From an uncultured virus (IMG/VR IMGVR_UViG_3300017706_002363) (Duplodnaviria; Heunggongvirae; Uroviricota; Caudoviricetes): a DNA stretch of 64,000 bases. The position numbers and the translations under genes are program-made. Each line of letters begins with the position of its first letter. The first letter of the stretch is position 1. The stretch lies in the IMG/VR virus record IMGVR_UViG_3300017706_002363. The stretch is one strand, 5' to 3'. The notes below the pieces were generated by a model. The model saw only the letters and a list, made by a program, of their open reading frames with translations, was not told the DNA's origin and ran no database searches. Positions 1 to 64,000 of the stretch are shown here, in pieces.

Positions 1-2
1 CA

Positions 3-755
3 GGATTAACAAATGTAATGGTTACTAAATGTGAAGAACGTGGTGATGTAATGACAATCATTGACCCATCGTTATACACTGAAACAAATCTTGCTGGTGT
101 AACTGCAAAAGCTGAAAACTTTGATTCATCATATGCAGCAATGTATTGGCCATGGGTACAGATTGCAGACCCTGCTACAGGTAAATATATATGGGTACCA
201 CAATCGGTAATCATGCCAAGTATTTATGCATTTAATGATAAGGTTGCTGCAGAATGGTTTGCTCCTGCTGGTTTAAACAGAGGTGGACAGGAAACAGTTG
301 TACAAGCTGCAAGAAAATTAACACATGCTAATAGAGATGTATTATATGATGGAAACGTTAATCCGGTAGCAACATTCCCTGGTGAAGGTGTTTGTGTATG
401 GGGACAGAAAACTTTACAAAAGAAAGCTTCTGCTCTTGACCGTGTAAACGTAAGAAGATTATTAATCAATCTTAAAAAATTCATTGCATCAGTATCTAAG
501 TATTTAATATTTGAAAATAACACTACTGCAACAAGAAACAGATTCTTGGCTCAAGTAAATCCATATATGGAATCAGTACAACAGAGACAAGGTCTTTATG
601 CTTTCAAGGTAGTAATGGACGAATCAAACAATACACCAGATGTAATTGATAGAAATATAATGAAAGGTGATATATTTATCCAACCTGCTAAAGCAGCAGA
701 ATTCATTGTTATTGACTTTAACATTATGCCAACAGGCGCAACATTTAACGATTAA
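3..755 (+). CDS. Tail sheath protein, C-terminal part (gene begins before the window)
   Basis: Frame is open from the window start. Sheath C-terminal motifs are present: YWPW, WFAPAGLNRG, WGQKTLQ, DRVNVRRL, FIQP..AAEFIVIDF. Confidence 0.93.
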   Translation, partial: GLTNVMVTKCEERGDVMTIIDPSLYTETNLAGVTAKAENFDSSYAAMYWPWVQIADPATGKYIWVPQSVIMPSIYAFNDKVAAEWFAPAGLNRGGQETVVQAARKLTHANRDVLYDGNVNPVATFPGEGVCVWGQKTLQKKASALDRVNVRRLLINLKKFIASVSKYLIFENNTTATRNRFLAQVNPYMESVQQRQGLYAFKVVMDESNNTPDVIDRNIMKGDIFIQPAKAAEFIVIDFNIMPTGATFND

Positions 756-758
756 GGA

Positions 759-766
759 TATTTATA
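759..766 (+). promoter_or_regulatory. Putative late promoter TATTTATA upstream of tail tube
   Basis: The same octamer recurs in about 10 intergenic gaps shortly upstream of start codons. Confidence 0.6.
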
Positions 767-785
767 TTAAATAGGAGATAAATAA

Positions 786-1277
786 ATGGCAAATTTAATA
801 GACCCAACAGAACTAATGTTCACAGCTTTTGAACCAAAGGTAAAAAACAGATTCGTATTTTACGTTGACGGTATACCTTCATACCTTGTAAAAAAGGCAA
901 ACAGACCAAAGATTGTGAACAATGAAACTGAAATCAAACATATTAACAATTCTAGATTCATTAAAGGTAGAAGTAACTGGGATGCTATAACAGTAGAACT
1001 TTACGACCCAATTGTACCATCAGGCGCACAAGCTGTTATGGAATGGGTAAGACTACACCACGAATCAGTAACAGGTAGAAATGGTTACGCTGACTTTTAT
1101 AAGAAAGACGTAACAATCAATGTACTTGGACCTGTAGGTGATAAGGTAGAAGAGTGGAGCGGAAAAGGCGCATTCATTACAGATGCTGATTTTGGAGAGA
1201 TGAGTTGGGACGAAGATGGAACACCTGCTACAATCACAATGACTATAAGATGTGACTATTGGGTGCTACAATACTAA
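786..1277 (+). CDS. Tail tube protein (T4 gp19-like)
   Basis: Directly follows the sheath, 163 aa. Contains FEPK..NRF, W..ITVELYDPI, EWVR..HESVTGR, GPVGD.VEEW. Confidence 0.9.
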   Translation: MANLIDPTELMFTAFEPKVKNRFVFYVDGIPSYLVKKANRPKIVNNETEIKHINNSRFIKGRSNWDAITVELYDPIVPSGAQAVMEWVRLHHESVTGRNGYADFYKKDVTINVLGPVGDKVEEWSGKGAFITDADFGEMSWDEDGTPATITMTIRCDYWVLQY

Positions 1278-1303
1278 TAAGCCATTATATTATATATTAA
1301 ATT

Positions 1304-1334
1304 TAGCCTGCTGTTTTATGCAGGCTATTTTTTT
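1304..1334 (+). terminator. Rho-independent terminator
   Basis: TAGCCTGC-tgttttat-GCAGGCTA stem followed by T7, just after the tail tube gene. Confidence 0.85.
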
Positions 1335-1400
1335 GCACTTTTTTAAGTTCATATATATTTATATATACTAGTTATACAAAACAACACAAGGAGTTATATA

Positions 1401-2258
1401 ATGGCAAAAATGACCGACAACTATCCTGGAAAGGAAATGTCAAACGACGAGTTAAAACAACAACTTATTAAAGACGCTAATATTAGCGAAATCAAGAAAT
1501 CAAAGTTTCCAACTGAAATTATAGATTTACCAAGTAAAGGTTTACTATATCCTGAAGAGCATCCGCTAAGAACAGGTAAAGTAGAGATGAAATACATGAC
1601 TGCTAAGGAAGAAGACATTCTAACGTCATCTAATCTTATCCAGAAAGGTGTGGTAATAGATATGTTATTGCGTTCACTTATTGTAGGTAACGGAGAAGGA
1701 AGTAAAATAAACTATGACGACCTACTATTAGGAGATAAAAATGCAGTAATGATTGCAGCAAGAATATTAGGTTATGGTGCCGAATATCCAGTTGAAATAA
1801 CTTGTCCTAAATGTAATCATAAAGAAACTGTTGAAATAGACCTAGCTTCATTAGAAAATAAAGATGTAGAAATAACAGAAGGAAATTCATTTGAATTCGA
1901 ACTACCTTTAAGTAAAAAGGTTATAGGATTTAGATTATTGACACATGCAGATGAAGAAAAAATCCAAAATGAAATTAAAAGAATGAAAAAGAAAACTCGT
2001 TCTAATGTAGTTTCATATGATTTAACAAGTAGATTGAAACAGCTAATTACATCGATAGATGGTGAAGATAGCAGAATGGCAATAAATAGTTTTGTAGAAA
2101 ACGAGTTTATATCAAGAGACTCATTGGCTTTTAGAAACCATATTGAAACTGTATCACCAGATGTTAACATGACAACATACCACGAATGCTCAGAATGTGG
2201 TGCAGAATCTACAGTCACAATACCTATGACCGTCGACTTTTTTTGGCCTAGGTCTTAA
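1401..2258 (+). CDS. Baseplate hub/tail assembly chaperone (T4 gp26-like)
   Basis: LPSKG..YP, MTAKEEDILT, two CxxC pairs and a C-terminal FFWP. Lies between the tube and tape measure genes. Confidence 0.8.
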   Translation: MAKMTDNYPGKEMSNDELKQQLIKDANISEIKKSKFPTEIIDLPSKGLLYPEEHPLRTGKVEMKYMTAKEEDILTSSNLIQKGVVIDMLLRSLIVGNGEGSKINYDDLLLGDKNAVMIAARILGYGAEYPVEITCPKCNHKETVEIDLASLENKDVEITEGNSFEFELPLSKKVIGFRLLTHADEEKIQNEIKRMKKKTRSNVVSYDLTSRLKQLITSIDGEDSRMAINSFVENEFISRDSLAFRNHIETVSPDVNMTTYHECSECGAESTVTIPMTVDFFWPRS

Positions 2259-2487
2259 TTATAAGGCCGTTTTACACCAGCAGATATTTCAGCTTATCTA
2301 TCACGGGAACGGTGGGTATACTCACACAGATGTATACGAAATGCCTATATACCTTAGAACATTTTATTTACGTGCACTAAACAAACAGCATGAAAAAGAA
2401 CAAGAAGCAGTAGAAAAAGCACAAAAAGGTAAAAGTCCTCGTAAAGGTATAAATCGTCCTACATTCTCAAAATCTAATAGAAGTTGA
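2239..2487 (+). CDS. Frameshifted C-terminal extension of the tail chaperone (gp51-like / G-T-like)
   Basis: The +1 frame is open from 2230 to TGA 2485-2487 with no start codon until 2341. It reads FFGLGLNYKAVLHQQIFQLIYHGNGGYTHTDVYEMPIYLRTFYL. A T7 run at 2238-2244 marks the junction. Confidence 0.65.
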   Translation, partial: FFGLGLNYKAVLHQQIFQLIYHGNGGYTHTDVYEMPIYLRTFYLRALNKQHEKEQEAVEKAQKGKSPRKGINRPTFSKSNRS

Positions 2488-2530
2488 TATTTATATAAAA
2501 CTAATTTAGTATAAGATGGAGAGACATCAA

Positions 2531-2809
2531 ATGGAAAGCAAGCTTAGAGAATACGTAAGAAAAATAGCTACAGAAAAACTTTCTGAAAACAAAGACATTA
2601 CAACAGAAGGATTAATTGATAGCGTGCTTAATCACATATCCGATGTACTTAAAAAATCAAGAGATGCAAGGTTTGAAAGAGAACTAGATTCTATCGCAAA
2701 AAAGAGTCCAGGTGCTAAAAAGAAGGTTGATAATTTTAGAAAAAATCTTAAACAGGCAAATGATAATATTGCAGTTGTTGATAAACTTGCAAGCGAGCTA
2801 GGTCTTTAA
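2531..2809 (+). CDS. Hypothetical protein (possible virion protein)
   Basis: ORF with GGAGA SD and an upstream TATTTATA at 2488. Confidence 0.6.
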   Translation: MESKLREYVRKIATEKLSENKDITTEGLIDSVLNHISDVLKKSRDARFERELDSIAKKSPGAKKKVDNFRKNLKQANDNIAVVDKLASELGL

Positions 2810-2812
2810 TAA

Positions 2813-5338
2813 ATGGCAAGTGATAAAGACATACAAAATCAAAATGAGTTAAACAAAGGCATTGACGAGCAAGGTCAGAAGCTTGGAGCGATAAAAAGTC
2901 TTATAGATGATATATTTAAGACTGAAACCTTAATCACGCAAGAAGCTATCGAACGTGCAAAACAAACACGAGAGCTTTCAAAGCTAGCTAATATATCATA
3001 CGGACAAGCAAAGCAGTTTCTTTCAGCGACAGAGAAACAAAGAGATTTGCAAGAAGAGCTTAACAATAAAATAAAGCAACAAGGTATAGACAATTCAGCA
3101 ATCGTAAAAGACCAACAAAGAATAAATGACTTATACAATAAAAGATTAGAAAGCGAACAAAAGGTCGCTGAATATTTTAGCTCATTTAAAAATACATTAG
3201 AAGATGCATTTGCAGTTGTAAACGATTTAAGCGTTTCAACAGGGCTGTTTGCTATTGCACTTATAGATGCAGCTTCAGAATTTGCCAATACAATGGCCGA
3301 TGCATCAACTAATTTAGGAATATCTACAGAGCAAGCAGCAGGCCTGGCAGATGAAATGGTATCTGCAAATCTTCAAACTGCACTATTCGGTATAGGCACA
3401 AAGGATAATCTATCCGCAATGGAAGGTTTGGCAGAAGCTTCAGGAAATTTAAAAGACATAACAGGTGAAGCTGCAGCATCAGCAGCAATATTATCAAAAC
3501 AGCTTGGTACAGGTGCAGAGGTAACAGGTAGACTTTTAGGTATAATGCAATTAACCGAAGGTGCTACTGTTGATTCTGCAGTTGCATCACAAGAGCTTAT
3601 TGGAAATTTAGCAAGAGGTGCAGATCTGCGTATAGGAAAAACAGTATTAGATGTTGCAGATAATTTAGAGCTGACAGCAAAATTTAGTGAAGTTTCAGTA
3701 GAGAATCTAGGACGTATGGCTGTTGAGGCTGGAAAGCTAGGAACAAATTTAACACAGCTATCTGCACTAGGAGATAAGCTTCTCAATATTGATGAGGCAA
3801 GAGCAAGTGCTATGGAATTAAGCGTTATGCTTGGCCGTCAAATAAATGTTGATAGAGCTCAGGCACTTGCATATGAAGGTGATATTGTTGGTGCTGCCAA
3901 CGAATTGCTAACTCAGCTTGGAGGTATTGAAGCATTTAATCAGATGGATGTTTACCAAAAAAGACAAGCTGCAGAACTTTTAGGTGTTAGTGTACTTGAA
4001 TTAGAAAAACAACTTATCAAACAATCACAGCTTACTGTAACAGGAGAAAGACAAGCAACAGCATTTGAAAAATCAGCAGCATATGCACAGCGTATGGGAG
4101 GCTATTTAAAGGAAAATGCATCAGTGCTTCTTGCAGGAACAAACAACGCACTGTCAATAGGAAAAGCTTTATTTGCAAACAATGGATTGCTATCAGGTAT
4201 GGGAGCAAAGCTAAAAGGATTTGCAGGAAAGTTAAGTCCTAAAAATTTATTTGGTGGTGCAGTAGATAAAACAAAAAATGCTATTTCAGGCACTGCTGAT
4301 GGTGTTAGTAAAAAGGCAGCAGGTGCTGTAAAAGGCAGTGACTCAATAACACCAAAACAAAAAGGTGGTGGAATTAAAAAAGGACTACAAGATTTAGCTG
4401 CAGGTCTTAGGTCAATGGGTAAAGGAACATTAAAAGGTATTGCAGCATTAGCATTAACAGGACCAGCTTTGGTTATGTCATTGCCGGCTATACCGTTTCT
4501 TGCGTTTATGGGATTAACACCACTTAAAATGTTAAGAAGCAATCTTCAAGGATTAGGTGCTGGACTTAGGTCTATGAGTAAAGCAGGAGTAGGAGCATTG
4601 GTTATGGCTCTTGTAGGACCAGCGTTAGCACTAGGTACATTAGCAATACCGTTCCTAGCATTTATGTCAATTCCAGGATTGGCTGTAGGTTTAACTGCAA
4701 ACTTTATAGCATTATCTACAGGACTGACTGCACTAGGTAATCCAGCAACTGCAGTATTTGCACTAATAGGAATTGGACTTTTAGGATTGTTAGGTGCTGC
4801 AATGATACCATTTGCTTATTCACTTTCATTAATTACTCCACTTATTGACTCATTTGGAAATACAATTGTAAATGTATTTGGAACAATACCACCTATTATA
4901 GAATCGGTTGGTAATGCTATATCAAATGTTGTAGGTTCGATTGGTGGATTCTTTCAAACATTATCTACACTCGACCCATTACAGATATTGTCACTAGCAC
5001 CAGCACTAGGAGCGTTAGGATTTGCAGGTGTATCTATGATGGTTGGAGCTCCAGGATTTATTGCAATGGCAGCAGGTATAGGAGTACTTGCAGGAGCATT
5101 AACATTACTAGTACCTTTAATGCCAGTTATGGATAAGCTAGCGTCACTAGGCATTTTAGGTCCAGGAAACATAGAAGGCGGAGGTGCTGAAGCTGGAGGA
5201 GGTGAAGATAAGTCAGATGTAATTGCAAACAAGCTTGATGAACTTATCTCTGTTATAAGAGAAGGTGGTAAAGTTGTTATGGACGGAAAAGAAGTAGGGC
5301 GAGTAATTAATCTAGCATCAGGACCTATAGGAGCATAA
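2813..5338 (+). CDS. Tail tape measure protein
   Basis: 841 aa, Ala/Gly/Leu-rich and helical. Coiled-coil N-terminus, hydrophobic repeated C-half, C-terminal VVMDGKEVG. Follows the chaperone. Confidence 0.8.
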   Translation: MASDKDIQNQNELNKGIDEQGQKLGAIKSLIDDIFKTETLITQEAIERAKQTRELSKLANISYGQAKQFLSATEKQRDLQEELNNKIKQQGIDNSAIVKDQQRINDLYNKRLESEQKVAEYFSSFKNTLEDAFAVVNDLSVSTGLFAIALIDAASEFANTMADASTNLGISTEQAAGLADEMVSANLQTALFGIGTKDNLSAMEGLAEASGNLKDITGEAAASAAILSKQLGTGAEVTGRLLGIMQLTEGATVDSAVASQELIGNLARGADLRIGKTVLDVADNLELTAKFSEVSVENLGRMAVEAGKLGTNLTQLSALGDKLLNIDEARASAMELSVMLGRQINVDRAQALAYEGDIVGAANELLTQLGGIEAFNQMDVYQKRQAAELLGVSVLELEKQLIKQSQLTVTGERQATAFEKSAAYAQRMGGYLKENASVLLAGTNNALSIGKALFANNGLLSGMGAKLKGFAGKLSPKNLFGGAVDKTKNAISGTADGVSKKAAGAVKGSDSITPKQKGGGIKKGLQDLAAGLRSMGKGTLKGIAALALTGPALVMSLPAIPFLAFMGLTPLKMLRSNLQGLGAGLRSMSKAGVGALVMALVGPALALGTLAIPFLAFMSIPGLAVGLTANFIALSTGLTALGNPATAVFALIGIGLLGLLGAAMIPFAYSLSLITPLIDSFGNTIVNVFGTIPPIIESVGNAISNVVGSIGGFFQTLSTLDPLQILSLAPALGALGFAGVSMMVGAPGFIAMAAGIGVLAGALTLLVPLMPVMDKLASLGILGPGNIEGGGAEAGGGEDKSDVIANKLDELISVIREGGKVVMDGKEVGRVINLASGPIGA

Positions 5339-5339
5339 C

Positions 5340-7619
5340 ATGGCATTTAATTTTAAAAATTTAGAAGAGTTCTTTAATAAAAGCAGTAAGAACATTACAT
5401 TTCAAAGAACAAATACTCAGCCTCTTAGTAGTATGACACCTCAGCCTGTTGCAGGTACATTTGGTAGAAATATAGAATATTCTACTCAAGAGCCTAGTAA
5501 ACCGCTAGGTTCGACTCCTGGTAAATCTACACTTCCTGTTGTAAATCCTATGCAGCCAACGTCAATAAAGCCCACTGCAATATTAAACAGTCCACTTGGA
5601 CAGACACCTGAAAAATCAACAGCTATACCAATATCGCCTTTTGGACAGACACCTGAAAAATCAACTGCAGTAACTAGACCTATGCCAGCGATAACAGAAA
5701 AAGAAGGTGCACTTTTAAAACTATATACTAGCTTAGGTACTTCAGACAGAAGAGCAACATTTGCAAATCCAGCTGGAGGACCAAAAATAGGTAATTCTGT
5801 AACAGACACAGGTTTTATAGGTATATTAGGAAAACCTGGCGAACCTATGAGTTTTACGTTTAATGAAAAAGCAGGTCAATCATCTCACAACTGGACAAGA
5901 CTACAGTATAACAATCAGTATAGAATGGTTTCAGGTGATAGTGGTAATATGGAACCTTTGGCTTCGTTAAAAAAGAAATCAGGCATTGCTGGTGGTCCTG
6001 ATGATATAGATAGTTTTTATAAAAAGGTAGGCAAAAACGATTTTGTAAGTTTAAGAGATGAAGCGCAAAGAAATAATCCTAGAGCTCCACTATGGCTAAA
6101 GGCACCACTTGTTCAAAGAGGTATACAGAGAGGTAAAGATAATCCTAAAGGTATATTTGAAAGAATTAATGAATTAACTGCACCTGTAATAGATACTGTA
6201 AGAATAGGAAAATATATGGCTAGTCCTGACGGATTGCTTTTTAATCTTAAACAGTTTGGTTTACAGGCTACAAATCCAAAAATGCAATATGGAACAGATT
6301 TACATCCTAGTAGAATATATAATCCTTTAGCACTTGCTTTACAAGTACCTTCAAACGCCTTAGGTATACATGCTGATAGACATTTCCTAGGCCAGTTAAA
6401 TACACCAGAAACAAATTACGAAAGAGTAATACAAAACCTAGAGCTTGCAGGTAAAAACAGGCTTATAAGTCTAGGTGAAGATATGGAATTAGGATTTTTT
6501 ACAAATCCACGTAAAGGTATAATGCCTCAAAAAATAAAAGGTTTAGAAAAACTTTATACAAAGTTCACAGTTCTACTTGCAAAAATGAGAGGCAAAGGAG
6601 AACCTATAAAAAGACTATCAGGCTTGATGGGACCTCATTCATTTTTTGGAATAGGCCAAACAACAATATATAAGCATACTTCTGGTAGAAGATTAAAAAG
6701 CGTATTTTTATATACACCTGAGGAACCTTATTATAAGAAAGCTGCAACAACTCATTATGATGACGGCAAGATATCAGAAGCAGGTAAAGGTGAACAAAAC
6801 GAAGATTTATCATTAGAGATATTAACATATAAAGGCGAATACAATAATGAACCTTATGAGTCAGACACACCTGATGGAAAAGGCTTTCCAAAAGCAACAG
6901 GACCTATTGACCCAAGTGGTATAAAACCAGGTGAGTTTAAGTCACTAGATTATAACACGCTCTACGAATTTGCAAGAGCACCTAAAACATTTAGAGATTT
7001 TAGAAAAGGCCAAGATGACACATATGAAAAGAATTCTGTTGCAAGAATAGGCATTTCAGATTATGGCGCAACAAAACCAGGTGAATCAGAAGATGACATA
7101 AACTATGATAGTGATTATGTAAAAATTAGAATTAATGATATAGCAATGAGAGCATATATTACTGATATGACAGACAAGCTAAATCCTTCATTCACAGGTA
7201 TAACATATGCAGGTAATCCTGTAGAATCTTATATGTTTGACAAAATATCTAGAGAATGGTCACTTTCACTTACAGTTCCAGCATTTACAAAAGGTGAGTT
7301 AAAAAATAATTATAAAATACTTAACGACCTAATGAAAACAATTTCTCCAAAACTTTATGGAGGTGTTGCTGGCGGCCAAATTAACAAAATAACAGTTGGT
7401 GCACTTTGGACTGAGGTACCTACAATTATAGATAACTTTGATTATAAAATTAACTTTGATGCTGGTTGGGATATAGCACTAGGTGAGGACAATGAAACTG
7501 CAGGCTTTGAATTGCCTATGCTGTTTGACATTACAATGTCAGGTAAATTCCTTGTTAATCACGATGGTGAAATATGGACAGACAAAGGTAATTTCTTTAA
7601 TGAAGAGATATGGGCGTAA
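5340..7619 (+). CDS. Baseplate/tail-associated protein (C-terminal tube-initiator-like domain)
   Basis: Position after the tape measure. C-terminal AYITDMTD..W..Y.G..E..Y.FDKISR.....L pattern is typical of gp48/gp54-like domains. N-terminus is Pro/Thr-rich. Confidence 0.55.
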   Translation: MAFNFKNLEEFFNKSSKNITFQRTNTQPLSSMTPQPVAGTFGRNIEYSTQEPSKPLGSTPGKSTLPVVNPMQPTSIKPTAILNSPLGQTPEKSTAIPISPFGQTPEKSTAVTRPMPAITEKEGALLKLYTSLGTSDRRATFANPAGGPKIGNSVTDTGFIGILGKPGEPMSFTFNEKAGQSSHNWTRLQYNNQYRMVSGDSGNMEPLASLKKKSGIAGGPDDIDSFYKKVGKNDFVSLRDEAQRNNPRAPLWLKAPLVQRGIQRGKDNPKGIFERINELTAPVIDTVRIGKYMASPDGLLFNLKQFGLQATNPKMQYGTDLHPSRIYNPLALALQVPSNALGIHADRHFLGQLNTPETNYERVIQNLELAGKNRLISLGEDMELGFFTNPRKGIMPQKIKGLEKLYTKFTVLLAKMRGKGEPIKRLSGLMGPHSFFGIGQTTIYKHTSGRRLKSVFLYTPEEPYYKKAATTHYDDGKISEAGKGEQNEDLSLEILTYKGEYNNEPYESDTPDGKGFPKATGPIDPSGIKPGEFKSLDYNTLYEFARAPKTFRDFRKGQDDTYEKNSVARIGISDYGATKPGESEDDINYDSDYVKIRINDIAMRAYITDMTDKLNPSFTGITYAGNPVESYMFDKISREWSLSLTVPAFTKGELKNNYKILNDLMKTISPKLYGGVAGGQINKITVGALWTEVPTIIDNFDYKINFDAGWDIALGEDNETAGFELPMLFDITMSGKFLVNHDGEIWTDKGNFFNEEIWA
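5596..5665 (+). repeat. 25-bp direct repeat (TTGGACAGACACCTGAAAAATCAAC) x2, period 45 nt, encoding GQTPEKST
   Basis: Exact copies at 5596-5620 and 5641-5665, inside the CDS. Confidence 0.85.
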
Positions 7620-7622
7620 AAT

Positions 7623-8003
7623 ATGAAAAGATATGAACCAAATCAACAAAAAACTACAGACAAGTTTAACAAAACTAATAAGCGTGTATACGGAACAATA
7701 ATATATCCTAAGATTGAAAGACACGAAACTGACATATACATAGATGTTATTTCAGAAGACAGAGTTGACAATTTGGCATATCAGTATTATGGTGATGTTA
7801 CTCTTTGGTGGATAATTGCAAATGGCAATAAGCTTGATAGAGCTTCTCAATATGGTATTACTTCTAGACAAGAAGGTGGTGTAGGTAAAGGTTCTATGTT
7901 TATTGCACCAGGACAGAGAATACGCATACCAAATCCTGATAGAGTTGGTGATATCATTGCTGAATACAATGAAATGTTACAGCAGCGAATATATAAGTTA
8001 TAA
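7623..8003 (+). CDS. LysM-like baseplate wedge protein (gp53-like)
   Basis: DRVDNLAYQYYGDVTLWWIIA.GN ... PGQRIRIP. Confidence 0.8.
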   Translation: MKRYEPNQQKTTDKFNKTNKRVYGTIIYPKIERHETDIYIDVISEDRVDNLAYQYYGDVTLWWIIANGNKLDRASQYGITSRQEGGVGKGSMFIAPGQRIRIPNPDRVGDIIAEYNEMLQQRIYKL

Positions 8004-8006
8004 GAT

Positions 8007-10022
8007 ATGGCAGACAGTAATTACATAACAGGTAGGCCTATGCCTGCAAAGCTTATTTCTGAAATGAACCGAAGAGGTTCTGCAGGAAGAGCAACTTCTT
8101 GGCACGTTTCTAAAAAGGTGTGGATAGAGTTAAACTCAGGCTCAAGTAAAAAATATAAAATAGCAGGATTTGAAAAAAGGACTGTTCAAGATTTTTATGA
8201 CAATTCAGATGGTGGAGGTAGAATTGTTCCTAAGCCTATTGTTAATAGCGTAAGTATAAGTACCACAGGAACAAACGGAGCTATGAGAAAAGCTACAGTC
8301 AGTTTTACTGCTTATTCAATAGACCAATTAAAAAAAATACAAAAGGCATATTTTATTCCAGGACTATCATGCTTAGTTCAATGGGGATGGAACATTAAGT
8401 CCAGTGATGGTTCTGCTGTAAAAAGGTTTCCATCAAGAACATTTAAAAGTTTCTTTGACGGACAGAAGCAAATAAACGATTGGATTGAGCAACAGGAAAA
8501 TTGTATGGATGCCATGTTTGGTGTTATATCAGATTTTAACTGGTCGTTTGACCCTGGTTCAAAATCATATTCATGTGAAATTGTTATAGACTCACCAGGA
8601 AAGGCATATATCAGTGGACCTGTTACAGTAGCAAACAAACAAGGTGCAGGCTGTAAAAACAAAGATAACGAAGAAAAAGGTGATGGTAGTGGTAACTGGA
8701 TGAGAGTTGCACTTAAAGATATTGCTGAAAAAAACATGACTGAAAACAAGCCGTGGAAAGACGGAAGCGTTTATTTAGGTGGTACATTAAGCATGTTCGA
8801 AGATGGTAAAGAAGATGCTAGTTGGTGGAGAAGAAATATAGGAAAATTCTTTTCTAGAGGTACAAACCATTACGTAACATGGAATTGGTTTGAATCAACA
8901 ATTGTTTCAGGTATGTCTCCAATATCACCAAAACATGATGCTGTAAAAAATCTAGGTTCTATATCCGATGAAACACCTCTTAAGAACTGGGGAAAGAAAC
9001 ACGTTTGGAGATTAGATAGTAGTAAGTCAATATTAAAAATACCTAAATCAAAACCGTACGCTTCATCAGACCCATGGGTATGTTTGCTGCCAGGATTTTT
9101 TCATTGGGATAATGGAAATGCAGGAGACTATGAATCAGGTTGGTTAAGCGGACTTAAAAATGACGAAGGAATTACAGCAGCACCTAAGGTTAGCGACGGC
9201 GCGCCTGAAGGTACAATGTATCTAGGTAGAGTATTATTAAATACGTACTTTTTATGGCAGACATATTTGGATTGTAAAACAATTGACGAGTATGTTATGA
9301 AGGTTGCAAAATCAGTAAATGAAGTTTGTGGTGACTTTTGGAATTTAGAATTAGTTGACGACCCTAGTGACCCATCGACAATGAGAGTTGTTGACGTAAA
9401 TTATGTACCAAGTGTAGATGCACCAGAAATAAAAATATATGGTAATACATCTGCAAGAAACTGGGGAATGTCAACAAATATACCGCAAGCACTAAGACAC
9501 TCAATAATGATGGCAACACAAAAGGCATCATCAACAGGTCCTAAAAATACAGACGAACCTCAAGGTTCAATGCTTATATATGCAAAAGGAATTACAGATG
9601 ACATGCTTCAAAAACAAGAGTTAGATGAAACACCTAATGCTCAGGAAAAATGTACAAAACCTGACCAGCCTAAAAAAGACGCAGGTGCACCAGCATCGAA
9701 TCCTTCAAAATCATACAAGGCTGCACTTGCAAACCTTGCAGATGATAGAGATGACGAAACGGTAGATGAAGCAAAAGGTGCATTGAAAAATTATGCTAAT
9801 AGAAATGCTCCACCACCTGAGCAAGGAGGTACTGTAATACCTATAGGGTTTGAAGGTGAATTTGATGGAATAGGAGGACTAACTTGGGGTATGTTGTTTA
9901 AAGCTGACCAAGTAGGACCTGTTCTTGAAGGAGTAGAATATAAGCTACAAACAACTCAAATAAAACACACAGTCTCTCAAAAAGATTGGACAACAACAAT
10001 TGAAACGGCACTAAGGATATGA
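8007..10022 (+). CDS. Baseplate hub-like structural protein
   Basis: RKATVSF.AYS..Q, PG.S.LVQWGW, DAMFGVISDFNWS and C-terminal I.H.VS..DWTT.I. Baseplate context. Confidence 0.6.
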   Translation: MADSNYITGRPMPAKLISEMNRRGSAGRATSWHVSKKVWIELNSGSSKKYKIAGFEKRTVQDFYDNSDGGGRIVPKPIVNSVSISTTGTNGAMRKATVSFTAYSIDQLKKIQKAYFIPGLSCLVQWGWNIKSSDGSAVKRFPSRTFKSFFDGQKQINDWIEQQENCMDAMFGVISDFNWSFDPGSKSYSCEIVIDSPGKAYISGPVTVANKQGAGCKNKDNEEKGDGSGNWMRVALKDIAEKNMTENKPWKDGSVYLGGTLSMFEDGKEDASWWRRNIGKFFSRGTNHYVTWNWFESTIVSGMSPISPKHDAVKNLGSISDETPLKNWGKKHVWRLDSSKSILKIPKSKPYASSDPWVCLLPGFFHWDNGNAGDYESGWLSGLKNDEGITAAPKVSDGAPEGTMYLGRVLLNTYFLWQTYLDCKTIDEYVMKVAKSVNEVCGDFWNLELVDDPSDPSTMRVVDVNYVPSVDAPEIKIYGNTSARNWGMSTNIPQALRHSIMMATQKASSTGPKNTDEPQGSMLIYAKGITDDMLQKQELDETPNAQEKCTKPDQPKKDAGAPASNPSKSYKAALANLADDRDDETVDEAKGALKNYANRNAPPPEQGGTVIPIGFEGEFDGIGGLTWGMLFKADQVGPVLEGVEYKLQTTQIKHTVSQKDWTTTIETALRI

Positions 10023-10843
10023 GAATATATAAAGACAAATATATTGAAAGAAGCTTTACAACAGGTGGTGAGTGGATGACAAGAAATGAAAAAGGTCAAT
10101 ATACAGAATATATAGGTCCTATCATATCTTATTCAGGAGAACCTTTTGGTGGTGAGAAAATGTCACCTAAGCTAGAAAAAGAAATGAAGTTGTATGAATT
10201 TGAGGCATCTAAAGACAGTATATTGTATGATGAAATAAAACCTAAATATTCTAGAAACTTTATCGAGCCCATACCTTATAAGCATAAATTGACAGATGAA
10301 GAAAAAGAAAAAGGTGAATACTCAAGATATTTTTGTGAGATATTAAATCTAAATTCTATTGTTGAAGTAAATAAAGAGCAACACAAATATTTCAAAAAAG
10401 ACTCTACACCTTATCATAAAAATATTGAGATTGTAGAAATCAAATTAAAAACTTCTGTAAAATCAATATCATATAATAAACAGCAAATTGCAAAGGCTGC
10501 AGAAAAAATTAAAGAAATAAAAAACTTTGTAATGCCAACAGATTATATGAACTGGCCACGAAACGTTAGAGGTATACAAAGAGATAGACTTTCAAATAGA
10601 TTTTACCCTGAAGGTGAAAGAGTACCTGATGTACTTCCAAAGGCATATCAAGAAGGTAATGATATAGTTCAGACAAATCCAATTGTACCTATAAGACAAA
10701 ACTGTGCAGGTTGTATATTTTATGAAGACAGATGGTGTGAAAAATTTGGTGCAGAAGTAAAAGAAAATTACTGGTGTGCTAAATACATATATGACATTGA
10801 AGAAGATACATATTACAGACCTGATATAGATTTACCTGAATAA
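10019..10843 (+). CDS. Hypothetical protein with C-terminal HiPIP-like 4-Cys motif
   Basis: N-terminal TTGGEW...YIGP pattern; C-terminal NCAGCIFY....CEKFGAEV....WCAKY. Confidence 0.5.
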   Translation: MRIYKDKYIERSFTTGGEWMTRNEKGQYTEYIGPIISYSGEPFGGEKMSPKLEKEMKLYEFEASKDSILYDEIKPKYSRNFIEPIPYKHKLTDEEKEKGEYSRYFCEILNLNSIVEVNKEQHKYFKKDSTPYHKNIEIVEIKLKTSVKSISYNKQQIAKAAEKIKEIKNFVMPTDYMNWPRNVRGIQRDRLSNRFYPEGERVPDVLPKAYQEGNDIVQTNPIVPIRQNCAGCIFYEDRWCEKFGAEVKENYWCAKYIYDIEEDTYYRPDIDLPE

Positions 10844-10876
10844 TTTTTTTATATCAAATAAATTTGTTATATTAGA
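10844..10876 (+). promoter_or_regulatory. Putative early promoter (TTT..ATVTC-N8-TTNNTATATTW)
   Basis: One of about 11 copies of a ~33-bp intergenic motif. Confidence 0.65.
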
Positions 10877-10879
10877 TAG

Positions 10880-11890
10880 GTGATAAACGAACTACGCAAT
10901 AAAATATCTATAAAACACTACCTTAAAAACAACAAGGCAATAGAAGCTGAAAGATTAAATACACCTATTTATAATTTCTATGACAGGCTTTACGGAGGTA
11001 GATATGATGTATATGATATTATACCTGAATGTAAGAAAGAAGAAGAAATTGATTATTTAAACACTCTCTCGCATGCGATTCCTGATGTTTCTGATAAACA
11101 TATTAATGACTATAATGAAAATATAGTGGTTCCTTTTAGAAAAATTGAACAAAACGGTTTGTGGACAGAACATGGATTTGAATATACAAAATACAATCTT
11201 TTTACCACAACAGGAAGGCCCGCAAATTCTAACAGAGGTATTAACTATGCTGCGCTTAATAAAGATGATGGTACTAGAATGAAATACAAAAGTAGACATC
11301 AAGGTGGTATTATTGCAGAGTTTGATTATGACGCATATCATTTACGACTTATTGCAAAAATGATAGGAATGAAACAAATAGAAGGAAGTTTTCATAGATA
11401 TTTAGGTAAGCTATATTTTGACACTGACAATCTTACAGATGAGCAATATAATGATTCTAAAAAGATAAGCTTTCAAATACTTTATGGTGGCGTACCAAAA
11501 GAATTCTTACACATAGAATATTTTAAAAAGACAAATGACTTTATTTTTAAGTTGTGGGATATTTATAATAGTAAAGGTTATATAGAAACACCAAATTTAA
11601 AGCGTAGGTTTTATAAAAGCAATTTTAAGGATATGAATCCTCAAAAGCTATTTAACTATTACATACAGGCATACGAAACAGAGATGAATTCTCAAGTTAT
11701 AAAAAACTTGCATGAACTACTTGATGACAAATTTAGTAAAATGATTCTTTATATATATGATGCATTTGTATTTGATATTAGTTCTGATGATGGTAAAAAG
11801 ATTTTAGAAGAAATTAAAAAGTTAATGGTGTTTCCGGTAAAGCTCAAAATAGGAAGAGACTACCACAATATGCGGCCTTTGGACATATAA
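10880..11890 (+). CDS. Family A DNA polymerase, polymerase domain only
   Basis: TTTGRP, motif A (EFDYDAYHLRLIA), motif B (SKKISFQILYGG), NYYIQAYET, motif C (YIYDAFVFD). Confidence 0.85.
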   Translation: MINELRNKISIKHYLKNNKAIEAERLNTPIYNFYDRLYGGRYDVYDIIPECKKEEEIDYLNTLSHAIPDVSDKHINDYNENIVVPFRKIEQNGLWTEHGFEYTKYNLFTTTGRPANSNRGINYAALNKDDGTRMKYKSRHQGGIIAEFDYDAYHLRLIAKMIGMKQIEGSFHRYLGKLYFDTDNLTDEQYNDSKKISFQILYGGVPKEFLHIEYFKKTNDFIFKLWDIYNSKGYIETPNLKRRFYKSNFKDMNPQKLFNYYIQAYETEMNSQVIKNLHELLDDKFSKMILYIYDAFVFDISSDDGKKILEEIKKLMVFPVKLKIGRDYHNMRPLDI

Positions 11891-11927
11891 TCTTATATTT
11901 ATATATAGATAGGAGACATGATTAATT

Positions 11928-13394
11928 ATGAATATTGAACATCTTATAAGAGAGTGGGCGCTAAGGCTTAATGGCGGTTGCCCTGACCCTAAAAACAGAA
12001 GTCACTTGGAAATACTTGCCGAGTATATGATTCAACAAGGCCATCCAAGAGAAGGCGTACAGGCATATATTAGTCAGATATCAGAAGCAAAAGGAATATT
12101 TGACGTAGGTATTGTAAAACAAATAGGTGGTGATGATATAACTCAAGAAGATGTCGATAAAATCTCTATACTTCCATTACAAAGTCTAACAGCAGGTAGC
12201 GGTAATACATTTAATGCTTCCAAAAAAGAATACTCTTTATCAGATATTAAATCGTTAATGTCAAAAGGAAAGATTGTAATTACAACAGCTGGCTCTATTA
12301 CAAAGGTTCGCTCACAATATGGCGAAAGAATCTGTCAGTTATCTAAAAAGGTAAAGCAAGGTTCTGATAAGCATTTAGGCAGAGTACATACAATTTTACA
12401 ATTACTCCAGCTAGGTGCAGAAATCAAAGGAAAAGTTGCTGCAGGTATTGGATATGAAAATATGCAAATAGAAAACCTTGATAATTGGATGAAGACTAAT
12501 TTAGGAAATAAAAAATCACTTCCTTTATTCATAAAAGGTAAAGATACAGGTGTAGAAATAGATGGTGGTGCAAAAGTATCAGGTGTACCAAAAGCAGATT
12601 TAGCATTTGGTATAGGAGGCAAACCTACATTCTTTATATCATATAAACACGGTGCAATGTTTGACCCATCAGGAAACGAGTTAAAAGCTTCATTTCAACA
12701 ATATGGCTCTATATCTAGTTTTTATAATAAGAAGTTTACATCACAAATGGAAAAAGTACCTGGTGTTAAAAAAATGATTGATGATTTTGTAGAAGCTGTT
12801 AAAAAGCAAGTTGCAAAATCAGGCAAGGTATATAAAAATGTCACAAAGATAAGAAATGAAAAAGGTCAATGGATTTTGACAGCAGGTGGAAAGGACGTTA
12901 TACCTAAAGACCAAAATTCAAAACTATGGACAAAGCATGTTTCTAAAATAAATAAAATGAAACCTAAAAATTTATATGTTTTAGAAAATGCATCAGGATG
13001 GTCTAGGCGAAGATCTGTGTTAAAAGCAGGTAAAGTTGGACAAGATGTTTCGATGATGTCTATATTTGGAAATGATTATTTTACAGGAAATGCTGGAATA
13101 AATAACTGTAATATATTAATGCAAGACAATGCTGCATTCTCTGTAGGTTTTGCAATCAACGATGATGGTGAGGCTACAGCTGTACATATTGGTGTAAGTA
13201 GTGCTGGCCATATAATGTGGAATCCTAAAATATATGGAGGCGCTAAAAAGTTTCCTTCATTTGGAAAGCAGTATGAACCTTATATGGTTGCAAGATATAC
13301 AGGTGAATCTAAGATGGTAGTTAAAGATGGATTAATGATTGGATGTAGACTTTTAATCAACCCTGCAAGCCAAACTAAAGGCGGGGATATATAA
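11928..13394 (+). CDS. Putative PD-(D/E)xK restriction-like endonuclease with N-terminal leader
   Basis: GYE...VPKADLAF...FISYK matches the E..PKAD..ISxK nuclease pattern. Upstream TATTTATA at 11896. Confidence 0.5.
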   Translation: MNIEHLIREWALRLNGGCPDPKNRSHLEILAEYMIQQGHPREGVQAYISQISEAKGIFDVGIVKQIGGDDITQEDVDKISILPLQSLTAGSGNTFNASKKEYSLSDIKSLMSKGKIVITTAGSITKVRSQYGERICQLSKKVKQGSDKHLGRVHTILQLLQLGAEIKGKVAAGIGYENMQIENLDNWMKTNLGNKKSLPLFIKGKDTGVEIDGGAKVSGVPKADLAFGIGGKPTFFISYKHGAMFDPSGNELKASFQQYGSISSFYNKKFTSQMEKVPGVKKMIDDFVEAVKKQVAKSGKVYKNVTKIRNEKGQWILTAGGKDVIPKDQNSKLWTKHVSKINKMKPKNLYVLENASGWSRRRSVLKAGKVGQDVSMMSIFGNDYFTGNAGINNCNILMQDNAAFSVGFAINDDGEATAVHIGVSSAGHIMWNPKIYGGAKKFPSFGKQYEPYMVARYTGESKMVVKDGLMIGCRLLINPASQTKGGDI

Positions 13395-13795
13395 TGAAAA
13401 CTCAATTACTATGTACATTTACTGTTTCTAAATTTTTAACAAAAACCGTTGATACAATCGTAGATACATATGATGTGCTTTATAACAAAATATTCATATT
13501 GAATAGTGTTGAGAACAAAAACGATCTAATGTGCACATATAATATAGATTCTAGCAATAATGTTGAAATTATACAGGACACTATTTCACTTCACAGAAAA
13601 AAGCAAACAAATACTCTTTATACAATTAATGCACTTAACGAATGTATTAAGAACAATAACAATGGAATGCTAGATACAAAATTCCAATTAAACTGGGAAT
13701 CGTACAGAAACTGTATTATGGTTACAAATGAAGAAGGTTTAAGAAGAATAGACACTGCAGTTAAAGAAGTTATATACATCAAAGTTAAAAAATAA
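13394..13795 (+). CDS. Conserved hypothetical phage protein
   Basis: Translationally coupled ORF: QLLCTF...TYNI...TISLHRKKQTNTLYTINALN. Confidence 0.7.
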   Translation: MKTQLLCTFTVSKFLTKTVDTIVDTYDVLYNKIFILNSVENKNDLMCTYNIDSSNNVEIIQDTISLHRKKQTNTLYTINALNECIKNNNNGMLDTKFQLNWESYRNCIMVTNEEGLRRIDTAVKEVIYIKVKK

Positions 13796-13830
13796 ATTGT
13801 TAATAACTTTGTAAAAAAAACCTAAAAAAA

Positions 13831-13863
13831 TTTTTATATCTCGGATATTTTTGTTATATTTAT
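13831..13863 (+). promoter_or_regulatory. Putative early promoter
   Basis: TTTTTATATCTCGGATATTTTTGTTATATTTA, a copy of the repeated motif. Confidence 0.65.
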
Positions 13864-13897
13864 ATATAAATAACTAATAACGAATAATTACTAACAA

Positions 13898-14242
13898 ATG
13901 AAACAATTGACACTAGCGATAGTACTTTTCTTTGCAGGCCAGACTCTTATCTGGATTCAGACAAACGGACAATTTCTTTGGAAATGGTTCGACAAAAACC
14001 CAATAATTTTATCTATATCATTTGGAACTATTATATCCTATATGTTTATACTTGCGACAAAGCATGTTGTAGGTCACTTTGATGGATTATTATGGCCAGG
14101 ACGATTTATAGGATTTGGTACAGGTATGATATCATTTGTTATACTTACATGGATTTTTATGGGTGAAGGTATAACAACAAAAACTGCAATATCACTGGTA
14201 CTTGCAACCACATTGGTATGTATACAAATATTATGGAAATAA
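13898..14242 (+). CDS. Small 4-TM membrane protein (DMT/SMR-like)
   Basis: 114 aa with four hydrophobic segments; ends W.FMGEGITTKTAISL. Confidence 0.6.
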   Translation: MKQLTLAIVLFFAGQTLIWIQTNGQFLWKWFDKNPIILSISFGTIISYMFILATKHVVGHFDGLLWPGRFIGFGTGMISFVILTWIFMGEGITTKTAISLVLATTLVCIQILWK

Positions 14243-14279
14243 TTTCTCTATGTCAAATAAATTTATTATATTATAGAAT

Positions 14280-15296
14280 ATGGCAAAACAACTAGGTTAC
14301 GCATGTGTTAACATGCAATTACGCAAACAAAAAATTTACACAGGTCGCACAATGATTAGGCGAACATACGATGCAAAAGGTTTGGACTATGTATCAGAAA
14401 TATGTATCGCTAATACAGAAGACCTAATTAAGATAATACAATGGAATGAGGACAATGGCATCAAGGTGTATCGTATGTCATCAAGCATGTACCCTTGGAT
14501 GTCGGAATACGAATTCAAGGATTTACCAGGCTACGAAACAATCTGCAAGTTACTTAAACAGGCAGGCGACCTTTCCAAAAAATATGGTCAACGTCTCTCA
14601 TTCCATCCAGGACAATTTGCAGTTCTAGCATCTCCAACTAAAAAAACAGTCGATGCAGCAATTAACGAACTAGACAAATCTGCACAAATAATGGACCTAA
14701 TGGGTCTGCCACAATCACCTGCTGCAAAAATCAACATTCATATTGGCGGTGCTTATGGCGATAAGCCATCTGCAATGGACAGGTTTTGCAAAAACTTCAA
14801 ACGTTTACAACCGTCAGCACAGGCTCGTCTTACTGTCGAAAACGACGACAAGGCTTCAATGTATTCAGTGCTAGATTTATACAATGGTATATACAAGGTA
14901 ATAGGTATTCCTATTGTATTCGACTACCACCACCACAAATTCTGCACAGGCGACCTGACCGAGGAAGACGCACTAAAGCTTGCGGCATCTACATGGGGTG
15001 ATGTAAAGCCTTGCACTCACTATTCCGAATCAAGGCGTAACGAACAAAAACTTATCATCGAACAAATATGCAAAAACAGCAATATATCAATCGAGCAAAT
15101 GCAAGACTTTCCTACACTTGCTAAACAATACAAGGAATTCAGCAAGATAAAAGTACAAGCACATTCAGACTACATCAAGGACGAAATCAACGACTATGGC
15201 TTGGATATCGATGTTGTTGTCGAAGCAAAGGCTAAGGAATTGGCAGTAAAAAAATATTTCACAGAAGTGGAAAAAAAGTTAGTAGAAGTTTCCTAA
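14280..15296 (+). CDS. uvsE: UV damage endonuclease
   Basis: LGYAC, YRMSS, RLSFHPGQF.VL.S, INIHIGG.YG, RLTVENDD, FDYHHH, HYSES, AHSDY, EAKAKELA. Confidence 0.95.
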   Translation: MAKQLGYACVNMQLRKQKIYTGRTMIRRTYDAKGLDYVSEICIANTEDLIKIIQWNEDNGIKVYRMSSSMYPWMSEYEFKDLPGYETICKLLKQAGDLSKKYGQRLSFHPGQFAVLASPTKKTVDAAINELDKSAQIMDLMGLPQSPAAKINIHIGGAYGDKPSAMDRFCKNFKRLQPSAQARLTVENDDKASMYSVLDLYNGIYKVIGIPIVFDYHHHKFCTGDLTEEDALKLAASTWGDVKPCTHYSESRRNEQKLIIEQICKNSNISIEQMQDFPTLAKQYKEFSKIKVQAHSDYIKDEINDYGLDIDVVVEAKAKELAVKKYFTEVEKKLVEVS

Positions 15297-15349
15297 TGTC
15301 GGAAATTTTTATTATATTTAATAATTAATAACAAAAAAAGAGGAAAAAA

Positions 15350-16102
15350 ATGGCAATTGATTTAGAAGCAATCCGTCGTAAGTTAAACAACTTACAAACT
15401 CAAACAGGTAGACAAGATAACCTGTGGAAACCAGAACCTGGTAAAAACCAAGTTCGTATCGTACCTTACCAGCATAACAAAGAAAATCCGTTTATTGAAA
15501 TGTATTTTCACTATGACTTAGGTAAGAAAAATTATTTATCACCTATTACCTATGGTGAAGCAGACCCTGTGGAAGAATTTGCACAGAAGCTTAGAGCTAC
15601 AGGTAAATCAGATGATTTTAAACTAGCAAGAAAGTTAACACCAAAGATGAGATGTTATACGCCTGTTGTTGTAAGAGGCCAAGAATCTGAAGGTGTAAAA
15701 TTCTGGGGATTTGGAAAACAAGTTTATACAGAATTACTAGGCTTTATTGCTGACCCTGATTATGGAGATATCACAGATGTAAAAGCAGGTAGAGATATCG
15801 TAGTTGAATTTACACCTGCAGAAGGTGTAGGACAATATCCTAAAACTGCAATCCGTGTTAAACCAAATCAAACGGCTGCTACTGAAGATGCAAATGTTGC
15901 TGACAAAATTGTTAGTGGACAAAAGGAAATCTATGAAATCTTTAGAAAGAATTCTTATGAAGACCTTAAGGTTGTATTGGAAGAATGGCTAAACCCTGAT
16001 GGTGAAGATGAAGCACAGAAAACTCCGGCTACTGCAGAAGTAGCAGGTGTAAAATCTACATCAGATGTTGAATCTGCTTTTGATGATTTATTTAACGAAT
16101 AA
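15350..16102 (+). CDS. Single-stranded DNA-binding protein (T4 gp32-like)
   Basis: WKP.PG...VRIVP, NPF...FHY, FWGFGK.VY, YGDITD..GRD and an acidic tail AFDDLFNE. Confidence 0.85.
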   Translation: MAIDLEAIRRKLNNLQTQTGRQDNLWKPEPGKNQVRIVPYQHNKENPFIEMYFHYDLGKKNYLSPITYGEADPVEEFAQKLRATGKSDDFKLARKLTPKMRCYTPVVVRGQESEGVKFWGFGKQVYTELLGFIADPDYGDITDVKAGRDIVVEFTPAEGVGQYPKTAIRVKPNQTAATEDANVADKIVSGQKEIYEIFRKNSYEDLKVVLEEWLNPDGEDEAQKTPATAEVAGVKSTSDVESAFDDLFNE

Positions 16103-16116
16103 TAAGAGGAAAAAAC

Positions 16117-17244
16117 ATGGCAAAAAACAAGACAAAAAGAGATGAATTAGCCAGCGTATTAGCTGACTCACTAAACAAGCAGTTTAAAGGAATGAAGGTT
16201 GCATACTTTCTTGATGGTGCTGAAGAAACACCAACTGATTTAACTGAATGGATAAGTACAGGTTCATCTTTACTTGATTTAGCTATTTCCAATAGGCCAA
16301 ATGGTGGTTTACCAATAGGTAGAATTACAGAAATTACTGGAATGGAAGCCTCTGGTAAATCATTGTTAGCTGCTCACTTACTTGCCAACACTCAGAAAAA
16401 AGGTGGATTGGCAGTTTATATTGATACTGAAAATGCTATGAACGAAGAGTTCCTAACAACAATAGGTATGGATATGAATAAAATGCTTTATGTACAACTT
16501 GAAACTGTAGAAGATATTTTTGAGGTAATTGAAAATATTATTCTTAAGGTTAAAGAAAGTGATAGAAACAGACTTGTTACAATAGCAGTAGATTCTGTTG
16601 CGGCAGCAACTACTAAAATTGAACAGGCTCAAGACTATGACAAAGAAGGTTGGGCAACATCAAAAGCAATAGTACTATCAAAAGGTATGAGAAAGATAAC
16701 TCAGCTAATTGGTAGAGAAAGAGTGGCACTTATATTTACAAACCAGCTAAGAGAAAAACTAGGTGTTATGTTTGGCGACAAATATACAACATCAGGTGGT
16801 AAAGCTATACAGTTTCATGCTAGTTGTAGATTAAGGCTTAAAGCTGCAGGTCAAATCAAAGCAAAAGTTCAAGGGAAAGAACAAGTAATAGGAATCAAAA
16901 CCAAAGCAAAGGTTGTGAAAAATCGAATGGGACCACCTCTACGTGAGGCGGAATTTAATATCTATTTCGAATCAGGAATTGATGATACAGGAAGCTGGCT
17001 TCAAATCATGAAAGATTACAACCTTTTAAAGCAAGGTGGTTCATGGTATACTTATACTTGTGACATTACTGGTGAAGATATAAAGTTTTTGTCAAAAGAT
17101 TTTGATGAAAAAATATTATCTAATCCAGAAAGAAAAGAGAGTATTTACAACAAGATTTGTGAAACCTTAATTATGTCGTATAAAACAGATGATATTGGTA
17201 TCGATGATATTGAAATCGGAAATGACGACGTACCTACAGGATAG
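16117..17244 (+). CDS. recA: RecA/UvsX recombinase
   Basis: ISTGS..LDLAI, GRITEITGMEASGKS, IFTNQLR, TTSGGKA, KVVKNR.GPP. Confidence 0.95.
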   Translation: MAKNKTKRDELASVLADSLNKQFKGMKVAYFLDGAEETPTDLTEWISTGSSLLDLAISNRPNGGLPIGRITEITGMEASGKSLLAAHLLANTQKKGGLAVYIDTENAMNEEFLTTIGMDMNKMLYVQLETVEDIFEVIENIILKVKESDRNRLVTIAVDSVAAATTKIEQAQDYDKEGWATSKAIVLSKGMRKITQLIGRERVALIFTNQLREKLGVMFGDKYTTSGGKAIQFHASCRLRLKAAGQIKAKVQGKEQVIGIKTKAKVVKNRMGPPLREAEFNIYFESGIDDTGSWLQIMKDYNLLKQGGSWYTYTCDITGEDIKFLSKDFDEKILSNPERKESIYNKICETLIMSYKTDDIGIDDIEIGNDDVPTG

Positions 17245-17253
17245 CAAATAATT

Positions 17254-17477
17254 TAGAGTGTGGCGGAATGGTCGCTGACATGTATATAAAACATGAATAC
17301 GTGGCCTCGGAATACGCAACCAAAACGATTACGTGTAATCAAATGGTAAGAAGGTGAAGGTAGCTCCAACACCAGGTTCCTAAAGAGTACAGGAACTTAC
17401 ATAAGGTATTTTTAAAGTTTTTAGCCTACAAAGCGGTACTTAAAAAACTGTTGGTTCGAATCCAACCACTCTATCTA
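17254..17477 (+). ncRNA. Expanded tRNA-like RNA (~220 nt)
   Basis: 7-bp acceptor stem TAGAGTG (17254-60)/CACTCTA (17467-73); TGGCGGAATGG D-arm start; canonical T-arm GTTGG-TTCGAAT-CCAAC (17450-66); about 150 extra nt of hairpins inside. Confidence 0.7.
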
Positions 17478-17502
17478 ATAATTAATTAAAAAAGAGGAAA
17501 AA

Positions 17503-18048
17503 ATGAAAAAAGTTTTATTATCACTATTAGTCTTGCTTGGACTACAAACACAAGCACAAATCACAATGTGTGATTCTAACATGACATACACTGCAGGTTC
17601 ACAGTATCAATTAGAAATAGCGTTTCCGGTAACTGGAAATAGTTTGCCATTCATGGCTCCAATATATGCTGTAACTTATGGTGGTCAAGATATGTTAGGT
17701 GAAGACAGCTGTTTTAATTCACCATGTAATCATGTAGTATATAATTACAATATGTCGACAGGTATGCCTTACGACACAATTACAACTTGTATTAGTTATA
17801 CTTTAACAGATTCTTTAGGTTATGTTGACACAATGAATTGTTGTTTTAATCAAGTATGGGATGGCCAGGCTTGGATGAGAATGTCTAGCATTGGAGTACC
17901 AACCAGTATATTAGAACATAATCAGCACCCTGTAGGATGTGGTTGTTGTATGAGTAATAAAATATACGATATGTTAGGTAAAGAGTTAACAGAAATACCT
18001 AGAGGTAAAATGTATATTAGAAATCAAAAACTATATATTAATAAATAA
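17503..18048 (+). CDS. Secreted protein with T9SS-type C-terminal sorting signal
   Basis: Sec signal peptide MKKVLLSLLVLLGLQTQA; C-terminal KIYDMLGKEL..IPRGKMYIRNQKLYINK. Confidence 0.7.
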   Translation: MKKVLLSLLVLLGLQTQAQITMCDSNMTYTAGSQYQLEIAFPVTGNSLPFMAPIYAVTYGGQDMLGEDSCFNSPCNHVVYNYNMSTGMPYDTITTCISYTLTDSLGYVDTMNCCFNQVWDGQAWMRMSSIGVPTSILEHNQHPVGCGCCMSNKIYDMLGKELTEIPRGKMYIRNQKLYINK

Positions 18049-18066
18049 AAAAAAGAGGTTATAGAT

Positions 18067-18258
18067 ATGTATTATTTAGCAAGAGTAAAAGTAGCAACAG
18101 ATAACGGAAAGAAAGTTGTTTGGAAAAAAGAAGCTTATTTAGTTTCAGCAGTATCAGTAACAGATGCAGAAGCAATTGTTGTAAAAGATTTTGAAGGAGA
18201 CATGGTAGAATTTGAAGTTGTCGAAGTGAAAAAATCTGATGTAATCAAGGTGTTGTAA
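18067..18258 (+). CDS. Small protein, DUF4494-like
   Basis: YLARVK...E.YLV.AVSVTDAEA.V...EFEV..VK.S.V..V. Confidence 0.6.
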   Translation: MYYLARVKVATDNGKKVVWKKEAYLVSAVSVTDAEAIVVKDFEGDMVEFEVVEVKKSDVIKVL

Positions 18259-18392
18259 TACACACCTAGTTCTACCAAAAAGGCCACCTTCACGTGGTGT
18301 AGAATGTTAAGAGTTAAAAATCCTCACTACTAATTACGATTTATTTAACCAACCAAGGGCCTTTATTTTTAAACCAAATAAAAAGAAATATT

Positions 18393-18665
18393 ATGAGAAG
18401 ATTGACAGTACACATAACAGGAGCAAGAAAAACCTCTATCGTAACAGGAACAAAAACTGTTGAGGAAAAAGGTAAAAGAAAAACTGTAGATGTTAAGAAA
18501 GAAATTTTAGTTAATACACTTTCAGTAAAAAACTTGAAAGGTACTAAAGAAATAGAAAGTGCACTAAATGAAATAAGAAGTAAACATACAATCGCTATAG
18601 CCAAAGTTACCAAAGGACAGTGGAAAGGCGGAGAGGAAATGTATTATACTTCTTGGCAAAACTAA
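18393..18665 (+). CDS. Hypothetical basic protein
   Basis: 90-aa Lys-rich ORF with an A-rich start context. Confidence 0.6.
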   Translation: MRRLTVHITGARKTSIVTGTKTVEEKGKRKTVDVKKEILVNTLSVKNLKGTKEIESALNEIRSKHTIAIAKVTKGQWKGGEEMYYTSWQN

Positions 18666-18689
18666 ATTTAGTGTATATTTATATTATGT

Positions 18690-19199
18690 AAAGCGTACTA
18701 AGTAGGCGCCAAACAATTAAATTATTTAAGGAGATTTATTATGACAAGACACTTATTAGGTGAGAGACTCTTCTCAACCGACTTATTATTCAAAGATTTT
18801 TTCGATAGAGATACTGCATTTGGTTCTATAATAGAAACCAAGCCTGCTTATCCTGTCGATATTTTTTTGCAAAACGATGACCTATGCTTTGATATAGCTT
18901 GTGTAGGTTTAGAAAAAGACGATATCAATGTTTCAGTAGAAAGCAACACTTTAAAGGTAGCTTACAGGAAACCAAATATCGAATCAAATCCATCAGATGT
19001 AGAAGCACCAAATTATGTACATAGAGGTATTACAAGAAGGAGCTTTGATATGGGATGGAAAATTAGTGCTGATTACGACCTAAGTAAATTAGACGCTAGC
19101 ATGGCCAAAGGCTTGTTACAAATTACTGTACCTAAGTCAGAAAATGCTAAAACAAGAACAATAGAAATAAAATAAAAACCTGCCTACTTAGCACGCTTT
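18690..19199. repeat. 18-bp inverted repeats flanking hsp20
   Basis: AAAGCGTACTAAGTAGGC (18690-18707) vs GCCTACTTAGCACGCTTT (19182-19199): 17/18 complementary. Confidence 0.85.
18741..19175 (+). CDS. Small heat shock protein (Hsp20)
   Basis: YPVDI, IACVG..KDDI.V, YVHRGITRRSF, ASM.KGLL.I.VP, C-terminal IEIK. Confidence 0.93.
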   Translation: MTRHLLGERLFSTDLLFKDFFDRDTAFGSIIETKPAYPVDIFLQNDDLCFDIACVGLEKDDINVSVESNTLKVAYRKPNIESNPSDVEAPNYVHRGITRRSFDMGWKISADYDLSKLDASMAKGLLQITVPKSENAKTRTIEIK

Positions 19200-19238
19200 T
19201 TATTTCTATATGTCAAAAAAAATTGTTATATTAGATAT

Positions 19239-20285
19239 ATGAAACAAAGTTATATAGAAATCTTAAAAACTCTTAATGAAAATGAACATAAAACTCATGA
19301 ACCAAATGATAGAATTCTTTTGGTTGATGGATTAAATACTTTCATTAGAGCATTTGCCGTTAACCCCACTACAAATGAGGACGGCATACATATTGGAGGC
19401 ATGACAGGTTTTTTGCAATCTGTTGGTTATGCAATTAAAAACATCAAACCTACAAGAGTAATTGTTTGTTTTGATGGCAAAGGTGGTTCTGCTAAAAGAC
19501 GAAAACTCTTTCCTGAGTATAAGGCAAATAGAAAAGTCAGAAAGCGATTAACCCGTCTTGACTCCTTTAATAATCAAGAAGACGAACGAGTGTCTATGAA
19601 AAATCAAATTAGTAGACTTACTCAATATCTTAGTACTTTACCGTTAACAGTACTGGCACCAGAGAATATTGAAGCTGATGATGCAATGGCTTATATTTCT
19701 CAACAAGTTTATCCTAAAAGTCAGTTTTATATTATGTCTACAGACAAAGACTTTTTACAATTGGTAGATGAACGTGTACAGGTATGGTCACCAACAAAGA
19801 AAAAGTATTATTTTAAAGATACTGTACATGAGGATTTTGAAATCCCTGCATGCAACTATTTACTATACAGGACAATGAAAGGTGACCCATCAGACAATAT
19901 TCCTGGAATCAAAGGTGTAGGTATTAAAACTTTACAAAAAAGGCTACCTATATTATTTGATGACAAAAAAATTACAATTGATGAATTTATAGAGCATGTA
20001 AAACAAAGCGACGATAATTCAAAGGTTGTAACAGAAATAAAACAAAGCGAAGATATTATTAGATTAAATTTTGACCTTATGCAGCTTGCTGATGTTGATA
20101 TACCAGGTAATACAAAATCTCATATTATGGACGTTGTAAGAGAGCCAATAAATAGATTGGTAAAATATAAGTTTCAAAAATTAATGTTAGAGGACAAAAC
20201 ATATACTGCAATTAAAAATCCTGATATGTGGTTAAAATTATGTTTCTCTCACCTAGAAGCAATGGCAATAAAAAGTTATGAGTGA
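19239..20285 (+). CDS. 5'-3' exonuclease / RNase H (flap endonuclease family)
   Basis: LLVDGLN, FDG.GG...R...PEYKANR, EADD, STDKDFLQL, GDPSDNIPGIKGVG.KT. Confidence 0.93.
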   Translation: MKQSYIEILKTLNENEHKTHEPNDRILLVDGLNTFIRAFAVNPTTNEDGIHIGGMTGFLQSVGYAIKNIKPTRVIVCFDGKGGSAKRRKLFPEYKANRKVRKRLTRLDSFNNQEDERVSMKNQISRLTQYLSTLPLTVLAPENIEADDAMAYISQQVYPKSQFYIMSTDKDFLQLVDERVQVWSPTKKKYYFKDTVHEDFEIPACNYLLYRTMKGDPSDNIPGIKGVGIKTLQKRLPILFDDKKITIDEFIEHVKQSDDNSKVVTEIKQSEDIIRLNFDLMQLADVDIPGNTKSHIMDVVREPINRLVKYKFQKLMLEDKTYTAIKNPDMWLKLCFSHLEAMAIKSYE

Positions 20286-21624
20286 TAGATTAAGCGAGTT
20301 TGGTTATACGTTTCAGATAAAAATAATTACATGTCTGTTAAAAAGTAAAGAGTTTTTACAACAGATAAATGATATATTGCATTCTGAATATTTTGAAAAT
20401 GAGTCAAATCAATTTTTGGTTGACACTATAAAAGAATATTTCATGCAATATAAATCTATGCCATCAGCTGAGGTTATGAAAGTAAAAATATCTGAAATAT
20501 CAGACGATGTACTTAAAAAAAGTGTAGTATCAAATATAAAAGATGCTTACAAATATTTAGATTCTCAAGACCTGGAATTTGTAATGGAGCAAACACTCGA
20601 CTTTTGTAAAAACAAGGTACTTAAAAATGCAATTATTGATTCTGTCGAATTACTTAAAAATGGTAAATATGATGATATAAAAAGAAAGATTGATAGTGCA
20701 ATGACAGCTGGAGCTGAAAGACATGTAGGTCACGATTATGTAGAACTTGTAGAGGAAAGATATACAGAAGCAACAAGACATATAATACCTACAGGTTGGG
20801 ATGTAATAGATAATTTAATGGACGGAGGTTTAGGAAAAGGTGAGTTAGGAGTTGTTGTTGCACCAGCTGGTATTGGTAAATCTTTCTTACTTGTTAACTT
20901 AGGCGCACAGGCAATTAAAAAAGGTTTAAATGTATTACATTATACACTAGAATTAAATGAGGCTTATGTTGGATTACGATATGATTCTGTAATTACAGGA
21001 ATAGCAAATCAAGAACTTAAGTATAATATAGAAACAGTAAAAGAGACTGTTGAAAAGATACCAGGTAATCTTATTGTAAAATACTATCCTACAAAAACTG
21101 CAGCTATTTCAACAATAATGTCACATGTAGAAAGATATAGAATATTAGGTAAAGAACCTGATTTGATTATCTTAGACTACGCTGACCTATTACGAGGCTC
21201 AGGAGGAAATAAAGATTATAGATTAGAGCTTGGTAATATTTATGAAGAATTAAGAGGTCTTGCTGGCCAAATCGATGTACCAGTATGGACAGCATCACAG
21301 GCAAACAGATCAGCACTACAGGAAGACGTAATACAGGCAGATAAAATTGCAGAATCATATTCGAAAATTATGACAGCAGATTTTGTAATGTCATTAAGTA
21401 GAAAAATCGAAGACAAGGTTGGAGGTACTGGTAGAATACATGTAATTAAAAACAGGTTTGGTCCTGATGGTATTACATTCCCTAGTCAGATCAATACAAA
21501 CAATGGTAGCTTTGATATCTTTGATGAAAATTCTGTTACGGGTAAAGAACTAAAAGTACAGATGAGCAATCACGAAGAATATACAAGAAAAGAAATGAAA
21601 AAAAGATTTGAAGAACTGGACTAG
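20278..21624 (+). CDS. Replicative DNA helicase (DnaB/gp41-like)
   Basis: Walker A APAGIGKS, YTLEL, LDYADL, WTASQANR, KNRFGPDG. Confidence 0.93.
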   Translation: MSDRLSEFGYTFQIKIITCLLKSKEFLQQINDILHSEYFENESNQFLVDTIKEYFMQYKSMPSAEVMKVKISEISDDVLKKSVVSNIKDAYKYLDSQDLEFVMEQTLDFCKNKVLKNAIIDSVELLKNGKYDDIKRKIDSAMTAGAERHVGHDYVELVEERYTEATRHIIPTGWDVIDNLMDGGLGKGELGVVVAPAGIGKSFLLVNLGAQAIKKGLNVLHYTLELNEAYVGLRYDSVITGIANQELKYNIETVKETVEKIPGNLIVKYYPTKTAAISTIMSHVERYRILGKEPDLIILDYADLLRGSGGNKDYRLELGNIYEELRGLAGQIDVPVWTASQANRSALQEDVIQADKIAESYSKIMTADFVMSLSRKIEDKVGGTGRIHVIKNRFGPDGITFPSQINTNNGSFDIFDENSVTGKELKVQMSNHEEYTRKEMKKRFEELD

Positions 21625-21709
21625 CTTAATATTTATAAGGGCCGGCCAACACCAACAGTTGGCTCATTCAGTCTAATAAGAAAAATCAAATAAAGGAAAG
21701 AAAAAGAAA

Positions 21710-23569
21710 ATGGAAATATCAAATCAAATATTATCAGAAATTACAGTTTATATGAAGTACGCAAAGTACGTACCAGAATTAAATAGAAGAGAGACATGGG
21801 AAGAATTGGTAACTCGAAACAAGGAAATGCACCAAAAGAAGTTTCCAATGTTAAAAGATGAAATAGAAGAAAAATATAAACTTGTATATGATAAAAAGAT
21901 ATTGCCTTCTATGCGTAGTTTACAGTTTGGTGGTAAGCCAATTGAAATATCTCCAAATAGAATCTATAACTGTGCTTATCTTCCTATTGACTGCGTAGAC
22001 GCGTTTAGCGAGACTATGTTTTTACTACTAGGTGGTACTGGAGTTGGATATTCAGTACAGCGTCATCATGTAAATAAATTACCAGTAATACAGAAACCCT
22101 GGCCAAAAAGAAAAAGAAGATTTTTAATCGGTGATTCTATTGAAGGATGGGCTGATGCAATCAAAGTTCTTATGAAATCTTATATGAATGGCGGTGGTAG
22201 TAAAATTGAATTTGACTATTCAGATGTAAGACCAAAAGGTGCGATGTTAGTTACATCAGGTGGTAAAGCTCCAGGACCTCAACCACTAAAAGAATGTATA
22301 CTAAAGCTGACTGGTATATTGGAGACTAAAGAGACAGGTGAAAGACTTACAACTCTAGAAGCTCATGATATTGTTTGTCATATAGCTGATGCTGTATTGG
22401 CTGGCGGTATTAGAAGAGCTGCACTTATAAGTTTGTTTAATGCTGATGATGACGAAATGATTAGCTGTAAATCAGGTAACTGGTGGGAAACTAATCCTCA
22501 GAGAGGTAGAGCAAATAATTCAGCTTGTTTAATGAGACATAAAATAACCCAAGAATTCTTTATGGACCTATGGAAAAGAGTAGAGCTTTCAGGTGCTGGC
22601 GAACCTGGTATTTATTTTAACAATGACAAAGATTGGGGAACTAATCCTTGTTGTGAAATAGCATTAAGACCAAATCAGTTTTGTAATTTATGCGAGGTAA
22701 ATGTAAGTAATATAGAGTCACAAGAAGATTTAAATGAAAGAGTAAAGGCTGCAGCTTTTGTAGGAACATTGCAGGCTGGATATACAGACTTTCATTACTT
22801 GCGAGATGTATGGAGAGAGACTACAGAAAAGGACGCACTCATTGGTGTATCAATGACAGGTATCGGTTCTGGTACAGTCTTAGGATATGATATGAAAAAA
22901 GCTGCAAGTTTAGTTAAAAGAGAAAATACTCGAGTTGCTAAAATTATAGGTATTAACAAATCAGCAAGAACGACTACAGTAAAACCTGCAGGAACAACAT
23001 CTTTAGTTTTAGGTACATCATCAGGTATTCATGCATGGCACAATGATTATTATATGAGAAGAATTAGAGTAGGTAAAAATGAATCAATATATAATTACCT
23101 AAATACAAATCACAGTGCACTTGTTGAAGATGAATATTTCAGACCGCATGACACTGCAGTAATTCAAGTTCCTCAAAAAGCACCTGTAGGTTCTATATTA
23201 AGAACAGAGTCTCCATTTGACACGTTAGAACGAGTTAAGAAAGTTGCTAGTGAATGGGTAGTACCAGGACACAGAAACGGAAGCAATACTCACAATGTAT
23301 CTGCAACAATAAGTTTAAAGCAAGATGAGTGGGATTTGGCTGGTAAATGGATGTGGGAAAATAGAAATTATTATAACGGTCTATCTGTACTACCTTATGA
23401 CGGTGGAACATATACACAAGCACCATTTGAAGATATTACAGAAAAAGAATATGACACATTAATGAAAACATTGACAGACGTAGACTTATCAAATGTAATA
23501 GAGGTAGACGACAATACAAATCTATCAGGTGAGCTTGCATGCGCTGGAGGAAGTTGTGAAATCAGTTAA
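21710..23569 (+). CDS. nrdJ: Class II (adenosylcobalamin-dependent) ribonucleotide reductase
   Basis: RRETWEE, LPSMR.LQFGG, YNCAY, GGIRRAA, TNPCCEI, CNLCE, TVKPAGT and C-terminal CAGGSCEI. Confidence 0.92.
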   Translation: MEISNQILSEITVYMKYAKYVPELNRRETWEELVTRNKEMHQKKFPMLKDEIEEKYKLVYDKKILPSMRSLQFGGKPIEISPNRIYNCAYLPIDCVDAFSETMFLLLGGTGVGYSVQRHHVNKLPVIQKPWPKRKRRFLIGDSIEGWADAIKVLMKSYMNGGGSKIEFDYSDVRPKGAMLVTSGGKAPGPQPLKECILKLTGILETKETGERLTTLEAHDIVCHIADAVLAGGIRRAALISLFNADDDEMISCKSGNWWETNPQRGRANNSACLMRHKITQEFFMDLWKRVELSGAGEPGIYFNNDKDWGTNPCCEIALRPNQFCNLCEVNVSNIESQEDLNERVKAAAFVGTLQAGYTDFHYLRDVWRETTEKDALIGVSMTGIGSGTVLGYDMKKAASLVKRENTRVAKIIGINKSARTTTVKPAGTTSLVLGTSSGIHAWHNDYYMRRIRVGKNESIYNYLNTNHSALVEDEYFRPHDTAVIQVPQKAPVGSILRTESPFDTLERVKKVASEWVVPGHRNGSNTHNVSATISLKQDEWDLAGKWMWENRNYYNGLSVLPYDGGTYTQAPFEDITEKEYDTLMKTLTDVDLSNVIEVDDNTNLSGELACAGGSCEIS

Positions 23570-23729
23570 AGACGATTGGCTTTATCAATTATGGATTCAG
23601 TATATACAAAATCAAAAAGATTTTTATTGGGAAAACGGTAAAAAGGTAATGACAGAAAAATACCACATAAAGCGTGGCTCATGTTGTGATTCAGGATGCA
23701 GACACTGTCCTTATAAAAATAAGTCTTAA
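23556..23729 (+). CDS. Small Cys-rich protein (DUF5522-like)
   Basis: FYWENGK.VMT..YHIKRG.CC.SGCRHCPY; GTG start with GGAGG SD. Confidence 0.7.
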   Translation: MKSVKDDWLYQLWIQYIQNQKDFYWENGKKVMTEKYHIKRGSCCDSGCRHCPYKNKS

Positions 23730-23786
23730 AAAATTTTTATATGTCAAAAAAAATTGTTATATTATTATAAATAAAAAAGGTTACAG

Positions 23787-24731
23787 ATGAATACAAATTA
23801 TATATTAGGAGCAGGACCAGCAGGTTTAATAGCTGCGTATTATAATGAAGACTATAAGGTTGTTGATGAAAAACCTTTAGGTCAACTCAATATGCCATTT
23901 ATACCAGGACCTAGACTTTTACAGTCAAATCAAAATATGAAATGGTTTGTTAAAGAAATTGCAAATGATTTAGAATTAAAAATCGAAAAATGTGTTATAG
24001 GTTATCATGAAAAAGAAGGTGTATACGACTCACCTGATGAAAACTTCAAGAAAAAATATAGCATGAGAACAAGAGGCAATGAAGGTGAAGGCAGCCATCT
24101 GTCAGAAGGTAAGACAGAAATTATGCATTGTGAGGTTGGTGAATTAGGTGAAGATAGTTATAAAGAAATATTTACTCGATTACTTAAGATTATAGAAGAA
24201 CGAGGCCAGTTAATAAAAACATCTGTAAAATCAATAAACACGTCAAGTAAAACAATAGAATTTACAAATGGCGTTACTGATAGCTATGATGAAATTATTT
24301 CTACGTTAAATGTTAATATATTAAGAAAAATATGTTCTAATGTAGATACTGAATGTACAGAATTAGGATTTAATTTTGAAACAACCAAAAAATCATTTTA
24401 CAAATGTAGCTATGGATATACAATACCAGAAGCTATGGACAGTAAGCATCCATCACTAACATACGACTATATATATTCAATACATGCAGACTGGACAAGA
24501 TGTACATTTTTTAAGGACTATATTGTATATGAATCAACAGAACCTATTGAAGGTGATGAGATTGAAGGAAATAAAATAGAGATGAAGTTTGAAAATCTAC
24601 CTATACAAATAAAACAAAGCTACAGAATTAATGAGATATGTGGAATTGTTTTGCTAGGAAGATTTGCAGAATGGAATCATAAAATAAAAGCTAACGAAGT
24701 ATTAGACAAGGTGAAAGAATGGATAGATTAA
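23787..24731 (+). CDS. FAD-dependent oxidoreductase (UDP-galactopyranose mutase-like superfamily)
   Basis: N-terminal ILGAGPAGLIAA Rossmann motif, YD.IIST and C-terminal LLGRFAEW.H. Confidence 0.7.
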   Translation: MNTNYILGAGPAGLIAAYYNEDYKVVDEKPLGQLNMPFIPGPRLLQSNQNMKWFVKEIANDLELKIEKCVIGYHEKEGVYDSPDENFKKKYSMRTRGNEGEGSHLSEGKTEIMHCEVGELGEDSYKEIFTRLLKIIEERGQLIKTSVKSINTSSKTIEFTNGVTDSYDEIISTLNVNILRKICSNVDTECTELGFNFETTKKSFYKCSYGYTIPEAMDSKHPSLTYDYIYSIHADWTRCTFFKDYIVYESTEPIEGDEIEGNKIEMKFENLPIQIKQSYRINEICGIVLLGRFAEWNHKIKANEVLDKVKEWID

Positions 24732-25675
24732 AAGAAGTATTTAAGATACAAAAAGATTTTACTAATAGATTTTTCGAAAAACAAGGTTTATCGTTAAATG
24801 AGGTAATGAAGGATAAGGAACTTAAGATTAAATGGAACAAGGAGTACGTTCTAGCGCTGTCTAAAGAGGTATATGAAGTCCTCGATGAAATAGATTGGAA
24901 AATGCATACATCAAAAGATTCTGAAGATATTAACGACAATGTATTAGAAGAATGCGTTGATGTTATGAAATACCTGTTTGGTATTATACAACTAAATGGA
25001 TTTAATGTAGATGATTTATATGAAAAGTTTATTGATAAGTCAAAGGTGGTTGAGGCTAAGTTTAATCAGGAAGAAGTAATGAAAAAAATAAAATCATCTG
25101 ATAAGAAAATAGCATTTATCGATATTGATGGTGTACTTGCAGACTGGCCTGGTGGATTTTTAAAATGGCTAGGTGATGAACATGGAATGAGGTTTAGTAC
25201 ACTTTCTGAGTTTAAGAGCAGTGTCGATAAAAAACAACAATATAAATTAAAATCAGAATATAGAACGTGTGGCATAAAATCAAAGCTTGATGTATTATCA
25301 GGTGTAGAAACATTTATGAAAAAAACATGTGAAAAATATAATGTTGTATTGCTTACTGCCAGGCCGTATAAAAAATACTTTAGAATATATTCAGATACAA
25401 TAAAATGGTTAGCTGATAATGACATTTGTTATGATGCAATAGTCTTTGACGAAGAAAAAGAAAAATATATTATTAACAACTTTGATACAGACAAAGTAGC
25501 TTTTTGTATTGATGATGATATACAAAATGCAAACAAACTTCATGATAGTGGATTCAAGGTATACCTAAGAAAAAACTTAGGCATATACACTGAAGAAACG
25601 CTCAAAAGAAAATTAAATGATGGAATTAAAATAATTAACGGAAATATAATAGAGGTAACATACAATGGTAATTAA
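24719..25675 (+). CDS. Fusion: dimeric all-alpha dNTP pyrophosphatase (dUTPase/dCTPase-like) + HAD 5'(3')-nucleotidase
   Basis: N-half F..QK, E..EVLDEIDWK.H, EECVDV; C-half IDIDGVLAD, LLTARP, T.KWL, IDDD. Confidence 0.8.
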   Translation: MDRLKEVFKIQKDFTNRFFEKQGLSLNEVMKDKELKIKWNKEYVLALSKEVYEVLDEIDWKMHTSKDSEDINDNVLEECVDVMKYLFGIIQLNGFNVDDLYEKFIDKSKVVEAKFNQEEVMKKIKSSDKKIAFIDIDGVLADWPGGFLKWLGDEHGMRFSTLSEFKSSVDKKQQYKLKSEYRTCGIKSKLDVLSGVETFMKKTCEKYNVVLLTARPYKKYFRIYSDTIKWLADNDICYDAIVFDEEKEKYIINNFDTDKVAFCIDDDIQNANKLHDSGFKVYLRKNLGIYTEETLKRKLNDGIKIINGNIIEVTYNGN

Positions 25676-26087
25676 TATTAAAAAATTAGACCCAGCAGCA
25701 TCAATACCTGCTTATGCTAAAATCGGCGATGCAGGAATGGACTTAACATGCGTAAGTTTTAAAATATCAGAAACATATGTAGAATACGATACAGGTTTAT
25801 CTATGGAGATACCTGAAGGACATGTTGGATTTTTATTCCCTAGAAGCTCAGTTTCAAAAACAAATTTGGTTTTAGCAAACTGTGTTGGAGTTGTTGATTC
25901 AGGTTATAGAGGTCCTGTCAAACTTAGATTTAAGGAGTTGTCAGGTCCTCCTGGTGGAAGATATAAAGTAGGTGATAGAGTAGGTCAGATAATTATTATG
26001 CCAGTACCTGCTTTTGAATTTAATGAAGTAGAAGATTTAACAAATACAGACAGAGGAGATGGAGGATTTGGTAGTACAGGAAGTTAA
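25665..26087 (+). CDS. dut: Trimeric dUTPase
   Basis: AGMDL, PRSS, GVVDSGYRG, GDRVGQ, RGDGGFGSTG. Confidence 0.96.
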   Translation: MVINIKKLDPAASIPAYAKIGDAGMDLTCVSFKISETYVEYDTGLSMEIPEGHVGFLFPRSSVSKTNLVLANCVGVVDSGYRGPVKLRFKELSGPPGGRYKVGDRVGQIIIMPVPAFEFNEVEDLTNTDRGDGGFGSTGS

Positions 26088-26418
26088 ATTAACTTATTGC
26101 TTTTACGAGAATCCTGCAGCAAAACAAGAAATTAAGTTTTGGGAATCTTTGGTTGAAGACAGTATAAAATCAAAATCGTTTATAGGTGACAACTGGGGAT
26201 ATAGGTTGGAAAAAGATGGCGAAATAGAATTTGTATGTTGTATACCACTTCAAGACTTGCACTCCAACACGGTTGTAGAAAATACTGCAAAAGATGTTTT
26301 TGAGCTTCACAAGAATAAAAACGAAATATTAAAATATCACAAAACTCTCATATTTGGCAAAGTAGAAATTGACCAAATAAGATTTATATCTACAAAAATG
26401 ATGCTATGGGAAGAATAA
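26059..26418 (+). CDS. Hypothetical protein
   Basis: ORF fills the gap in the operon; start uncertain. Confidence 0.5.
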   Translation: MEDLVVQEVKLTYCFYENPAAKQEIKFWESLVEDSIKSKSFIGDNWGYRLEKDGEIEFVCCIPLQDLHSNTVVENTAKDVFELHKNKNEILKYHKTLIFGKVEIDQIRFISTKMMLWEE

Positions 26419-26825
26419 TACACATTGACGGACCTGATAAAACAGGAAAAGACTCTATAAGGCGACAAGTTGTTAAAAACGCAAAAGGTACAACATTGGT
26501 TTATATTAGGTCTTTTTTATCACAAATTGTATATTCAAGGTTATATAACAGAAAGATTGACGAAGACTGGTTTTTTGCAAAATGGAAATTGGCATTTAAT
26601 CTTGGTGAAGAATTTTACTTTGTTGACTGTTCATATGAGCTTGTAAAAGAAAGATTTATAAAACATAATGAATCAGATTTAGATATAAAAGACTGGAAAG
26701 AACATAGGCGTGTATTTTATGAAGTACTTAAGGATGCATCTGAAATAGGAATACACCCTACAAGAATAGACACAACAAGAGATACAATAGAACAATCAGC
26801 AATTAAAATACAGGAGATATTATGA
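26406..26825 (+). CDS. dNMP/thymidylate kinase-like protein
   Basis: P-loop IIHIDGPDKTGKDS; R.FLSQIVYSRLYNR; C-terminal IDTT. Confidence 0.8.
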   Translation: MGRIIHIDGPDKTGKDSIRRQVVKNAKGTTLVYIRSFLSQIVYSRLYNRKIDEDWFFAKWKLAFNLGEEFYFVDCSYELVKERFIKHNESDLDIKDWKEHRRVFYEVLKDASEIGIHPTRIDTTRDTIEQSAIKIQEIL

Positions 26826-27886
26826 AAAAATTATTTATTACAGGAGAAAGTGGTATGTTGGCCACATCAATTATTAAAGCTTTAGAAGAAAGCGGCAATA
26901 CTAGATTCGAGGTTATGGACAACACAGACCTTGCAGAATATACAAATGATTTTAGTTATCTTAATGGAAAGCTTGTAAAACCTAAAGAGGTAGATGTCAC
27001 TGATAGAAAAGTACTTGCAAAGGTTGCAAAAAGATTGACACCAGATGATATTATTATACATACAGCTGCATATGTAAACACTGACAAATGTGATGACTTT
27101 TCATACGAGGCAGTTAATTCAAATATTATTAGTACTCAGTTCTTAATTGATATTGCAAATTCAGTAGGATGTAAACTAATTTATTTTTCTACAACTGCAG
27201 TTTTCGACCCAGATGAATATATGAAAAATAATGGTGAATTTGATGAAACTGCACCTATAGACCCTAAAACACTTTATGGTCTTTCTAAATATTCTGGCGA
27301 ACTTGCAACAAAGCAATCTATGGATTTTGAAAAAATGATGGTAATCAAACCTGTATTTATTTATGGCGACGCACCATTTGATAATTCTTCTATGATTAGA
27401 AAAATTACAGAAAAGGTATACTGTGACATGAACAAGATACCTTATACACTGTCACCTTTAAACGAACATGGTAAGCTTGATGTATTGCTTAACCCTGAAA
27501 TAGACAAAGACTATATGAGATATGAATATTTTGCAGATATGTTTTTACAATTATTGCTTATGGATAATGGATGGGGAAAGGACTTTATTATAAGTAAAGA
27601 TGCTCCAATGCCTTTTGAAAACTATCTATATTTGATAGAAGAAATAACAGGCTGCAATGATTTAACACAGCATATTAATATAATTTCTGAAGGTGATTAT
27701 CTTGCGAGACATAATGGCAAGTCAAAAAACTTTTACGATTTATATCCTCATTATAATCTTTCAGTTAACGCAATGAATTCAAGAGAAGGTATATCAAAAA
27801 CATATTTATCAATAGTAAAGCATTATGAAGAAAACAATAACAAAAATACAAAACCTGCTAAACGCACAAGACTCTTCCACATATAA
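26822..27886 (+). CDS. NAD-dependent sugar epimerase/reductase (RmlD-like SDR)
   Basis: ITGESGMLA, IIHTAAYVNTDKC, YFSTTAVFD, YGLSKYSGE. Confidence 0.85.
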   Translation: MKKLFITGESGMLATSIIKALEESGNTRFEVMDNTDLAEYTNDFSYLNGKLVKPKEVDVTDRKVLAKVAKRLTPDDIIIHTAAYVNTDKCDDFSYEAVNSNIISTQFLIDIANSVGCKLIYFSTTAVFDPDEYMKNNGEFDETAPIDPKTLYGLSKYSGELATKQSMDFEKMMVIKPVFIYGDAPFDNSSMIRKITEKVYCDMNKIPYTLSPLNEHGKLDVLLNPEIDKDYMRYEYFADMFLQLLLMDNGWGKDFIISKDAPMPFENYLYLIEEITGCNDLTQHINIISEGDYLARHNGKSKNFYDLYPHYNLSVNAMNSREGISKTYLSIVKHYEENNNKNTKPAKRTRLFHI

Positions 27887-28331
27887 GGAAATATACAATT
27901 TCAATTATGATGTCGAGGTAGACACAAGTTTTATGAACACGCCTATCCCACCTGCACTTATAGGTGACGAGGTTGAAAGAAGCGAGCTAATTAAAGATAT
28001 GGTTGGCTTGTGTATAGAAAAAGGTATCGATTCTAGACAATGCGTGCTTCATAAAAAATATCAAAATGACGAATCGTTAGCAGCATGTCTTTCTACAATA
28101 CAGGCAATATCTAGAGAAGGTAAAATAGATTTACATGTATTTGTAAGAAGTCAAAACTTTGATAGCAATTTTTGTTATGACAATCAGACATATATGATGA
28201 TTATGTGCGCATTATTAATACAGTTTCCTGAAAACAAATTTGGAAAAATATATGTTCATATTACATCTCTTCATAGATTTATGAAAAACGGCAAAAAACC
28301 TTTTACAATACTTGTTAATAACTTTTGCTAA
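27825..28331 (+). CDS. Minimal thymidylate synthase-fold protein (dCMP-modifying-like)
   Basis: DSRQCV, catalytic-Cys-like LAACLSTIQ, R.GK.DL.VFVRSQN, YD at the substrate-specificity position, HITSLH. Confidence 0.7.
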   Translation: MKKTITKIQNLLNAQDSSTYKEIYNFNYDVEVDTSFMNTPIPPALIGDEVERSELIKDMVGLCIEKGIDSRQCVLHKKYQNDESLAACLSTIQAISREGKIDLHVFVRSQNFDSNFCYDNQTYMMIMCALLIQFPENKFGKIYVHITSLHRFMKNGKKPFTILVNNFC

Positions 28332-28337
28332 AAATCC

Positions 28338-28369
28338 TTTCGTATCTCGGTAAATTTTGTTATATTAGA
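28338..28369 (+). promoter_or_regulatory. Putative early promoter of dnaE
   Basis: TTTCGTATCTCGGTAAATTTTGTTATATTAG. Confidence 0.65.
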
Positions 28370-28394
28370 TATATAATTAAAAAGGCAAAAATAT

Positions 28395-31300
28395 ATGTGC
28401 AATAAGTGTGACTACAAACTAAAGTATAAAAAAGGTAATAAGTATACAAACTATATTCCTTTACATGGACACTCTACTTACTCTCAAGGTGATGGTGTAA
28501 CCAAAATAGAAGATATTATCACTCGTGCAAAAGAAGTTGGTGCACCTGGTATATCATTAACTGAGCATGGAAACATGTCTTCATTTTATAAGTTTTATAA
28601 TAGTGCAAAAGAACATGGAGTAAATCCTATTGTTGGATGCGAACTATATACAAATGACCTATATCATTCAGATAATGAAAAATTTCTAGAACTTAAAAGA
28701 GGTACATCAGAAGTAATCGGCGATGCAGGAGAGCACCTTGACAAAACTGCAGCCGCAAATAACCATACTTTGGTTTATTCTAAAAACTATGAAGGTGTTA
28801 AAAATCTACTTAACATTTCAAATGAAGGATTTGACAATTATTATAGAAAGCCTTTATCAAGTATGAATAGAGTATATGAAGGTCTTAACGAAAACAACAT
28901 TATTACAACAGGCTGTCTTCAGTCAAAGTGGAATCAATTGGTACTTGCAGGTAATGAGGTAGAAGCATTAAAGTTAATTAAAAAGTTTAGAGATAAATTT
29001 GGTGAAGACTTTTACCTCGAGGTACAGCTAAACAACCTTGATATACAAATGACATGTAATAACTTCTATAAAAAGGTTTATGAAAAAACAGGAATAAAAC
29101 CTGTATTTGCACTTGATTATCACTACGCAAATAAAGATGATTGGTACATACAATATTTATTATATGTAATTCGTCAAAGAGAAACTGTACAATCATATAC
29201 ACCAGACGACTGGTTTTATACAGTACACTCACTTTACATTAAAGAGATTGATGAAATCTATGCAGAGGCAGAAAAATATGGTATGGATAAAAAATTCCTT
29301 GAATTAGCTATAGATTCAACATTCGAAATAAATGATAAGGTAAATATTGAAATGCCTAAATATCCTGACAACTTCCCTAAATATCACGAAGATAAATCAT
29401 TAAGCGAATCTGAATTTATGTCAAAGCTTAAAGTTAAATGGGTAGAAAAAATAGGCAATGGACTTTTACCTCAAGATGACAAACGATATACAGATAGATT
29501 AAAATACGAATTAGATATTATTAAGTCAAAAGGATTTATTGATTATTTCTTAATTTTAGATGACTTACTTAATAACTTTGTATATAAGGTAGGTGGTGCA
29601 ACTGGTGCCGGCCGTGGTTCTGCTGGTGGTTCACTTGTACTATTTGTGTTGGATATTACAAAAATCGATCCGATAAGACATAATTTAATTTTTGAAAGGT
29701 TCTTAAACCCCGCTAGAATTGACCCTGCCGATGTAGATTTGGACATTGATTCTGATACTCAAAAACTATGCGAAGGTTATTTAAAGGAAAAGTTTGGTAC
29801 TGAACGTGTTTGTCATATTGCAAACTTTGGTAAATTCGGTGCAAAGACAACTGTAAAGGATTTGTGTAGAATACATGAACTGGACTTTGTTTTATCAAAC
29901 AAGCTTACAGGTTATTTTAGCGATGACCCAAACTCACCTATTGATTTTGAAATGAAAAACGCTTTTAACATTGCACAGAAAAAAGGTGAAAAAGATTTAA
30001 TGGCATTTATAAAAGACAATAAAGAGCTATTCTTAAAAATTGCACCTAAAATGGTAGGCATGGTTAGACAAACAGGTAGACATGCATCAGGTATATTGGT
30101 AAGTAACAAGGACTTAAATTGTTCAGAAATACCTTTATTAAGACTTAAAGGCGAAACTGTTACAGGTGTACAAGAAGGTGGTGATGAACGTGAGGTTAGT
30201 GAACTTGGATATTGTAAACTAGATATTCTTGGTCTTAAGGCTGCATCTGTAATAAACGACACATTTAAGCTTATTGAAAAAGAACATGGTAAGTTTGGCT
30301 TAGAAGAGGAAATACTAAAATCTGATTTTGATGATAAAATGGTTTATGACGAATTTGAAACAGGTAATTGTAAAGACATATTCCAGTTTGGTTCTGACAA
30401 TATGATTAATCTTATTAGAACAATCAAGCCAAAAAGCATTGTAGATTTATCTTCTATTAACGCAATGTTTAGGCCAGCAATTATACAAGCTGGTGGTATT
30501 GATGAATATATTAAGAATAGACAAAACCCGGTAGAGGCAAAAATGATATTGGATAACAAGTCACCTTTGCTTTGGGATATATTAGGCGAATCATTTGGTG
30601 TACCTATATTTCAAGAGCAGATTATGTTTATTCTACAAAAAATAGGTGGATTTACACTTGCTGAAGCCGATGGTGGTAGAAAAATCCTTAAGTTATTGCA
30701 TAAAGGTAACCAGGAAAAGAAAGGTAATTTCTATGACATGCTTGATAGATTTAAAAAAGGTGCAAAAGCAAATGGCATGAAAGATAGAGATATAGATGAA
30801 TTACTTGATGTACTAGGTAAATATTCTGAATACTCATTTAACAAATCACACTCTCTTGCATACGCTATGAATGCTTATATATCAATGTGGCAAAAGGTTC
30901 ACTATCCAAAAGAATATTATGCATCGCTATTAAATCATTCAACAAATGCAGAATTAAGTTGGTTTGTTAAACAGATTAAGAAAAAAGGTATAAAGTTTAA
31001 TGAGTTTGAAATAGGCCAAACAGGTAATAGCTTTGAAATAGATAGAGAAAATAACTCAATTAAATTTGGTTTAAATCTTGTAAAAGGTATACCAGACAAG
31101 GACGCTGCAATTATAAACTCTGCAAATCGTGGTGACATAAGCACTGTAAAAGATTTAGTTGAATTTATACTAAGCAAGAAAATAACAAAGCGTACATATG
31201 AACCTCTTTGTAGACTAGGATATTTTAAAGGTATCATGAAAAATTCTAAAATATTGGAAGAGATTATCAATGCATGTAGAAATAAAAAGAAAGCAGACAC

Positions 31301-31748
31301 AGTTGATGGTTTAATACAGTCAGTTACTGAAGCTAATATAGGTGAAAAGGATTGGGATAAAACACAAAAGTTTGAATGGGAAAAGAAATACTTTGACTTT
31401 TATTTTAATGAGCATCCGTTTTCAAAATATAAAGAATTTTTCTACGAACATGCACCTGACATTATTGCTCAACTAACCAGTCCTAAACAGATACCAGATG
31501 ATATAGAAAAAGGTAAGTTCCAGCTATATGGTATTATCAATAAAATTATTATTAAAAAATCCAAAAAGACTGGTAGAGAATTTTACAAAATTGCTTTGGA
31601 AGATGATTTAAAACAATTGTTTATAACAATATTTAACACAAGAGATATTGCAGGACTATCAGAAGGTGAGTTTGTGTTAATTCCTGCATCGAAGAATAAA
31701 TTTGGTTTTACAAAAAGTAAAAACTCTTCGATAAAAAAGTTGATATAA
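28395..31748 (+). CDS. dnaE: DNA polymerase III alpha subunit (family C)
   Basis: PHP motifs HGHSTYS..DG, TEHG, GCE, DYHY; GRGSAGGSLV, FERFLNPAR...DVDLD, GRHASG, KLDILGL, FQEQIM, YSFNKSHS. Confidence 0.96.
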   Translation: MCNKCDYKLKYKKGNKYTNYIPLHGHSTYSQGDGVTKIEDIITRAKEVGAPGISLTEHGNMSSFYKFYNSAKEHGVNPIVGCELYTNDLYHSDNEKFLELKRGTSEVIGDAGEHLDKTAAANNHTLVYSKNYEGVKNLLNISNEGFDNYYRKPLSSMNRVYEGLNENNIITTGCLQSKWNQLVLAGNEVEALKLIKKFRDKFGEDFYLEVQLNNLDIQMTCNNFYKKVYEKTGIKPVFALDYHYANKDDWYIQYLLYVIRQRETVQSYTPDDWFYTVHSLYIKEIDEIYAEAEKYGMDKKFLELAIDSTFEINDKVNIEMPKYPDNFPKYHEDKSLSESEFMSKLKVKWVEKIGNGLLPQDDKRYTDRLKYELDIIKSKGFIDYFLILDDLLNNFVYKVGGATGAGRGSAGGSLVLFVLDITKIDPIRHNLIFERFLNPARIDPADVDLDIDSDTQKLCEGYLKEKFGTERVCHIANFGKFGAKTTVKDLCRIHELDFVLSNKLTGYFSDDPNSPIDFEMKNAFNIAQKKGEKDLMAFIKDNKELFLKIAPKMVGMVRQTGRHASGILVSNKDLNCSEIPLLRLKGETVTGVQEGGDEREVSELGYCKLDILGLKAASVINDTFKLIEKEHGKFGLEEEILKSDFDDKMVYDEFETGNCKDIFQFGSDNMINLIRTIKPKSIVDLSSINAMFRPAIIQAGGIDEYIKNRQNPVEAKMILDNKSPLLWDILGESFGVPIFQEQIMFILQKIGGFTLAEADGGRKILKLLHKGNQEKKGNFYDMLDRFKKGAKANGMKDRDIDELLDVLGKYSEYSFNKSHSLAYAMNAYISMWQKVHYPKEYYASLLNHSTNAELSWFVKQIKKKGIKFNEFEIGQTGNSFEIDRENNSIKFGLNLVKGIPDKDAAIINSANRGDISTVKDLVEFILSKKITKRTYEPLCRLGYFKGIMKNSKILEEIINACRNKKKADTVDGLIQSVTEANIGEKDWDKTQKFEWEKKYFDFYFNEHPFSKYKEFFYEHAPDIIAQLTSPKQIPDDIEKGKFQLYGIINKIIIKKSKKTGREFYKIALEDDLKQLFITIFNTRDIAGLSEGEFVLIPASKNKFGFTKSKNSSIKKLI

Positions 31749-31804
31749 TTTCTCTATGTCGCAAAGATTTGTTATATTTATATTAAATAAAAAGGTTATA
31801 GAAA

Positions 31805-32620
31805 ATGCAAGATAAATTAAGTTATGATGTGGTAGAAAACCTGAGAATCGTAATGGGAACATTACCTGAGGAACAGCCACTACTAAAAACAGAATTCAAA
31901 ATACTATCAGACGAGGTTGATGTGACATTAGAAGACCACATGTCAAATCCTTATAAATCTATGTTTGTTACTAGTACCTCAACATGGGGTGACAATGAAT
32001 TTAAAAGAAAATGGCCATTAACTTCACCAGAAGGAAAGCTTGAAGTTGTAAAGGCTGTATTAACTCACAATACTTTACCACAGGCTAGAGAAATGGTTCA
32101 GTTTATATTTAGAGTGAGAGGCGTTCCAAGATGGTTATTTGATTATCACACACAAACACCTTTTACGAGTTTTATGAGTATAGGTTGCCGTGACAATAAC
32201 AAGTCCGATGTAGATATCGTAACTCTTTCTTCTTTAGATGAAAAAGAAATAAAGGTAATGGAAAGGCTAAAAGCACTTTATTCACGAGCACTAGATACAG
32301 ACCAAGCATCTTGGCAATCTGCAAGGTCATTTTTACCACAATCATACCAACATTCATATCATTTTGGACAGAATTTACTTTCACTTGTAAGCATGAGAGG
32401 TTTTAATGCATCAGGTAATTTTAACCTAGATGATAATAAAGATTGGGCACTTAATGAATTATACAAAAAGGTGGTAAAATCTGTTGAAGAAAAATTCCCT
32501 TTAATAGGCGAATACTTAAGAGTTATTACAGAAGATACAGAAACTGTACTAGATTTTATTAAAAATATTAAATACGAAGATTTAAAAGAATCCGATAAAA
32601 AGCTATTTGAAAATGAGTAA
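31805..32620 (+). CDS. Divergent ThyX-fold protein 1
   Basis: E.VQFIFRVRGVPR....H, S.MS.G.R, WQSARSFLPQ..........N..L. The canonical RHR motif is absent. Confidence 0.65.
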   Translation: MQDKLSYDVVENLRIVMGTLPEEQPLLKTEFKILSDEVDVTLEDHMSNPYKSMFVTSTSTWGDNEFKRKWPLTSPEGKLEVVKAVLTHNTLPQAREMVQFIFRVRGVPRWLFDYHTQTPFTSFMSIGCRDNNKSDVDIVTLSSLDEKEIKVMERLKALYSRALDTDQASWQSARSFLPQSYQHSYHFGQNLLSLVSMRGFNASGNFNLDDNKDWALNELYKKVVKSVEEKFPLIGEYLRVITEDTETVLDFIKNIKYEDLKESDKKLFENE

Positions 32621-33327
32621 TATTAAAATTAAAAAAGGCATTGAATGTCTAGATGTTGAAATACTAATGTGGAATCCTGATTCTCAGATGATAACATATA
32701 AAGTAACAGGAACACCTGTTTGTCAATTTGACCAGCATTCAAGAGCTAGAGTTGGAATTAAGTTTAAAGACTACAAGGTAAGCGAAGAACCAAATTATGT
32801 TGTATACACACAGGTGTGGGACACAATGGAAAAAGACCCTGAATTTAAAAAAGAGGTTATAGAAACATTGGAGCAACTTGAAGAAATAAGAAATGAACAC
32901 GAATTAAATTTATTTTCTCAAGTAGAAATGTCTGCACTTAATCTTATGTCAAGAGAATGTAGTTATATTGTAGAACAAAATATAGGTTCGCTAAGAGGTC
33001 AGATGACAAGAAGACTTCAATTCTGTGAAGAAGAATTTATTGTTGGTTTACATTGGCTATTACGAAAAAAGATGATAGACGCAGGAATAGGACTTGCTGA
33101 AGGTTTTAAACCTATGTGCGATATTACAAAAAAATGTGAATATGCTAAAGCCGACTATCTTTCAAACGCATTTGGTTGTTTATTTGCAGGATGCGGAAGA
33201 TGGAAATCACATACAGAATTTGCAAGTTTCAATCAATCATGTACAACACCAGAACTTGTTAAAGAACAAACAGGCGTTACATGTACAAAATCAGAATATG
33301 AATTACAATTAGAAAAGGAGAATACAG

Positions 33328-33335
<8 letters not shown>
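32607..33335 (+). CDS. Divergent ThyX-fold protein 2
   Basis: Y.V.G......DQHSRARVG, NIGSLRGQM.RRL..C, PMCD..KKC.Y; Cys-rich C-terminus. Confidence 0.6.
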
Positions 33336-35239
<1,904 letters not shown>

Positions 35240-35240
<1 letters not shown>

Positions 35241-35488
35241 TGAGTAAGACAATAAATATGAATCCAAATCAACAGCAAAACATTAATATAAATCCTAATG
35301 ATTTAGAAGATGTACTATGTGAAGAATGTGGAGAGCAAACATTTGAACCTGCATTCTTATTTAAAAAACTATCGGCAGTAATGTCACCAACAGGAAAGGA
35401 CACTTTGATACCGCTTCAGGTATATAAATGCACCCACTGTGGCCATATCAATCAAGGCTTTTTACCAAAGGACAATCCAAATGAGTAA
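35240..35488 (+). CDS. Zinc-ribbon protein
   Basis: CEECG ... CTHCG; coupled to groEL. Confidence 0.7.
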
Positions 35489-35666
35489 AATCGAGGATTC
35501 AGTTTGTAAAAAAATATTGAAACGAGCAGAGGTAGGTAAATCGAAGTACGGAACTACTATGGAGAGAGACGACTTGTCTCTGCTCGAATGGCTAAAACAT
35601 ACTCAGGAAGAACTAATGGATGCGGCAGTTTACATTGAAAAATTAATGCAAGAAAAGCAAAAATAA
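35481..35666 (+). CDS. Small MazG-like / all-alpha NTP-pyrophosphatase-like protein
   Basis: R..VG..KYGTT..R.DL...W..H.QEELMDAAVY.EK. Confidence 0.55.
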   Translation: MSKIEDSVCKKILKRAEVGKSKYGTTMERDDLSLLEWLKHTQEELMDAAVYIEKLMQEKQK

Positions 35667-35727
35667 TTGCTAAAAAGTTTTTTTATCTCGGAAAAATTGC
35701 GTATATTAGATATATAAATAAATCATT

Positions 35728-36642
35728 ATGAACATCAAAACACCAAAAGACCTAGCAATTGCAGCAAGAAAACAAGGTAAGACTACCATTTCTTATAGTC
35801 AAATCAACATGTACAAAAACTGCCCACTACAATGGAAGTTAACATACGTAGACAAGATAAGAGACTTCGAACCTAGTATGTTTTTGGTTTTTGGTACTGC
35901 AATGCACGAGGTTCTTCAAACATACTTAGACACAATGTATAAGGATTCTATTGTAAATGCTAATAAGCTTGACCTACACAAACAGCTATCAGACACAATG
36001 AAGCTAGAATACAAAAAAGCAGTCGATGAACAGGACGGTAAACACTTTTCATTTTCAGAAGAAATCAATGACTTTTATAACGATGGTGTAGAAATTATTG
36101 AAGAATTCAAAAGGCGTAGAGGTGCTTATTTTTCTAAAAAAAATACAGAGTTATTAGGTGTAGAAATACCTATACTGTGTCCTGTAGATGGTTCAGATAA
36201 AATAATGGTTATGGGTTTTGTCGACCTTGTAATGAAAGAAGGTGACAGGATAAAGATTATAGATATAAAAACATCTATGTTTGGTTGGAAAGCAAAGAAG
36301 AAAAAAGGCGAAGGTGACCAGCTTCGTATATACAAAAAGTATTTTGCAAAACAATACGGTGTAGACGAATCAGACATAGACATAGAATACTTTATTGTCA
36401 AGCGTAAGTTATATGAAAACCTAGACTTCCCACAAAAACGTATACAGCAATATAGACCACCAGCTGGTAAGCCTTCAATGAACAAGACAGACAAAATACT
36501 TAAAGAGTTTGTAGAAAAAGCATTTGTAAACGGCAAGCGAAATCCGGATGGCGAATACCCTGCACTAAAATCTGGCTGTACATATTGTCCTTTCAAAAAG
36601 CGACATGACTTATGCAATCCTAAACAAAGGTTGGCTGTATGA
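35728..36642 (+). CDS. PD-(D/E)xK Cas4/RecB/AddB-like exonuclease
   Basis: ISYSQ....CP, GTAMHE, GFVDL...IIDIKT, QL..Y, CTYCPF....C (four Cys). Confidence 0.88.
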   Translation: MNIKTPKDLAIAARKQGKTTISYSQINMYKNCPLQWKLTYVDKIRDFEPSMFLVFGTAMHEVLQTYLDTMYKDSIVNANKLDLHKQLSDTMKLEYKKAVDEQDGKHFSFSEEINDFYNDGVEIIEEFKRRRGAYFSKKNTELLGVEIPILCPVDGSDKIMVMGFVDLVMKEGDRIKIIDIKTSMFGWKAKKKKGEGDQLRIYKKYFAKQYGVDESDIDIEYFIVKRKLYENLDFPQKRIQQYRPPAGKPSMNKTDKILKEFVEKAFVNGKRNPDGEYPALKSGCTYCPFKKRHDLCNPKQRLAV

Positions 36643-37040
36643 AAATAGGCATAACAGGAAGCAATGGTTATCAAAATTATAGAAAGGTAAAAGATACTAT
36701 ATTTATGCTAAAACAAAAGTTTAAAGAAGATTTAATAATAGTATCTGCAGGAACTTTAAACGGCGCTGATAAATATGCTAAAAAATATGCTATGGAGCTT
36801 GGATGTAAATATGTAGAATTCAATCCTGCTCACACACCAAAAAACTTATATTCAGCGCTTCATGAAAATTACTATGGAAAAAAATATAATGTAAAATATT
36901 TCTTTCATAGAAATCAAATGATGGCAAAGTATATAGACTATTTAATTGCTTTTATTCCAGAAGGTAAAAAATCTAGTTCGTCAGAACATACCATTAAGGA
37001 GTCGAAAAAATTAAATAAAAAAATTGTTATAATTTCATGA
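36639..37040 (+). CDS. SLOG-family (YspA/DprA-like) protein
   Basis: IGITGS, IVSAG...GADKYA, RNQMMA...D.LIAF. Confidence 0.75.
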   Translation: MKIGITGSNGYQNYRKVKDTIFMLKQKFKEDLIIVSAGTLNGADKYAKKYAMELGCKYVEFNPAHTPKNLYSALHENYYGKKYNVKYFFHRNQMMAKYIDYLIAFIPEGKKSSSSEHTIKESKKLNKKIVIIS

Positions 37041-37089
37041 TTAAAGATATATAAGTATATATTTATATATGTTATTCAGGAGATTAGTT

Positions 37090-37296
37090 ATGGAACAAAA
37101 ATTAACATCGGTAAAAGTTGATATAGATTCTTGGAATGATTTTAAGAAACTATCAATAGATGAAAAAATTACATTTAGACAATTGGTTCAAATATCAATT
37201 GCTGAATTTATAAGCGACAAAGGTTTTAGAAATATAATAAAAGAAAAGGTTACAGAAAATGGCAACAAGCAAAAAGAAAATATTACTGCTAGGTGA
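37090..37296 (+). CDS. Small ribbon-helix-helix-like DNA-binding protein
   Basis: KLTSVKV....W..FK......ITF..LV; AGGAG SD; upstream TATTTATA at 37060. Confidence 0.55.
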   Translation: MEQKLTSVKVDIDSWNDFKKLSIDEKITFRQLVQISIAEFISDKGFRNIIKEKVTENGNKQKENITAR

Positions 37297-38674
37297 CGAC
37301 ATGAGACTGCACTCAGGTGTAGGTACTATGTGCAAAGAGATAGTGACAGGAACTCTTAAGCACTTTGATTGGGTTCAGCTAGGTGGTGCAATAAAACATC
37401 CAGAAGCAGGAAAAGGCTTTTTGGATATTTCAAAAGATGAATTTATAATAGAACAATCAGGCGTAACAGATGGTTATGTAAAAATATTACCAGTTGATGG
37501 TTATGGAAACCCTGATTTAGTTAGAGATGTAATTACATTAGAAAAACCTGATGCTATATTACACTTTACAGACCCTAGGTTTTGGGGATGGCTTTACGAC
37601 ATGTCACACGAATTTAGAACTGAAGGTATACCTCTCATGTATTACAACATTTGGGATGACTTGCCTTATCCTCATTGGAACGAGCCGTTTTACGAATCTT
37701 GTGATTTATTAATGGGAATATCAAAGCAGACATATAATATAAATAAAAATGTATGCCAGAGAAAACCTAGAACTGATTGGGATTTGACCTATGTACAACA
37801 TGGTATAGATGAAAAGAAATACTTTCCTATAGAACCTACAGATAGTAAATACGTTTCAATAAAATCTAAATTATTAGGTGAAAATGACTACGAATTTATA
37901 GCATTCTTTAATTCAAGAAATATACATCGAAAAGGATGTAACAGTTTAATTCAAGCATTTGGAAAATTTGTAGAATCGATACCTGAAGATAAAAAAGATA
38001 AGGTTGCTCTTTTAATGCACACCGATGTTGTAGACCAAAATGGTACTGATTTATTAGCTACAGTAGAAAATCTTTATCCTGACATAAATGTTATATTTAG
38101 TACTGCAAAATTAGACGTGTCAGATTTAAATGTTTTATATAATATTTCAGATATTGTATGCCAACCTAGTTCTGCCGAAGGATTTGGTTTGAGTCACATG
38201 GAAGGTATGATGGCAGGTAAGCCAACAATTTCTACTGTTATTGGCGGTTTGCAAGACCAAATGGGATTCAAGGTTGATGGAAATGAGTTAACTAAAGAGC
38301 ATCTAACAGCTGAAATACCAAGTAATTCTACAGGTAAAATTTCAAAAGAGCATGGTGAATGGGTATATCCATTATGGCCTAATTTAAGTCTTCAAGGTTC
38401 ACCTCCAACTCCATACATTTATGATTCACGACCAGATATAAATGAAATAGCAGAAGGATTAAAATTTTGGTATAATATGGATTCTGAAGAAAGAAAAAGA
38501 AGAGGTTTATCAGGTAGAGATTGGGCAATTGATAATGGATTTACAAAACTTGGAATGTGTAGCGCAATGTCAAAATCAATAGAACAGTTCTTTAGAAAAT
38601 GGCAAAGACCAGAAAAATTCTCATTGAAAAAAATTAATAAACAAAAATTAAATTATCCTACAGGAGTATTATAA
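37259..38674 (+). CDS. Glycosyltransferase (GT-B, GT4-like)
   Basis: DD.R..SGVG, SRN..RKG, LYNISD.....S.AEGFGL...E.M.AG.P. Confidence 0.88.
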   Translation: MATSKKKILLLGDDMRLHSGVGTMCKEIVTGTLKHFDWVQLGGAIKHPEAGKGFLDISKDEFIIEQSGVTDGYVKILPVDGYGNPDLVRDVITLEKPDAILHFTDPRFWGWLYDMSHEFRTEGIPLMYYNIWDDLPYPHWNEPFYESCDLLMGISKQTYNINKNVCQRKPRTDWDLTYVQHGIDEKKYFPIEPTDSKYVSIKSKLLGENDYEFIAFFNSRNIHRKGCNSLIQAFGKFVESIPEDKKDKVALLMHTDVVDQNGTDLLATVENLYPDINVIFSTAKLDVSDLNVLYNISDIVCQPSSAEGFGLSHMEGMMAGKPTISTVIGGLQDQMGFKVDGNELTKEHLTAEIPSNSTGKISKEHGEWVYPLWPNLSLQGSPPTPYIYDSRPDINEIAEGLKFWYNMDSEERKRRGLSGRDWAIDNGFTKLGMCSAMSKSIEQFFRKWQRPEKFSLKKINKQKLNYPTGVL

Positions 38675-39948
38675 TGATGAAACCAAATTTAGTTATTAGC
38701 TGTCCAGCTTCTAGTAGAAGTGGATACGGAAATCACAGTAGAGACTTAATAAGAAGTCTAATTAAAATGGATAAATATAACATTAGTATAGTCGATCAGA
38801 GATGGGGAGCCTGTCCTAGAACTGAATTGTTAAAAGAAGAGTTTAGTGATATAGCAGCTTTTGTTTCCAAAACTCCTCCAGTTCAAAGCGATATCGATAT
38901 ATGGATTCAAATAACTGTTCCTAATGAGTTTCAACCTGTAGGTAAATACAACATAGGTATCACAGCAGGAATTGAAACAGATAGAGTTGCACCTCAATGG
39001 CTTGAAGGAATGAATAGAATGGACTTGACACTTGTACCTTCTATGCACTCTGTTAACGGTTTTTCGATAATGTATGATAAGATGAACCAACAAACAAATC
39101 AAAAAGAAGGCGAGCTTAAATTAGAAAAGCCTATTAATATATTAATGGAAGGAATAGATTTAGATGTATATAATAAAACAGATAAAATAGAACCTTCAAT
39201 ACAAAAATATTTTAAAGATATAAAAGAAGATTTTTGCTTTTTAGTATGCGGCCATTGGATGCAGGGTGAGTTTGGACATGATAGAAAAGATATTGGTGGT
39301 ACAATACAAACATTTCTTGCAACATTTAAAAACTTATCACAAAGAAATATGCCTGCATTAATACTTAAAACAGGCGTAAATTTTAGCGTTATTGAGCAAC
39401 ATGATTATGAAACAAAAATAAGAAAGATTATGGAATCTATTGGCTCAGAAAAAATGCCTAGTGTATACCTTCTTTCAGGTGACTTAACTGATTCTGAAAT
39501 GAATAGTTTATATAACCATCCAAAGATAAAAGCTATGGTTAGTTTTACTCACGGTGAAGGATATGGTAGACCACTTGCAGAGTTTTCAGTAACAGGAAAA
39601 CCTGTTATTGTATCTGACTGGTCTGGCCACAAAGACTTTATATCAGCAAACGGATTTTTAATACCAGGAGAAGTAAAACCTGTTCACCCATCATCTGTTT
39701 GGAAGGACGTAATTAATTCTGAATCTCAATGGTTCTTTCCTAATTATGGATATGCTTCAGGTATTATGAAAGACTGCCATAAAAATTATAAATCATATTT
39801 AGAAAAATCTAGAAAACAAACTCAGTACATGAAGGATAAGTTTTCTTTAGAAATTATGGACGAACAATTTAAAAATCTGCTTGATGAAAATGTGCCAAGA
39901 TTTGATGTCGAGCTACCAACACTAGAGGAGTTACAGACTTATGAATAA
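38674..39948 (+). CDS. Glycosyltransferase (GT-B, GT4-like)
   Basis: SRSGYG..SRD, DRKDIG, LYNHP...A.VS.THGEGYGRPL.E. Confidence 0.88.
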   Translation: MMKPNLVISCPASSRSGYGNHSRDLIRSLIKMDKYNISIVDQRWGACPRTELLKEEFSDIAAFVSKTPPVQSDIDIWIQITVPNEFQPVGKYNIGITAGIETDRVAPQWLEGMNRMDLTLVPSMHSVNGFSIMYDKMNQQTNQKEGELKLEKPINILMEGIDLDVYNKTDKIEPSIQKYFKDIKEDFCFLVCGHWMQGEFGHDRKDIGGTIQTFLATFKNLSQRNMPALILKTGVNFSVIEQHDYETKIRKIMESIGSEKMPSVYLLSGDLTDSEMNSLYNHPKIKAMVSFTHGEGYGRPLAEFSVTGKPVIVSDWSGHKDFISANGFLIPGEVKPVHPSSVWKDVINSESQWFFPNYGYASGIMKDCHKNYKSYLEKSRKQTQYMKDKFSLEIMDEQFKNLLDENVPRFDVELPTLEELQTYE

Positions 39949-40429
39949 AGAAAATTGGGGCAAAAGCCCGATAACAGGAAAAGATATGGTGCTTCAAGAA
40001 TTTGATGAAAAAAACGGAGCATCTAAAATGGATTTAAGTTCAGGATATTATACAAACGAATTTCCTTTAAATTATAAAAAACATCCTGACTTTGATATTA
40101 ATAAATTTGAGGAAGGAATGCCTGAATTGATGAAAGATTTAAGGTACGATGATGGTGAATCATATTGGTACCCAGCAACAATACAAACAGTAGAATCACT
40201 TGTATTTCCAGTAGGTACAGTACAGGCTGTAAAGGATGGAGAAGAAGTAGGCAACGAATTAATAAAGTGGTGTTATGCTCCAGTAAAAACATTGACAGAA
40301 GAAGAAAAATCTAATCTTTCTGAAAATTCAAACTTTGAATCTAAAGTAGATATGGAATCAGCAGAATATTTTATTAGCTATTTAGAAGCTTGTAAAAAAG
40401 TAAAAGGCTTTGCATTAGGTGATATATAA
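39941..40429 (+). CDS. Hypothetical protein
   Basis: Coupled ORF within the operon. Confidence 0.65.
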   Translation: MNKENWGKSPITGKDMVLQEFDEKNGASKMDLSSGYYTNEFPLNYKKHPDFDINKFEEGMPELMKDLRYDDGESYWYPATIQTVESLVFPVGTVQAVKDGEEVGNELIKWCYAPVKTLTEEEKSNLSENSNFESKVDMESAEYFISYLEACKKVKGFALGDI

Positions 40430-40887
40430 TGGCAAACTATTTTAACCAACATTTAACTAGAATGGAATCAATGGTTGTTATACCTAAAAGTGACTTACAA
40501 AAAGGTATGATAATAAGAAACAAATATCAGACCATTGATGATGGTTTAAAAGAATATTTCTTTTTAATACTTAATCCTCTATATAGTGGTGATGGTAAAG
40601 TGCATGCACTAAGTCTAAACGAATTTAGCATCTTGCAGTTTATGAGAATTGCAAAACAAACAAATATAAGGATTATACCTAAATACAAAAAGCGAGCATT
40701 AGCAATTCCTAAGCTTGTAATGGAGCAGAGCTCATATAGATTTTATATGGGTAGTATATTAGGTGGAGGTAGAGAAATAAAAAAATTCTACAACAACAGC
40801 TACAGAACTTTATTTCCAGAGCAAATGAAGTTGTCGTTTTTAATTGACTATAAATTTGATAGCGATATAAAATTAATAACGTCTTAA
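40429..40887 (+). CDS. Hypothetical protein
   Basis: Coupled ORF; weak, unverified resemblance to the T4 gp2 DNA end protector. Confidence 0.55.
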   Translation: MANYFNQHLTRMESMVVIPKSDLQKGMIIRNKYQTIDDGLKEYFFLILNPLYSGDGKVHALSLNEFSILQFMRIAKQTNIRIIPKYKKRALAIPKLVMEQSSYRFYMGSILGGGREIKKFYNNSYRTLFPEQMKLSFLIDYKFDSDIKLITS

Positions 40888-40906
40888 TTTAAAATAAAAA
40901 GGTTAT

Positions 40907-41731
40907 ATGAAGAATATTATTTACATTTCAGATTTTTTCTCAGATGAAGTACTAGGTGGTGCAGAACTATCTGATAAAGTTTTAATCGATTATTTGGTAG
41001 AAGAAGGCCAAAATATAAAAACTGTCAAAAGTCAAAGGTTTGACCCGACCATACATAAGGCTGATGTTTTTATCATTTCTAACTTTGTTGGATTAACAGA
41101 GGTAAATAAGAACTGGTTCTTTTCAACAGGGGTAAAATATGTTATTATTGAACGTGACCAGAAATACGTTAGGTCTAGAAATACTATCGCTTACCCTAAC
41201 TTCATTGCACCAAAATCTGAAGTTGTAAATGAGGCATTTTATCGAGGCGCTCAAAAGGTTTTCTGTCTTACAAATCACTCTGCAGATTTATTACTAAAAC
41301 ATATTGACTTAACAAATGTAGAACCTCTTGGTTGCACACAATTTTCACAAGAGCAGTTTGACCATATGCGTAATTCATATAAAGAAATTAAAAATAACAA
41401 GTGGTGCATAGTACCAGGCAAAAGAAGTAATAAGGCAATGCAGCTTTGTGAAACACAAAAAATACCTTTTGATTATCTTAAAAACTATCAGTGGAAAGAC
41501 TTAATCAACGTGATGTCAGAATATGAAGGTATTGTATTTTTCTCACACGCAGTTGAAACTTGTTGCAGACTTGTTTTAGAAGCGAGAATGCTAGGTCTCA
41601 AAGTAAAGACAGATAATAGAGTTGGTTGTACATATGAAGACTGGTTTAAAAAATATAAAGGCTTGGAACTGATAGATTATTTAGAAGAAAAAAATTTTAA
41701 TATTCTGGAAAAAATAAAAAAAGAGTTATGA
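40907..41731 (+). CDS. Glycosyltransferase-like protein
   Basis: DFF....GGAEL, ETCCRLVLEARMLG (GT-B E-x7-E-like). Confidence 0.7.
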   Translation: MKNIIYISDFFSDEVLGGAELSDKVLIDYLVEEGQNIKTVKSQRFDPTIHKADVFIISNFVGLTEVNKNWFFSTGVKYVIIERDQKYVRSRNTIAYPNFIAPKSEVVNEAFYRGAQKVFCLTNHSADLLLKHIDLTNVEPLGCTQFSQEQFDHMRNSYKEIKNNKWCIVPGKRSNKAMQLCETQKIPFDYLKNYQWKDLINVMSEYEGIVFFSHAVETCCRLVLEARMLGLKVKTDNRVGCTYEDWFKKYKGLELIDYLEEKNFNILEKIKKEL

Positions 41732-42549
41732 AAATATTATTCATAGGAGTTTTTACAAAAGGCTCTACAAATATATCTCAGAAAAACTGTTTAATAAAAC
41801 TTGGTCATGATGTCGAGGAGTTTCCATATAGGTCTATAAATAATTTCAATATTATATTACAAGAAAAAGCAGGATATGATATTATACTAATTGCCAAAGG
41901 AAATGGAATAAGTAAATATACAATGAGTCAGTTAAAAAAGAATAATAAAAAAATTGTATATTGGTTTCCTGACCCGGCACAAACATTTACTATGGAAATG
42001 GCAGAAAAAACAATGTTGAGTGATGTAGCGTTTTTTGATAAAAAGAATTCTCTTGAAAAGGCAAAGCTTATAAATAAAGATTGTAGATACATCTGTGAAG
42101 GATATGACGAATCTGCTGATTTTGTGCAAGATGTAAAAAAAGAATACGATATTTCATTTATCGGTAATATGTATGGTAATAGAAGCACTGTGTTAGAGCG
42201 CTTAAATAACGTAAAAATAATTTCATCAGCCTATGGTTTACAACATTCAATAGAGGTAGGAAAATCAAGAATAAATCTTAATATATGTACAGATAATTCT
42301 GCTTCTGATAGAGTATATAAAATACTTGCAGCAGGAGGCTTTTTAATGACAGATGACTGGTATGGTAGAGAGTTAACTGGCCTTGTCGATGGAGAAGATT
42401 TGGTAATATATGATGACGTTTTAGATTTGCAGGATAAAATTGTTTATTATCTCAATAATAAAGATTTAAGAGATAAAATATCTAAAAGCGGCATGAAAAA
42501 GGTAGGAAATTTAACAAGAGCAAATTGGGCTAAAAAGATTATATCATGA
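41728..42549 (+). CDS. Glycosyltransferase (CgeB-like)
   Basis: LGHDV, YWFPDP, YDISFIG, SRINLN, RVY.ILAAGGFL.TD. Confidence 0.8.
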   Translation: MKILFIGVFTKGSTNISQKNCLIKLGHDVEEFPYRSINNFNIILQEKAGYDIILIAKGNGISKYTMSQLKKNNKKIVYWFPDPAQTFTMEMAEKTMLSDVAFFDKKNSLEKAKLINKDCRYICEGYDESADFVQDVKKEYDISFIGNMYGNRSTVLERLNNVKIISSAYGLQHSIEVGKSRINLNICTDNSASDRVYKILAAGGFLMTDDWYGRELTGLVDGEDLVIYDDVLDLQDKIVYYLNNKDLRDKISKSGMKKVGNLTRANWAKKIIS

Positions 42550-43556
42550 AAAAGAAATTAATTCATATTGTAGGTACTAGACCAAATTATATAAAGCTTT
42601 ATCCTGTTTATAAAAGTCTAGAAAAAGATTTTGATAATATAGTTATCGATACAAACCAGCATTACGATGATAATATGTCAAAAATATTTTTTTCTGAACT
42701 TGGTTTACCTAAATGCAAATATAATTTAGGTATTGGCTCAGGTTCTCACGGATATCAAACTGGCCAAATGATTGAAAAAATTGAGTCGTTATTGATAAAA
42801 GAAAATGCTGATGGTATAATTGTATACGGAGATGTAAATTCATCATTATCAGCTGCAATTGCGGCTGTAAAATTGGGAATTCATATATTTCATATCGAAG
42901 CAGGTGCTAGAAGTTTTGATAAAAATATGCCTGAAGAAATAAACAGAATGATTATTGATAAAATTTCTGATATAAACTTTTGTATACAAAAAACGCATAT
43001 AGATAATTTAGAAAAAGAAGATATACGTAATGGTGTATTGGTTGGAAATACAATGACAGATGCCGTACATTTACTTCAAGACAGATTGAAAAAGCCTCTA
43101 GAATTCAAATACTATCTTTGTACATTACACAGACCTTTTAATGTTGATAGTATTGAAAAACTAAATAAGATTTTAAATAATTTGAATAGCTGGTCGCACA
43201 AAATTATATTTCCAGCACATCCTAGAATAAAAAACAAAATAAATAAGAGTTTTGAAAATATAGTTTTTATAGAACCGTTAGGTTATATTGATATGTTGTC
43301 ACATATAAAATACTCAGAAGGTATTATATCTGATTCAGGAGGTATACAATGCGAAACATCAATATTAAGAAGGCCTCTTCAAACAGTAAGGCCATCAACA
43401 GAGCATACTGTGACGTTAAAGATGAATAACAGGCTAGTTGATTTAGATACATTACATGAAAATAACTTTTATATGACGGACTATGAACTTCCAGATATAT
43501 GGGATGGCACTTCGTCTATAAAAATAAAAAAGATATTATTAAATTATGAAAAATAA
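42546..43556 (+). CDS. UDP-GlcNAc-type 2-epimerase (WecB/WbpI-like)
   Basis: VGTRPNYIK, QHYD, GDVNS, HIEAG.RS, PEEINR, TLHRP.N, SDSGGIQ.E. Confidence 0.92.
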   Translation: MKKKLIHIVGTRPNYIKLYPVYKSLEKDFDNIVIDTNQHYDDNMSKIFFSELGLPKCKYNLGIGSGSHGYQTGQMIEKIESLLIKENADGIIVYGDVNSSLSAAIAAVKLGIHIFHIEAGARSFDKNMPEEINRMIIDKISDINFCIQKTHIDNLEKEDIRNGVLVGNTMTDAVHLLQDRLKKPLEFKYYLCTLHRPFNVDSIEKLNKILNNLNSWSHKIIFPAHPRIKNKINKSFENIVFIEPLGYIDMLSHIKYSEGIISDSGGIQCETSILRRPLQTVRPSTEHTVTLKMNNRLVDLDTLHENNFYMTDYELPDIWDGTSSIKIKKILLNYEK

Positions 43557-44550
43557 AATAAAGATATTATTTATATGTCCTGGAGGTCAGACTAATTTAA
43601 ACTCGCCAAGTGAGATATTGGCTAAATATATACAAGAAAATTATGATGATATAGACATTGATATGTATAATCAAAATTTTAATCCTGCACCAAATACTGC
43701 AGACGGATATGATTTAGTATGGGGAGATATGGATGGTAATAATGTTCCATTTTTGGCTAGAGCTTTATCTTATAAATCTAATATACCTTGTTATATACAT
43801 GGAGAATGGATACCTCCATACAGATGGGAAGATGGATGGTCAGATTGTTTTAGTGAACCAACACAGTTAGGTCATAAAAATTATTATCAACAGAACTTAA
43901 ATTCTATGAAAAATGCAGATTTGGTATCACTGGCAATCAGCTCAACACCAGGAGGGTTTGACTTTATAAAAGAAAAGACAGGTGTTAGCTTTGAAAATAG
44001 CTTTGTACGATATCCTGCATGTAAAAAGTATGAGTATATAAACAGTGAGCGCAAAAATCAAATAGCAACTATTGCAAGAGCGAATGATGGCAAAAAAAGA
44101 GTAAAAGAGACTTTGGAAGCAATACATCTATCTAAAACAAAACCTTCGTTTAAAATTATTGGAGGTAGTGGTATTAAATATAAAGATGTAATAATTGAAT
44201 CTATGGGTTCGTTTAATGATGATCGAAAAGTTAAGATTTTTTCTGAAAGTAAGCTAGCTGTACAGCACTGGTCAGGTATTCCACCAGCCGAGGCAATTCA
44301 GCAGTTCTGTCCTGTTTTAAGTTACGACATACCTTATATGAGAGAGCTTTACGGAGACGCATTAATATGGATTGAGAAAGGAAATATAAAATCACTTAGT
44401 GAAGCTATTGATTATTGGCTTACTCATGATAATGAAAGAGAAGAATTTGCTAAAAAAGCTTTTGACTTATTTGTTAATAACAAAATTGGTGTTAAATTGG
44501 AACAGCATAGAGCTAAATTGGTTGTTGAAAATATAAAGAGATTAATATGA
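43546..44550 (+). CDS. Glycosyltransferase (GT-B)
   Basis: KKRV, GIPPAEA....PV..YDIP...E.YG pattern. Confidence 0.7.
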
Positions 44551-44942
44551 TACACGAAACAGCGAATATATATGATTCGGCTATGATTGGTAAAGAGACC
44601 AAAATTGGTGCATTTGCAGAGATTGGAAATAATGTTAAAATTGGAAAAAACTGCTCAATAGGATTTGGTGCATTTATACCTGAAAATGTGAAAGTAGAAG
44701 ATAATGTATTCATAGGACCTGGCACGGTTTTTACAAATGATAAATACGCTCCATCTAAAGGTAAGTGGAGAGACGAACCACCTACGGTTGTAGAAAAAGG
44801 TGTTAGTATTGGCGCAAACTCTACTATATTACCTAACATAACAATTGGTCATGGAGCAATTATCGGTGCAGGTTCAGTTGTTACAAGAAACATAGAGCCT
44901 AACACAACTGTATATGGAAATCCAGCGAAGAGAATAATATAA
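44547..44942 (+). CDS. Hexapeptide N-acetyltransferase (WbpD-like)
   Basis: [37 protein letters not shown]. Confidence 0.9.
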
Positions 44943-45766
44943 TGCCTATAATAATAAGAAATATATTTGAAGATTATGTCAAGGAGCAATTCAGTTTACA
45001 AGATTGTATTGCAGTTAATAATGGTAGTAGTGCAATAATTGCACCATTGTGGTCACTGGGCTTAGAACCAGGTGACGAGGTAATTACAACACCATTTACT
45101 TTTATATCCACTGTTACATCTATAATCATAGCAGGAGGCACTCCTGTCTTTGTAGATATAAATGAACATGATTCACTTATAAATGCCGATAAAATCGAAT
45201 CAGCGATAACTAGCAAAACAAAGGCAATAATGCCTGTACATCTTTTTGGTAGGGTTTGTGATATGAAGCGAATTAACGAAATAGCAGAAAAACATGAGCT
45301 GGTTGTTATTGAAGACACTTCACAGTCGTTTGGAGCAGAATGTACTAATACAGGTAAGATGGCCGGCTTGATGTCAGATTGTGGAACATTTTCATTCCAA
45401 AAAACCAAAAATATAAATACGTTTGAAGGAGGTATGATTTGTATACCTAAAGGTTCTAAATTGGATGCTAAAAAAGTAAGAGCAATTTGCAATCAAGGAC
45501 AAACAAGCAAATATCATCATGAATATCTAGGATTTAATTTTAGATTAGCAGAACCATTATGCTTATTGGCGTACAATCAAATGAAGCTACATATGACTGC
45601 CATAAAATCTGAACTTGGATATAGAAATGAGACAAGCGGTCATTATCCGTACGTTGTATATGACCAACCTGCAATTAAAAAATTAGGTATAAATGGAAAC
45701 TGTCCTGTAGCAGAGAAAAAAGCTAAATTTATTAAAGAAAATTATTTTAAAGGAGGCAGAATATGA
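44942..45766 (+). CDS. DegT/DnrJ aminotransferase (WbpE-like)
   Basis: GDEVITTPFTF, KAIMPVHLFG, IEDTSQSFG, FSFQKTKN..TFEGG, GFNFRL. Confidence 0.9.
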   Translation: MPIIIRNIFEDYVKEQFSLQDCIAVNNGSSAIIAPLWSLGLEPGDEVITTPFTFISTVTSIIIAGGTPVFVDINEHDSLINADKIESAITSKTKAIMPVHLFGRVCDMKRINEIAEKHELVVIEDTSQSFGAECTNTGKMAGLMSDCGTFSFQKTKNINTFEGGMICIPKGSKLDAKKVRAICNQGQTSKYHHEYLGFNFRLAEPLCLLAYNQMKLHMTAIKSELGYRNETSGHYPYVVYDQPAIKKLGINGNCPVAEKKAKFIKENYFKGGRI

Positions 45767-46632
45767 AAAATTTTGGATTGATAGGCGCTTCAGGGTACAT
45801 AGCACCAAGACATATGAAAGCAATAAAAGATACAGGCAATCAATTAAAATGTTTTCTCGACCCTCATGACAATGTTGGATATATTGATAGATTTTTTCCT
45901 GACGCAAAATATTTTAGAGAGACTGAAAGATTTGAAAGGCACCTTGATAGACTAAAGCGTAAAAATATGCAAGTAGATTATGTATCAATTTGCTCACCTA
46001 ATTATTTACATGATTCACATATTAGATTGGCACTAAGAAATAATTGTGATGTTATTTGTGAAAAACCTTTGGTAATAAACTACGACCATCTACTTTCAAT
46101 AAAAGAAATTGAAAAAGAAACAGGTAAAAAAATATACAATATTTTACAGCTTAGACATCACCCTTCAATTGTTAGGTTAAAAGAAACTATAGATATAAAC
46201 AAGATTTACAATGTTGATTTGAAATATATTACACCAAGAGGTTCTTGGTACGACTTTTCCTGGAAAGGTGATAAAGACAAGTCAGGCGGTGTTCTTTTTA
46301 ATATAGGAATACACTTTTTTGATATGCTAATTTGGCTTTTTGGTAAGCCGATTGACCACAATGTCACTAATGTCGAAAGAAAAAGCTTTGGAGTCGTTAA
46401 TTTGGAAAGAGCTAATATAAATTTTGAATTAAGTATAGATAAAAATGACTTACCGTGGAGCGAATGGAAACCGTTTCGTGAAATCAAAATAGACGGCAAG
46501 CAGCTTGAATTTTCTGACGGATTTACAGATTTACATACAGTCAGTTATGAAAATATTCTTGATGGTAAAGGTTTTGGTATTGAAGATGTAGAACAAGCAA
46601 TTAAATTAGTTAGTGTGATAAAGAACAAATGA
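45763..46632 (+). CDS. Gfo/Idh/MocA UDP-sugar 3-dehydrogenase (WbpB-like)
   Basis: IGASGYIAPRH, ICSPNYLHDSH, CEKPL, SWKGD..KSGG...NIGIHFFD, EFSDGFTDLH. Confidence 0.93.
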   Translation: MKNFGLIGASGYIAPRHMKAIKDTGNQLKCFLDPHDNVGYIDRFFPDAKYFRETERFERHLDRLKRKNMQVDYVSICSPNYLHDSHIRLALRNNCDVICEKPLVINYDHLLSIKEIEKETGKKIYNILQLRHHPSIVRLKETIDINKIYNVDLKYITPRGSWYDFSWKGDKDKSGGVLFNIGIHFFDMLIWLFGKPIDHNVTNVERKSFGVVNLERANINFELSIDKNDLPWSEWKPFREIKIDGKQLEFSDGFTDLHTVSYENILDGKGFGIEDVEQAIKLVSVIKNK

Positions 46633-47411
46633 AAGTATTAATAACAGGACATAAAGGGTTTGTAGGCTCAAATTTATTAAAAAAAATAAAACAATTAGGT
46701 CATTATGCCTATTGTTTAGAAAAAGATGGAAATTTTCAAGAGTATAATCTTGAATCTATAATAAAGCAGTGCGATGTAATATTTCATGTTGGTGCAATAT
46801 CTGATACAACACTACAGGATGCTAACGAAATGCTGTATTATAATTACACATTAAGTAAAAGAATATTTGATTTGGCGAGAAAATATAATGTTAAGGTTGT
46901 ATATTCAAGCTCAGCTGCTAATTATGGCGACGGAGATGGTATACCTAATAATATTTACGGTTGGTCAAAACTACTTGCAGAAGACTATGGATTGAAAGCG
47001 TGTGAAAGATTTGTCGCGTTAAGATATTTTAACGTATATGGACCAGGTGAAGAACATAAAGATAAAATGGCATCAGTTGCATATCAAGCTTGGAAAGCAG
47101 GAGAGTTCAAATTATTCCCAGGTGATATAAAAAGAGATTTTGTATATATCGATGACGTTGTAGATGCTAATTTATATGCAGCGACTCTTGAAAGAGGTTT
47201 GTTTGATGTAGGTTCAGGGAATGCAGAAACATTTGAAAGTCTTGTTGGAGGTATAGGTATAGATTACGAATATCACACTCCAGATAAAATACCTGGATGG
47301 TACCAATACTTCACACAAGCAGATAAAGAAAAATTTATGCCAGGTTGGCAACCAAAAAACAATATAAAATTAGGAACAAAAAAGTACAAAAATTATTTAC
47401 TTAATTCATAA
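46629..47411 (+). CDS. ADP-L-glycero-D-manno-heptose 6-epimerase-like (GmhD/RfaD)
   Basis: TG..GFVGS, FH.GAISDT, YSSSAA.YG, YGWSK, LRYFNVYGPGE.HK..MASV, YQ.FTQAD. Confidence 0.85.
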   Translation: MKVLITGHKGFVGSNLLKKIKQLGHYAYCLEKDGNFQEYNLESIIKQCDVIFHVGAISDTTLQDANEMLYYNYTLSKRIFDLARKYNVKVVYSSSAANYGDGDGIPNNIYGWSKLLAEDYGLKACERFVALRYFNVYGPGEEHKDKMASVAYQAWKAGEFKLFPGDIKRDFVYIDDVVDANLYAATLERGLFDVGSGNAETFESLVGGIGIDYEYHTPDKIPGWYQYFTQADKEKFMPGWQPKNNIKLGTKKYKNYLLNS

Positions 47412-47431
47412 AAATTTGTTATATTAGATAT

Positions 47432-48211
47432 ATGAAAACATTATTTGCAGGACCTTGGGTTGGAGAGTTTGGATGGGAATTATTTTGCTGGCAAGGAGTT
47501 TTAAGACGATATGCTGAAGTCAAGAAGTTCGATAAAGTTATTATATCAGGTAGAGGTATTAACAAATTCCTATATGAAGATTTTTGTGATGAATATATTC
47601 CTTATGAGCCTAGTGATTATCAACCTGATTCATATTTTAATAGAACACCAATAACAGAATATCCTAAACCTGAAAAAGGCAGTGAATATATTCCACCAAA
47701 TCATTGTGTCACTCACTACACTCCAACACAAGGAGAGCCTATTTGGAGGCCTAAATTAGAGCAGAGCTTTATAAAATATGGCAAAAATAAATACGAAAAT
47801 TATATTCTTATACATGCAAGAAATACAAACAAGGCAGGTACTCAAGTACGAAATTGGGATACTATTAAGTTCGATGAGATAGTAAAAAGTTTTAGCGGTT
47901 ATAAATTTGCTAGTATAGGTCTTAAATCTGCAGCGCACCATATAAAAGACACAGAGGACTTAAGAGGCATAGAGTTAAAAGAATTATGTGATTATATGGC
48001 TAGTTCTAAACTAATAATAGGACCATCTTCAGGACCAATGCATTTGGCATCTTTATGTGGTTTAAATCAAGTTGCTTGGGGTGAGGTAAAAAATATCAAC
48101 AGATACAGTACGGACTGGAACCCTCACAATACTGACGTAGAATATATTGTAGATAATAACTGGAATCCATCTTCTAAGGATGTAATACAGAAAATGGAAA
48201 TTTTATTATGA
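47432..48211 (+). CDS. GT9 (heptosyltransferase-like) glycosyltransferase
   Basis: DLRG..L.EL...M....L.IG.SSGPMHLA. Confidence 0.7.
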   Translation: MKTLFAGPWVGEFGWELFCWQGVLRRYAEVKKFDKVIISGRGINKFLYEDFCDEYIPYEPSDYQPDSYFNRTPITEYPKPEKGSEYIPPNHCVTHYTPTQGEPIWRPKLEQSFIKYGKNKYENYILIHARNTNKAGTQVRNWDTIKFDEIVKSFSGYKFASIGLKSAAHHIKDTEDLRGIELKELCDYMASSKLIIGPSSGPMHLASLCGLNQVAWGEVKNINRYSTDWNPHNTDVEYIVDNNWNPSSKDVIQKMEILL

Positions 48212-48570
48212 TAGTAAAACCTAAAACAATAGACAAGGCTTGGGGACAGGAAATCTGGATTCATAATGATGAAGAATATTGCGGAAAGCTTTTAAGATTC
48301 AATAAAAAAGGAAATAAATTTTCAATGCACTATCACATAATCAAGAAAGAATCTTGGTATGTAGGAAGAGGAAGTTTTGAATACAAATGGATTAACACAG
48401 AGATTGCAGAAGAACATTCTACAATTATAGAAATTGGTACATGTATTACAATAGAAAGAGGCCAGCCTCACCAGCTTGTTGCATTGGAGGATAATTCAGA
48501 AATATTTGAAGTCTCAACTCAACATTTTGACCCTGATAGTTATAGAATTAAAAAAGGAGATAGTCAATGA
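48208..48570 (+). CDS. Cupin sugar isomerase-like protein
   Basis: K.WG.E.W..N...YCGK, SMHYH..K.E.WYV, H, EVST.H...DSYR. Confidence 0.85.
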   Translation: MIVKPKTIDKAWGQEIWIHNDEEYCGKLLRFNKKGNKFSMHYHIIKKESWYVGRGSFEYKWINTEIAEEHSTIIEIGTCITIERGQPHQLVALEDNSEIFEVSTQHFDPDSYRIKKGDSQ

Positions 48571-49334
48571 GAGTTTTAGTTATAGGTGATAGCTGTATTG
48601 ATAAATTTGTTTATTGCAATATAAATAGACTTTGTCCCGAGGCACCAGTGCCAGTACTAAATCCTGTTAATGAGACAGAAAATTCAGGAATGGCAGGAAA
48701 TGTAGTTGCAAATTTAGAATCATTAGGTACAGAAGTTGATTTGATAACTAATGATAATTTTATTAAAAAGACCAGATATGTAGATGATAAATCTGGCCAG
48801 ATGATTATGAGATTAGATGAAAACGACACATGCATGCCGATTGACTTTAATAAAGAATGGCAAAAATGTATAGACTCAGATTTTGATTTAGGTTATGATG
48901 CAATAGTAATATCAGACTATAATAAAGGTTTTCTTACAATTCATGATATAGCTCATATAGGTAAAACAGCAAAGTGTCCTACGTTTTTAGATACAAAGAA
49001 GAAATTAGGTGATTGGTGTAAAAATATAGATTTTATTAAAATAAATAATCCTGAGTGGAATAACAACAAAGATTATACTTATGATAATATTATAGTAACA
49101 GATGGTTCAAAAGGTGCATTGTATAAAAACAATATTTTTAAAGTAAAAAATAAAGTTAAGGTATCAAATGTTTCAGGTGCTGGTGATACATTCATGGCAG
49201 GGTTGGTACATAAATACGTAATGACAAATTCTGTTGAACAATCAATTAACTTTGCAAATGAATGCGCTTCAGAGGTTGTACAAAAAAGAGGTGTTGTGAC
49301 AATAGAATTAACGGAGAAATTAAATGGAAAATAA
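48567..49334 (+). CDS. Heptose kinase (HldE/RfaE kinase domain, PfkB family)
   Basis: VIGD.C.D, RLCPEAPVPV, GMAGNV..NL, ISDYNKG, VSGAGDTF. Confidence 0.9.
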   Translation: MRVLVIGDSCIDKFVYCNINRLCPEAPVPVLNPVNETENSGMAGNVVANLESLGTEVDLITNDNFIKKTRYVDDKSGQMIMRLDENDTCMPIDFNKEWQKCIDSDFDLGYDAIVISDYNKGFLTIHDIAHIGKTAKCPTFLDTKKKLGDWCKNIDFIKINNPEWNNNKDYTYDNIIVTDGSKGALYKNNIFKVKNKVKVSNVSGAGDTFMAGLVHKYVMTNSVEQSINFANECASEVVQKRGVVTIELTEKLNGK

Positions 49335-50040
49335 AATAGCAATAATAGGAATAGGAGAGATAGGCTCTTCACTTGCAGAAGTATATAAATCAAAAGGTTT
49401 TAAAACTATGTTGAGAGATATTGATTTGAATACAATTCACGGTGATGTAGATGTTTTAAATATATGTCTTCCTTATGGCAAAGAATTCGTAAATATAGTT
49501 AATGATTATATCGATGAATATTTACCAAAAATAACAATAATTCATTCTACTGTACCTGTGGGAACAACAAAGCAGATTAAAAGACCTTGCGTGCATTCAC
49601 CAGTTAGAGGTATACACCCAAACCTGAAAGAAGGTATAGAAAAATTTGTTAAATTTATAGGATATAACAATGATGTAGATTTAGCTCTAACTGAAGAACA
49701 TTATCGAGAATTAGAAATTATATTTTATCCTGTGAAAAACTCTGATTCTTCAGAACTTGCAAAATTGACAAGCACTACATATTATGGTCTTTGTATTGCA
49801 TGGCACGGAGAAATGAAGAAGATGTGTGACAAACATGGTATTGATTTTGACGTAATCAACAAATGGACACAGTCATATAATTTAGGATATTATGGTTTAG
49901 ATATGCAGCAAGTAGTTAGACCTAATTTATATCCACCTGAAAATGGAATAGGTGGCCATTGCGTAATACCGAATACAGAATTACTTGCAGAAGAATTTAA
50001 AAGTAAAGCTCTTGATTTAATATTGGAATATAAAAAATGA
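49324..50040 (+). CDS. UDP-sugar 6-dehydrogenase (WbpA/Ugd family), lacking C-terminal domain
   Basis: IIGIGEIG, HSTVPVGTT, HSP.R, SELAK, GIGGHCV. Confidence 0.82.
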   Translation: MENKIAIIGIGEIGSSLAEVYKSKGFKTMLRDIDLNTIHGDVDVLNICLPYGKEFVNIVNDYIDEYLPKITIIHSTVPVGTTKQIKRPCVHSPVRGIHPNLKEGIEKFVKFIGYNNDVDLALTEEHYRELEIIFYPVKNSDSSELAKLTSTTYYGLCIAWHGEMKKMCDKHGIDFDVINKWTQSYNLGYYGLDMQQVVRPNLYPPENGIGGHCVIPNTELLAEEFKSKALDLILEYKK

Positions 50041-50282
50041 CATATTATATAATGCTTCCTGGTGATTCTGAAAAAGAAGTTTATTTTGATTCTAACTTGC
50101 TTGGTGAGAATACTGGATTTGGTGTATTTTGGGCAGGTTCAGGACTTAAGGTTCTTATGGAGATGGTAGATAAAAATCCTGATATGCTTCCTGATGTTTC
50201 AATTAAAACAGACAAAGGAAAGACTCTTTCGGTAGAAGAGTTTCTTACTCAAATAAAAGGACTTAAGATTAGAGTTAATTAA
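50037..50282 (+). CDS. Hypothetical protein
   Basis: Coupled ORF. Confidence 0.6.
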   Translation: MTYYIMLPGDSEKEVYFDSNLLGENTGFGVFWAGSGLKVLMEMVDKNPDMLPDVSIKTDKGKTLSVEEFLTQIKGLKIRVN

Positions 50283-50305
50283 GAAAATATATATTTATAT
50301 ATACT

Positions 50306-50557
50306 ATGGGAAAAAAAGAAAAATACGGAAATTATATTTGTAAAATAGGTTACTTAGACATTAGACAGAGTATTGTTATGCCTAGAAAAAGAAAGCTTAA
50401 CAATGGTGAAATACAAACAATGCCAGGAAGTGTAGAGGTTAATGTATATCACGGAAAGAACAAAGTCTCAGGTCCTTTTAAATCACACAAGATAGCGATA
50501 GATTCTGCTGAAGAACTAATCGGCAAAGGTTATAAGTACAGTAAGCATGGTAGGTAA
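50306..50557 (+). CDS. Hypothetical protein
   Basis: ORF preceded by TATTTATA at 50292. Confidence 0.6.
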   Translation: MGKKEKYGNYICKIGYLDIRQSIVMPRKRKLNNGEIQTMPGSVEVNVYHGKNKVSGPFKSHKIAIDSAEELIGKGYKYSKHGR

Positions 50558-50726
50558 ATCAGCAAAGATTGTAAAAGATGTACAAACATCAAACGGCATG
50601 CTATACAAAGGCACCACTGTTAAGATTATACAGCAAATTTGTACCTGCAAGCAGAAAGAAAATATTGCAGTAGAGCATGTAGGTAGAAGATATTGGTTAT
50701 CAAATAGCGATATTTTAGTATTGTAA
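50547..50726 (+). CDS. Hypothetical 59-aa protein (not in the ORF track)
   Basis: ATG 50547 to TAA 50726; reads MVGKSAKIVKDVQTSNGMLYKGTTVKI...; fills the gap. Confidence 0.55.
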   Translation: MVGKSAKIVKDVQTSNGMLYKGTTVKIIQQICTCKQKENIAVEHVGRRYWLSNSDILVL

Positions 50727-50772
50727 TTTGATATTTATATCATATTAACGTTAATATACTTAGGAGAAAGGT

Positions 50773-51339
50773 ATGAACATCAAGGATATCATTGGTGATG
50801 AACTCAGCAGGCTTTCCGCTAGTGAAAAGGCTATCGTATTAGAAAGCTTTACACTTATGGGTAAACCATCAAAAACAGAGCTTGAGCAAGTAAAGAATAG
50901 TAAAGATTTGTTTAAGAAAAACGAAGCAGTTTTAAGAAAAATCGTAAAAGAAGAAATCACTTCAATCATAAAAGAAAAGGTAACACCAAGACAAGTATCA
51001 AAAGCTTTTGATGTTGTTGCAAAAATCTCAATGGAGATGTTATCAAATCTTGAAAAATATAAAGCAGCTGATGAAGCTGGCAAAGAAAAATACAAGAAAA
51101 TTGCACTTCAGCTAACAAGAAAGAAGAAAGATGCACAAGCAGATATGGACAGATTAATTTCTATGCTTGATAAAGACCAGCAATTGTATTATGAAAACGG
51201 ATTAAAAAAATTACAAGAAAAAGGTCCTGGTATATGGGCAAACATTCACGCAAAAAGAAAGCGTGGTGAAAAAATGAGAAAAAAAGGCGACAAAGGCGCA
51301 CCATCTAAAAAAGCTTGGGACGCAGCCAAAGGAGATTAG
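50773..51339 (+). CDS. Putative internal head protein (IKDIIxxE leader)
   Basis: MNIKDIIGDE leader, coiled coil and basic C-terminal GIWANIHAKRKRGEKMRKKG..GAP module; TATTTATA at 50732. Confidence 0.6.
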   Translation: MNIKDIIGDELSRLSASEKAIVLESFTLMGKPSKTELEQVKNSKDLFKKNEAVLRKIVKEEITSIIKEKVTPRQVSKAFDVVAKISMEMLSNLEKYKAADEAGKEKYKKIALQLTRKKKDAQADMDRLISMLDKDQQLYYENGLKKLQEKGPGIWANIHAKRKRGEKMRKKGDKGAPSKKAWDAAKGD

Positions 51340-51343
51340 TTAT

Positions 51344-54300
51344 ATGAAAAAGTTATTACTACTACTTACAGTATTACCGAGTATATTATATAGTCAAGGT
51401 AGCTGGGTACACGTTCAATTAATGACAGACGATTATCCATCTGAAACAAGCTGGAATATTACACCTCCTGGTGGTTCACCTATTATTGTTGAAAACGATA
51501 GTAACATGCTACCTAATACAATGTATGACACTGTTGTTTTTCTTGGAGGAACGATTGTTGCAAGTATATATGATGAGTTTGGTGATGGTTTAAGTTCAGC
51601 ACCATTTGGCGGAACTGATGGTTGGTTTATGATTAGTAATTCATGTCAAGATACTTTAATGTATGTTGCAGGAAACTTTGGAGATAGTTTAGTACAAACA
51701 CTTACTGTTGCTCCTTGTGCTCCACCAACTACAGGATGCACTGACCCTAATGCTTTAAATTATGATTCAGCAGCATATATTTCAGATAATAATTTATGTA
51801 CATATCCACCTTGCGGTGGGTTTTTGACATCTAATGTTCAACAAACTTGTTTACCAACTGGCCAAACATTGGTACAGTTTTTCTGGCAAACAGACACGTC
51901 AAATGCTAATTGTAATCCAGTTAGATTTTGGTATTGGAATGAAGAAGGTGTAGGTCCTTTTCAATACGGACTTAGTCCTAATCAACAAGACTTTGCAGTA
52001 TTTGCTGGTAATGGCCAAATGCCTCCTAACTGGTCAGTAGAACATTATGGTATGGTTGAATTTGCAGATAGTACTTTTTCAGATACTATGGCTTATACAC
52101 CTACTTCTTGTATAGCAGGATGTACTGACCCTACTCAACCAACTTATAATCCTTGGGCAACATTTGATGATGGCTCTTGTTCAGGAACAACTTGTGATAC
52201 AAATACAACATATCAAATTACAATGGAGATTACATTTGATAATTGGCCAAGTGAAACTGGCTGGTCTATAACAAGTGGTGGATATGGTATATTACAACAA
52301 GAACTACCTGGTGCATATAATTTCAATGATATAGGACAAACCTACACTTACACTTTTTGTGTAGACCAAACTGCAGGTTTTGAATTAATAGTAACAGATG
52401 CATACGGCGATGGTATGGCAGGAACTACTTCAGGTGGTTCATTAGATGGTATGATTGTTATATATGATTGTTTAGGTGATACTATATGGTACATGGACAA
52501 TCCAGGATTTGGAAATACATTATATTCAGGAGTACAATTTGGAGTACCATGCTTATCAGTTCCTCCAGTATATGGCTGTACAGATGATGATTATCAAGAA
52601 TATGATATATTAGCTACAGTAGATGATAGCTCTTGTGTGAATTTACATATTTACGGCTGTACAGATTCTTCTGCATTTAATTATGACCCATTGGCAACAA
52701 TCAACGATATAGTTCCTGATTGTCAATATCAATTACTAATTGAAGATGCTGGTGGTGATGGTTGGGGAAATTCTTATTTAGGAGTTTACCAAAATGGAAT
52801 TAACTTTGGAACATTTACAATGGGACCAGGTAGTTATCAAGACTCTTTCTTATTAATATTAGATGCTGGAATTCCTGTTAACATATACTACTTTGAAGTT
52901 GGCGGACCTCAGCAGCCACCAGAAGAAGTACAATTTCAAACTTGGCATAATTCATTTAAGCTAACAAACGCTAACGGTGTTGTATTAATGCATGAAGGTA
53001 CAAATCCTTTTGCTAATAACGGACAAGGTGCTTTACAATCATTCCAATCACCATTTTGGACAGTATATTCAGCTGAACCTTTTTGTGGTGATTATTGTAT
53101 TCCTACAATATATGGCTGTATGGATTCTTTATCGTTTAACTACGACCCATTAGCCAATACAGACGATGGTTCGTGTATTCCTTATACTCCAGGCTGTATG
53201 AATGTATTTGCAATAAATTATAATCCTTTAGCTAATGTAGATGATGGTAGCTGTATTCCTTTTATTAATGGATGTACAGATTCAACAGCAGACAACTATA
53301 ATTCATTTGCTAACTTTGATGATGGTTCATGTTATTATATTGGCTGTATGGACATAGCTGCATGTAATTACGACTCAACAGCTACTGTAGATAACGGATG
53401 TCAATATCCTCCGCAATATTATGACTGTAATAACATATGTTTATCAGATATTGATGGTGATGGTATTTGTGATGAACTAGAAATACCTGGCTGTACAAAT
53501 CCAATAGCTCTTAATTTTGATATAACAGCAACAGATGATGACAGTACTTGTATATTACCAATTTATGGATGTACTGACCCAACAGCTTTTAATTATGATG
53601 CACTAGCAAACACTGACAACGGCTCTTGTGTTCCTATAATATATGGTTGTACAGACGCTATGTCATTTAATTATAATCCGCTAGCTAATACAGAAAATGG
53701 TTCATGTATCCCATTTGTTTATGGCTGTATGGATTCAACACAATTCAATTACAATCCACTGGCAAATGCAGATAATGGAAGTTGTGTACCAGTTATATAT
53801 GGATGTATAGATTCTACTGCATTAAATTATAATCCACTTGCAAATACAGATGATTTATCTTGTATAGCTTATTTATATGGCTGTACAAATCCAATAGCAT
53901 TAAATTACAATGCATTGGCAAATACTGATGATGGTTCATGTATATTACCTATTCCTGGATGTATGGATGCCACGGCATTTAATTACGACCCGATGGCCAA
54001 TGTTGATGATGGAAGTTGCGTACCAGTTATACTTGGTTGTACAGATCCGACTCAATTTAATTATAATTCTTTAGCTAATACTGATGATGGTTCTTGTATT
54101 CCTTATATATACGGTTGTACAGATGCTACTGCTTATAATTATGATGCCAATGCAAATACAGATAATGGAAGTTGTGAACCATTTATTTATGGATGTACTG
54201 ATTCTACTCAATTTAATTACGACCCTACAGCAAACACAGATAACGGAAGCTGCACTCCATTTGTATACGGTTGTACAGATAATTTGGCATTAAACTTTAA

Positions 54301-54880
54301 TCCTTTGGCAAACGCACTAGATAATTCATGTTGTTATATTGGAGGTTGTACAGACATTGCATCTGTAAATTATAATCCAAATGCATGCTTTGATGATGGT
54401 TCTTGTATAACAGCAGTACCAGGTTGTACAGATGTTGGTGCATACAATTACAATCCAGCTGCAAACGTATCTGATTCAACAGCTTGTTTATATGATGCAG
54501 GATGCTATGGAGGACCTGGAGTTCCTTATTGGTTAAATGATGGATGCTTTGCATGGGTAATCGATGTTGACAATTACTGCTGTACAAATGAATGGGATGC
54601 TACATGTCAATCAATGTACGACTACTGCCAATTAGGTTGGCCAACTTCAGTAGATGATATAGCTTCTATGGGAATAATGGTTTATCCTAATCCTACAGGA
54701 GATATGTTAAACATAGATACCAGATTAGATATTGAGATTGAAATATATGATATTATGGGCAAGCTAATGACAAAAGAAAGCTCAAAAAGAATAGATTTAT
54801 CAAATTATCCTAATGGTACATATAACTTGATACTTATATATAATAACAAAAGATTTACTACAAGGGTGATAAAACAATGA
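51344..54880 (+). CDS. Large secreted repeat protein with T9SS type A sorting domain
   Basis: Signal peptide; three DxxGDG beta-domains; about 21 GCTDxxAxNYxPxAxxDDGSC repeats; C-terminal VYPNP...IEIYDIMGK...IDLS.YPNG.Y.L......T.RVIKQ. Confidence 0.9.
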   Translation: MKKLLLLLTVLPSILYSQGSWVHVQLMTDDYPSETSWNITPPGGSPIIVENDSNMLPNTMYDTVVFLGGTIVASIYDEFGDGLSSAPFGGTDGWFMISNSCQDTLMYVAGNFGDSLVQTLTVAPCAPPTTGCTDPNALNYDSAAYISDNNLCTYPPCGGFLTSNVQQTCLPTGQTLVQFFWQTDTSNANCNPVRFWYWNEEGVGPFQYGLSPNQQDFAVFAGNGQMPPNWSVEHYGMVEFADSTFSDTMAYTPTSCIAGCTDPTQPTYNPWATFDDGSCSGTTCDTNTTYQITMEITFDNWPSETGWSITSGGYGILQQELPGAYNFNDIGQTYTYTFCVDQTAGFELIVTDAYGDGMAGTTSGGSLDGMIVIYDCLGDTIWYMDNPGFGNTLYSGVQFGVPCLSVPPVYGCTDDDYQEYDILATVDDSSCVNLHIYGCTDSSAFNYDPLATINDIVPDCQYQLLIEDAGGDGWGNSYLGVYQNGINFGTFTMGPGSYQDSFLLILDAGIPVNIYYFEVGGPQQPPEEVQFQTWHNSFKLTNANGVVLMHEGTNPFANNGQGALQSFQSPFWTVYSAEPFCGDYCIPTIYGCMDSLSFNYDPLANTDDGSCIPYTPGCMNVFAINYNPLANVDDGSCIPFINGCTDSTADNYNSFANFDDGSCYYIGCMDIAACNYDSTATVDNGCQYPPQYYDCNNICLSDIDGDGICDELEIPGCTNPIALNFDITATDDDSTCILPIYGCTDPTAFNYDALANTDNGSCVPIIYGCTDAMSFNYNPLANTENGSCIPFVYGCMDSTQFNYNPLANADNGSCVPVIYGCIDSTALNYNPLANTDDLSCIAYLYGCTNPIALNYNALANTDDGSCILPIPGCMDATAFNYDPMANVDDGSCVPVILGCTDPTQFNYNSLANTDDGSCIPYIYGCTDATAYNYDANANTDNGSCEPFIYGCTDSTQFNYDPTANTDNGSCTPFVYGCTDNLALNFNPLANALDNSCCYIGGCTDIASVNYNPNACFDDGSCITAVPGCTDVGAYNYNPAANVSDSTACLYDAGCYGGPGVPYWLNDGCFAWVIDVDNYCCTNEWDATCQSMYDYCQLGWPTSVDDIASMGIMVYPNPTGDMLNIDTRLDIEIEIYDIMGKLMTKESSKRIDLSNYPNGTYNLILIYNNKRFTTRVIKQ
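53110..54490 (+). repeat. Tandem ~78-bp coding repeats (26-aa GCTD units)
   Basis: Recurrent GGxTGTAxxGAx...AATTAx...GAxGAxGGxxxxTGT units. Confidence 0.9.
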
Positions 54881-55935
54881 AAAAAATAATAATATTAGCC
54901 GCGGTTTTATTAGCGTCATGTGCAGCACCAAAAAAATGCTGTTCTCAGGTAAAAGATTTATTTAAGTTTTCTACATTTTATGGAGCTGTCAATGGTAATA
55001 CATCGATATCAGACTTAGATATATACAGCGTTACAGATGGCTTAGAAACAGTTACAGTAGAAACACCATTTGACTATTCAGTACTTTTTGGTACTAGAAA
55101 GATTAGAAGATTTGGATATGAACCAAAAGAGGCATTTAAAAATGGTACAGAAAATTCATTTTCAGATGCAGCAACAATTGGTTTGTGGGAAAATAAATTA
55201 GAATTTCTATTTCAAGCAGAATTTAAAAGACAAGAAGGTGAAGCATATTTTGACCAACGTCACATGCTTAGATATGTAGATGAAAAATGGTTAGCAAAAG
55301 TAGAATATATTGAAGACGGCTTTGCAGATGTAAAGTTTTTTGAATCATCACAAAGATATAGAAAAGAAATGGAAAATGGTATATCATTTAATGTTGGTAT
55401 ATCACAAAGAATATCAGAAGCCTATGGATATAATCCTCTTGACGAATGGTTATTATCAAATGGTAATTTACACTACACTTATTTAGCATTAGAAGAAGGG
55501 TATACAACTCAATTTGATGGACAGGGTGGAGTTGAATATTTCGACCCATCAGGTAATTCTGTAGCAACAAGCACTGAAGTTTGGGAAGCAGTTGTAATAC
55601 CAGAAATGCTAGCAAATTATACTGAAAAGAAAAGAGACGAACTACCTGTACAGTGGACACATTCATGGGTAGCAGGATTCGATTATTACAAATATTCAAA
55701 AACAAGCTGGTTACACGCATGGGGTAATATCATGCCATTACATTTTAGTGATGAAGATAATCAGTATAGTTATTATAATTTTAATAAAGGACAGTGGACA
55801 GATTATTCAGGTGGTATTATTTACGGACACTGGTTTAATAAAAATCTAGGATTATTTGTAGAAGGTACATATAATAAATATTGGAACAGAACATGGCACG
55901 GATTTAGTGCTGGTATAAATTACAGAGTATTTTAA
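54877..55935 (+). CDS. Putative outer-membrane beta-barrel / lipoprotein
   Basis: LLASC lipobox-like signal; amphipathic aromatic strands; C-terminal GINYRVF. Confidence 0.65.
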   Translation: MKKIIILAAVLLASCAAPKKCCSQVKDLFKFSTFYGAVNGNTSISDLDIYSVTDGLETVTVETPFDYSVLFGTRKIRRFGYEPKEAFKNGTENSFSDAATIGLWENKLEFLFQAEFKRQEGEAYFDQRHMLRYVDEKWLAKVEYIEDGFADVKFFESSQRYRKEMENGISFNVGISQRISEAYGYNPLDEWLLSNGNLHYTYLALEEGYTTQFDGQGGVEYFDPSGNSVATSTEVWEAVVIPEMLANYTEKKRDELPVQWTHSWVAGFDYYKYSKTSWLHAWGNIMPLHFSDEDNQYSYYNFNKGQWTDYSGGIIYGHWFNKNLGLFVEGTYNKYWNRTWHGFSAGINYRVF

Positions 55936-55946
55936 GGGAAAAGAAA

Positions 55947-56231
55947 ATGGCAAAAGAATTGAGTGAAAATACAAGCTTTAATGTTAGCATACAAACACTA
56001 ATAGGAATAGGATTTGCAATAACAACTGTTGTTGGTATGTGGTTTGCATTACAAGCAGATATACAAGAAGCCAAAGAATTGCCAGTTCCTCCACCTGCAG
56101 AAATTACTCGTATGGAATTTGATATGAAAGACCAGTTGGTTCGTCAAACAATTATGAGCACTCAAGAAGATGTACAAGAAATAAAAGCTACTCTTGAAAA
56201 ATTAGAAGATAAAATAGATAGGTTAAGATAA
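55947..56231 (+). CDS. Single-TM coiled-coil membrane protein
   Basis: One TM segment followed by a coiled coil. Confidence 0.65.
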   Translation: MAKELSENTSFNVSIQTLIGIGFAITTVVGMWFALQADIQEAKELPVPPPAEITRMEFDMKDQLVRQTIMSTQEDVQEIKATLEKLEDKIDRLR

Positions 56232-56237
56232 AAAGAT

Positions 56238-56579
56238 ATGAAACTATTAAACACTAATATATGTTTAACATCACGCAGATCTTTACTGGTTATAGCAATA
56301 TTACTAATAAGCACATTGGTAATAGCAGGCGTAATTACAGAAAAGAAAGTTATAATAAAAGATAATAATAAAGAAGTTTGGATACCATCAGCTGAAGATA
56401 TTGCTTATCAAGACAGCATGTTTTCTATAGTAGAACAAACACAATCAGATATAGACACAATAAAGGTAGCAATTGATGATATACTTTGGAAGCTAGAAAA
56501 ATTAGACTATTCTGATGGAACTTATGATAGCATAAGATATGTGAAAGGTGGCAAACTGGACAAAAAGAGGAATAAATAA
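56238..56579 (+). CDS. Single-TM hypothetical protein
   Basis: N-terminal hydrophobic helix. Confidence 0.6.
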   Translation: MKLLNTNICLTSRRSLLVIAILLISTLVIAGVITEKKVIIKDNNKEVWIPSAEDIAYQDSMFSIVEQTQSDIDTIKVAIDDILWKLEKLDYSDGTYDSIRYVKGGKLDKKRNK

Positions 56580-56959
56580 TGAAAAAAGATTATACATGGA
56601 TAAAAATGTTTATAGGTTATTTATTAGTACTTTTATTACTTTTTATCTCGAGTCCTGCTAACGGACAGTCTCCTTGCGGTGGAGACAATTTATGTGTAGT
56701 ACAATTTAATGCAGGATTTAATGAAGCAAACAAAGTTGCTTGGGTAGAAAAGCTTGGAGATTGTGACACTAAATTTATAGACATACAAACAGATGCAACA
56801 GCTGCTGGTAAATATAAAATAGTTGTTGTACCTACAATTTTAATATTTAATGGTGAAGAAGAGGTTGCTAGGTTTCAGGCAAACATTATGATGAAAATGG
56901 AATCAACGCAAAAAGATATACAAGGAAAAGTAGACGAATTAATTATGGAGTTGTTTTAA
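56579..56959 (+). CDS. Exported thioredoxin-fold protein lacking CxxC
   Basis: Signal peptide; VVQFNAGFN, Y.IVVVPTILIFNG.E..RF. Confidence 0.65.
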   Translation: MKKDYTWIKMFIGYLLVLLLLFISSPANGQSPCGGDNLCVVQFNAGFNEANKVAWVEKLGDCDTKFIDIQTDATAAGKYKIVVVPTILIFNGEEEVARFQANIMMKMESTQKDIQGKVDELIMELF

Positions 56960-57192
56960 TGTGGAAAATATTTAAAGATAAAAATAATTATAATGAAAAA
57001 AACATCGTTGGTTTTGTATCATTTACAGTAATGGTATTATTTGCTGTAGCAGATCTTGTAACAGGTATATGGTTTATGGGATATGTTGGTGATGGCAAAT
57101 TGGAGATTAACGATACTATATTTAACTCATTTGTTATGGTGACATTAGGATGTTTTGGTATTAGTGCATTTGAAAAAGTAAAGGGAAAGTAA
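56959..57192 (+). CDS. Putative holin
   Basis: 77 aa, two TM helices, basic C-terminus; immediately upstream of the endolysin. Confidence 0.5.
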   Translation: MWKIFKDKNNYNEKNIVGFVSFTVMVLFAVADLVTGIWFMGYVGDGKLEINDTIFNSFVMVTLGCFGISAFEKVKGK

Positions 57193-57662
57193 TGGAAAAA
57201 TTTAGCGAACACGTAAGCTACAAAGAAGGCGTAAAAAGTAACACAGCAGATAGGTTAGGCTTAGACAATACTCCTTCTGCAGACCAAAGAAAATGTATGC
57301 ATGAAATTGCACGAGATGTATTTGAGCCATTAAGAGAATGGGTAGGTGGACCTATAAAAATAAACAGCTTTTTTAGAGGAGAGCCTGTTAATACGGCAAT
57401 AGGCGGTTCTAAAAGGTCTCAGCATATGAAAGGTCAAGCTATGGATATAGACGACACATTTGGACATAAAACAAATGCTGAAATGTACCATTATATAAAA
57501 GATAATTTAGATTACGACCAGTTAATATGGGAGTTTGGTGATAACAAAAATCCTAACTGGGTACATGTTAGTTATGTAACGCACAGGCCTAACAGAAAAA
57601 TACTTACAGTTGCTTTTAAGAAAAACGGTAGAACTGCATACGAACACAAGGCACATGCATAA
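57192..57662 (+). CDS. Peptidase M15-family endolysin
   Basis: FEPLR, INS.FR...N.AIGGS..SQH..GQA.D, DQLIWEF, WVHVSY. Confidence 0.9.
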   Translation: MEKFSEHVSYKEGVKSNTADRLGLDNTPSADQRKCMHEIARDVFEPLREWVGGPIKINSFFRGEPVNTAIGGSKRSQHMKGQAMDIDDTFGHKTNAEMYHYIKDNLDYDQLIWEFGDNKNPNWVHVSYVTHRPNRKILTVAFKKNGRTAYEHKAHA

Positions 57663-58300
57663 TGATTAAATTAAGTAAAATATTAAATGAAGGAAAGGAC
57701 GAGATAATCTTTGGAAAACCTTCAGAAAAACACGTAAAAAAGATGAATAGATCGTTTGGTGTTTTTGAAGGATTTAATATGACAAACTTATATAATATAC
57801 CACCATCACCTAATTCTTCATCAGAAACTTTAGAAGAATTATTTGAACTTGATAAAATAAAACCTAATCCTGATTTTGTTAGAAAAGCAGATAATATAGC
57901 TGAATATTTTATAGAACGAACATCAGATTTAGATATTAAAAAAGATTTAAAAACATTTATAGAATCTGTAATATATGATTCAGGTCCTATAATATTAAGA
58001 TTAAAATATCATTACAATAGACCTAGACCTATACAAGTTGCTAAGATGCAAGGATTAAAATTCCATCATCAGCCTCTTGAAAGTGCAATGTCTCCATCAT
58101 ATCCAAGTGGACATACAGCACAATCTTATCTACTGGCTTATATGTTAAGTGATATTTATAATAAATACAAAAACAGATTCTTTAAGATTGCAGAAGAGAT
58201 ATCGATTAGTAGAAATGTTGCTCGACAACACTTTATTTCTGATTCTGAATTTGGTAAGAAAATTGGACACGAATTGTGGAGACATTATGAAACTAAATGA
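57662..58300 (+). CDS. PAP2/acid phosphatase-haloperoxidase family protein with KLxxILxE leader
   Basis: K..YNRPRP, SPSYPSGH, SR..A.QHF.SD. Confidence 0.85.
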   Translation: MIKLSKILNEGKDEIIFGKPSEKHVKKMNRSFGVFEGFNMTNLYNIPPSPNSSSETLEELFELDKIKPNPDFVRKADNIAEYFIERTSDLDIKKDLKTFIESVIYDSGPIILRLKYHYNRPRPIQVAKMQGLKFHHQPLESAMSPSYPSGHTAQSYLLAYMLSDIYNKYKNRFFKIAEEISISRNVARQHFISDSEFGKKIGHELWRHYETK

Positions 58301-58847
58301 TATATTAAATGAAAAGAAATCTTCTCCTTATGGAGAGATTATGCAAAAGCTAGATAAAGGCTTGAAACAAGCTATTAAATCTGGTGGAGTACCTCAGCGA
58401 TATGCAAAGGACTATGTAAAGTCTTTAGAAAGAATTGCAAATAAAAATTCTAAAAATTTCTTTAAAGACTATGGAAAATTTACTGCAGATGATTTTGAAG
58501 AAGATGTAATATATAATATGCAAAATGAAGAGTACTCTGTAAAAACTGAAGACCATGACTGCTTTGCTGAATGGTTAGTTGAAAAACAAAGCCAAATTAC
58601 AGAAGCAGAATATCAAGGACGTACTGTAAAATTAAATAAGCCTATGCAGGGTGATGTTAGCAAGTTTAAAGTATATGTTAATGGACCTAAAGGAAAAGTT
58701 GTAAAAGTTAACTTTGGTGCTAAAGGTTCAGAAAATAGAATTAAAAAGAGCGACCCTGCAAGACGTAAGTCTTTTAGAGCTAGACACAATTGTGATAATC
58801 CAGGGCCAAAACATAAAGCAAGATACTGGTCTTGTAGAAAGTGGTAA
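58287..58847 (+). CDS. Putative internal head protein (KLxDILxE leader; C-terminal DUF6321-like domain)
   Basis: MKLNDILNE; C-terminal KFKVYV...VVKVNFG...P.RRKSFRARHNC......ARYWSC.KW. Confidence 0.7.
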   Translation: MKLNDILNEKKSSPYGEIMQKLDKGLKQAIKSGGVPQRYAKDYVKSLERIANKNSKNFFKDYGKFTADDFEEDVIYNMQNEEYSVKTEDHDCFAEWLVEKQSQITEAEYQGRTVKLNKPMQGDVSKFKVYVNGPKGKVVKVNFGAKGSENRIKKSDPARRKSFRARHNCDNPGPKHKARYWSCRKW

Positions 58848-58857
58848 GGAGAATAAA

Positions 58858-59481
58858 ATGAAATTAAATGATATATTAAATGAATCTAGAGAATTTGTAA
58901 TTATCGACCCTAGAGGTAATGCAAGACCTGTAGGTTCTAAAATGCAAGGTGCTATGTATCTTAAAAAGATGGGCGGAGCTAAAAGAGGCTATCACATGGT
59001 GTTGAAGAAAAATGCTTTGAAGGCTAGAAGAGCTATTGAAAAAAACGGTGGTAATTCTACAAACTCTAAAATACAAAATATTATGTTTGACTTAATGTAC
59101 GAAGGTAAAGTTAATGAAGCTAAACTAAAAATATCTGGACCTGCTTACGATTTTTGGGATGAGAGAGAAGTCCAAAGAAAATTAAGAGATGTTAAGATAA
59201 AGATAGTTGGAGATATTGGTGGTGTTCTGACAATTAAAGGTAACGATAAAGAACTACAAAAAGTTAAAGACATATTAGGTTTAAAAGGTGCAAAAGAATC
59301 AGTTAATGAGGCATACGTAGAGTCAATGGACTATCCAGTACTTAAAAAGGCATTGGACACTATCGTTGATAAATGGAGCGATTGGAAAAAAGGTCCTATG
59401 ACAGAACCAAGTGATATAAAACCTGCTCAAAAAGAATTAATGAATTTTGTTAGTTCATATCTTAAGAAAAATATTAAGTAA
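58858..59481 (+). CDS. Putative internal head protein (KLxDILxE leader)
   Basis: MKLNDILNE, AGGAG SD and internal VNEA sites. Confidence 0.65.
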   Translation: MKLNDILNESREFVIIDPRGNARPVGSKMQGAMYLKKMGGAKRGYHMVLKKNALKARRAIEKNGGNSTNSKIQNIMFDLMYEGKVNEAKLKISGPAYDFWDEREVQRKLRDVKIKIVGDIGGVLTIKGNDKELQKVKDILGLKGAKESVNEAYVESMDYPVLKKALDTIVDKWSDWKKGPMTEPSDIKPAQKELMNFVSSYLKKNIK

Positions 59482-59870
59482 TGGAAAAATATATATACAG
59501 AGCAAAGTTGGAGAGAGTTGTAGATGGTGACACTATTGATGCTCTTATTGATGTTGGTTTTGACATTTGGATTAAGAAAAGGATTCGCTATATGGGTATC
59601 GACACTTGGGAATCTCGTACAAGAGATTTGGAAGAAAAGAAAAAAGGTCTTGCTGCTAAAGAAAGAAATAAAGAATTACTTGAAAAAGTTAGCAAAGACT
59701 CAGGATACTTTAGATTAAAATCTCATGGTGTAGGCAAATACGGAAGAGTGCTGGGAGAGATATTTATACAAGATACTGATGGTAATTCAATAAACATTAA
59801 CGAGCAGTTAAAGTTAGAAGGCCATGCATATGAATATCACGGCGGTAAAAAACAAATATTTAAGGGATAA
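59481..59870 (+). CDS. Thermonuclease (SNase)-like nuclease
   Basis: RVVDGDTID, RIR..GIDT.E, GKYGRVLG, NEQL..EGHA..Y.GG. Confidence 0.9.
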   Translation: MEKYIYRAKLERVVDGDTIDALIDVGFDIWIKKRIRYMGIDTWESRTRDLEEKKKGLAAKERNKELLEKVSKDSGYFRLKSHGVGKYGRVLGEIFIQDTDGNSININEQLKLEGHAYEYHGGKKQIFKG

Positions 59871-59872
59871 TT

Positions 59873-60289
59873 ATGAAATTAACAGATATAATCGATGAAA
59901 TGCAAGCAGTAAATAAAAAGACTGGTAAAGATATTACAAAGCATTTGATAGCATATTTAGAAAAGAAAATATCTAAAGAAGAATTTGAAAAGCTAACAGG
60001 GCTTAAGAAAGATAAAATTAAAGTATCAGAAGCTACAAATGTTTGGAAAATTTTTGATATGAAGCAGAGATTGTATGGCGACATAATGGATATTGAAATG
60101 GATATGAAAACCATTACCAAAGACTTAGGACAGCTTCATAAAGATATGGAACAAGAGGCTGAACCAAGTGGTGGTAAAGTTGCTGATAAATATGGAAAGC
60201 AGATAGACAAGCTTGAAAAAGAATATAAAAAGAAAAAGGCAGAGTTTAAAAAACTTATGGCTAAATTAGATAAACTGGAGCAATACTAA
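59873..60289 (+). CDS. Putative internal head protein (KLxDIIxE leader), coiled coil
   Basis: MKLTDIIDE; DMEQEAEP.GG..AD.YG module. Confidence 0.65.
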   Translation: MKLTDIIDEMQAVNKKTGKDITKHLIAYLEKKISKEEFEKLTGLKKDKIKVSEATNVWKIFDMKQRLYGDIMDIEMDMKTITKDLGQLHKDMEQEAEPSGGKVADKYGKQIDKLEKEYKKKKAEFKKLMAKLDKLEQY

Positions 60290-60462
60290 TGATTAATTGG
60301 ATAAACGGATTTAAAGCAGGGAATAAAAAACAGAAATATAGTTTAACTTTTAGACTAGGTACGTTTACAGTACTTGAAATTAAAGCATGTTTACTTTGCG
60401 AAGCAAACTGCACATCTAAAAAATTTAGACTTATGGTGCTTAATTTAGGATTCGAAATATAA
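60289..60462 (+). CDS. Hypothetical 57-aa protein (not in the ORF track)
   Basis: TAATG-coupled; reads MINWINGFKAGNKKQKYSLTFRLGTFTVLEI...LNLGFEI. Confidence 0.55.
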   Translation: MINWINGFKAGNKKQKYSLTFRLGTFTVLEIKACLLCEANCTSKKFRLMVLNLGFEI

Positions 60463-60563
60463 CAAAATTGGTTAAAAAACCTTAATAATATATAGGAATA
60501 ATATATAAAAGGTTTATAAGACACGGCGAAATCCATGTCTAACAAAGTAAAAGAAGTAACGAT

Positions 60564-61286
60564 ATGGCAAAATTAAATAAGAAAGATGTTGCATATACAT
60601 TAGCAATAAACTATTCAGGTAATACAAAACCTAAAATTACTAAGTTCAATAAAAAGAACATGGTAGTATACTATGGATATAAAGTAAATCCAGATGATGT
60701 AATTAAATCTTTAAAGCAGTTGGAGCCTTCGTTAAAAATTAAGCACAAGGCTTGGAATTCTATCTCATCAGGAGGTGGAACTCATACATTTTTATTTGAA
60801 GCAGCAACACCTGAGGATGACCCAGAATACTTTAAAGGATTAAGTAAAGACGATAAAGAAGAAAGAGAAAAAGTTATCGCAAAGAGAAGTAAGATGGATG
60901 ACGATGACCCTGATGCATATAAAGATTTTAAAAGTGATAAAGGAGTAAAAACCAAAGTGTCAAAACATACAAATAAATTCAAGCAAATGTATGGTGAATC
61001 CGGCTGGAAAACAATAAAAGAAGTATACAAAATGTCTAAAGGTCTTAATGAAATGAGTGCTGCTGTAAAAAAAGGCCTCAGAACTAAAGCAGAGAAATCT
61101 GGTATGCCTTTTGGAATATTAAAGCAAGTATTCAATAGAGGTATGGCTGCATGGAAAACAGGCCACAGACCAGGTGCATCACAACAGCAGTGGGGATATG
61201 CACGAGTAAATTCATTTACAACGAAAAGTCCTGGTACTTGGGGTAAGGCAGATAAAGACTTGGCTAAAAAAGTAAGAGGCAAATAA
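60564..61286 (+). CDS. Modular hypothetical protein (C-terminal DUF5824-like domain)
   Basis: TK.SKHT.KFKQMYG and KAEKSG..FGILKQVFNRG.AAWKTGHRPG...QQWG.ARVNSF. Confidence 0.65.
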   Translation: MAKLNKKDVAYTLAINYSGNTKPKITKFNKKNMVVYYGYKVNPDDVIKSLKQLEPSLKIKHKAWNSISSGGGTHTFLFEAATPEDDPEYFKGLSKDDKEEREKVIAKRSKMDDDDPDAYKDFKSDKGVKTKVSKHTNKFKQMYGESGWKTIKEVYKMSKGLNEMSAAVKKGLRTKAEKSGMPFGILKQVFNRGMAAWKTGHRPGASQQQWGYARVNSFTTKSPGTWGKADKDLAKKVRGK

Positions 61287-61287
61287 A

Positions 61288-61626
61288 ATGGTAAAATTAA
61301 AGGACATATTAAGAGAAGGTATTGAATTTCAAGCTATCTTAGTAAAAGATGCGACAGTAAAATATAATACTCGTCCAGCTGGCGGTATTCCTGGTGTAGG
61401 AACACAAATGGCTGGTAAAAGCCATGCAAAAGTTCCTAAAGGTACATTCTTAATCGGATTGCCAGGTGGTTTATTCGCAGTTAATCTTAAAAACAAATTT
61501 GCTTTTCAGTTAACAAGTGGTAGAGACAAATGGTTAGATGCTCAAGACAAGTTAAAAAATAGTGATTTAGGTGGAACAAATATGGCTCCTGATTATAATC
61601 AGTGGCGAAAATACTTAAAAAAGTAA
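61288..61626 (+). CDS. Putative internal head protein (KLKDILxE leader)
   Basis: MVKLKDILREG. Confidence 0.65.
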   Translation: MVKLKDILREGIEFQAILVKDATVKYNTRPAGGIPGVGTQMAGKSHAKVPKGTFLIGLPGGLFAVNLKNKFAFQLTSGRDKWLDAQDKLKNSDLGGTNMAPDYNQWRKYLKK

Positions 61627-61638
61627 AAGGGAAAAATA

Positions 61639-61983
61639 ATGGCAAAATTTAATGATAGAAAATGGCGAAGAGAACTAATAGAACTTAGTGAAGGTGCTAG
61701 TCCTAAAGAAGGTGCAAGAAGACTTATTGATAAATTAGTACAATCAAAACTTCTTGATAAAAAGAACGAAAAGAAAGCAATAGATTTACTTACTTATTTA
61801 ATGGCTAGAGGAATACATGAAGGCAAATTAAATGAAGGTGTAAAAGAAAACATGCTTAAAGCAATTCCTGATTCTTATAATTATGACAAGTTGGCAAAAG
61901 ACGTTGCTGATATTATCAAAGAAGAGTATGGTTCTCATAATGTAAAACCTTTTATTAAATCTATTACAAAATATTTAAAATGA
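61639..61983 (+). CDS. Putative internal head protein
   Basis: Variant leader ending LSEG; internal IHEG and LNEG; C-terminal LA..VA.I.K.EYGSHN..PF. Confidence 0.6.
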   Translation: MAKFNDRKWRRELIELSEGASPKEGARRLIDKLVQSKLLDKKNEKKAIDLLTYLMARGIHEGKLNEGVKENMLKAIPDSYNYDKLAKDVADIIKEEYGSHNVKPFIKSITKYLK

Positions 61984-62378
61984 TTAAGCTAAAGGATATA
62001 CTATCAGAGGGATTGTCGACAAAAGATATACAATCGATAGTTAATGAGGTTTATCCTAAAGTAATAAAATATTTTGGTAAAAAAGGTTCTGTACCTAAAA
62101 TAGAAATACACAACAGCATATATGCAAGATTAAGTGGAGTTGAAGGTATGGTTGGCGAAGCCAATCCTCATGCAGAATATGACCACGAAAGAAATAAAAT
62201 ATATTTATATAAACCTAAGATGACAAACAGAGAACAAGTCATTAGGTCTATAATTCATGAATATACACACTCAAAACAAGACATAAGCAAAATAGAAAAA
62301 TACAGAAAGTTAGGATACAAAAAGAATCCTTTTGAAGTTGAAGCTCACAATGCAGAAAAACATTGGAGAAAATTTTAA
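61980..62378 (+). CDS. Zincin-like metallopeptidase (HExxH) with KLKDILxE leader
   Basis: MIKLKDILSEG; SIIHEYTH..Q; Y..NPFEVEA. Confidence 0.75.
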   Translation: MIKLKDILSEGLSTKDIQSIVNEVYPKVIKYFGKKGSVPKIEIHNSIYARLSGVEGMVGEANPHAEYDHERNKIYLYKPKMTNREQVIRSIIHEYTHSKQDISKIEKYRKLGYKKNPFEVEAHNAEKHWRKF

Positions 62379-62408
62379 TATGTGTAAGATTTTTATTATA
62401 TTAGTATT

Positions 62409-62939
62409 ATGATTAGACTAAAAGACATATTGACAGAAGGCAAAAAAGGAATGCTTAGTATATTTGATTTTGATGATACTATAGTAAAATCAGATTCATG
62501 GGTATATGTTAAAAAACCTGACGGTACTGAATATAAACTTGACGCTGCAGAGTTTGCACTTCATAAAGGACTTAAAGCAGGTGAACAATATGATTTTAGA
62601 GATTTTGATAGAAAATTAAGAAGTCCTAGACTTATAAAGAAAAATGCAGATTTGCTTCGCAAGCAATTAAAAAAAGGCGGACGAAAGGTTACGATACTTA
62701 CAGCAAGAAGACTTGGAGCACCAATAGGTCATTTTTTTAGAACAATAGGAATTGACCCTTATGTAGTTGCACTTGGAGATGGAAATCCTCAAAAGAAGGC
62801 AGACTATATTGAACGTGAAATCAAGAAAGGTTACGATCCGATATACTTTATGGACGACAGCCCTAAAAATATCAAAGCAGTCGACAAACTTAAGGTTAAA
62901 TATCCTCATATAACGATAGTAACATCACTGGTTAAATAG
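62409..62939 (+). CDS. HAD-superfamily phosphatase with RLKDILxE leader
   Basis: IFDFDDT, ILTAR, K, FMDDS..NI.AV. Confidence 0.8.
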   Translation: MIRLKDILTEGKKGMLSIFDFDDTIVKSDSWVYVKKPDGTEYKLDAAEFALHKGLKAGEQYDFRDFDRKLRSPRLIKKNADLLRKQLKKGGRKVTILTARRLGAPIGHFFRTIGIDPYVVALGDGNPQKKADYIEREIKKGYDPIYFMDDSPKNIKAVDKLKVKYPHITIVTSLVK

Positions 62940-63003
62940 CTGTTTGATATTTATATATAGGAAAATTAATAATTAAAAAAACCGTAAAGGTAGGGTATAT
63001 GTT

Positions 63004-63264
63004 ATGGCATGCTGCACTAAACGAAAAAAGCAAATATTCATAAAACAGGTAAAAGGATTCATGAGATCGATGTGGTTAAACATCAAATCAGGATTTAAAC
63101 ATGTTACATATGAAGAATACGAAGACAGATTGATGGTATGTCATGGCTGTCCTTTTTTAAATCACAAAGAAACACAGTGTACAGACTGTGGTTGTTATGT
63201 AAAAGTAAAAGCAAGATTAAAAGTTGAGGATTGTCCTCAAGGTTATTGGAAGAAATTAAGATGA
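63004..63264 (+). CDS. Cys-rich small protein (DUF6171-like)
   Basis: RL..C..CP......C..CGC....K.......CP.G.W. Confidence 0.7.
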   Translation: MACCTKRKKQIFIKQVKGFMRSMWLNIKSGFKHVTYEEYEDRLMVCHGCPFLNHKETQCTDCGCYVKVKARLKVEDCPQGYWKKLR

Positions 63265-63383
63265 AAATAGAAATTAAAAAATTAAATGACACAGAATATA
63301 TTATATATTTAATAGATGAGTCAGGACAAAAAATTAAAGCTAAAATAATAAAAGCAGATTTGCAAGATAAGATATGGGATTAA
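63261..63383 (+). CDS. Possible 40-aa hypothetical protein
   Basis: ATGA-coupled ORF MKIEIKKLNDTEYIIYLIDESG...; overlaps the next start. Confidence 0.4.
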   Translation: MKIEIKKLNDTEYIIYLIDESGQKIKAKIIKADLQDKIWD

Positions 63384-64000
63384 TACATTCTAATTTACAA
63401 GGAGTACCAGGACTAGGCTGTCAGTCGCCAGCAATTACATCTATACTTTTTGTAACTGCTGCAAATGCCGTATCGTTAGATGCTTCAGGTGCAGGTTCAT
63501 ATAATGCAGATAACAAAAGCTTTATAGAAGACAAGAAGATAAGATGTACATCAGAAGGAGTGTTAAAAAAGTTTACTCAAATTCATCAAGACGATGGAGT
63601 ATCTCTTCCTTCTGCAAATGCAAAGAATACTTCTACTCCTAATATAGATGTTAAAAGACCTAATTGTACATGTGCAAAGCTTACAGACTTAACAATAAAA
63701 CACCAACAGACGTCAGCAACACCATCCAATGTATACAGTATTACATTTGCAGATGGTTACAGTATTAAACTAGGAAAATATATATTTTTGCTTAAGATAG
63801 GAGCAAGCGGTTTAGAGTTTTCAAAAGTAGAAGACTTAACAACAAATGATTATATTGCAAAATGTGCAACACCAGGACGTACAGATGAAATCTCTGCAGG
63901 CTGTGTAAAAATAACAAGTATATCATCAAACGCTTCTGTTGATGCAGGAGAATATTTTGTAACTGAGCCAGAAACAGACTGGCCTCAAAGCCAATTTCCA
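63374..64000 (+). CDS. Protein running off the window end, with a degenerate Hint-like domain
   Basis: Open from ATG 63374 to the end. Contains VYSITFADGYSIKLGKYIFL...KVEDLTTNDYI...VKITSI. Confidence 0.6.
   Translation, partial: MGLIHSNLQGVPGLGCQSPAITSILFVTAANAVSLDASGAGSYNADNKSFIEDKKIRCTSEGVLKKFTQIHQDDGVSLPSANAKNTSTPNIDVKRPNCTCAKLTDLTIKHQQTSATPSNVYSITFADGYSIKLGKYIFLLKIGASGLEFSKVEDLTTNDYIAKCATPGRTDEISAGCVKITSISSNASVDAGEYFVTEPETDWPQSQFP

Follow-up and report, generated by a model that had tools for sequence, protein, structure and literature searches.

What does a phage DNA block do that joins sugar enzymes, nucleotide enzymes and two ThyX-like proteins to a replicative polymerase, and if it modifies DNA, which base does it act on? 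The window, i.e., the whole stretch of 64,000 nucleotides that was analysed, comes from an uncultured virus of the Caudoviricetes. At 23787-33335 it contains ten co-directional ORFs that fill the whole span, forming a cassette flanked by RNR and groES. Seven of the nine ORF junctions overlap by 4–62 bp; the other two are gaps of 63 and 56 bp. The first-pass annotation had listed nine enzymes here, and all nine are real according to Pfam, profile, model and Foldseek, or (for ThyX-like copy 2) Atlas and tree evidence. A tenth conserved gene, encoding 119 aa, was absent from that list. The motif TTGTTATATT occurred 9 times in the window against 1.2 expected, a count reached in 0 of 100 shuffles, and is a probable phage promoter element. 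The features of the block are:

23754..23763, + strand, TTGTTATATT motif upstream of the flavoprotein gene
23787..24731, + strand, 314-aa FAD protein with a reduced UDP-galactopyranose mutase (UGM) fold (AlphaFold model, Foldseek, profile)
24719..25675, + strand, all-alpha dUTPase_2/MazG NTP pyrophosphatase fused to an NT5C-like HAD phosphatase (Pfam)
25665..26087, + strand, trimeric dUTPase (Pfam E 2e-20)
26059..26418, + strand, conserved 119-aa protein, orf119 (alignment; 25 of 32 loci)
26406..26825, + strand, P-loop dNMP kinase, thymidylate-kinase-like (Pfam)
26822..27886, + strand, extended SDR, RmlD/epimerase-like (Pfam E 7e-26)
27825..28331, + strand, 168-aa minimal thymidylate synthase (TS) fold with C88, R108-S-Q-N111 and D119 (model, alignments)
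28357..28366, + strand, TTGTTATATT motif upstream of dnaE
28395..31748, + strand, complete family C replicative polymerase DnaE (Pfam)
31769..31778, + strand, TTGTTATATT motif upstream of the ThyX pair
31805..32620, + strand, ThyX-like copy 1 (Pfam Thy1 E 3e-7)
32607..33335, + strand, ThyX-like copy 2 (Atlas feature score 0.94-0.95 to Thy1 clusters; no Pfam match)

Gene neighbourhoods were compared in 32 ThyX-anchored loci. The flavoprotein, MazG-HAD protein, kinase, TS-like protein, ThyX-like proteins and DnaE were co-conserved, with the flavoprotein in 32 of 32 loci and the mini TS in 28. dCMP deaminase was present in 15 loci and UDG in 11, and UDG was fused to DnaE in several. DnaE stands where sister cassettes have PolB. 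This slot was visible in 28 of 41 new DnaB-anchored loci: 12 were window-type, 7 held a kinase and a dCMP-type TS, 6 a kinase and an asparagine-synthetase-like gene, 2 a hydroxymethylase (L134 also with T4 beta-glucosyltransferase) and 1 FolE/QueE/QueD (7-deazaguanine genes). PolB was seen in 10. The sister-phage sets are a T4-like dCMP hydroxymethylase with beta-glucosyltransferase, a dCMP-type TS with kinase (and in some an amidotransferase), and 7-deazaguanine genes, together with a family B polymerase; each of the three TS-based sister cassettes is of the C type. Since the slot is otherwise filled by base-modification sets, the block very probably modifies DNA, and the co-conservation and modification role proposed in the first-pass annotation are both supported.

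The observed/expected ratio of GATC was 0.08 in the window. Because this site is still strongly avoided, full replacement of a base is unsupported. A glucosyl-hmC sister phage showed no comparable avoidance (21 kb only). Dinucleotide patterns in the window did not discriminate between C and T. The glycan genes begin at 37259, 4 kb past the block and about 9 kb past the SDR. The GT4 gene at 37259 occurs in 3 of 4 PolB-cassette records and is absent from the complete genome G004; GT4 genes are not favoured as DNA transferases of the cassette, as their distribution follows the backbone. Among the ten block ORFs, Pfam detected no DNA glycosyltransferase linked to the TS gene. A GTDB genome scan with the flavoprotein alignment gave 600 pattern matches, none of which was confirmed, so no host was assigned. 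Searching cultured phages by tblastn with ThyX copy 1, a single-chain relative and a distant flavoprotein gave no match, and no cultured member of the clade was found.

The flavoprotein gave no match in the Pfam search. Its AlphaFold model (pLDDT 94) had Aspergillus UGM as the top PDB match (Foldseek E 3e-12, TMq ~0.7, 11-14% identity), and profile comparison with UGM gave E 3.8e-9. The protein has 314 residues against ~510 for UGM. G8/G10/G13 of the FAD-binding fold and a C-terminal GR are conserved. The columns of A. fumigatus UGM Y317 and R327 are kept: Y230 is invariant, R238 is near-invariant, and the Y317A, R327A and R327K entries fell below wild type against the phage profile. GPR stands where GGH, which we take to be the UGM flavin-loop motif, likely sits, a position judged without explicit alignment. 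The family comprises 786 clusters at 50% identity (E <= 0.001, weak tail counted as matched); many phages now assumed to be unmodified may therefore carry modified DNA.

The residues of the two ThyX-like copies were assigned with what we take to be T. maritima ThyX numbers, transferred by hand via an M. tuberculosis alignment. Copy 1 keeps the R90 and R147 equivalents and has lost Q75, R78 and R80; S88 is replaced by G and Y91 by D. Copy 2 keeps the Q75, R78, R80 and R174 equivalents and a Cys-rich C-terminus, and the R90/R147 segments are lost. RHR-x7-S is thus found in neither chain, copy 1 reading QTP...G and copy 2 RAR without the S/R90 segment, and H79, S88 and Y91 are replaced in the pair. 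As aligned, the copies keep complementary dUMP-binding residues: Q75, R78, R90, R147 and R174 are all present in the two combined, and all in one chain in the relatives L029 and L035. In alignment A3, 18 of 20 rows have G and D at the S88 and Y91 positions, the exceptions being the canonical L028 row and L038. The PDB score of A3 is inflated by the one canonical ThyX row in it, and A4 includes one copy-1-type row; an A3-vs-A4 hhalign value of 100% was discarded as circular, as rows were shared. In the tree, which leaves out SP-15 gp9 and some redundant rows, both copies fall in one clade and do not group with Pbunavirus ThyX; a single origin of the altered forms is compatible with it (89/86). 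The complete 391-kb genome G004 encodes ThyA (E 1.6e-80) besides the module, and an RHR-type ThyX lies nearby in L028 and L113-L115; the complete genome G003 has no ThyA, only the ThyX pair. Since some relatives have a normal ThyA or ThyX as well, the pair is probably not a plain dTMP supply, in agreement with the earlier suggestion that it does more than replace thyA.

The mini TS model had a pLDDT of 89, and its best PDB match was the HY126 dCMP hydroxylase AfhB (Foldseek E 1.2e-8). The catalytic C88 is invariant in 21 alignment rows. 5-hydroxy-dCMP synthases belong to the TS superfamily and have D169N as the diagnostic change (PMC13326640). The corresponding residue here is N111 of RSQN, and D119 aligns with T4 D179 and the RB69 gp48 Asp at the ThyA N177 position (dCMP preference); the RSQN..D motif is identical to that of RB69 gp48 and AfhB. 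Across 59 homologues, the ThyA-169 position is N in 39, D in 17, H in 1 and E in 1, and an Asp lies 7-8 residues downstream in 58. The acidic residue at the ThyA L143 position is absent, Leu being found there (LAAC vs RB69 EYPC). The protein is ~70 aa shorter, about this many residues of the cofactor-site region being missing, and only the C-terminal 85-93 columns align. Its Cys/RSQN/Asp residues match the signature of 5-hydroxy-dCMP synthases and mark the mini TS as cytidylate-type, as the first reading of a dCMP-directed enzyme anticipated. A role in replacing dCMP deaminase was rejected, as both genes co-occur.

The pyrophosphatase-HAD fusion has invariant acidic motifs (E50/E53/D56/E77/D81 and D135/D137/D265, respectively), although the base specificity of a dUTPase_2/MazG domain is not readable from sequence. 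The annotation had argued that this dimeric enzyme is a dCTPase because a separate dUTPase is present. The argument fails: the trimeric dUTPase occurs in just 8 of 32 loci, and sister phages have it in their unrelated PolB cassettes too, so it is not specific to the cassette. Several relatives have the kinase and the mini TS as one fused protein, and the kinase family profile matches RB69 gp45 (E 8e-13) and SP-15 gp134 (E 8e-9). The SDR has an intact YxxxK with invariant Y152/K156. It is present in 26 loci and missing from 6, including the cassette of G003, and it appears accessory and dispensable; an obligatory SDR-mutase donor pair, as first proposed, is not borne out. No family was assigned to orf119 by Pfam and further family searches; the best Atlas value of 0.87 is a lead only.

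From the genes, folds, motifs, co-conservation and slot swapping, we infer the following enzyme steps. The reading that we favour, with about an even chance of being right, is partial replacement of thymine by a uracil carrying a C5 polyol or sugar, made via a flavin-N5 aldose adduct; the block would be an exchangeable anti-restriction cassette of DNA modification and polymerase, which we hold equally likely. The core (UGM-fold flavoprotein, rewired ThyX, NTP pyrophosphatase-HAD, kinase and polymerase) would make a uracil nucleotide with a sugar-derived C5 group. In ThyX, R174 activates dUMP, free aldehyde is accepted via an N5 carbinolamine, and normal turnover requires S88/Y91 (PMC8316439); the active site of the tetramer lies at a three-subunit interface (PMC5954106). 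The two copies may form one mixed tetramer that binds dUMP and carries an aldehyde on flavin N5, as ThyX does with free formaldehyde. With S88 and Y91 lost, a larger aldose (pentose or pentose-5-phosphate) could be accommodated. The flavoprotein would open or isomerise the sugar donor by UGM-type N5 chemistry, and the SDR would alter the oxidation state of the chain. The HAD domain may strip a side-chain phosphate or degrade dTMP/dUMP, the pyrophosphatase may lower dTTP/dUTP, and the kinase and DnaE would bring the analogue into DNA. The mini TS would be a cytidylate-directed add-on whose product is most likely 5-hydroxy-dCMP; this could be a second, minor modification in its own right or could feed into the same route. 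The kept R174 equivalent and the deaminase and UDG genes, as in T-modified phages, favour the uracil direction; slot swapping, redundancy with true dTMP synthases and the cultured analogues F8/14-1, SP-15, Carin-5 and YerA41 favour the thymine reading as a whole. Against it, only the C-directed mini TS directly bears the signature of an activity that has been characterised, and the sister TS cassettes are C-type; Pbunavirus ThyX lies apart in the tree, the HAD profile misses F8 gp57, SP-15 has no detectable flavoprotein homologue, and the F8 modification is reported in a TG context. A bolder form is doubtful: a heterotetrameric ThyX-fold C-C glycosyl/polyol transferase would pass an aldose from the miniature UGM-fold flavoprotein via flavin N5 to C5 of dUMP and so produce the hydroxypentyl-uracil series (330, 346 and 362 Da; SP-15, YerA41 and F8), and the mini TS would hydroxylate dCMP, so that both pyrimidines are modified.

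A cytosine-centred route, closest to the earlier annotation, is unlikely. The mini TS would make 5-hydroxy-dCMP, MazG would remove dCTP, the SDR and mutase would make an NDP-furanose for attachment to the 5-hydroxyl, and the ThyX pair would supply dTMP or act as an unusual transferase. The RSQN..D motif, the AfhB fold match, the RB69 gp45-like kinase with its fusions to the mini TS and the C-type sister cassettes all suit this route, as does RL38J1, which pairs a 5-hydroxy-dCMP synthase with UGM (PMC13326640). However, the cassette is without a glycosyltransferase, the GT4 at 37259 being backbone, and the mini TS is atypical in its Leu at 143, its shortened cofactor-site region and an Asn169 limited to two-thirds of homologues. 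The flavoprotein and ThyX are also found with no mini TS beside them in those regions of Pbunaviruses and actinophages that were examined, and GATC avoidance in the window differs from the glucosyl-hmC sister.

Unlikely, too, is a two-stage thymine modification, in which the ThyX pair makes a small handle (5-hydroxymethyl- or 5-hydroxy-dUMP) and an unrecognised transferase adds the flavoprotein/SDR sugar after replication at particular contexts. A mutase normally yields an NDP-furanose donor, and the conserved UGM Tyr and Arg columns agree with this. The TG context and 25% occupancy in F8 (PMC12191111) point the same way, and 390 Da also equals hmdU + pentosyl. On the other side, no transferase or 5-hmdU DNA kinase was recognised in the cassette, the nearly identical flavoproteins of F8 and 14-1 accompany different products, and the SP-15 linker is formed before DNA synthesis (PMC5977210). 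The timing evidence is divided: the SP-15 precedent suggests addition before replication, and the F8 context suggests a step on DNA, i.e., after it. It is very unlikely that the block is only a replication and nucleotide-pool unit, with a divergent dTMP synthase and sugar enzymes serving virion glycosylation. G003 with its ThyX pair only, the avoidance of GATC as a restriction-type site and the nearby glycan island would fit; yet the flavoprotein lies beside a ThyX-like gene in every locus as well as in unrelated actinophages, Pbunaviruses and a probable haloarchaeal virus, normal ThyA/ThyX coexist with a pair that has lost H79, S88 and Y91, and the slot elsewhere holds recognisable modification sets.

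Among known systems, RB69 gp45-gp55, DLP3 gp76-83, HY126 Afh and RL38J1 make 5-hydroxy-dCMP or arabinosyl- and galactosyl-5hoC (PMC13326640). Like the window, they have a TS-fold enzyme with catalytic Cys, D169N and N177D, a small TMK-like kinase, HAD and NTP pyrophosphatase beside a polymerase; the window flavoprotein is a reduced, distant form of the UGM fold present in RL38J1. In contrast, the window TS has 168 rather than ~238 aa and no acidic 143 residue, and the block lacks a DNA glycosyltransferase, sugar isomerase and nucleotidyltransferase and has the ThyX pair and DnaE. Canonical ThyX (PF02511) shares the fold and the arginines for dUMP binding and activation, whereas the window version is split into two complementary paralogues with H79, S88 and Y91 replaced. 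If the favoured thymine reading is true, ThyX chemistry reaches beyond one-carbon transfer to the transfer of sugars. The slot swapping shows that a single phage lineage trades four base-modification chemistries along with its polymerase family (B vs C).

A divergent Thy1 protein is common to SP-15, Carin-5 and YerA41, which carry linkers of T+88, T+88 and T+104, with T+120 in F8; these masses equal di-, tri- and tetrahydroxypentyl-dU. The group resembles the window in its Thy1 fold, nearby SDR (SP-15 gp129, Carin-5 gene 58), dNMP kinase-like and HAD genes, and UDG tied to the polymerase, an association in T-modified phages comparable to UDG/DnaE in window-type loci (PMC13697223). It differs in that its 413-aa Thy1 protein shows no detectable similarity to the window pair, the SDR is of the classical FabG type, the polymerase is family A, and further glycosylation genes are present; no flavoprotein homologue was detectable in the whole SP-15 genome. 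SP-15 gp130 as a tandem ThyX resembling the pair was dropped for want of single-sequence hhalign support.

The actinophage set (oxidoreductase-phosphatase-(methyltransferase, FabG)-DnaE-ThyX-like) is found in the mycobacteriophage PLot/PBI1 group, Gordonia Xenia2, Microbacterium Krampus/Ajin, Streptomyces PHTowN and Arthrobacter Wollypog. It shares with the window a related flavoprotein (hhalign 97.6%, 240 columns), HAD (E ~1e-19 to 1e-24), DnaE and an altered ThyX; the mini TS, SDR and kinase were undetected in the regions examined, and no report of its DNA chemistry was found in the literature searched. Pbunaviruses F8 and 14-1 carry T derivatives of 362 and 390 Da, read by the authors as an O-type tetritol and a cyclic pentose, on ~25% of T, with F8 modified in a TG context and the genes unassigned (PMC12191111). 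The mini TS, SDR and orf119 were undetected in the 38 kb examined; the single Pbunavirus ThyX lies outside the window's ThyX clade, and the HAD is of a different subfamily, with no match between the window HAD profile and F8 gp57. Shared with the window, in one region, are a related small flavoprotein (hhalign 96.6%, 211 columns; BFVD match E 1.3e-9), a ThyX with RxR (RTR-type) for RHR and no Y91, HAD, a MazG-like gene and a polymerase. Pbunaviruses are used in therapy. The cassette may thus explain unexplained modified thymines of cultured phages: it names candidate genes, in easily cultured Pbunaviruses and the PLot/PBI1 group, for T modifications of unassigned biosynthesis, and these bear on the 50-year-old problem of SP-15 dihydroxypentyluracil.

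The window came from a large, low-GC, uncultured tailed phage with genes for tail sheath and tube, a gp32-like SSB, RecA, DnaB, class II RNR and GroES/GroEL, and a glycan island. The nearest IMG/VR contigs had flavoproteins of 86–98% identity, and no host was found in a GTDB genome scan by flavoprotein alignment. Between RNR and groES, ten + strand ORFs occupied 23787–33335, with mostly overlapping junctions. The nine activities listed by the first-pass annotation were all backed by Pfam/PHROGs matches or folds; a 119-aa gene (orf119) between the dUTPase and kinase had been overlooked. The TTGTTATATT motif, a probable phage promoter, occurred nine times in the window (1.2 expected). It stood upstream of the flavoprotein, dnaE and the ThyX pair, which suggests three promoters for the cassette.

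TTGTTATATT motif copies in the window: 10864, 13851, 19223, 23754, 28357, 31769, 47416, 54331, 60456

The glycan island (37259–50040) encoded GT4s, UDP-GlcNAc 2-epimerase, an acetyltransferase, DegT aminotransferase, Gfo/Idh/MocA, heptose-pathway-like proteins and a UDP-glucose dehydrogenase-like protein; its first GT4 was a backbone gene in sister phages. A row of short genes at 57662–62939 shared an N-terminal MIKLxDILxE motif, also found in the related complete genome G003.

Slot contents were compared among sister phages by a DnaB-anchored scan. It gave 47 loci: 6 already known as window-type and 41 new, 13 of which ended before the slot. The window-type cassette was present in 12 of the 28 new loci showing the slot. 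A T4-like dCMP hydroxymethylase (RSND..ND) was found in 2/28, and at locus L134 it was followed by T4 beta-glucosyltransferase (Pfam E 1e-19), dUTPase and family B polymerase (PolB), a compact glucosyl-hydroxymethylcytosine cassette in a non-T4 phage. Seven of the 28 slots held a kinase, a 249-aa TS with Asp177, dUTPase and PolB. Six held a kinase and an asparagine-synthetase-like protein, together with the 249-aa Asp177 TS where visible; this amidotransferase was absent from the kinase-TS-PolB set in seven sister phages. The amidotransferase cassette suggests a further uncharacterised cytosine modification. One slot carried FolE, a radical SAM QueE-like gene and QueD.

Alternative slot cassettes:
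L134, 13889–18998: glucosyl-hydroxymethylcytosine cassette; dCMP hydroxymethylase, DUF6378, T4-type beta-glucosyltransferase, dUTPase, PolB
L152, 13400–19019 (also L139, L141, L143, L155, L158): kinase, asparagine-synthetase-like amidotransferase, dCMP-type TS, PolB
L159, 13360–15521: FolE, QueE-like, QueD (7-deazaguanine pathway), after RNR

Since the window block occupies the same position as known modification cassettes, it would also be expected to modify DNA; no other evidence for this function was as strong as the shared position. The earlier argument that the dimeric enzyme is a dCTPase because a dUTPase is already present lost its basis, as the trimeric dUTPase was common to several cassette types.

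The cassette genes were also conserved together. A flavoprotein-anchored scan gave 35 loci at identities down to 20%, and an independent ThyX-anchored scan gave 47. Profile searches were counted on the 32 ThyX-anchored loci with at least 9.9 kb upstream, the 15 shorter ones being dropped. Flavoprotein, MazG-HAD and kinase were each present in 32/32, followed by DnaE (30), mini TS (28), SDR (26), orf119 (25), dCMP deaminase (15), UDG (11), trimeric dUTPase (8) and methyltransferase (3), counts that are not independent events because the set included several near-duplicates. Gene order varied, and kinase-mini-TS and DnaE-UDG fusions were seen. At L104, L113–L116 and L121, a UDG-like domain was fused to the family C polymerase, which parallels UDG-PolA fusions in T-modified phages. 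At L023–L025 and L032, DnaE was split into genes of 427 and 748 aa, kinase and mini TS were fused and SDR was lost, and the region upstream encoded class I RNR and a cysteine-synthase-like protein. L038, from composition a probable haloarchaeal virus, had a mini TS with RASD, not RSQN.

L038, 9434–18948: kinase, flavoprotein, MazG, methyltransferase-like, UDG-like, ThyX-like and mini TS genes adjoining an intein-bearing family B polymerase

The best profile match of the mini TS (27825–28331, +) was T4 dCMP hydroxymethylase (E 3.5e-8), with the wild type scoring above D179N mutants. The best structural match of its model was the HY126 dCMP hydroxylase AfhB. Its C88...RSQN...D119 motif was identical to that of RB69 gp48, a proven 5-hydroxy-dCMP synthase, and it carried both D169N and N177D, the criteria given in PMC13326640. 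Counting against a hydroxylase were Leu at position 143, a length about 70 residues short, and N169 in only 39 of 59 homologues; the Asp corresponding to D119 was present in 58 of the 59. There is a good probability that the mini TS acts on cytidylate, and hydroxylase is the best guess for the activity of its clade.

ThyX copies 1 and 2 are adjacent:
31805–32620, +: ThyX copy 1
32607–33335, +: ThyX copy 2

Loci L029 and L035 encoded a single 335-aa chain combining the copy 1 N-terminus with the Cys-rich copy 2 C-terminus. Both copies and the single-chain forms fell in one clade (support 100/99), so the pair is, from sequence, read as the product of a duplication, the copies sharing the work between them. 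Copy 1 retained R90 and R147 equivalents, copy 2 retained Q75, R78, R80 and R174, and H79, S88 and Y91 were replaced, in a numbering transferred by hand. In ThyX, three subunits meet at the active site (PMC5954106), and the two copies could therefore plausibly complement each other in a putative mixed tetramer. Complete genome G004 had a normal ThyA besides the cassette, and L028 and L113–L115 a normal RHR ThyX; complete genome G003 had neither, just the pair.

The flavoprotein showed a reduced eukaryote-type UGM fold with conserved Y317 and R327 columns. Most of its family profile could be aligned with actinophage "oxidoreductases" and with Pbunavirus gp65/66, and its third BFVD match was a Pbunavirus protein. 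In seven actinophage regions it accompanied altered ThyX and DnaE (7/7) and HAD (6/7). Ribose labelling of SP-15 dihydroxypentyluracil was reportedly the subject of one study. This base is made ahead of DNA synthesis (PMC5977210). SP-15 gp130, a divergent Thy1 protein, adjoined a FabG-like gene; gp134, not annotated as such, resembled a dNMP kinase, and gp135 resembled a HAD. Only 10 phage records contained homologues of gp130; Carin-5 and YerA41, whose T linkers are given as 88 and 104 Da (PMC12686479, PMC13697223), were among these.

L043, 40025–46105: SP-15 gp129–gp135, candidate genes for the dihydroxypentyl linker
L165, 8950–15612: Pbunavirus-type flavoprotein, altered ThyX (RNR motif) and HAD of Rhizobium phage RHph_TM40 (207 kb), by gene content a candidate for modified T

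In Pbunaviruses F8 and 14-1, about a quarter of T is replaced by 362- and 390-Da derivatives in TG context, to which the available part of the preprint assigns no genes (PMC12191111). Computed masses of di-, tri- and tetrahydroxypentyl-dU were 330, 346 and 362 Da. We infer that the F8 nucleoside fits this hydroxypentyl ladder, which differs from the F8 authors' own reading.

UGM chemistry runs via an N5-sugar adduct. Likewise, a free aldehyde can be loaded on flavin N5 of ThyX and handed over to dUMP, a transfer in which R174 activates the base and S88/Y91 help (PMC8316439). Given the retained nucleotide arginines, the loss of S88/Y91 and the constant UGM-fold partner, the cassette is best read as one whose altered ThyX would carry an aldose and join it to C5 of dUMP. 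The rest of a pre-replicative route would fall to kinase, pyrophosphatase-HAD and DnaE; we infer each of its chemical steps. Several results counted against this proposal. The Pbunavirus enzyme did not group with window ThyX forms in the tree, the whole SP-15 genome had no flavoprotein homologue, SDR was missing from one clade, and sister cassettes with a TS were C-type. The TG context of the F8 modification also suggests a step acting on DNA. No modified nucleosides are known for the window phage's clade.

GATC observed/expected was 0.08 in the window and 0.12, 0.01 and 0.70 in related genomes G001, G002 and G003; in 21 kb of the glucosyl-hydroxymethylcytosine sister, GATC was outside the most avoided words. 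CpG was depleted to about 0.5 across the window, G001 and G002. GATC avoidance indicates that any base substitution is probably partial, and host differences could also account for the pattern.

Among the main texts searched, none attributed a function to this cassette, and an earlier bioinformatic mention is possible. The architecture of TS-fold enzyme, kinase, NTPase and polymerase is of an already known kind. The core enzymes and split ThyX are uncharacterised. The exchange of cassettes in the slot, the complementarity of the two ThyX copies and the hydroxypentyl mass ladder are new here.
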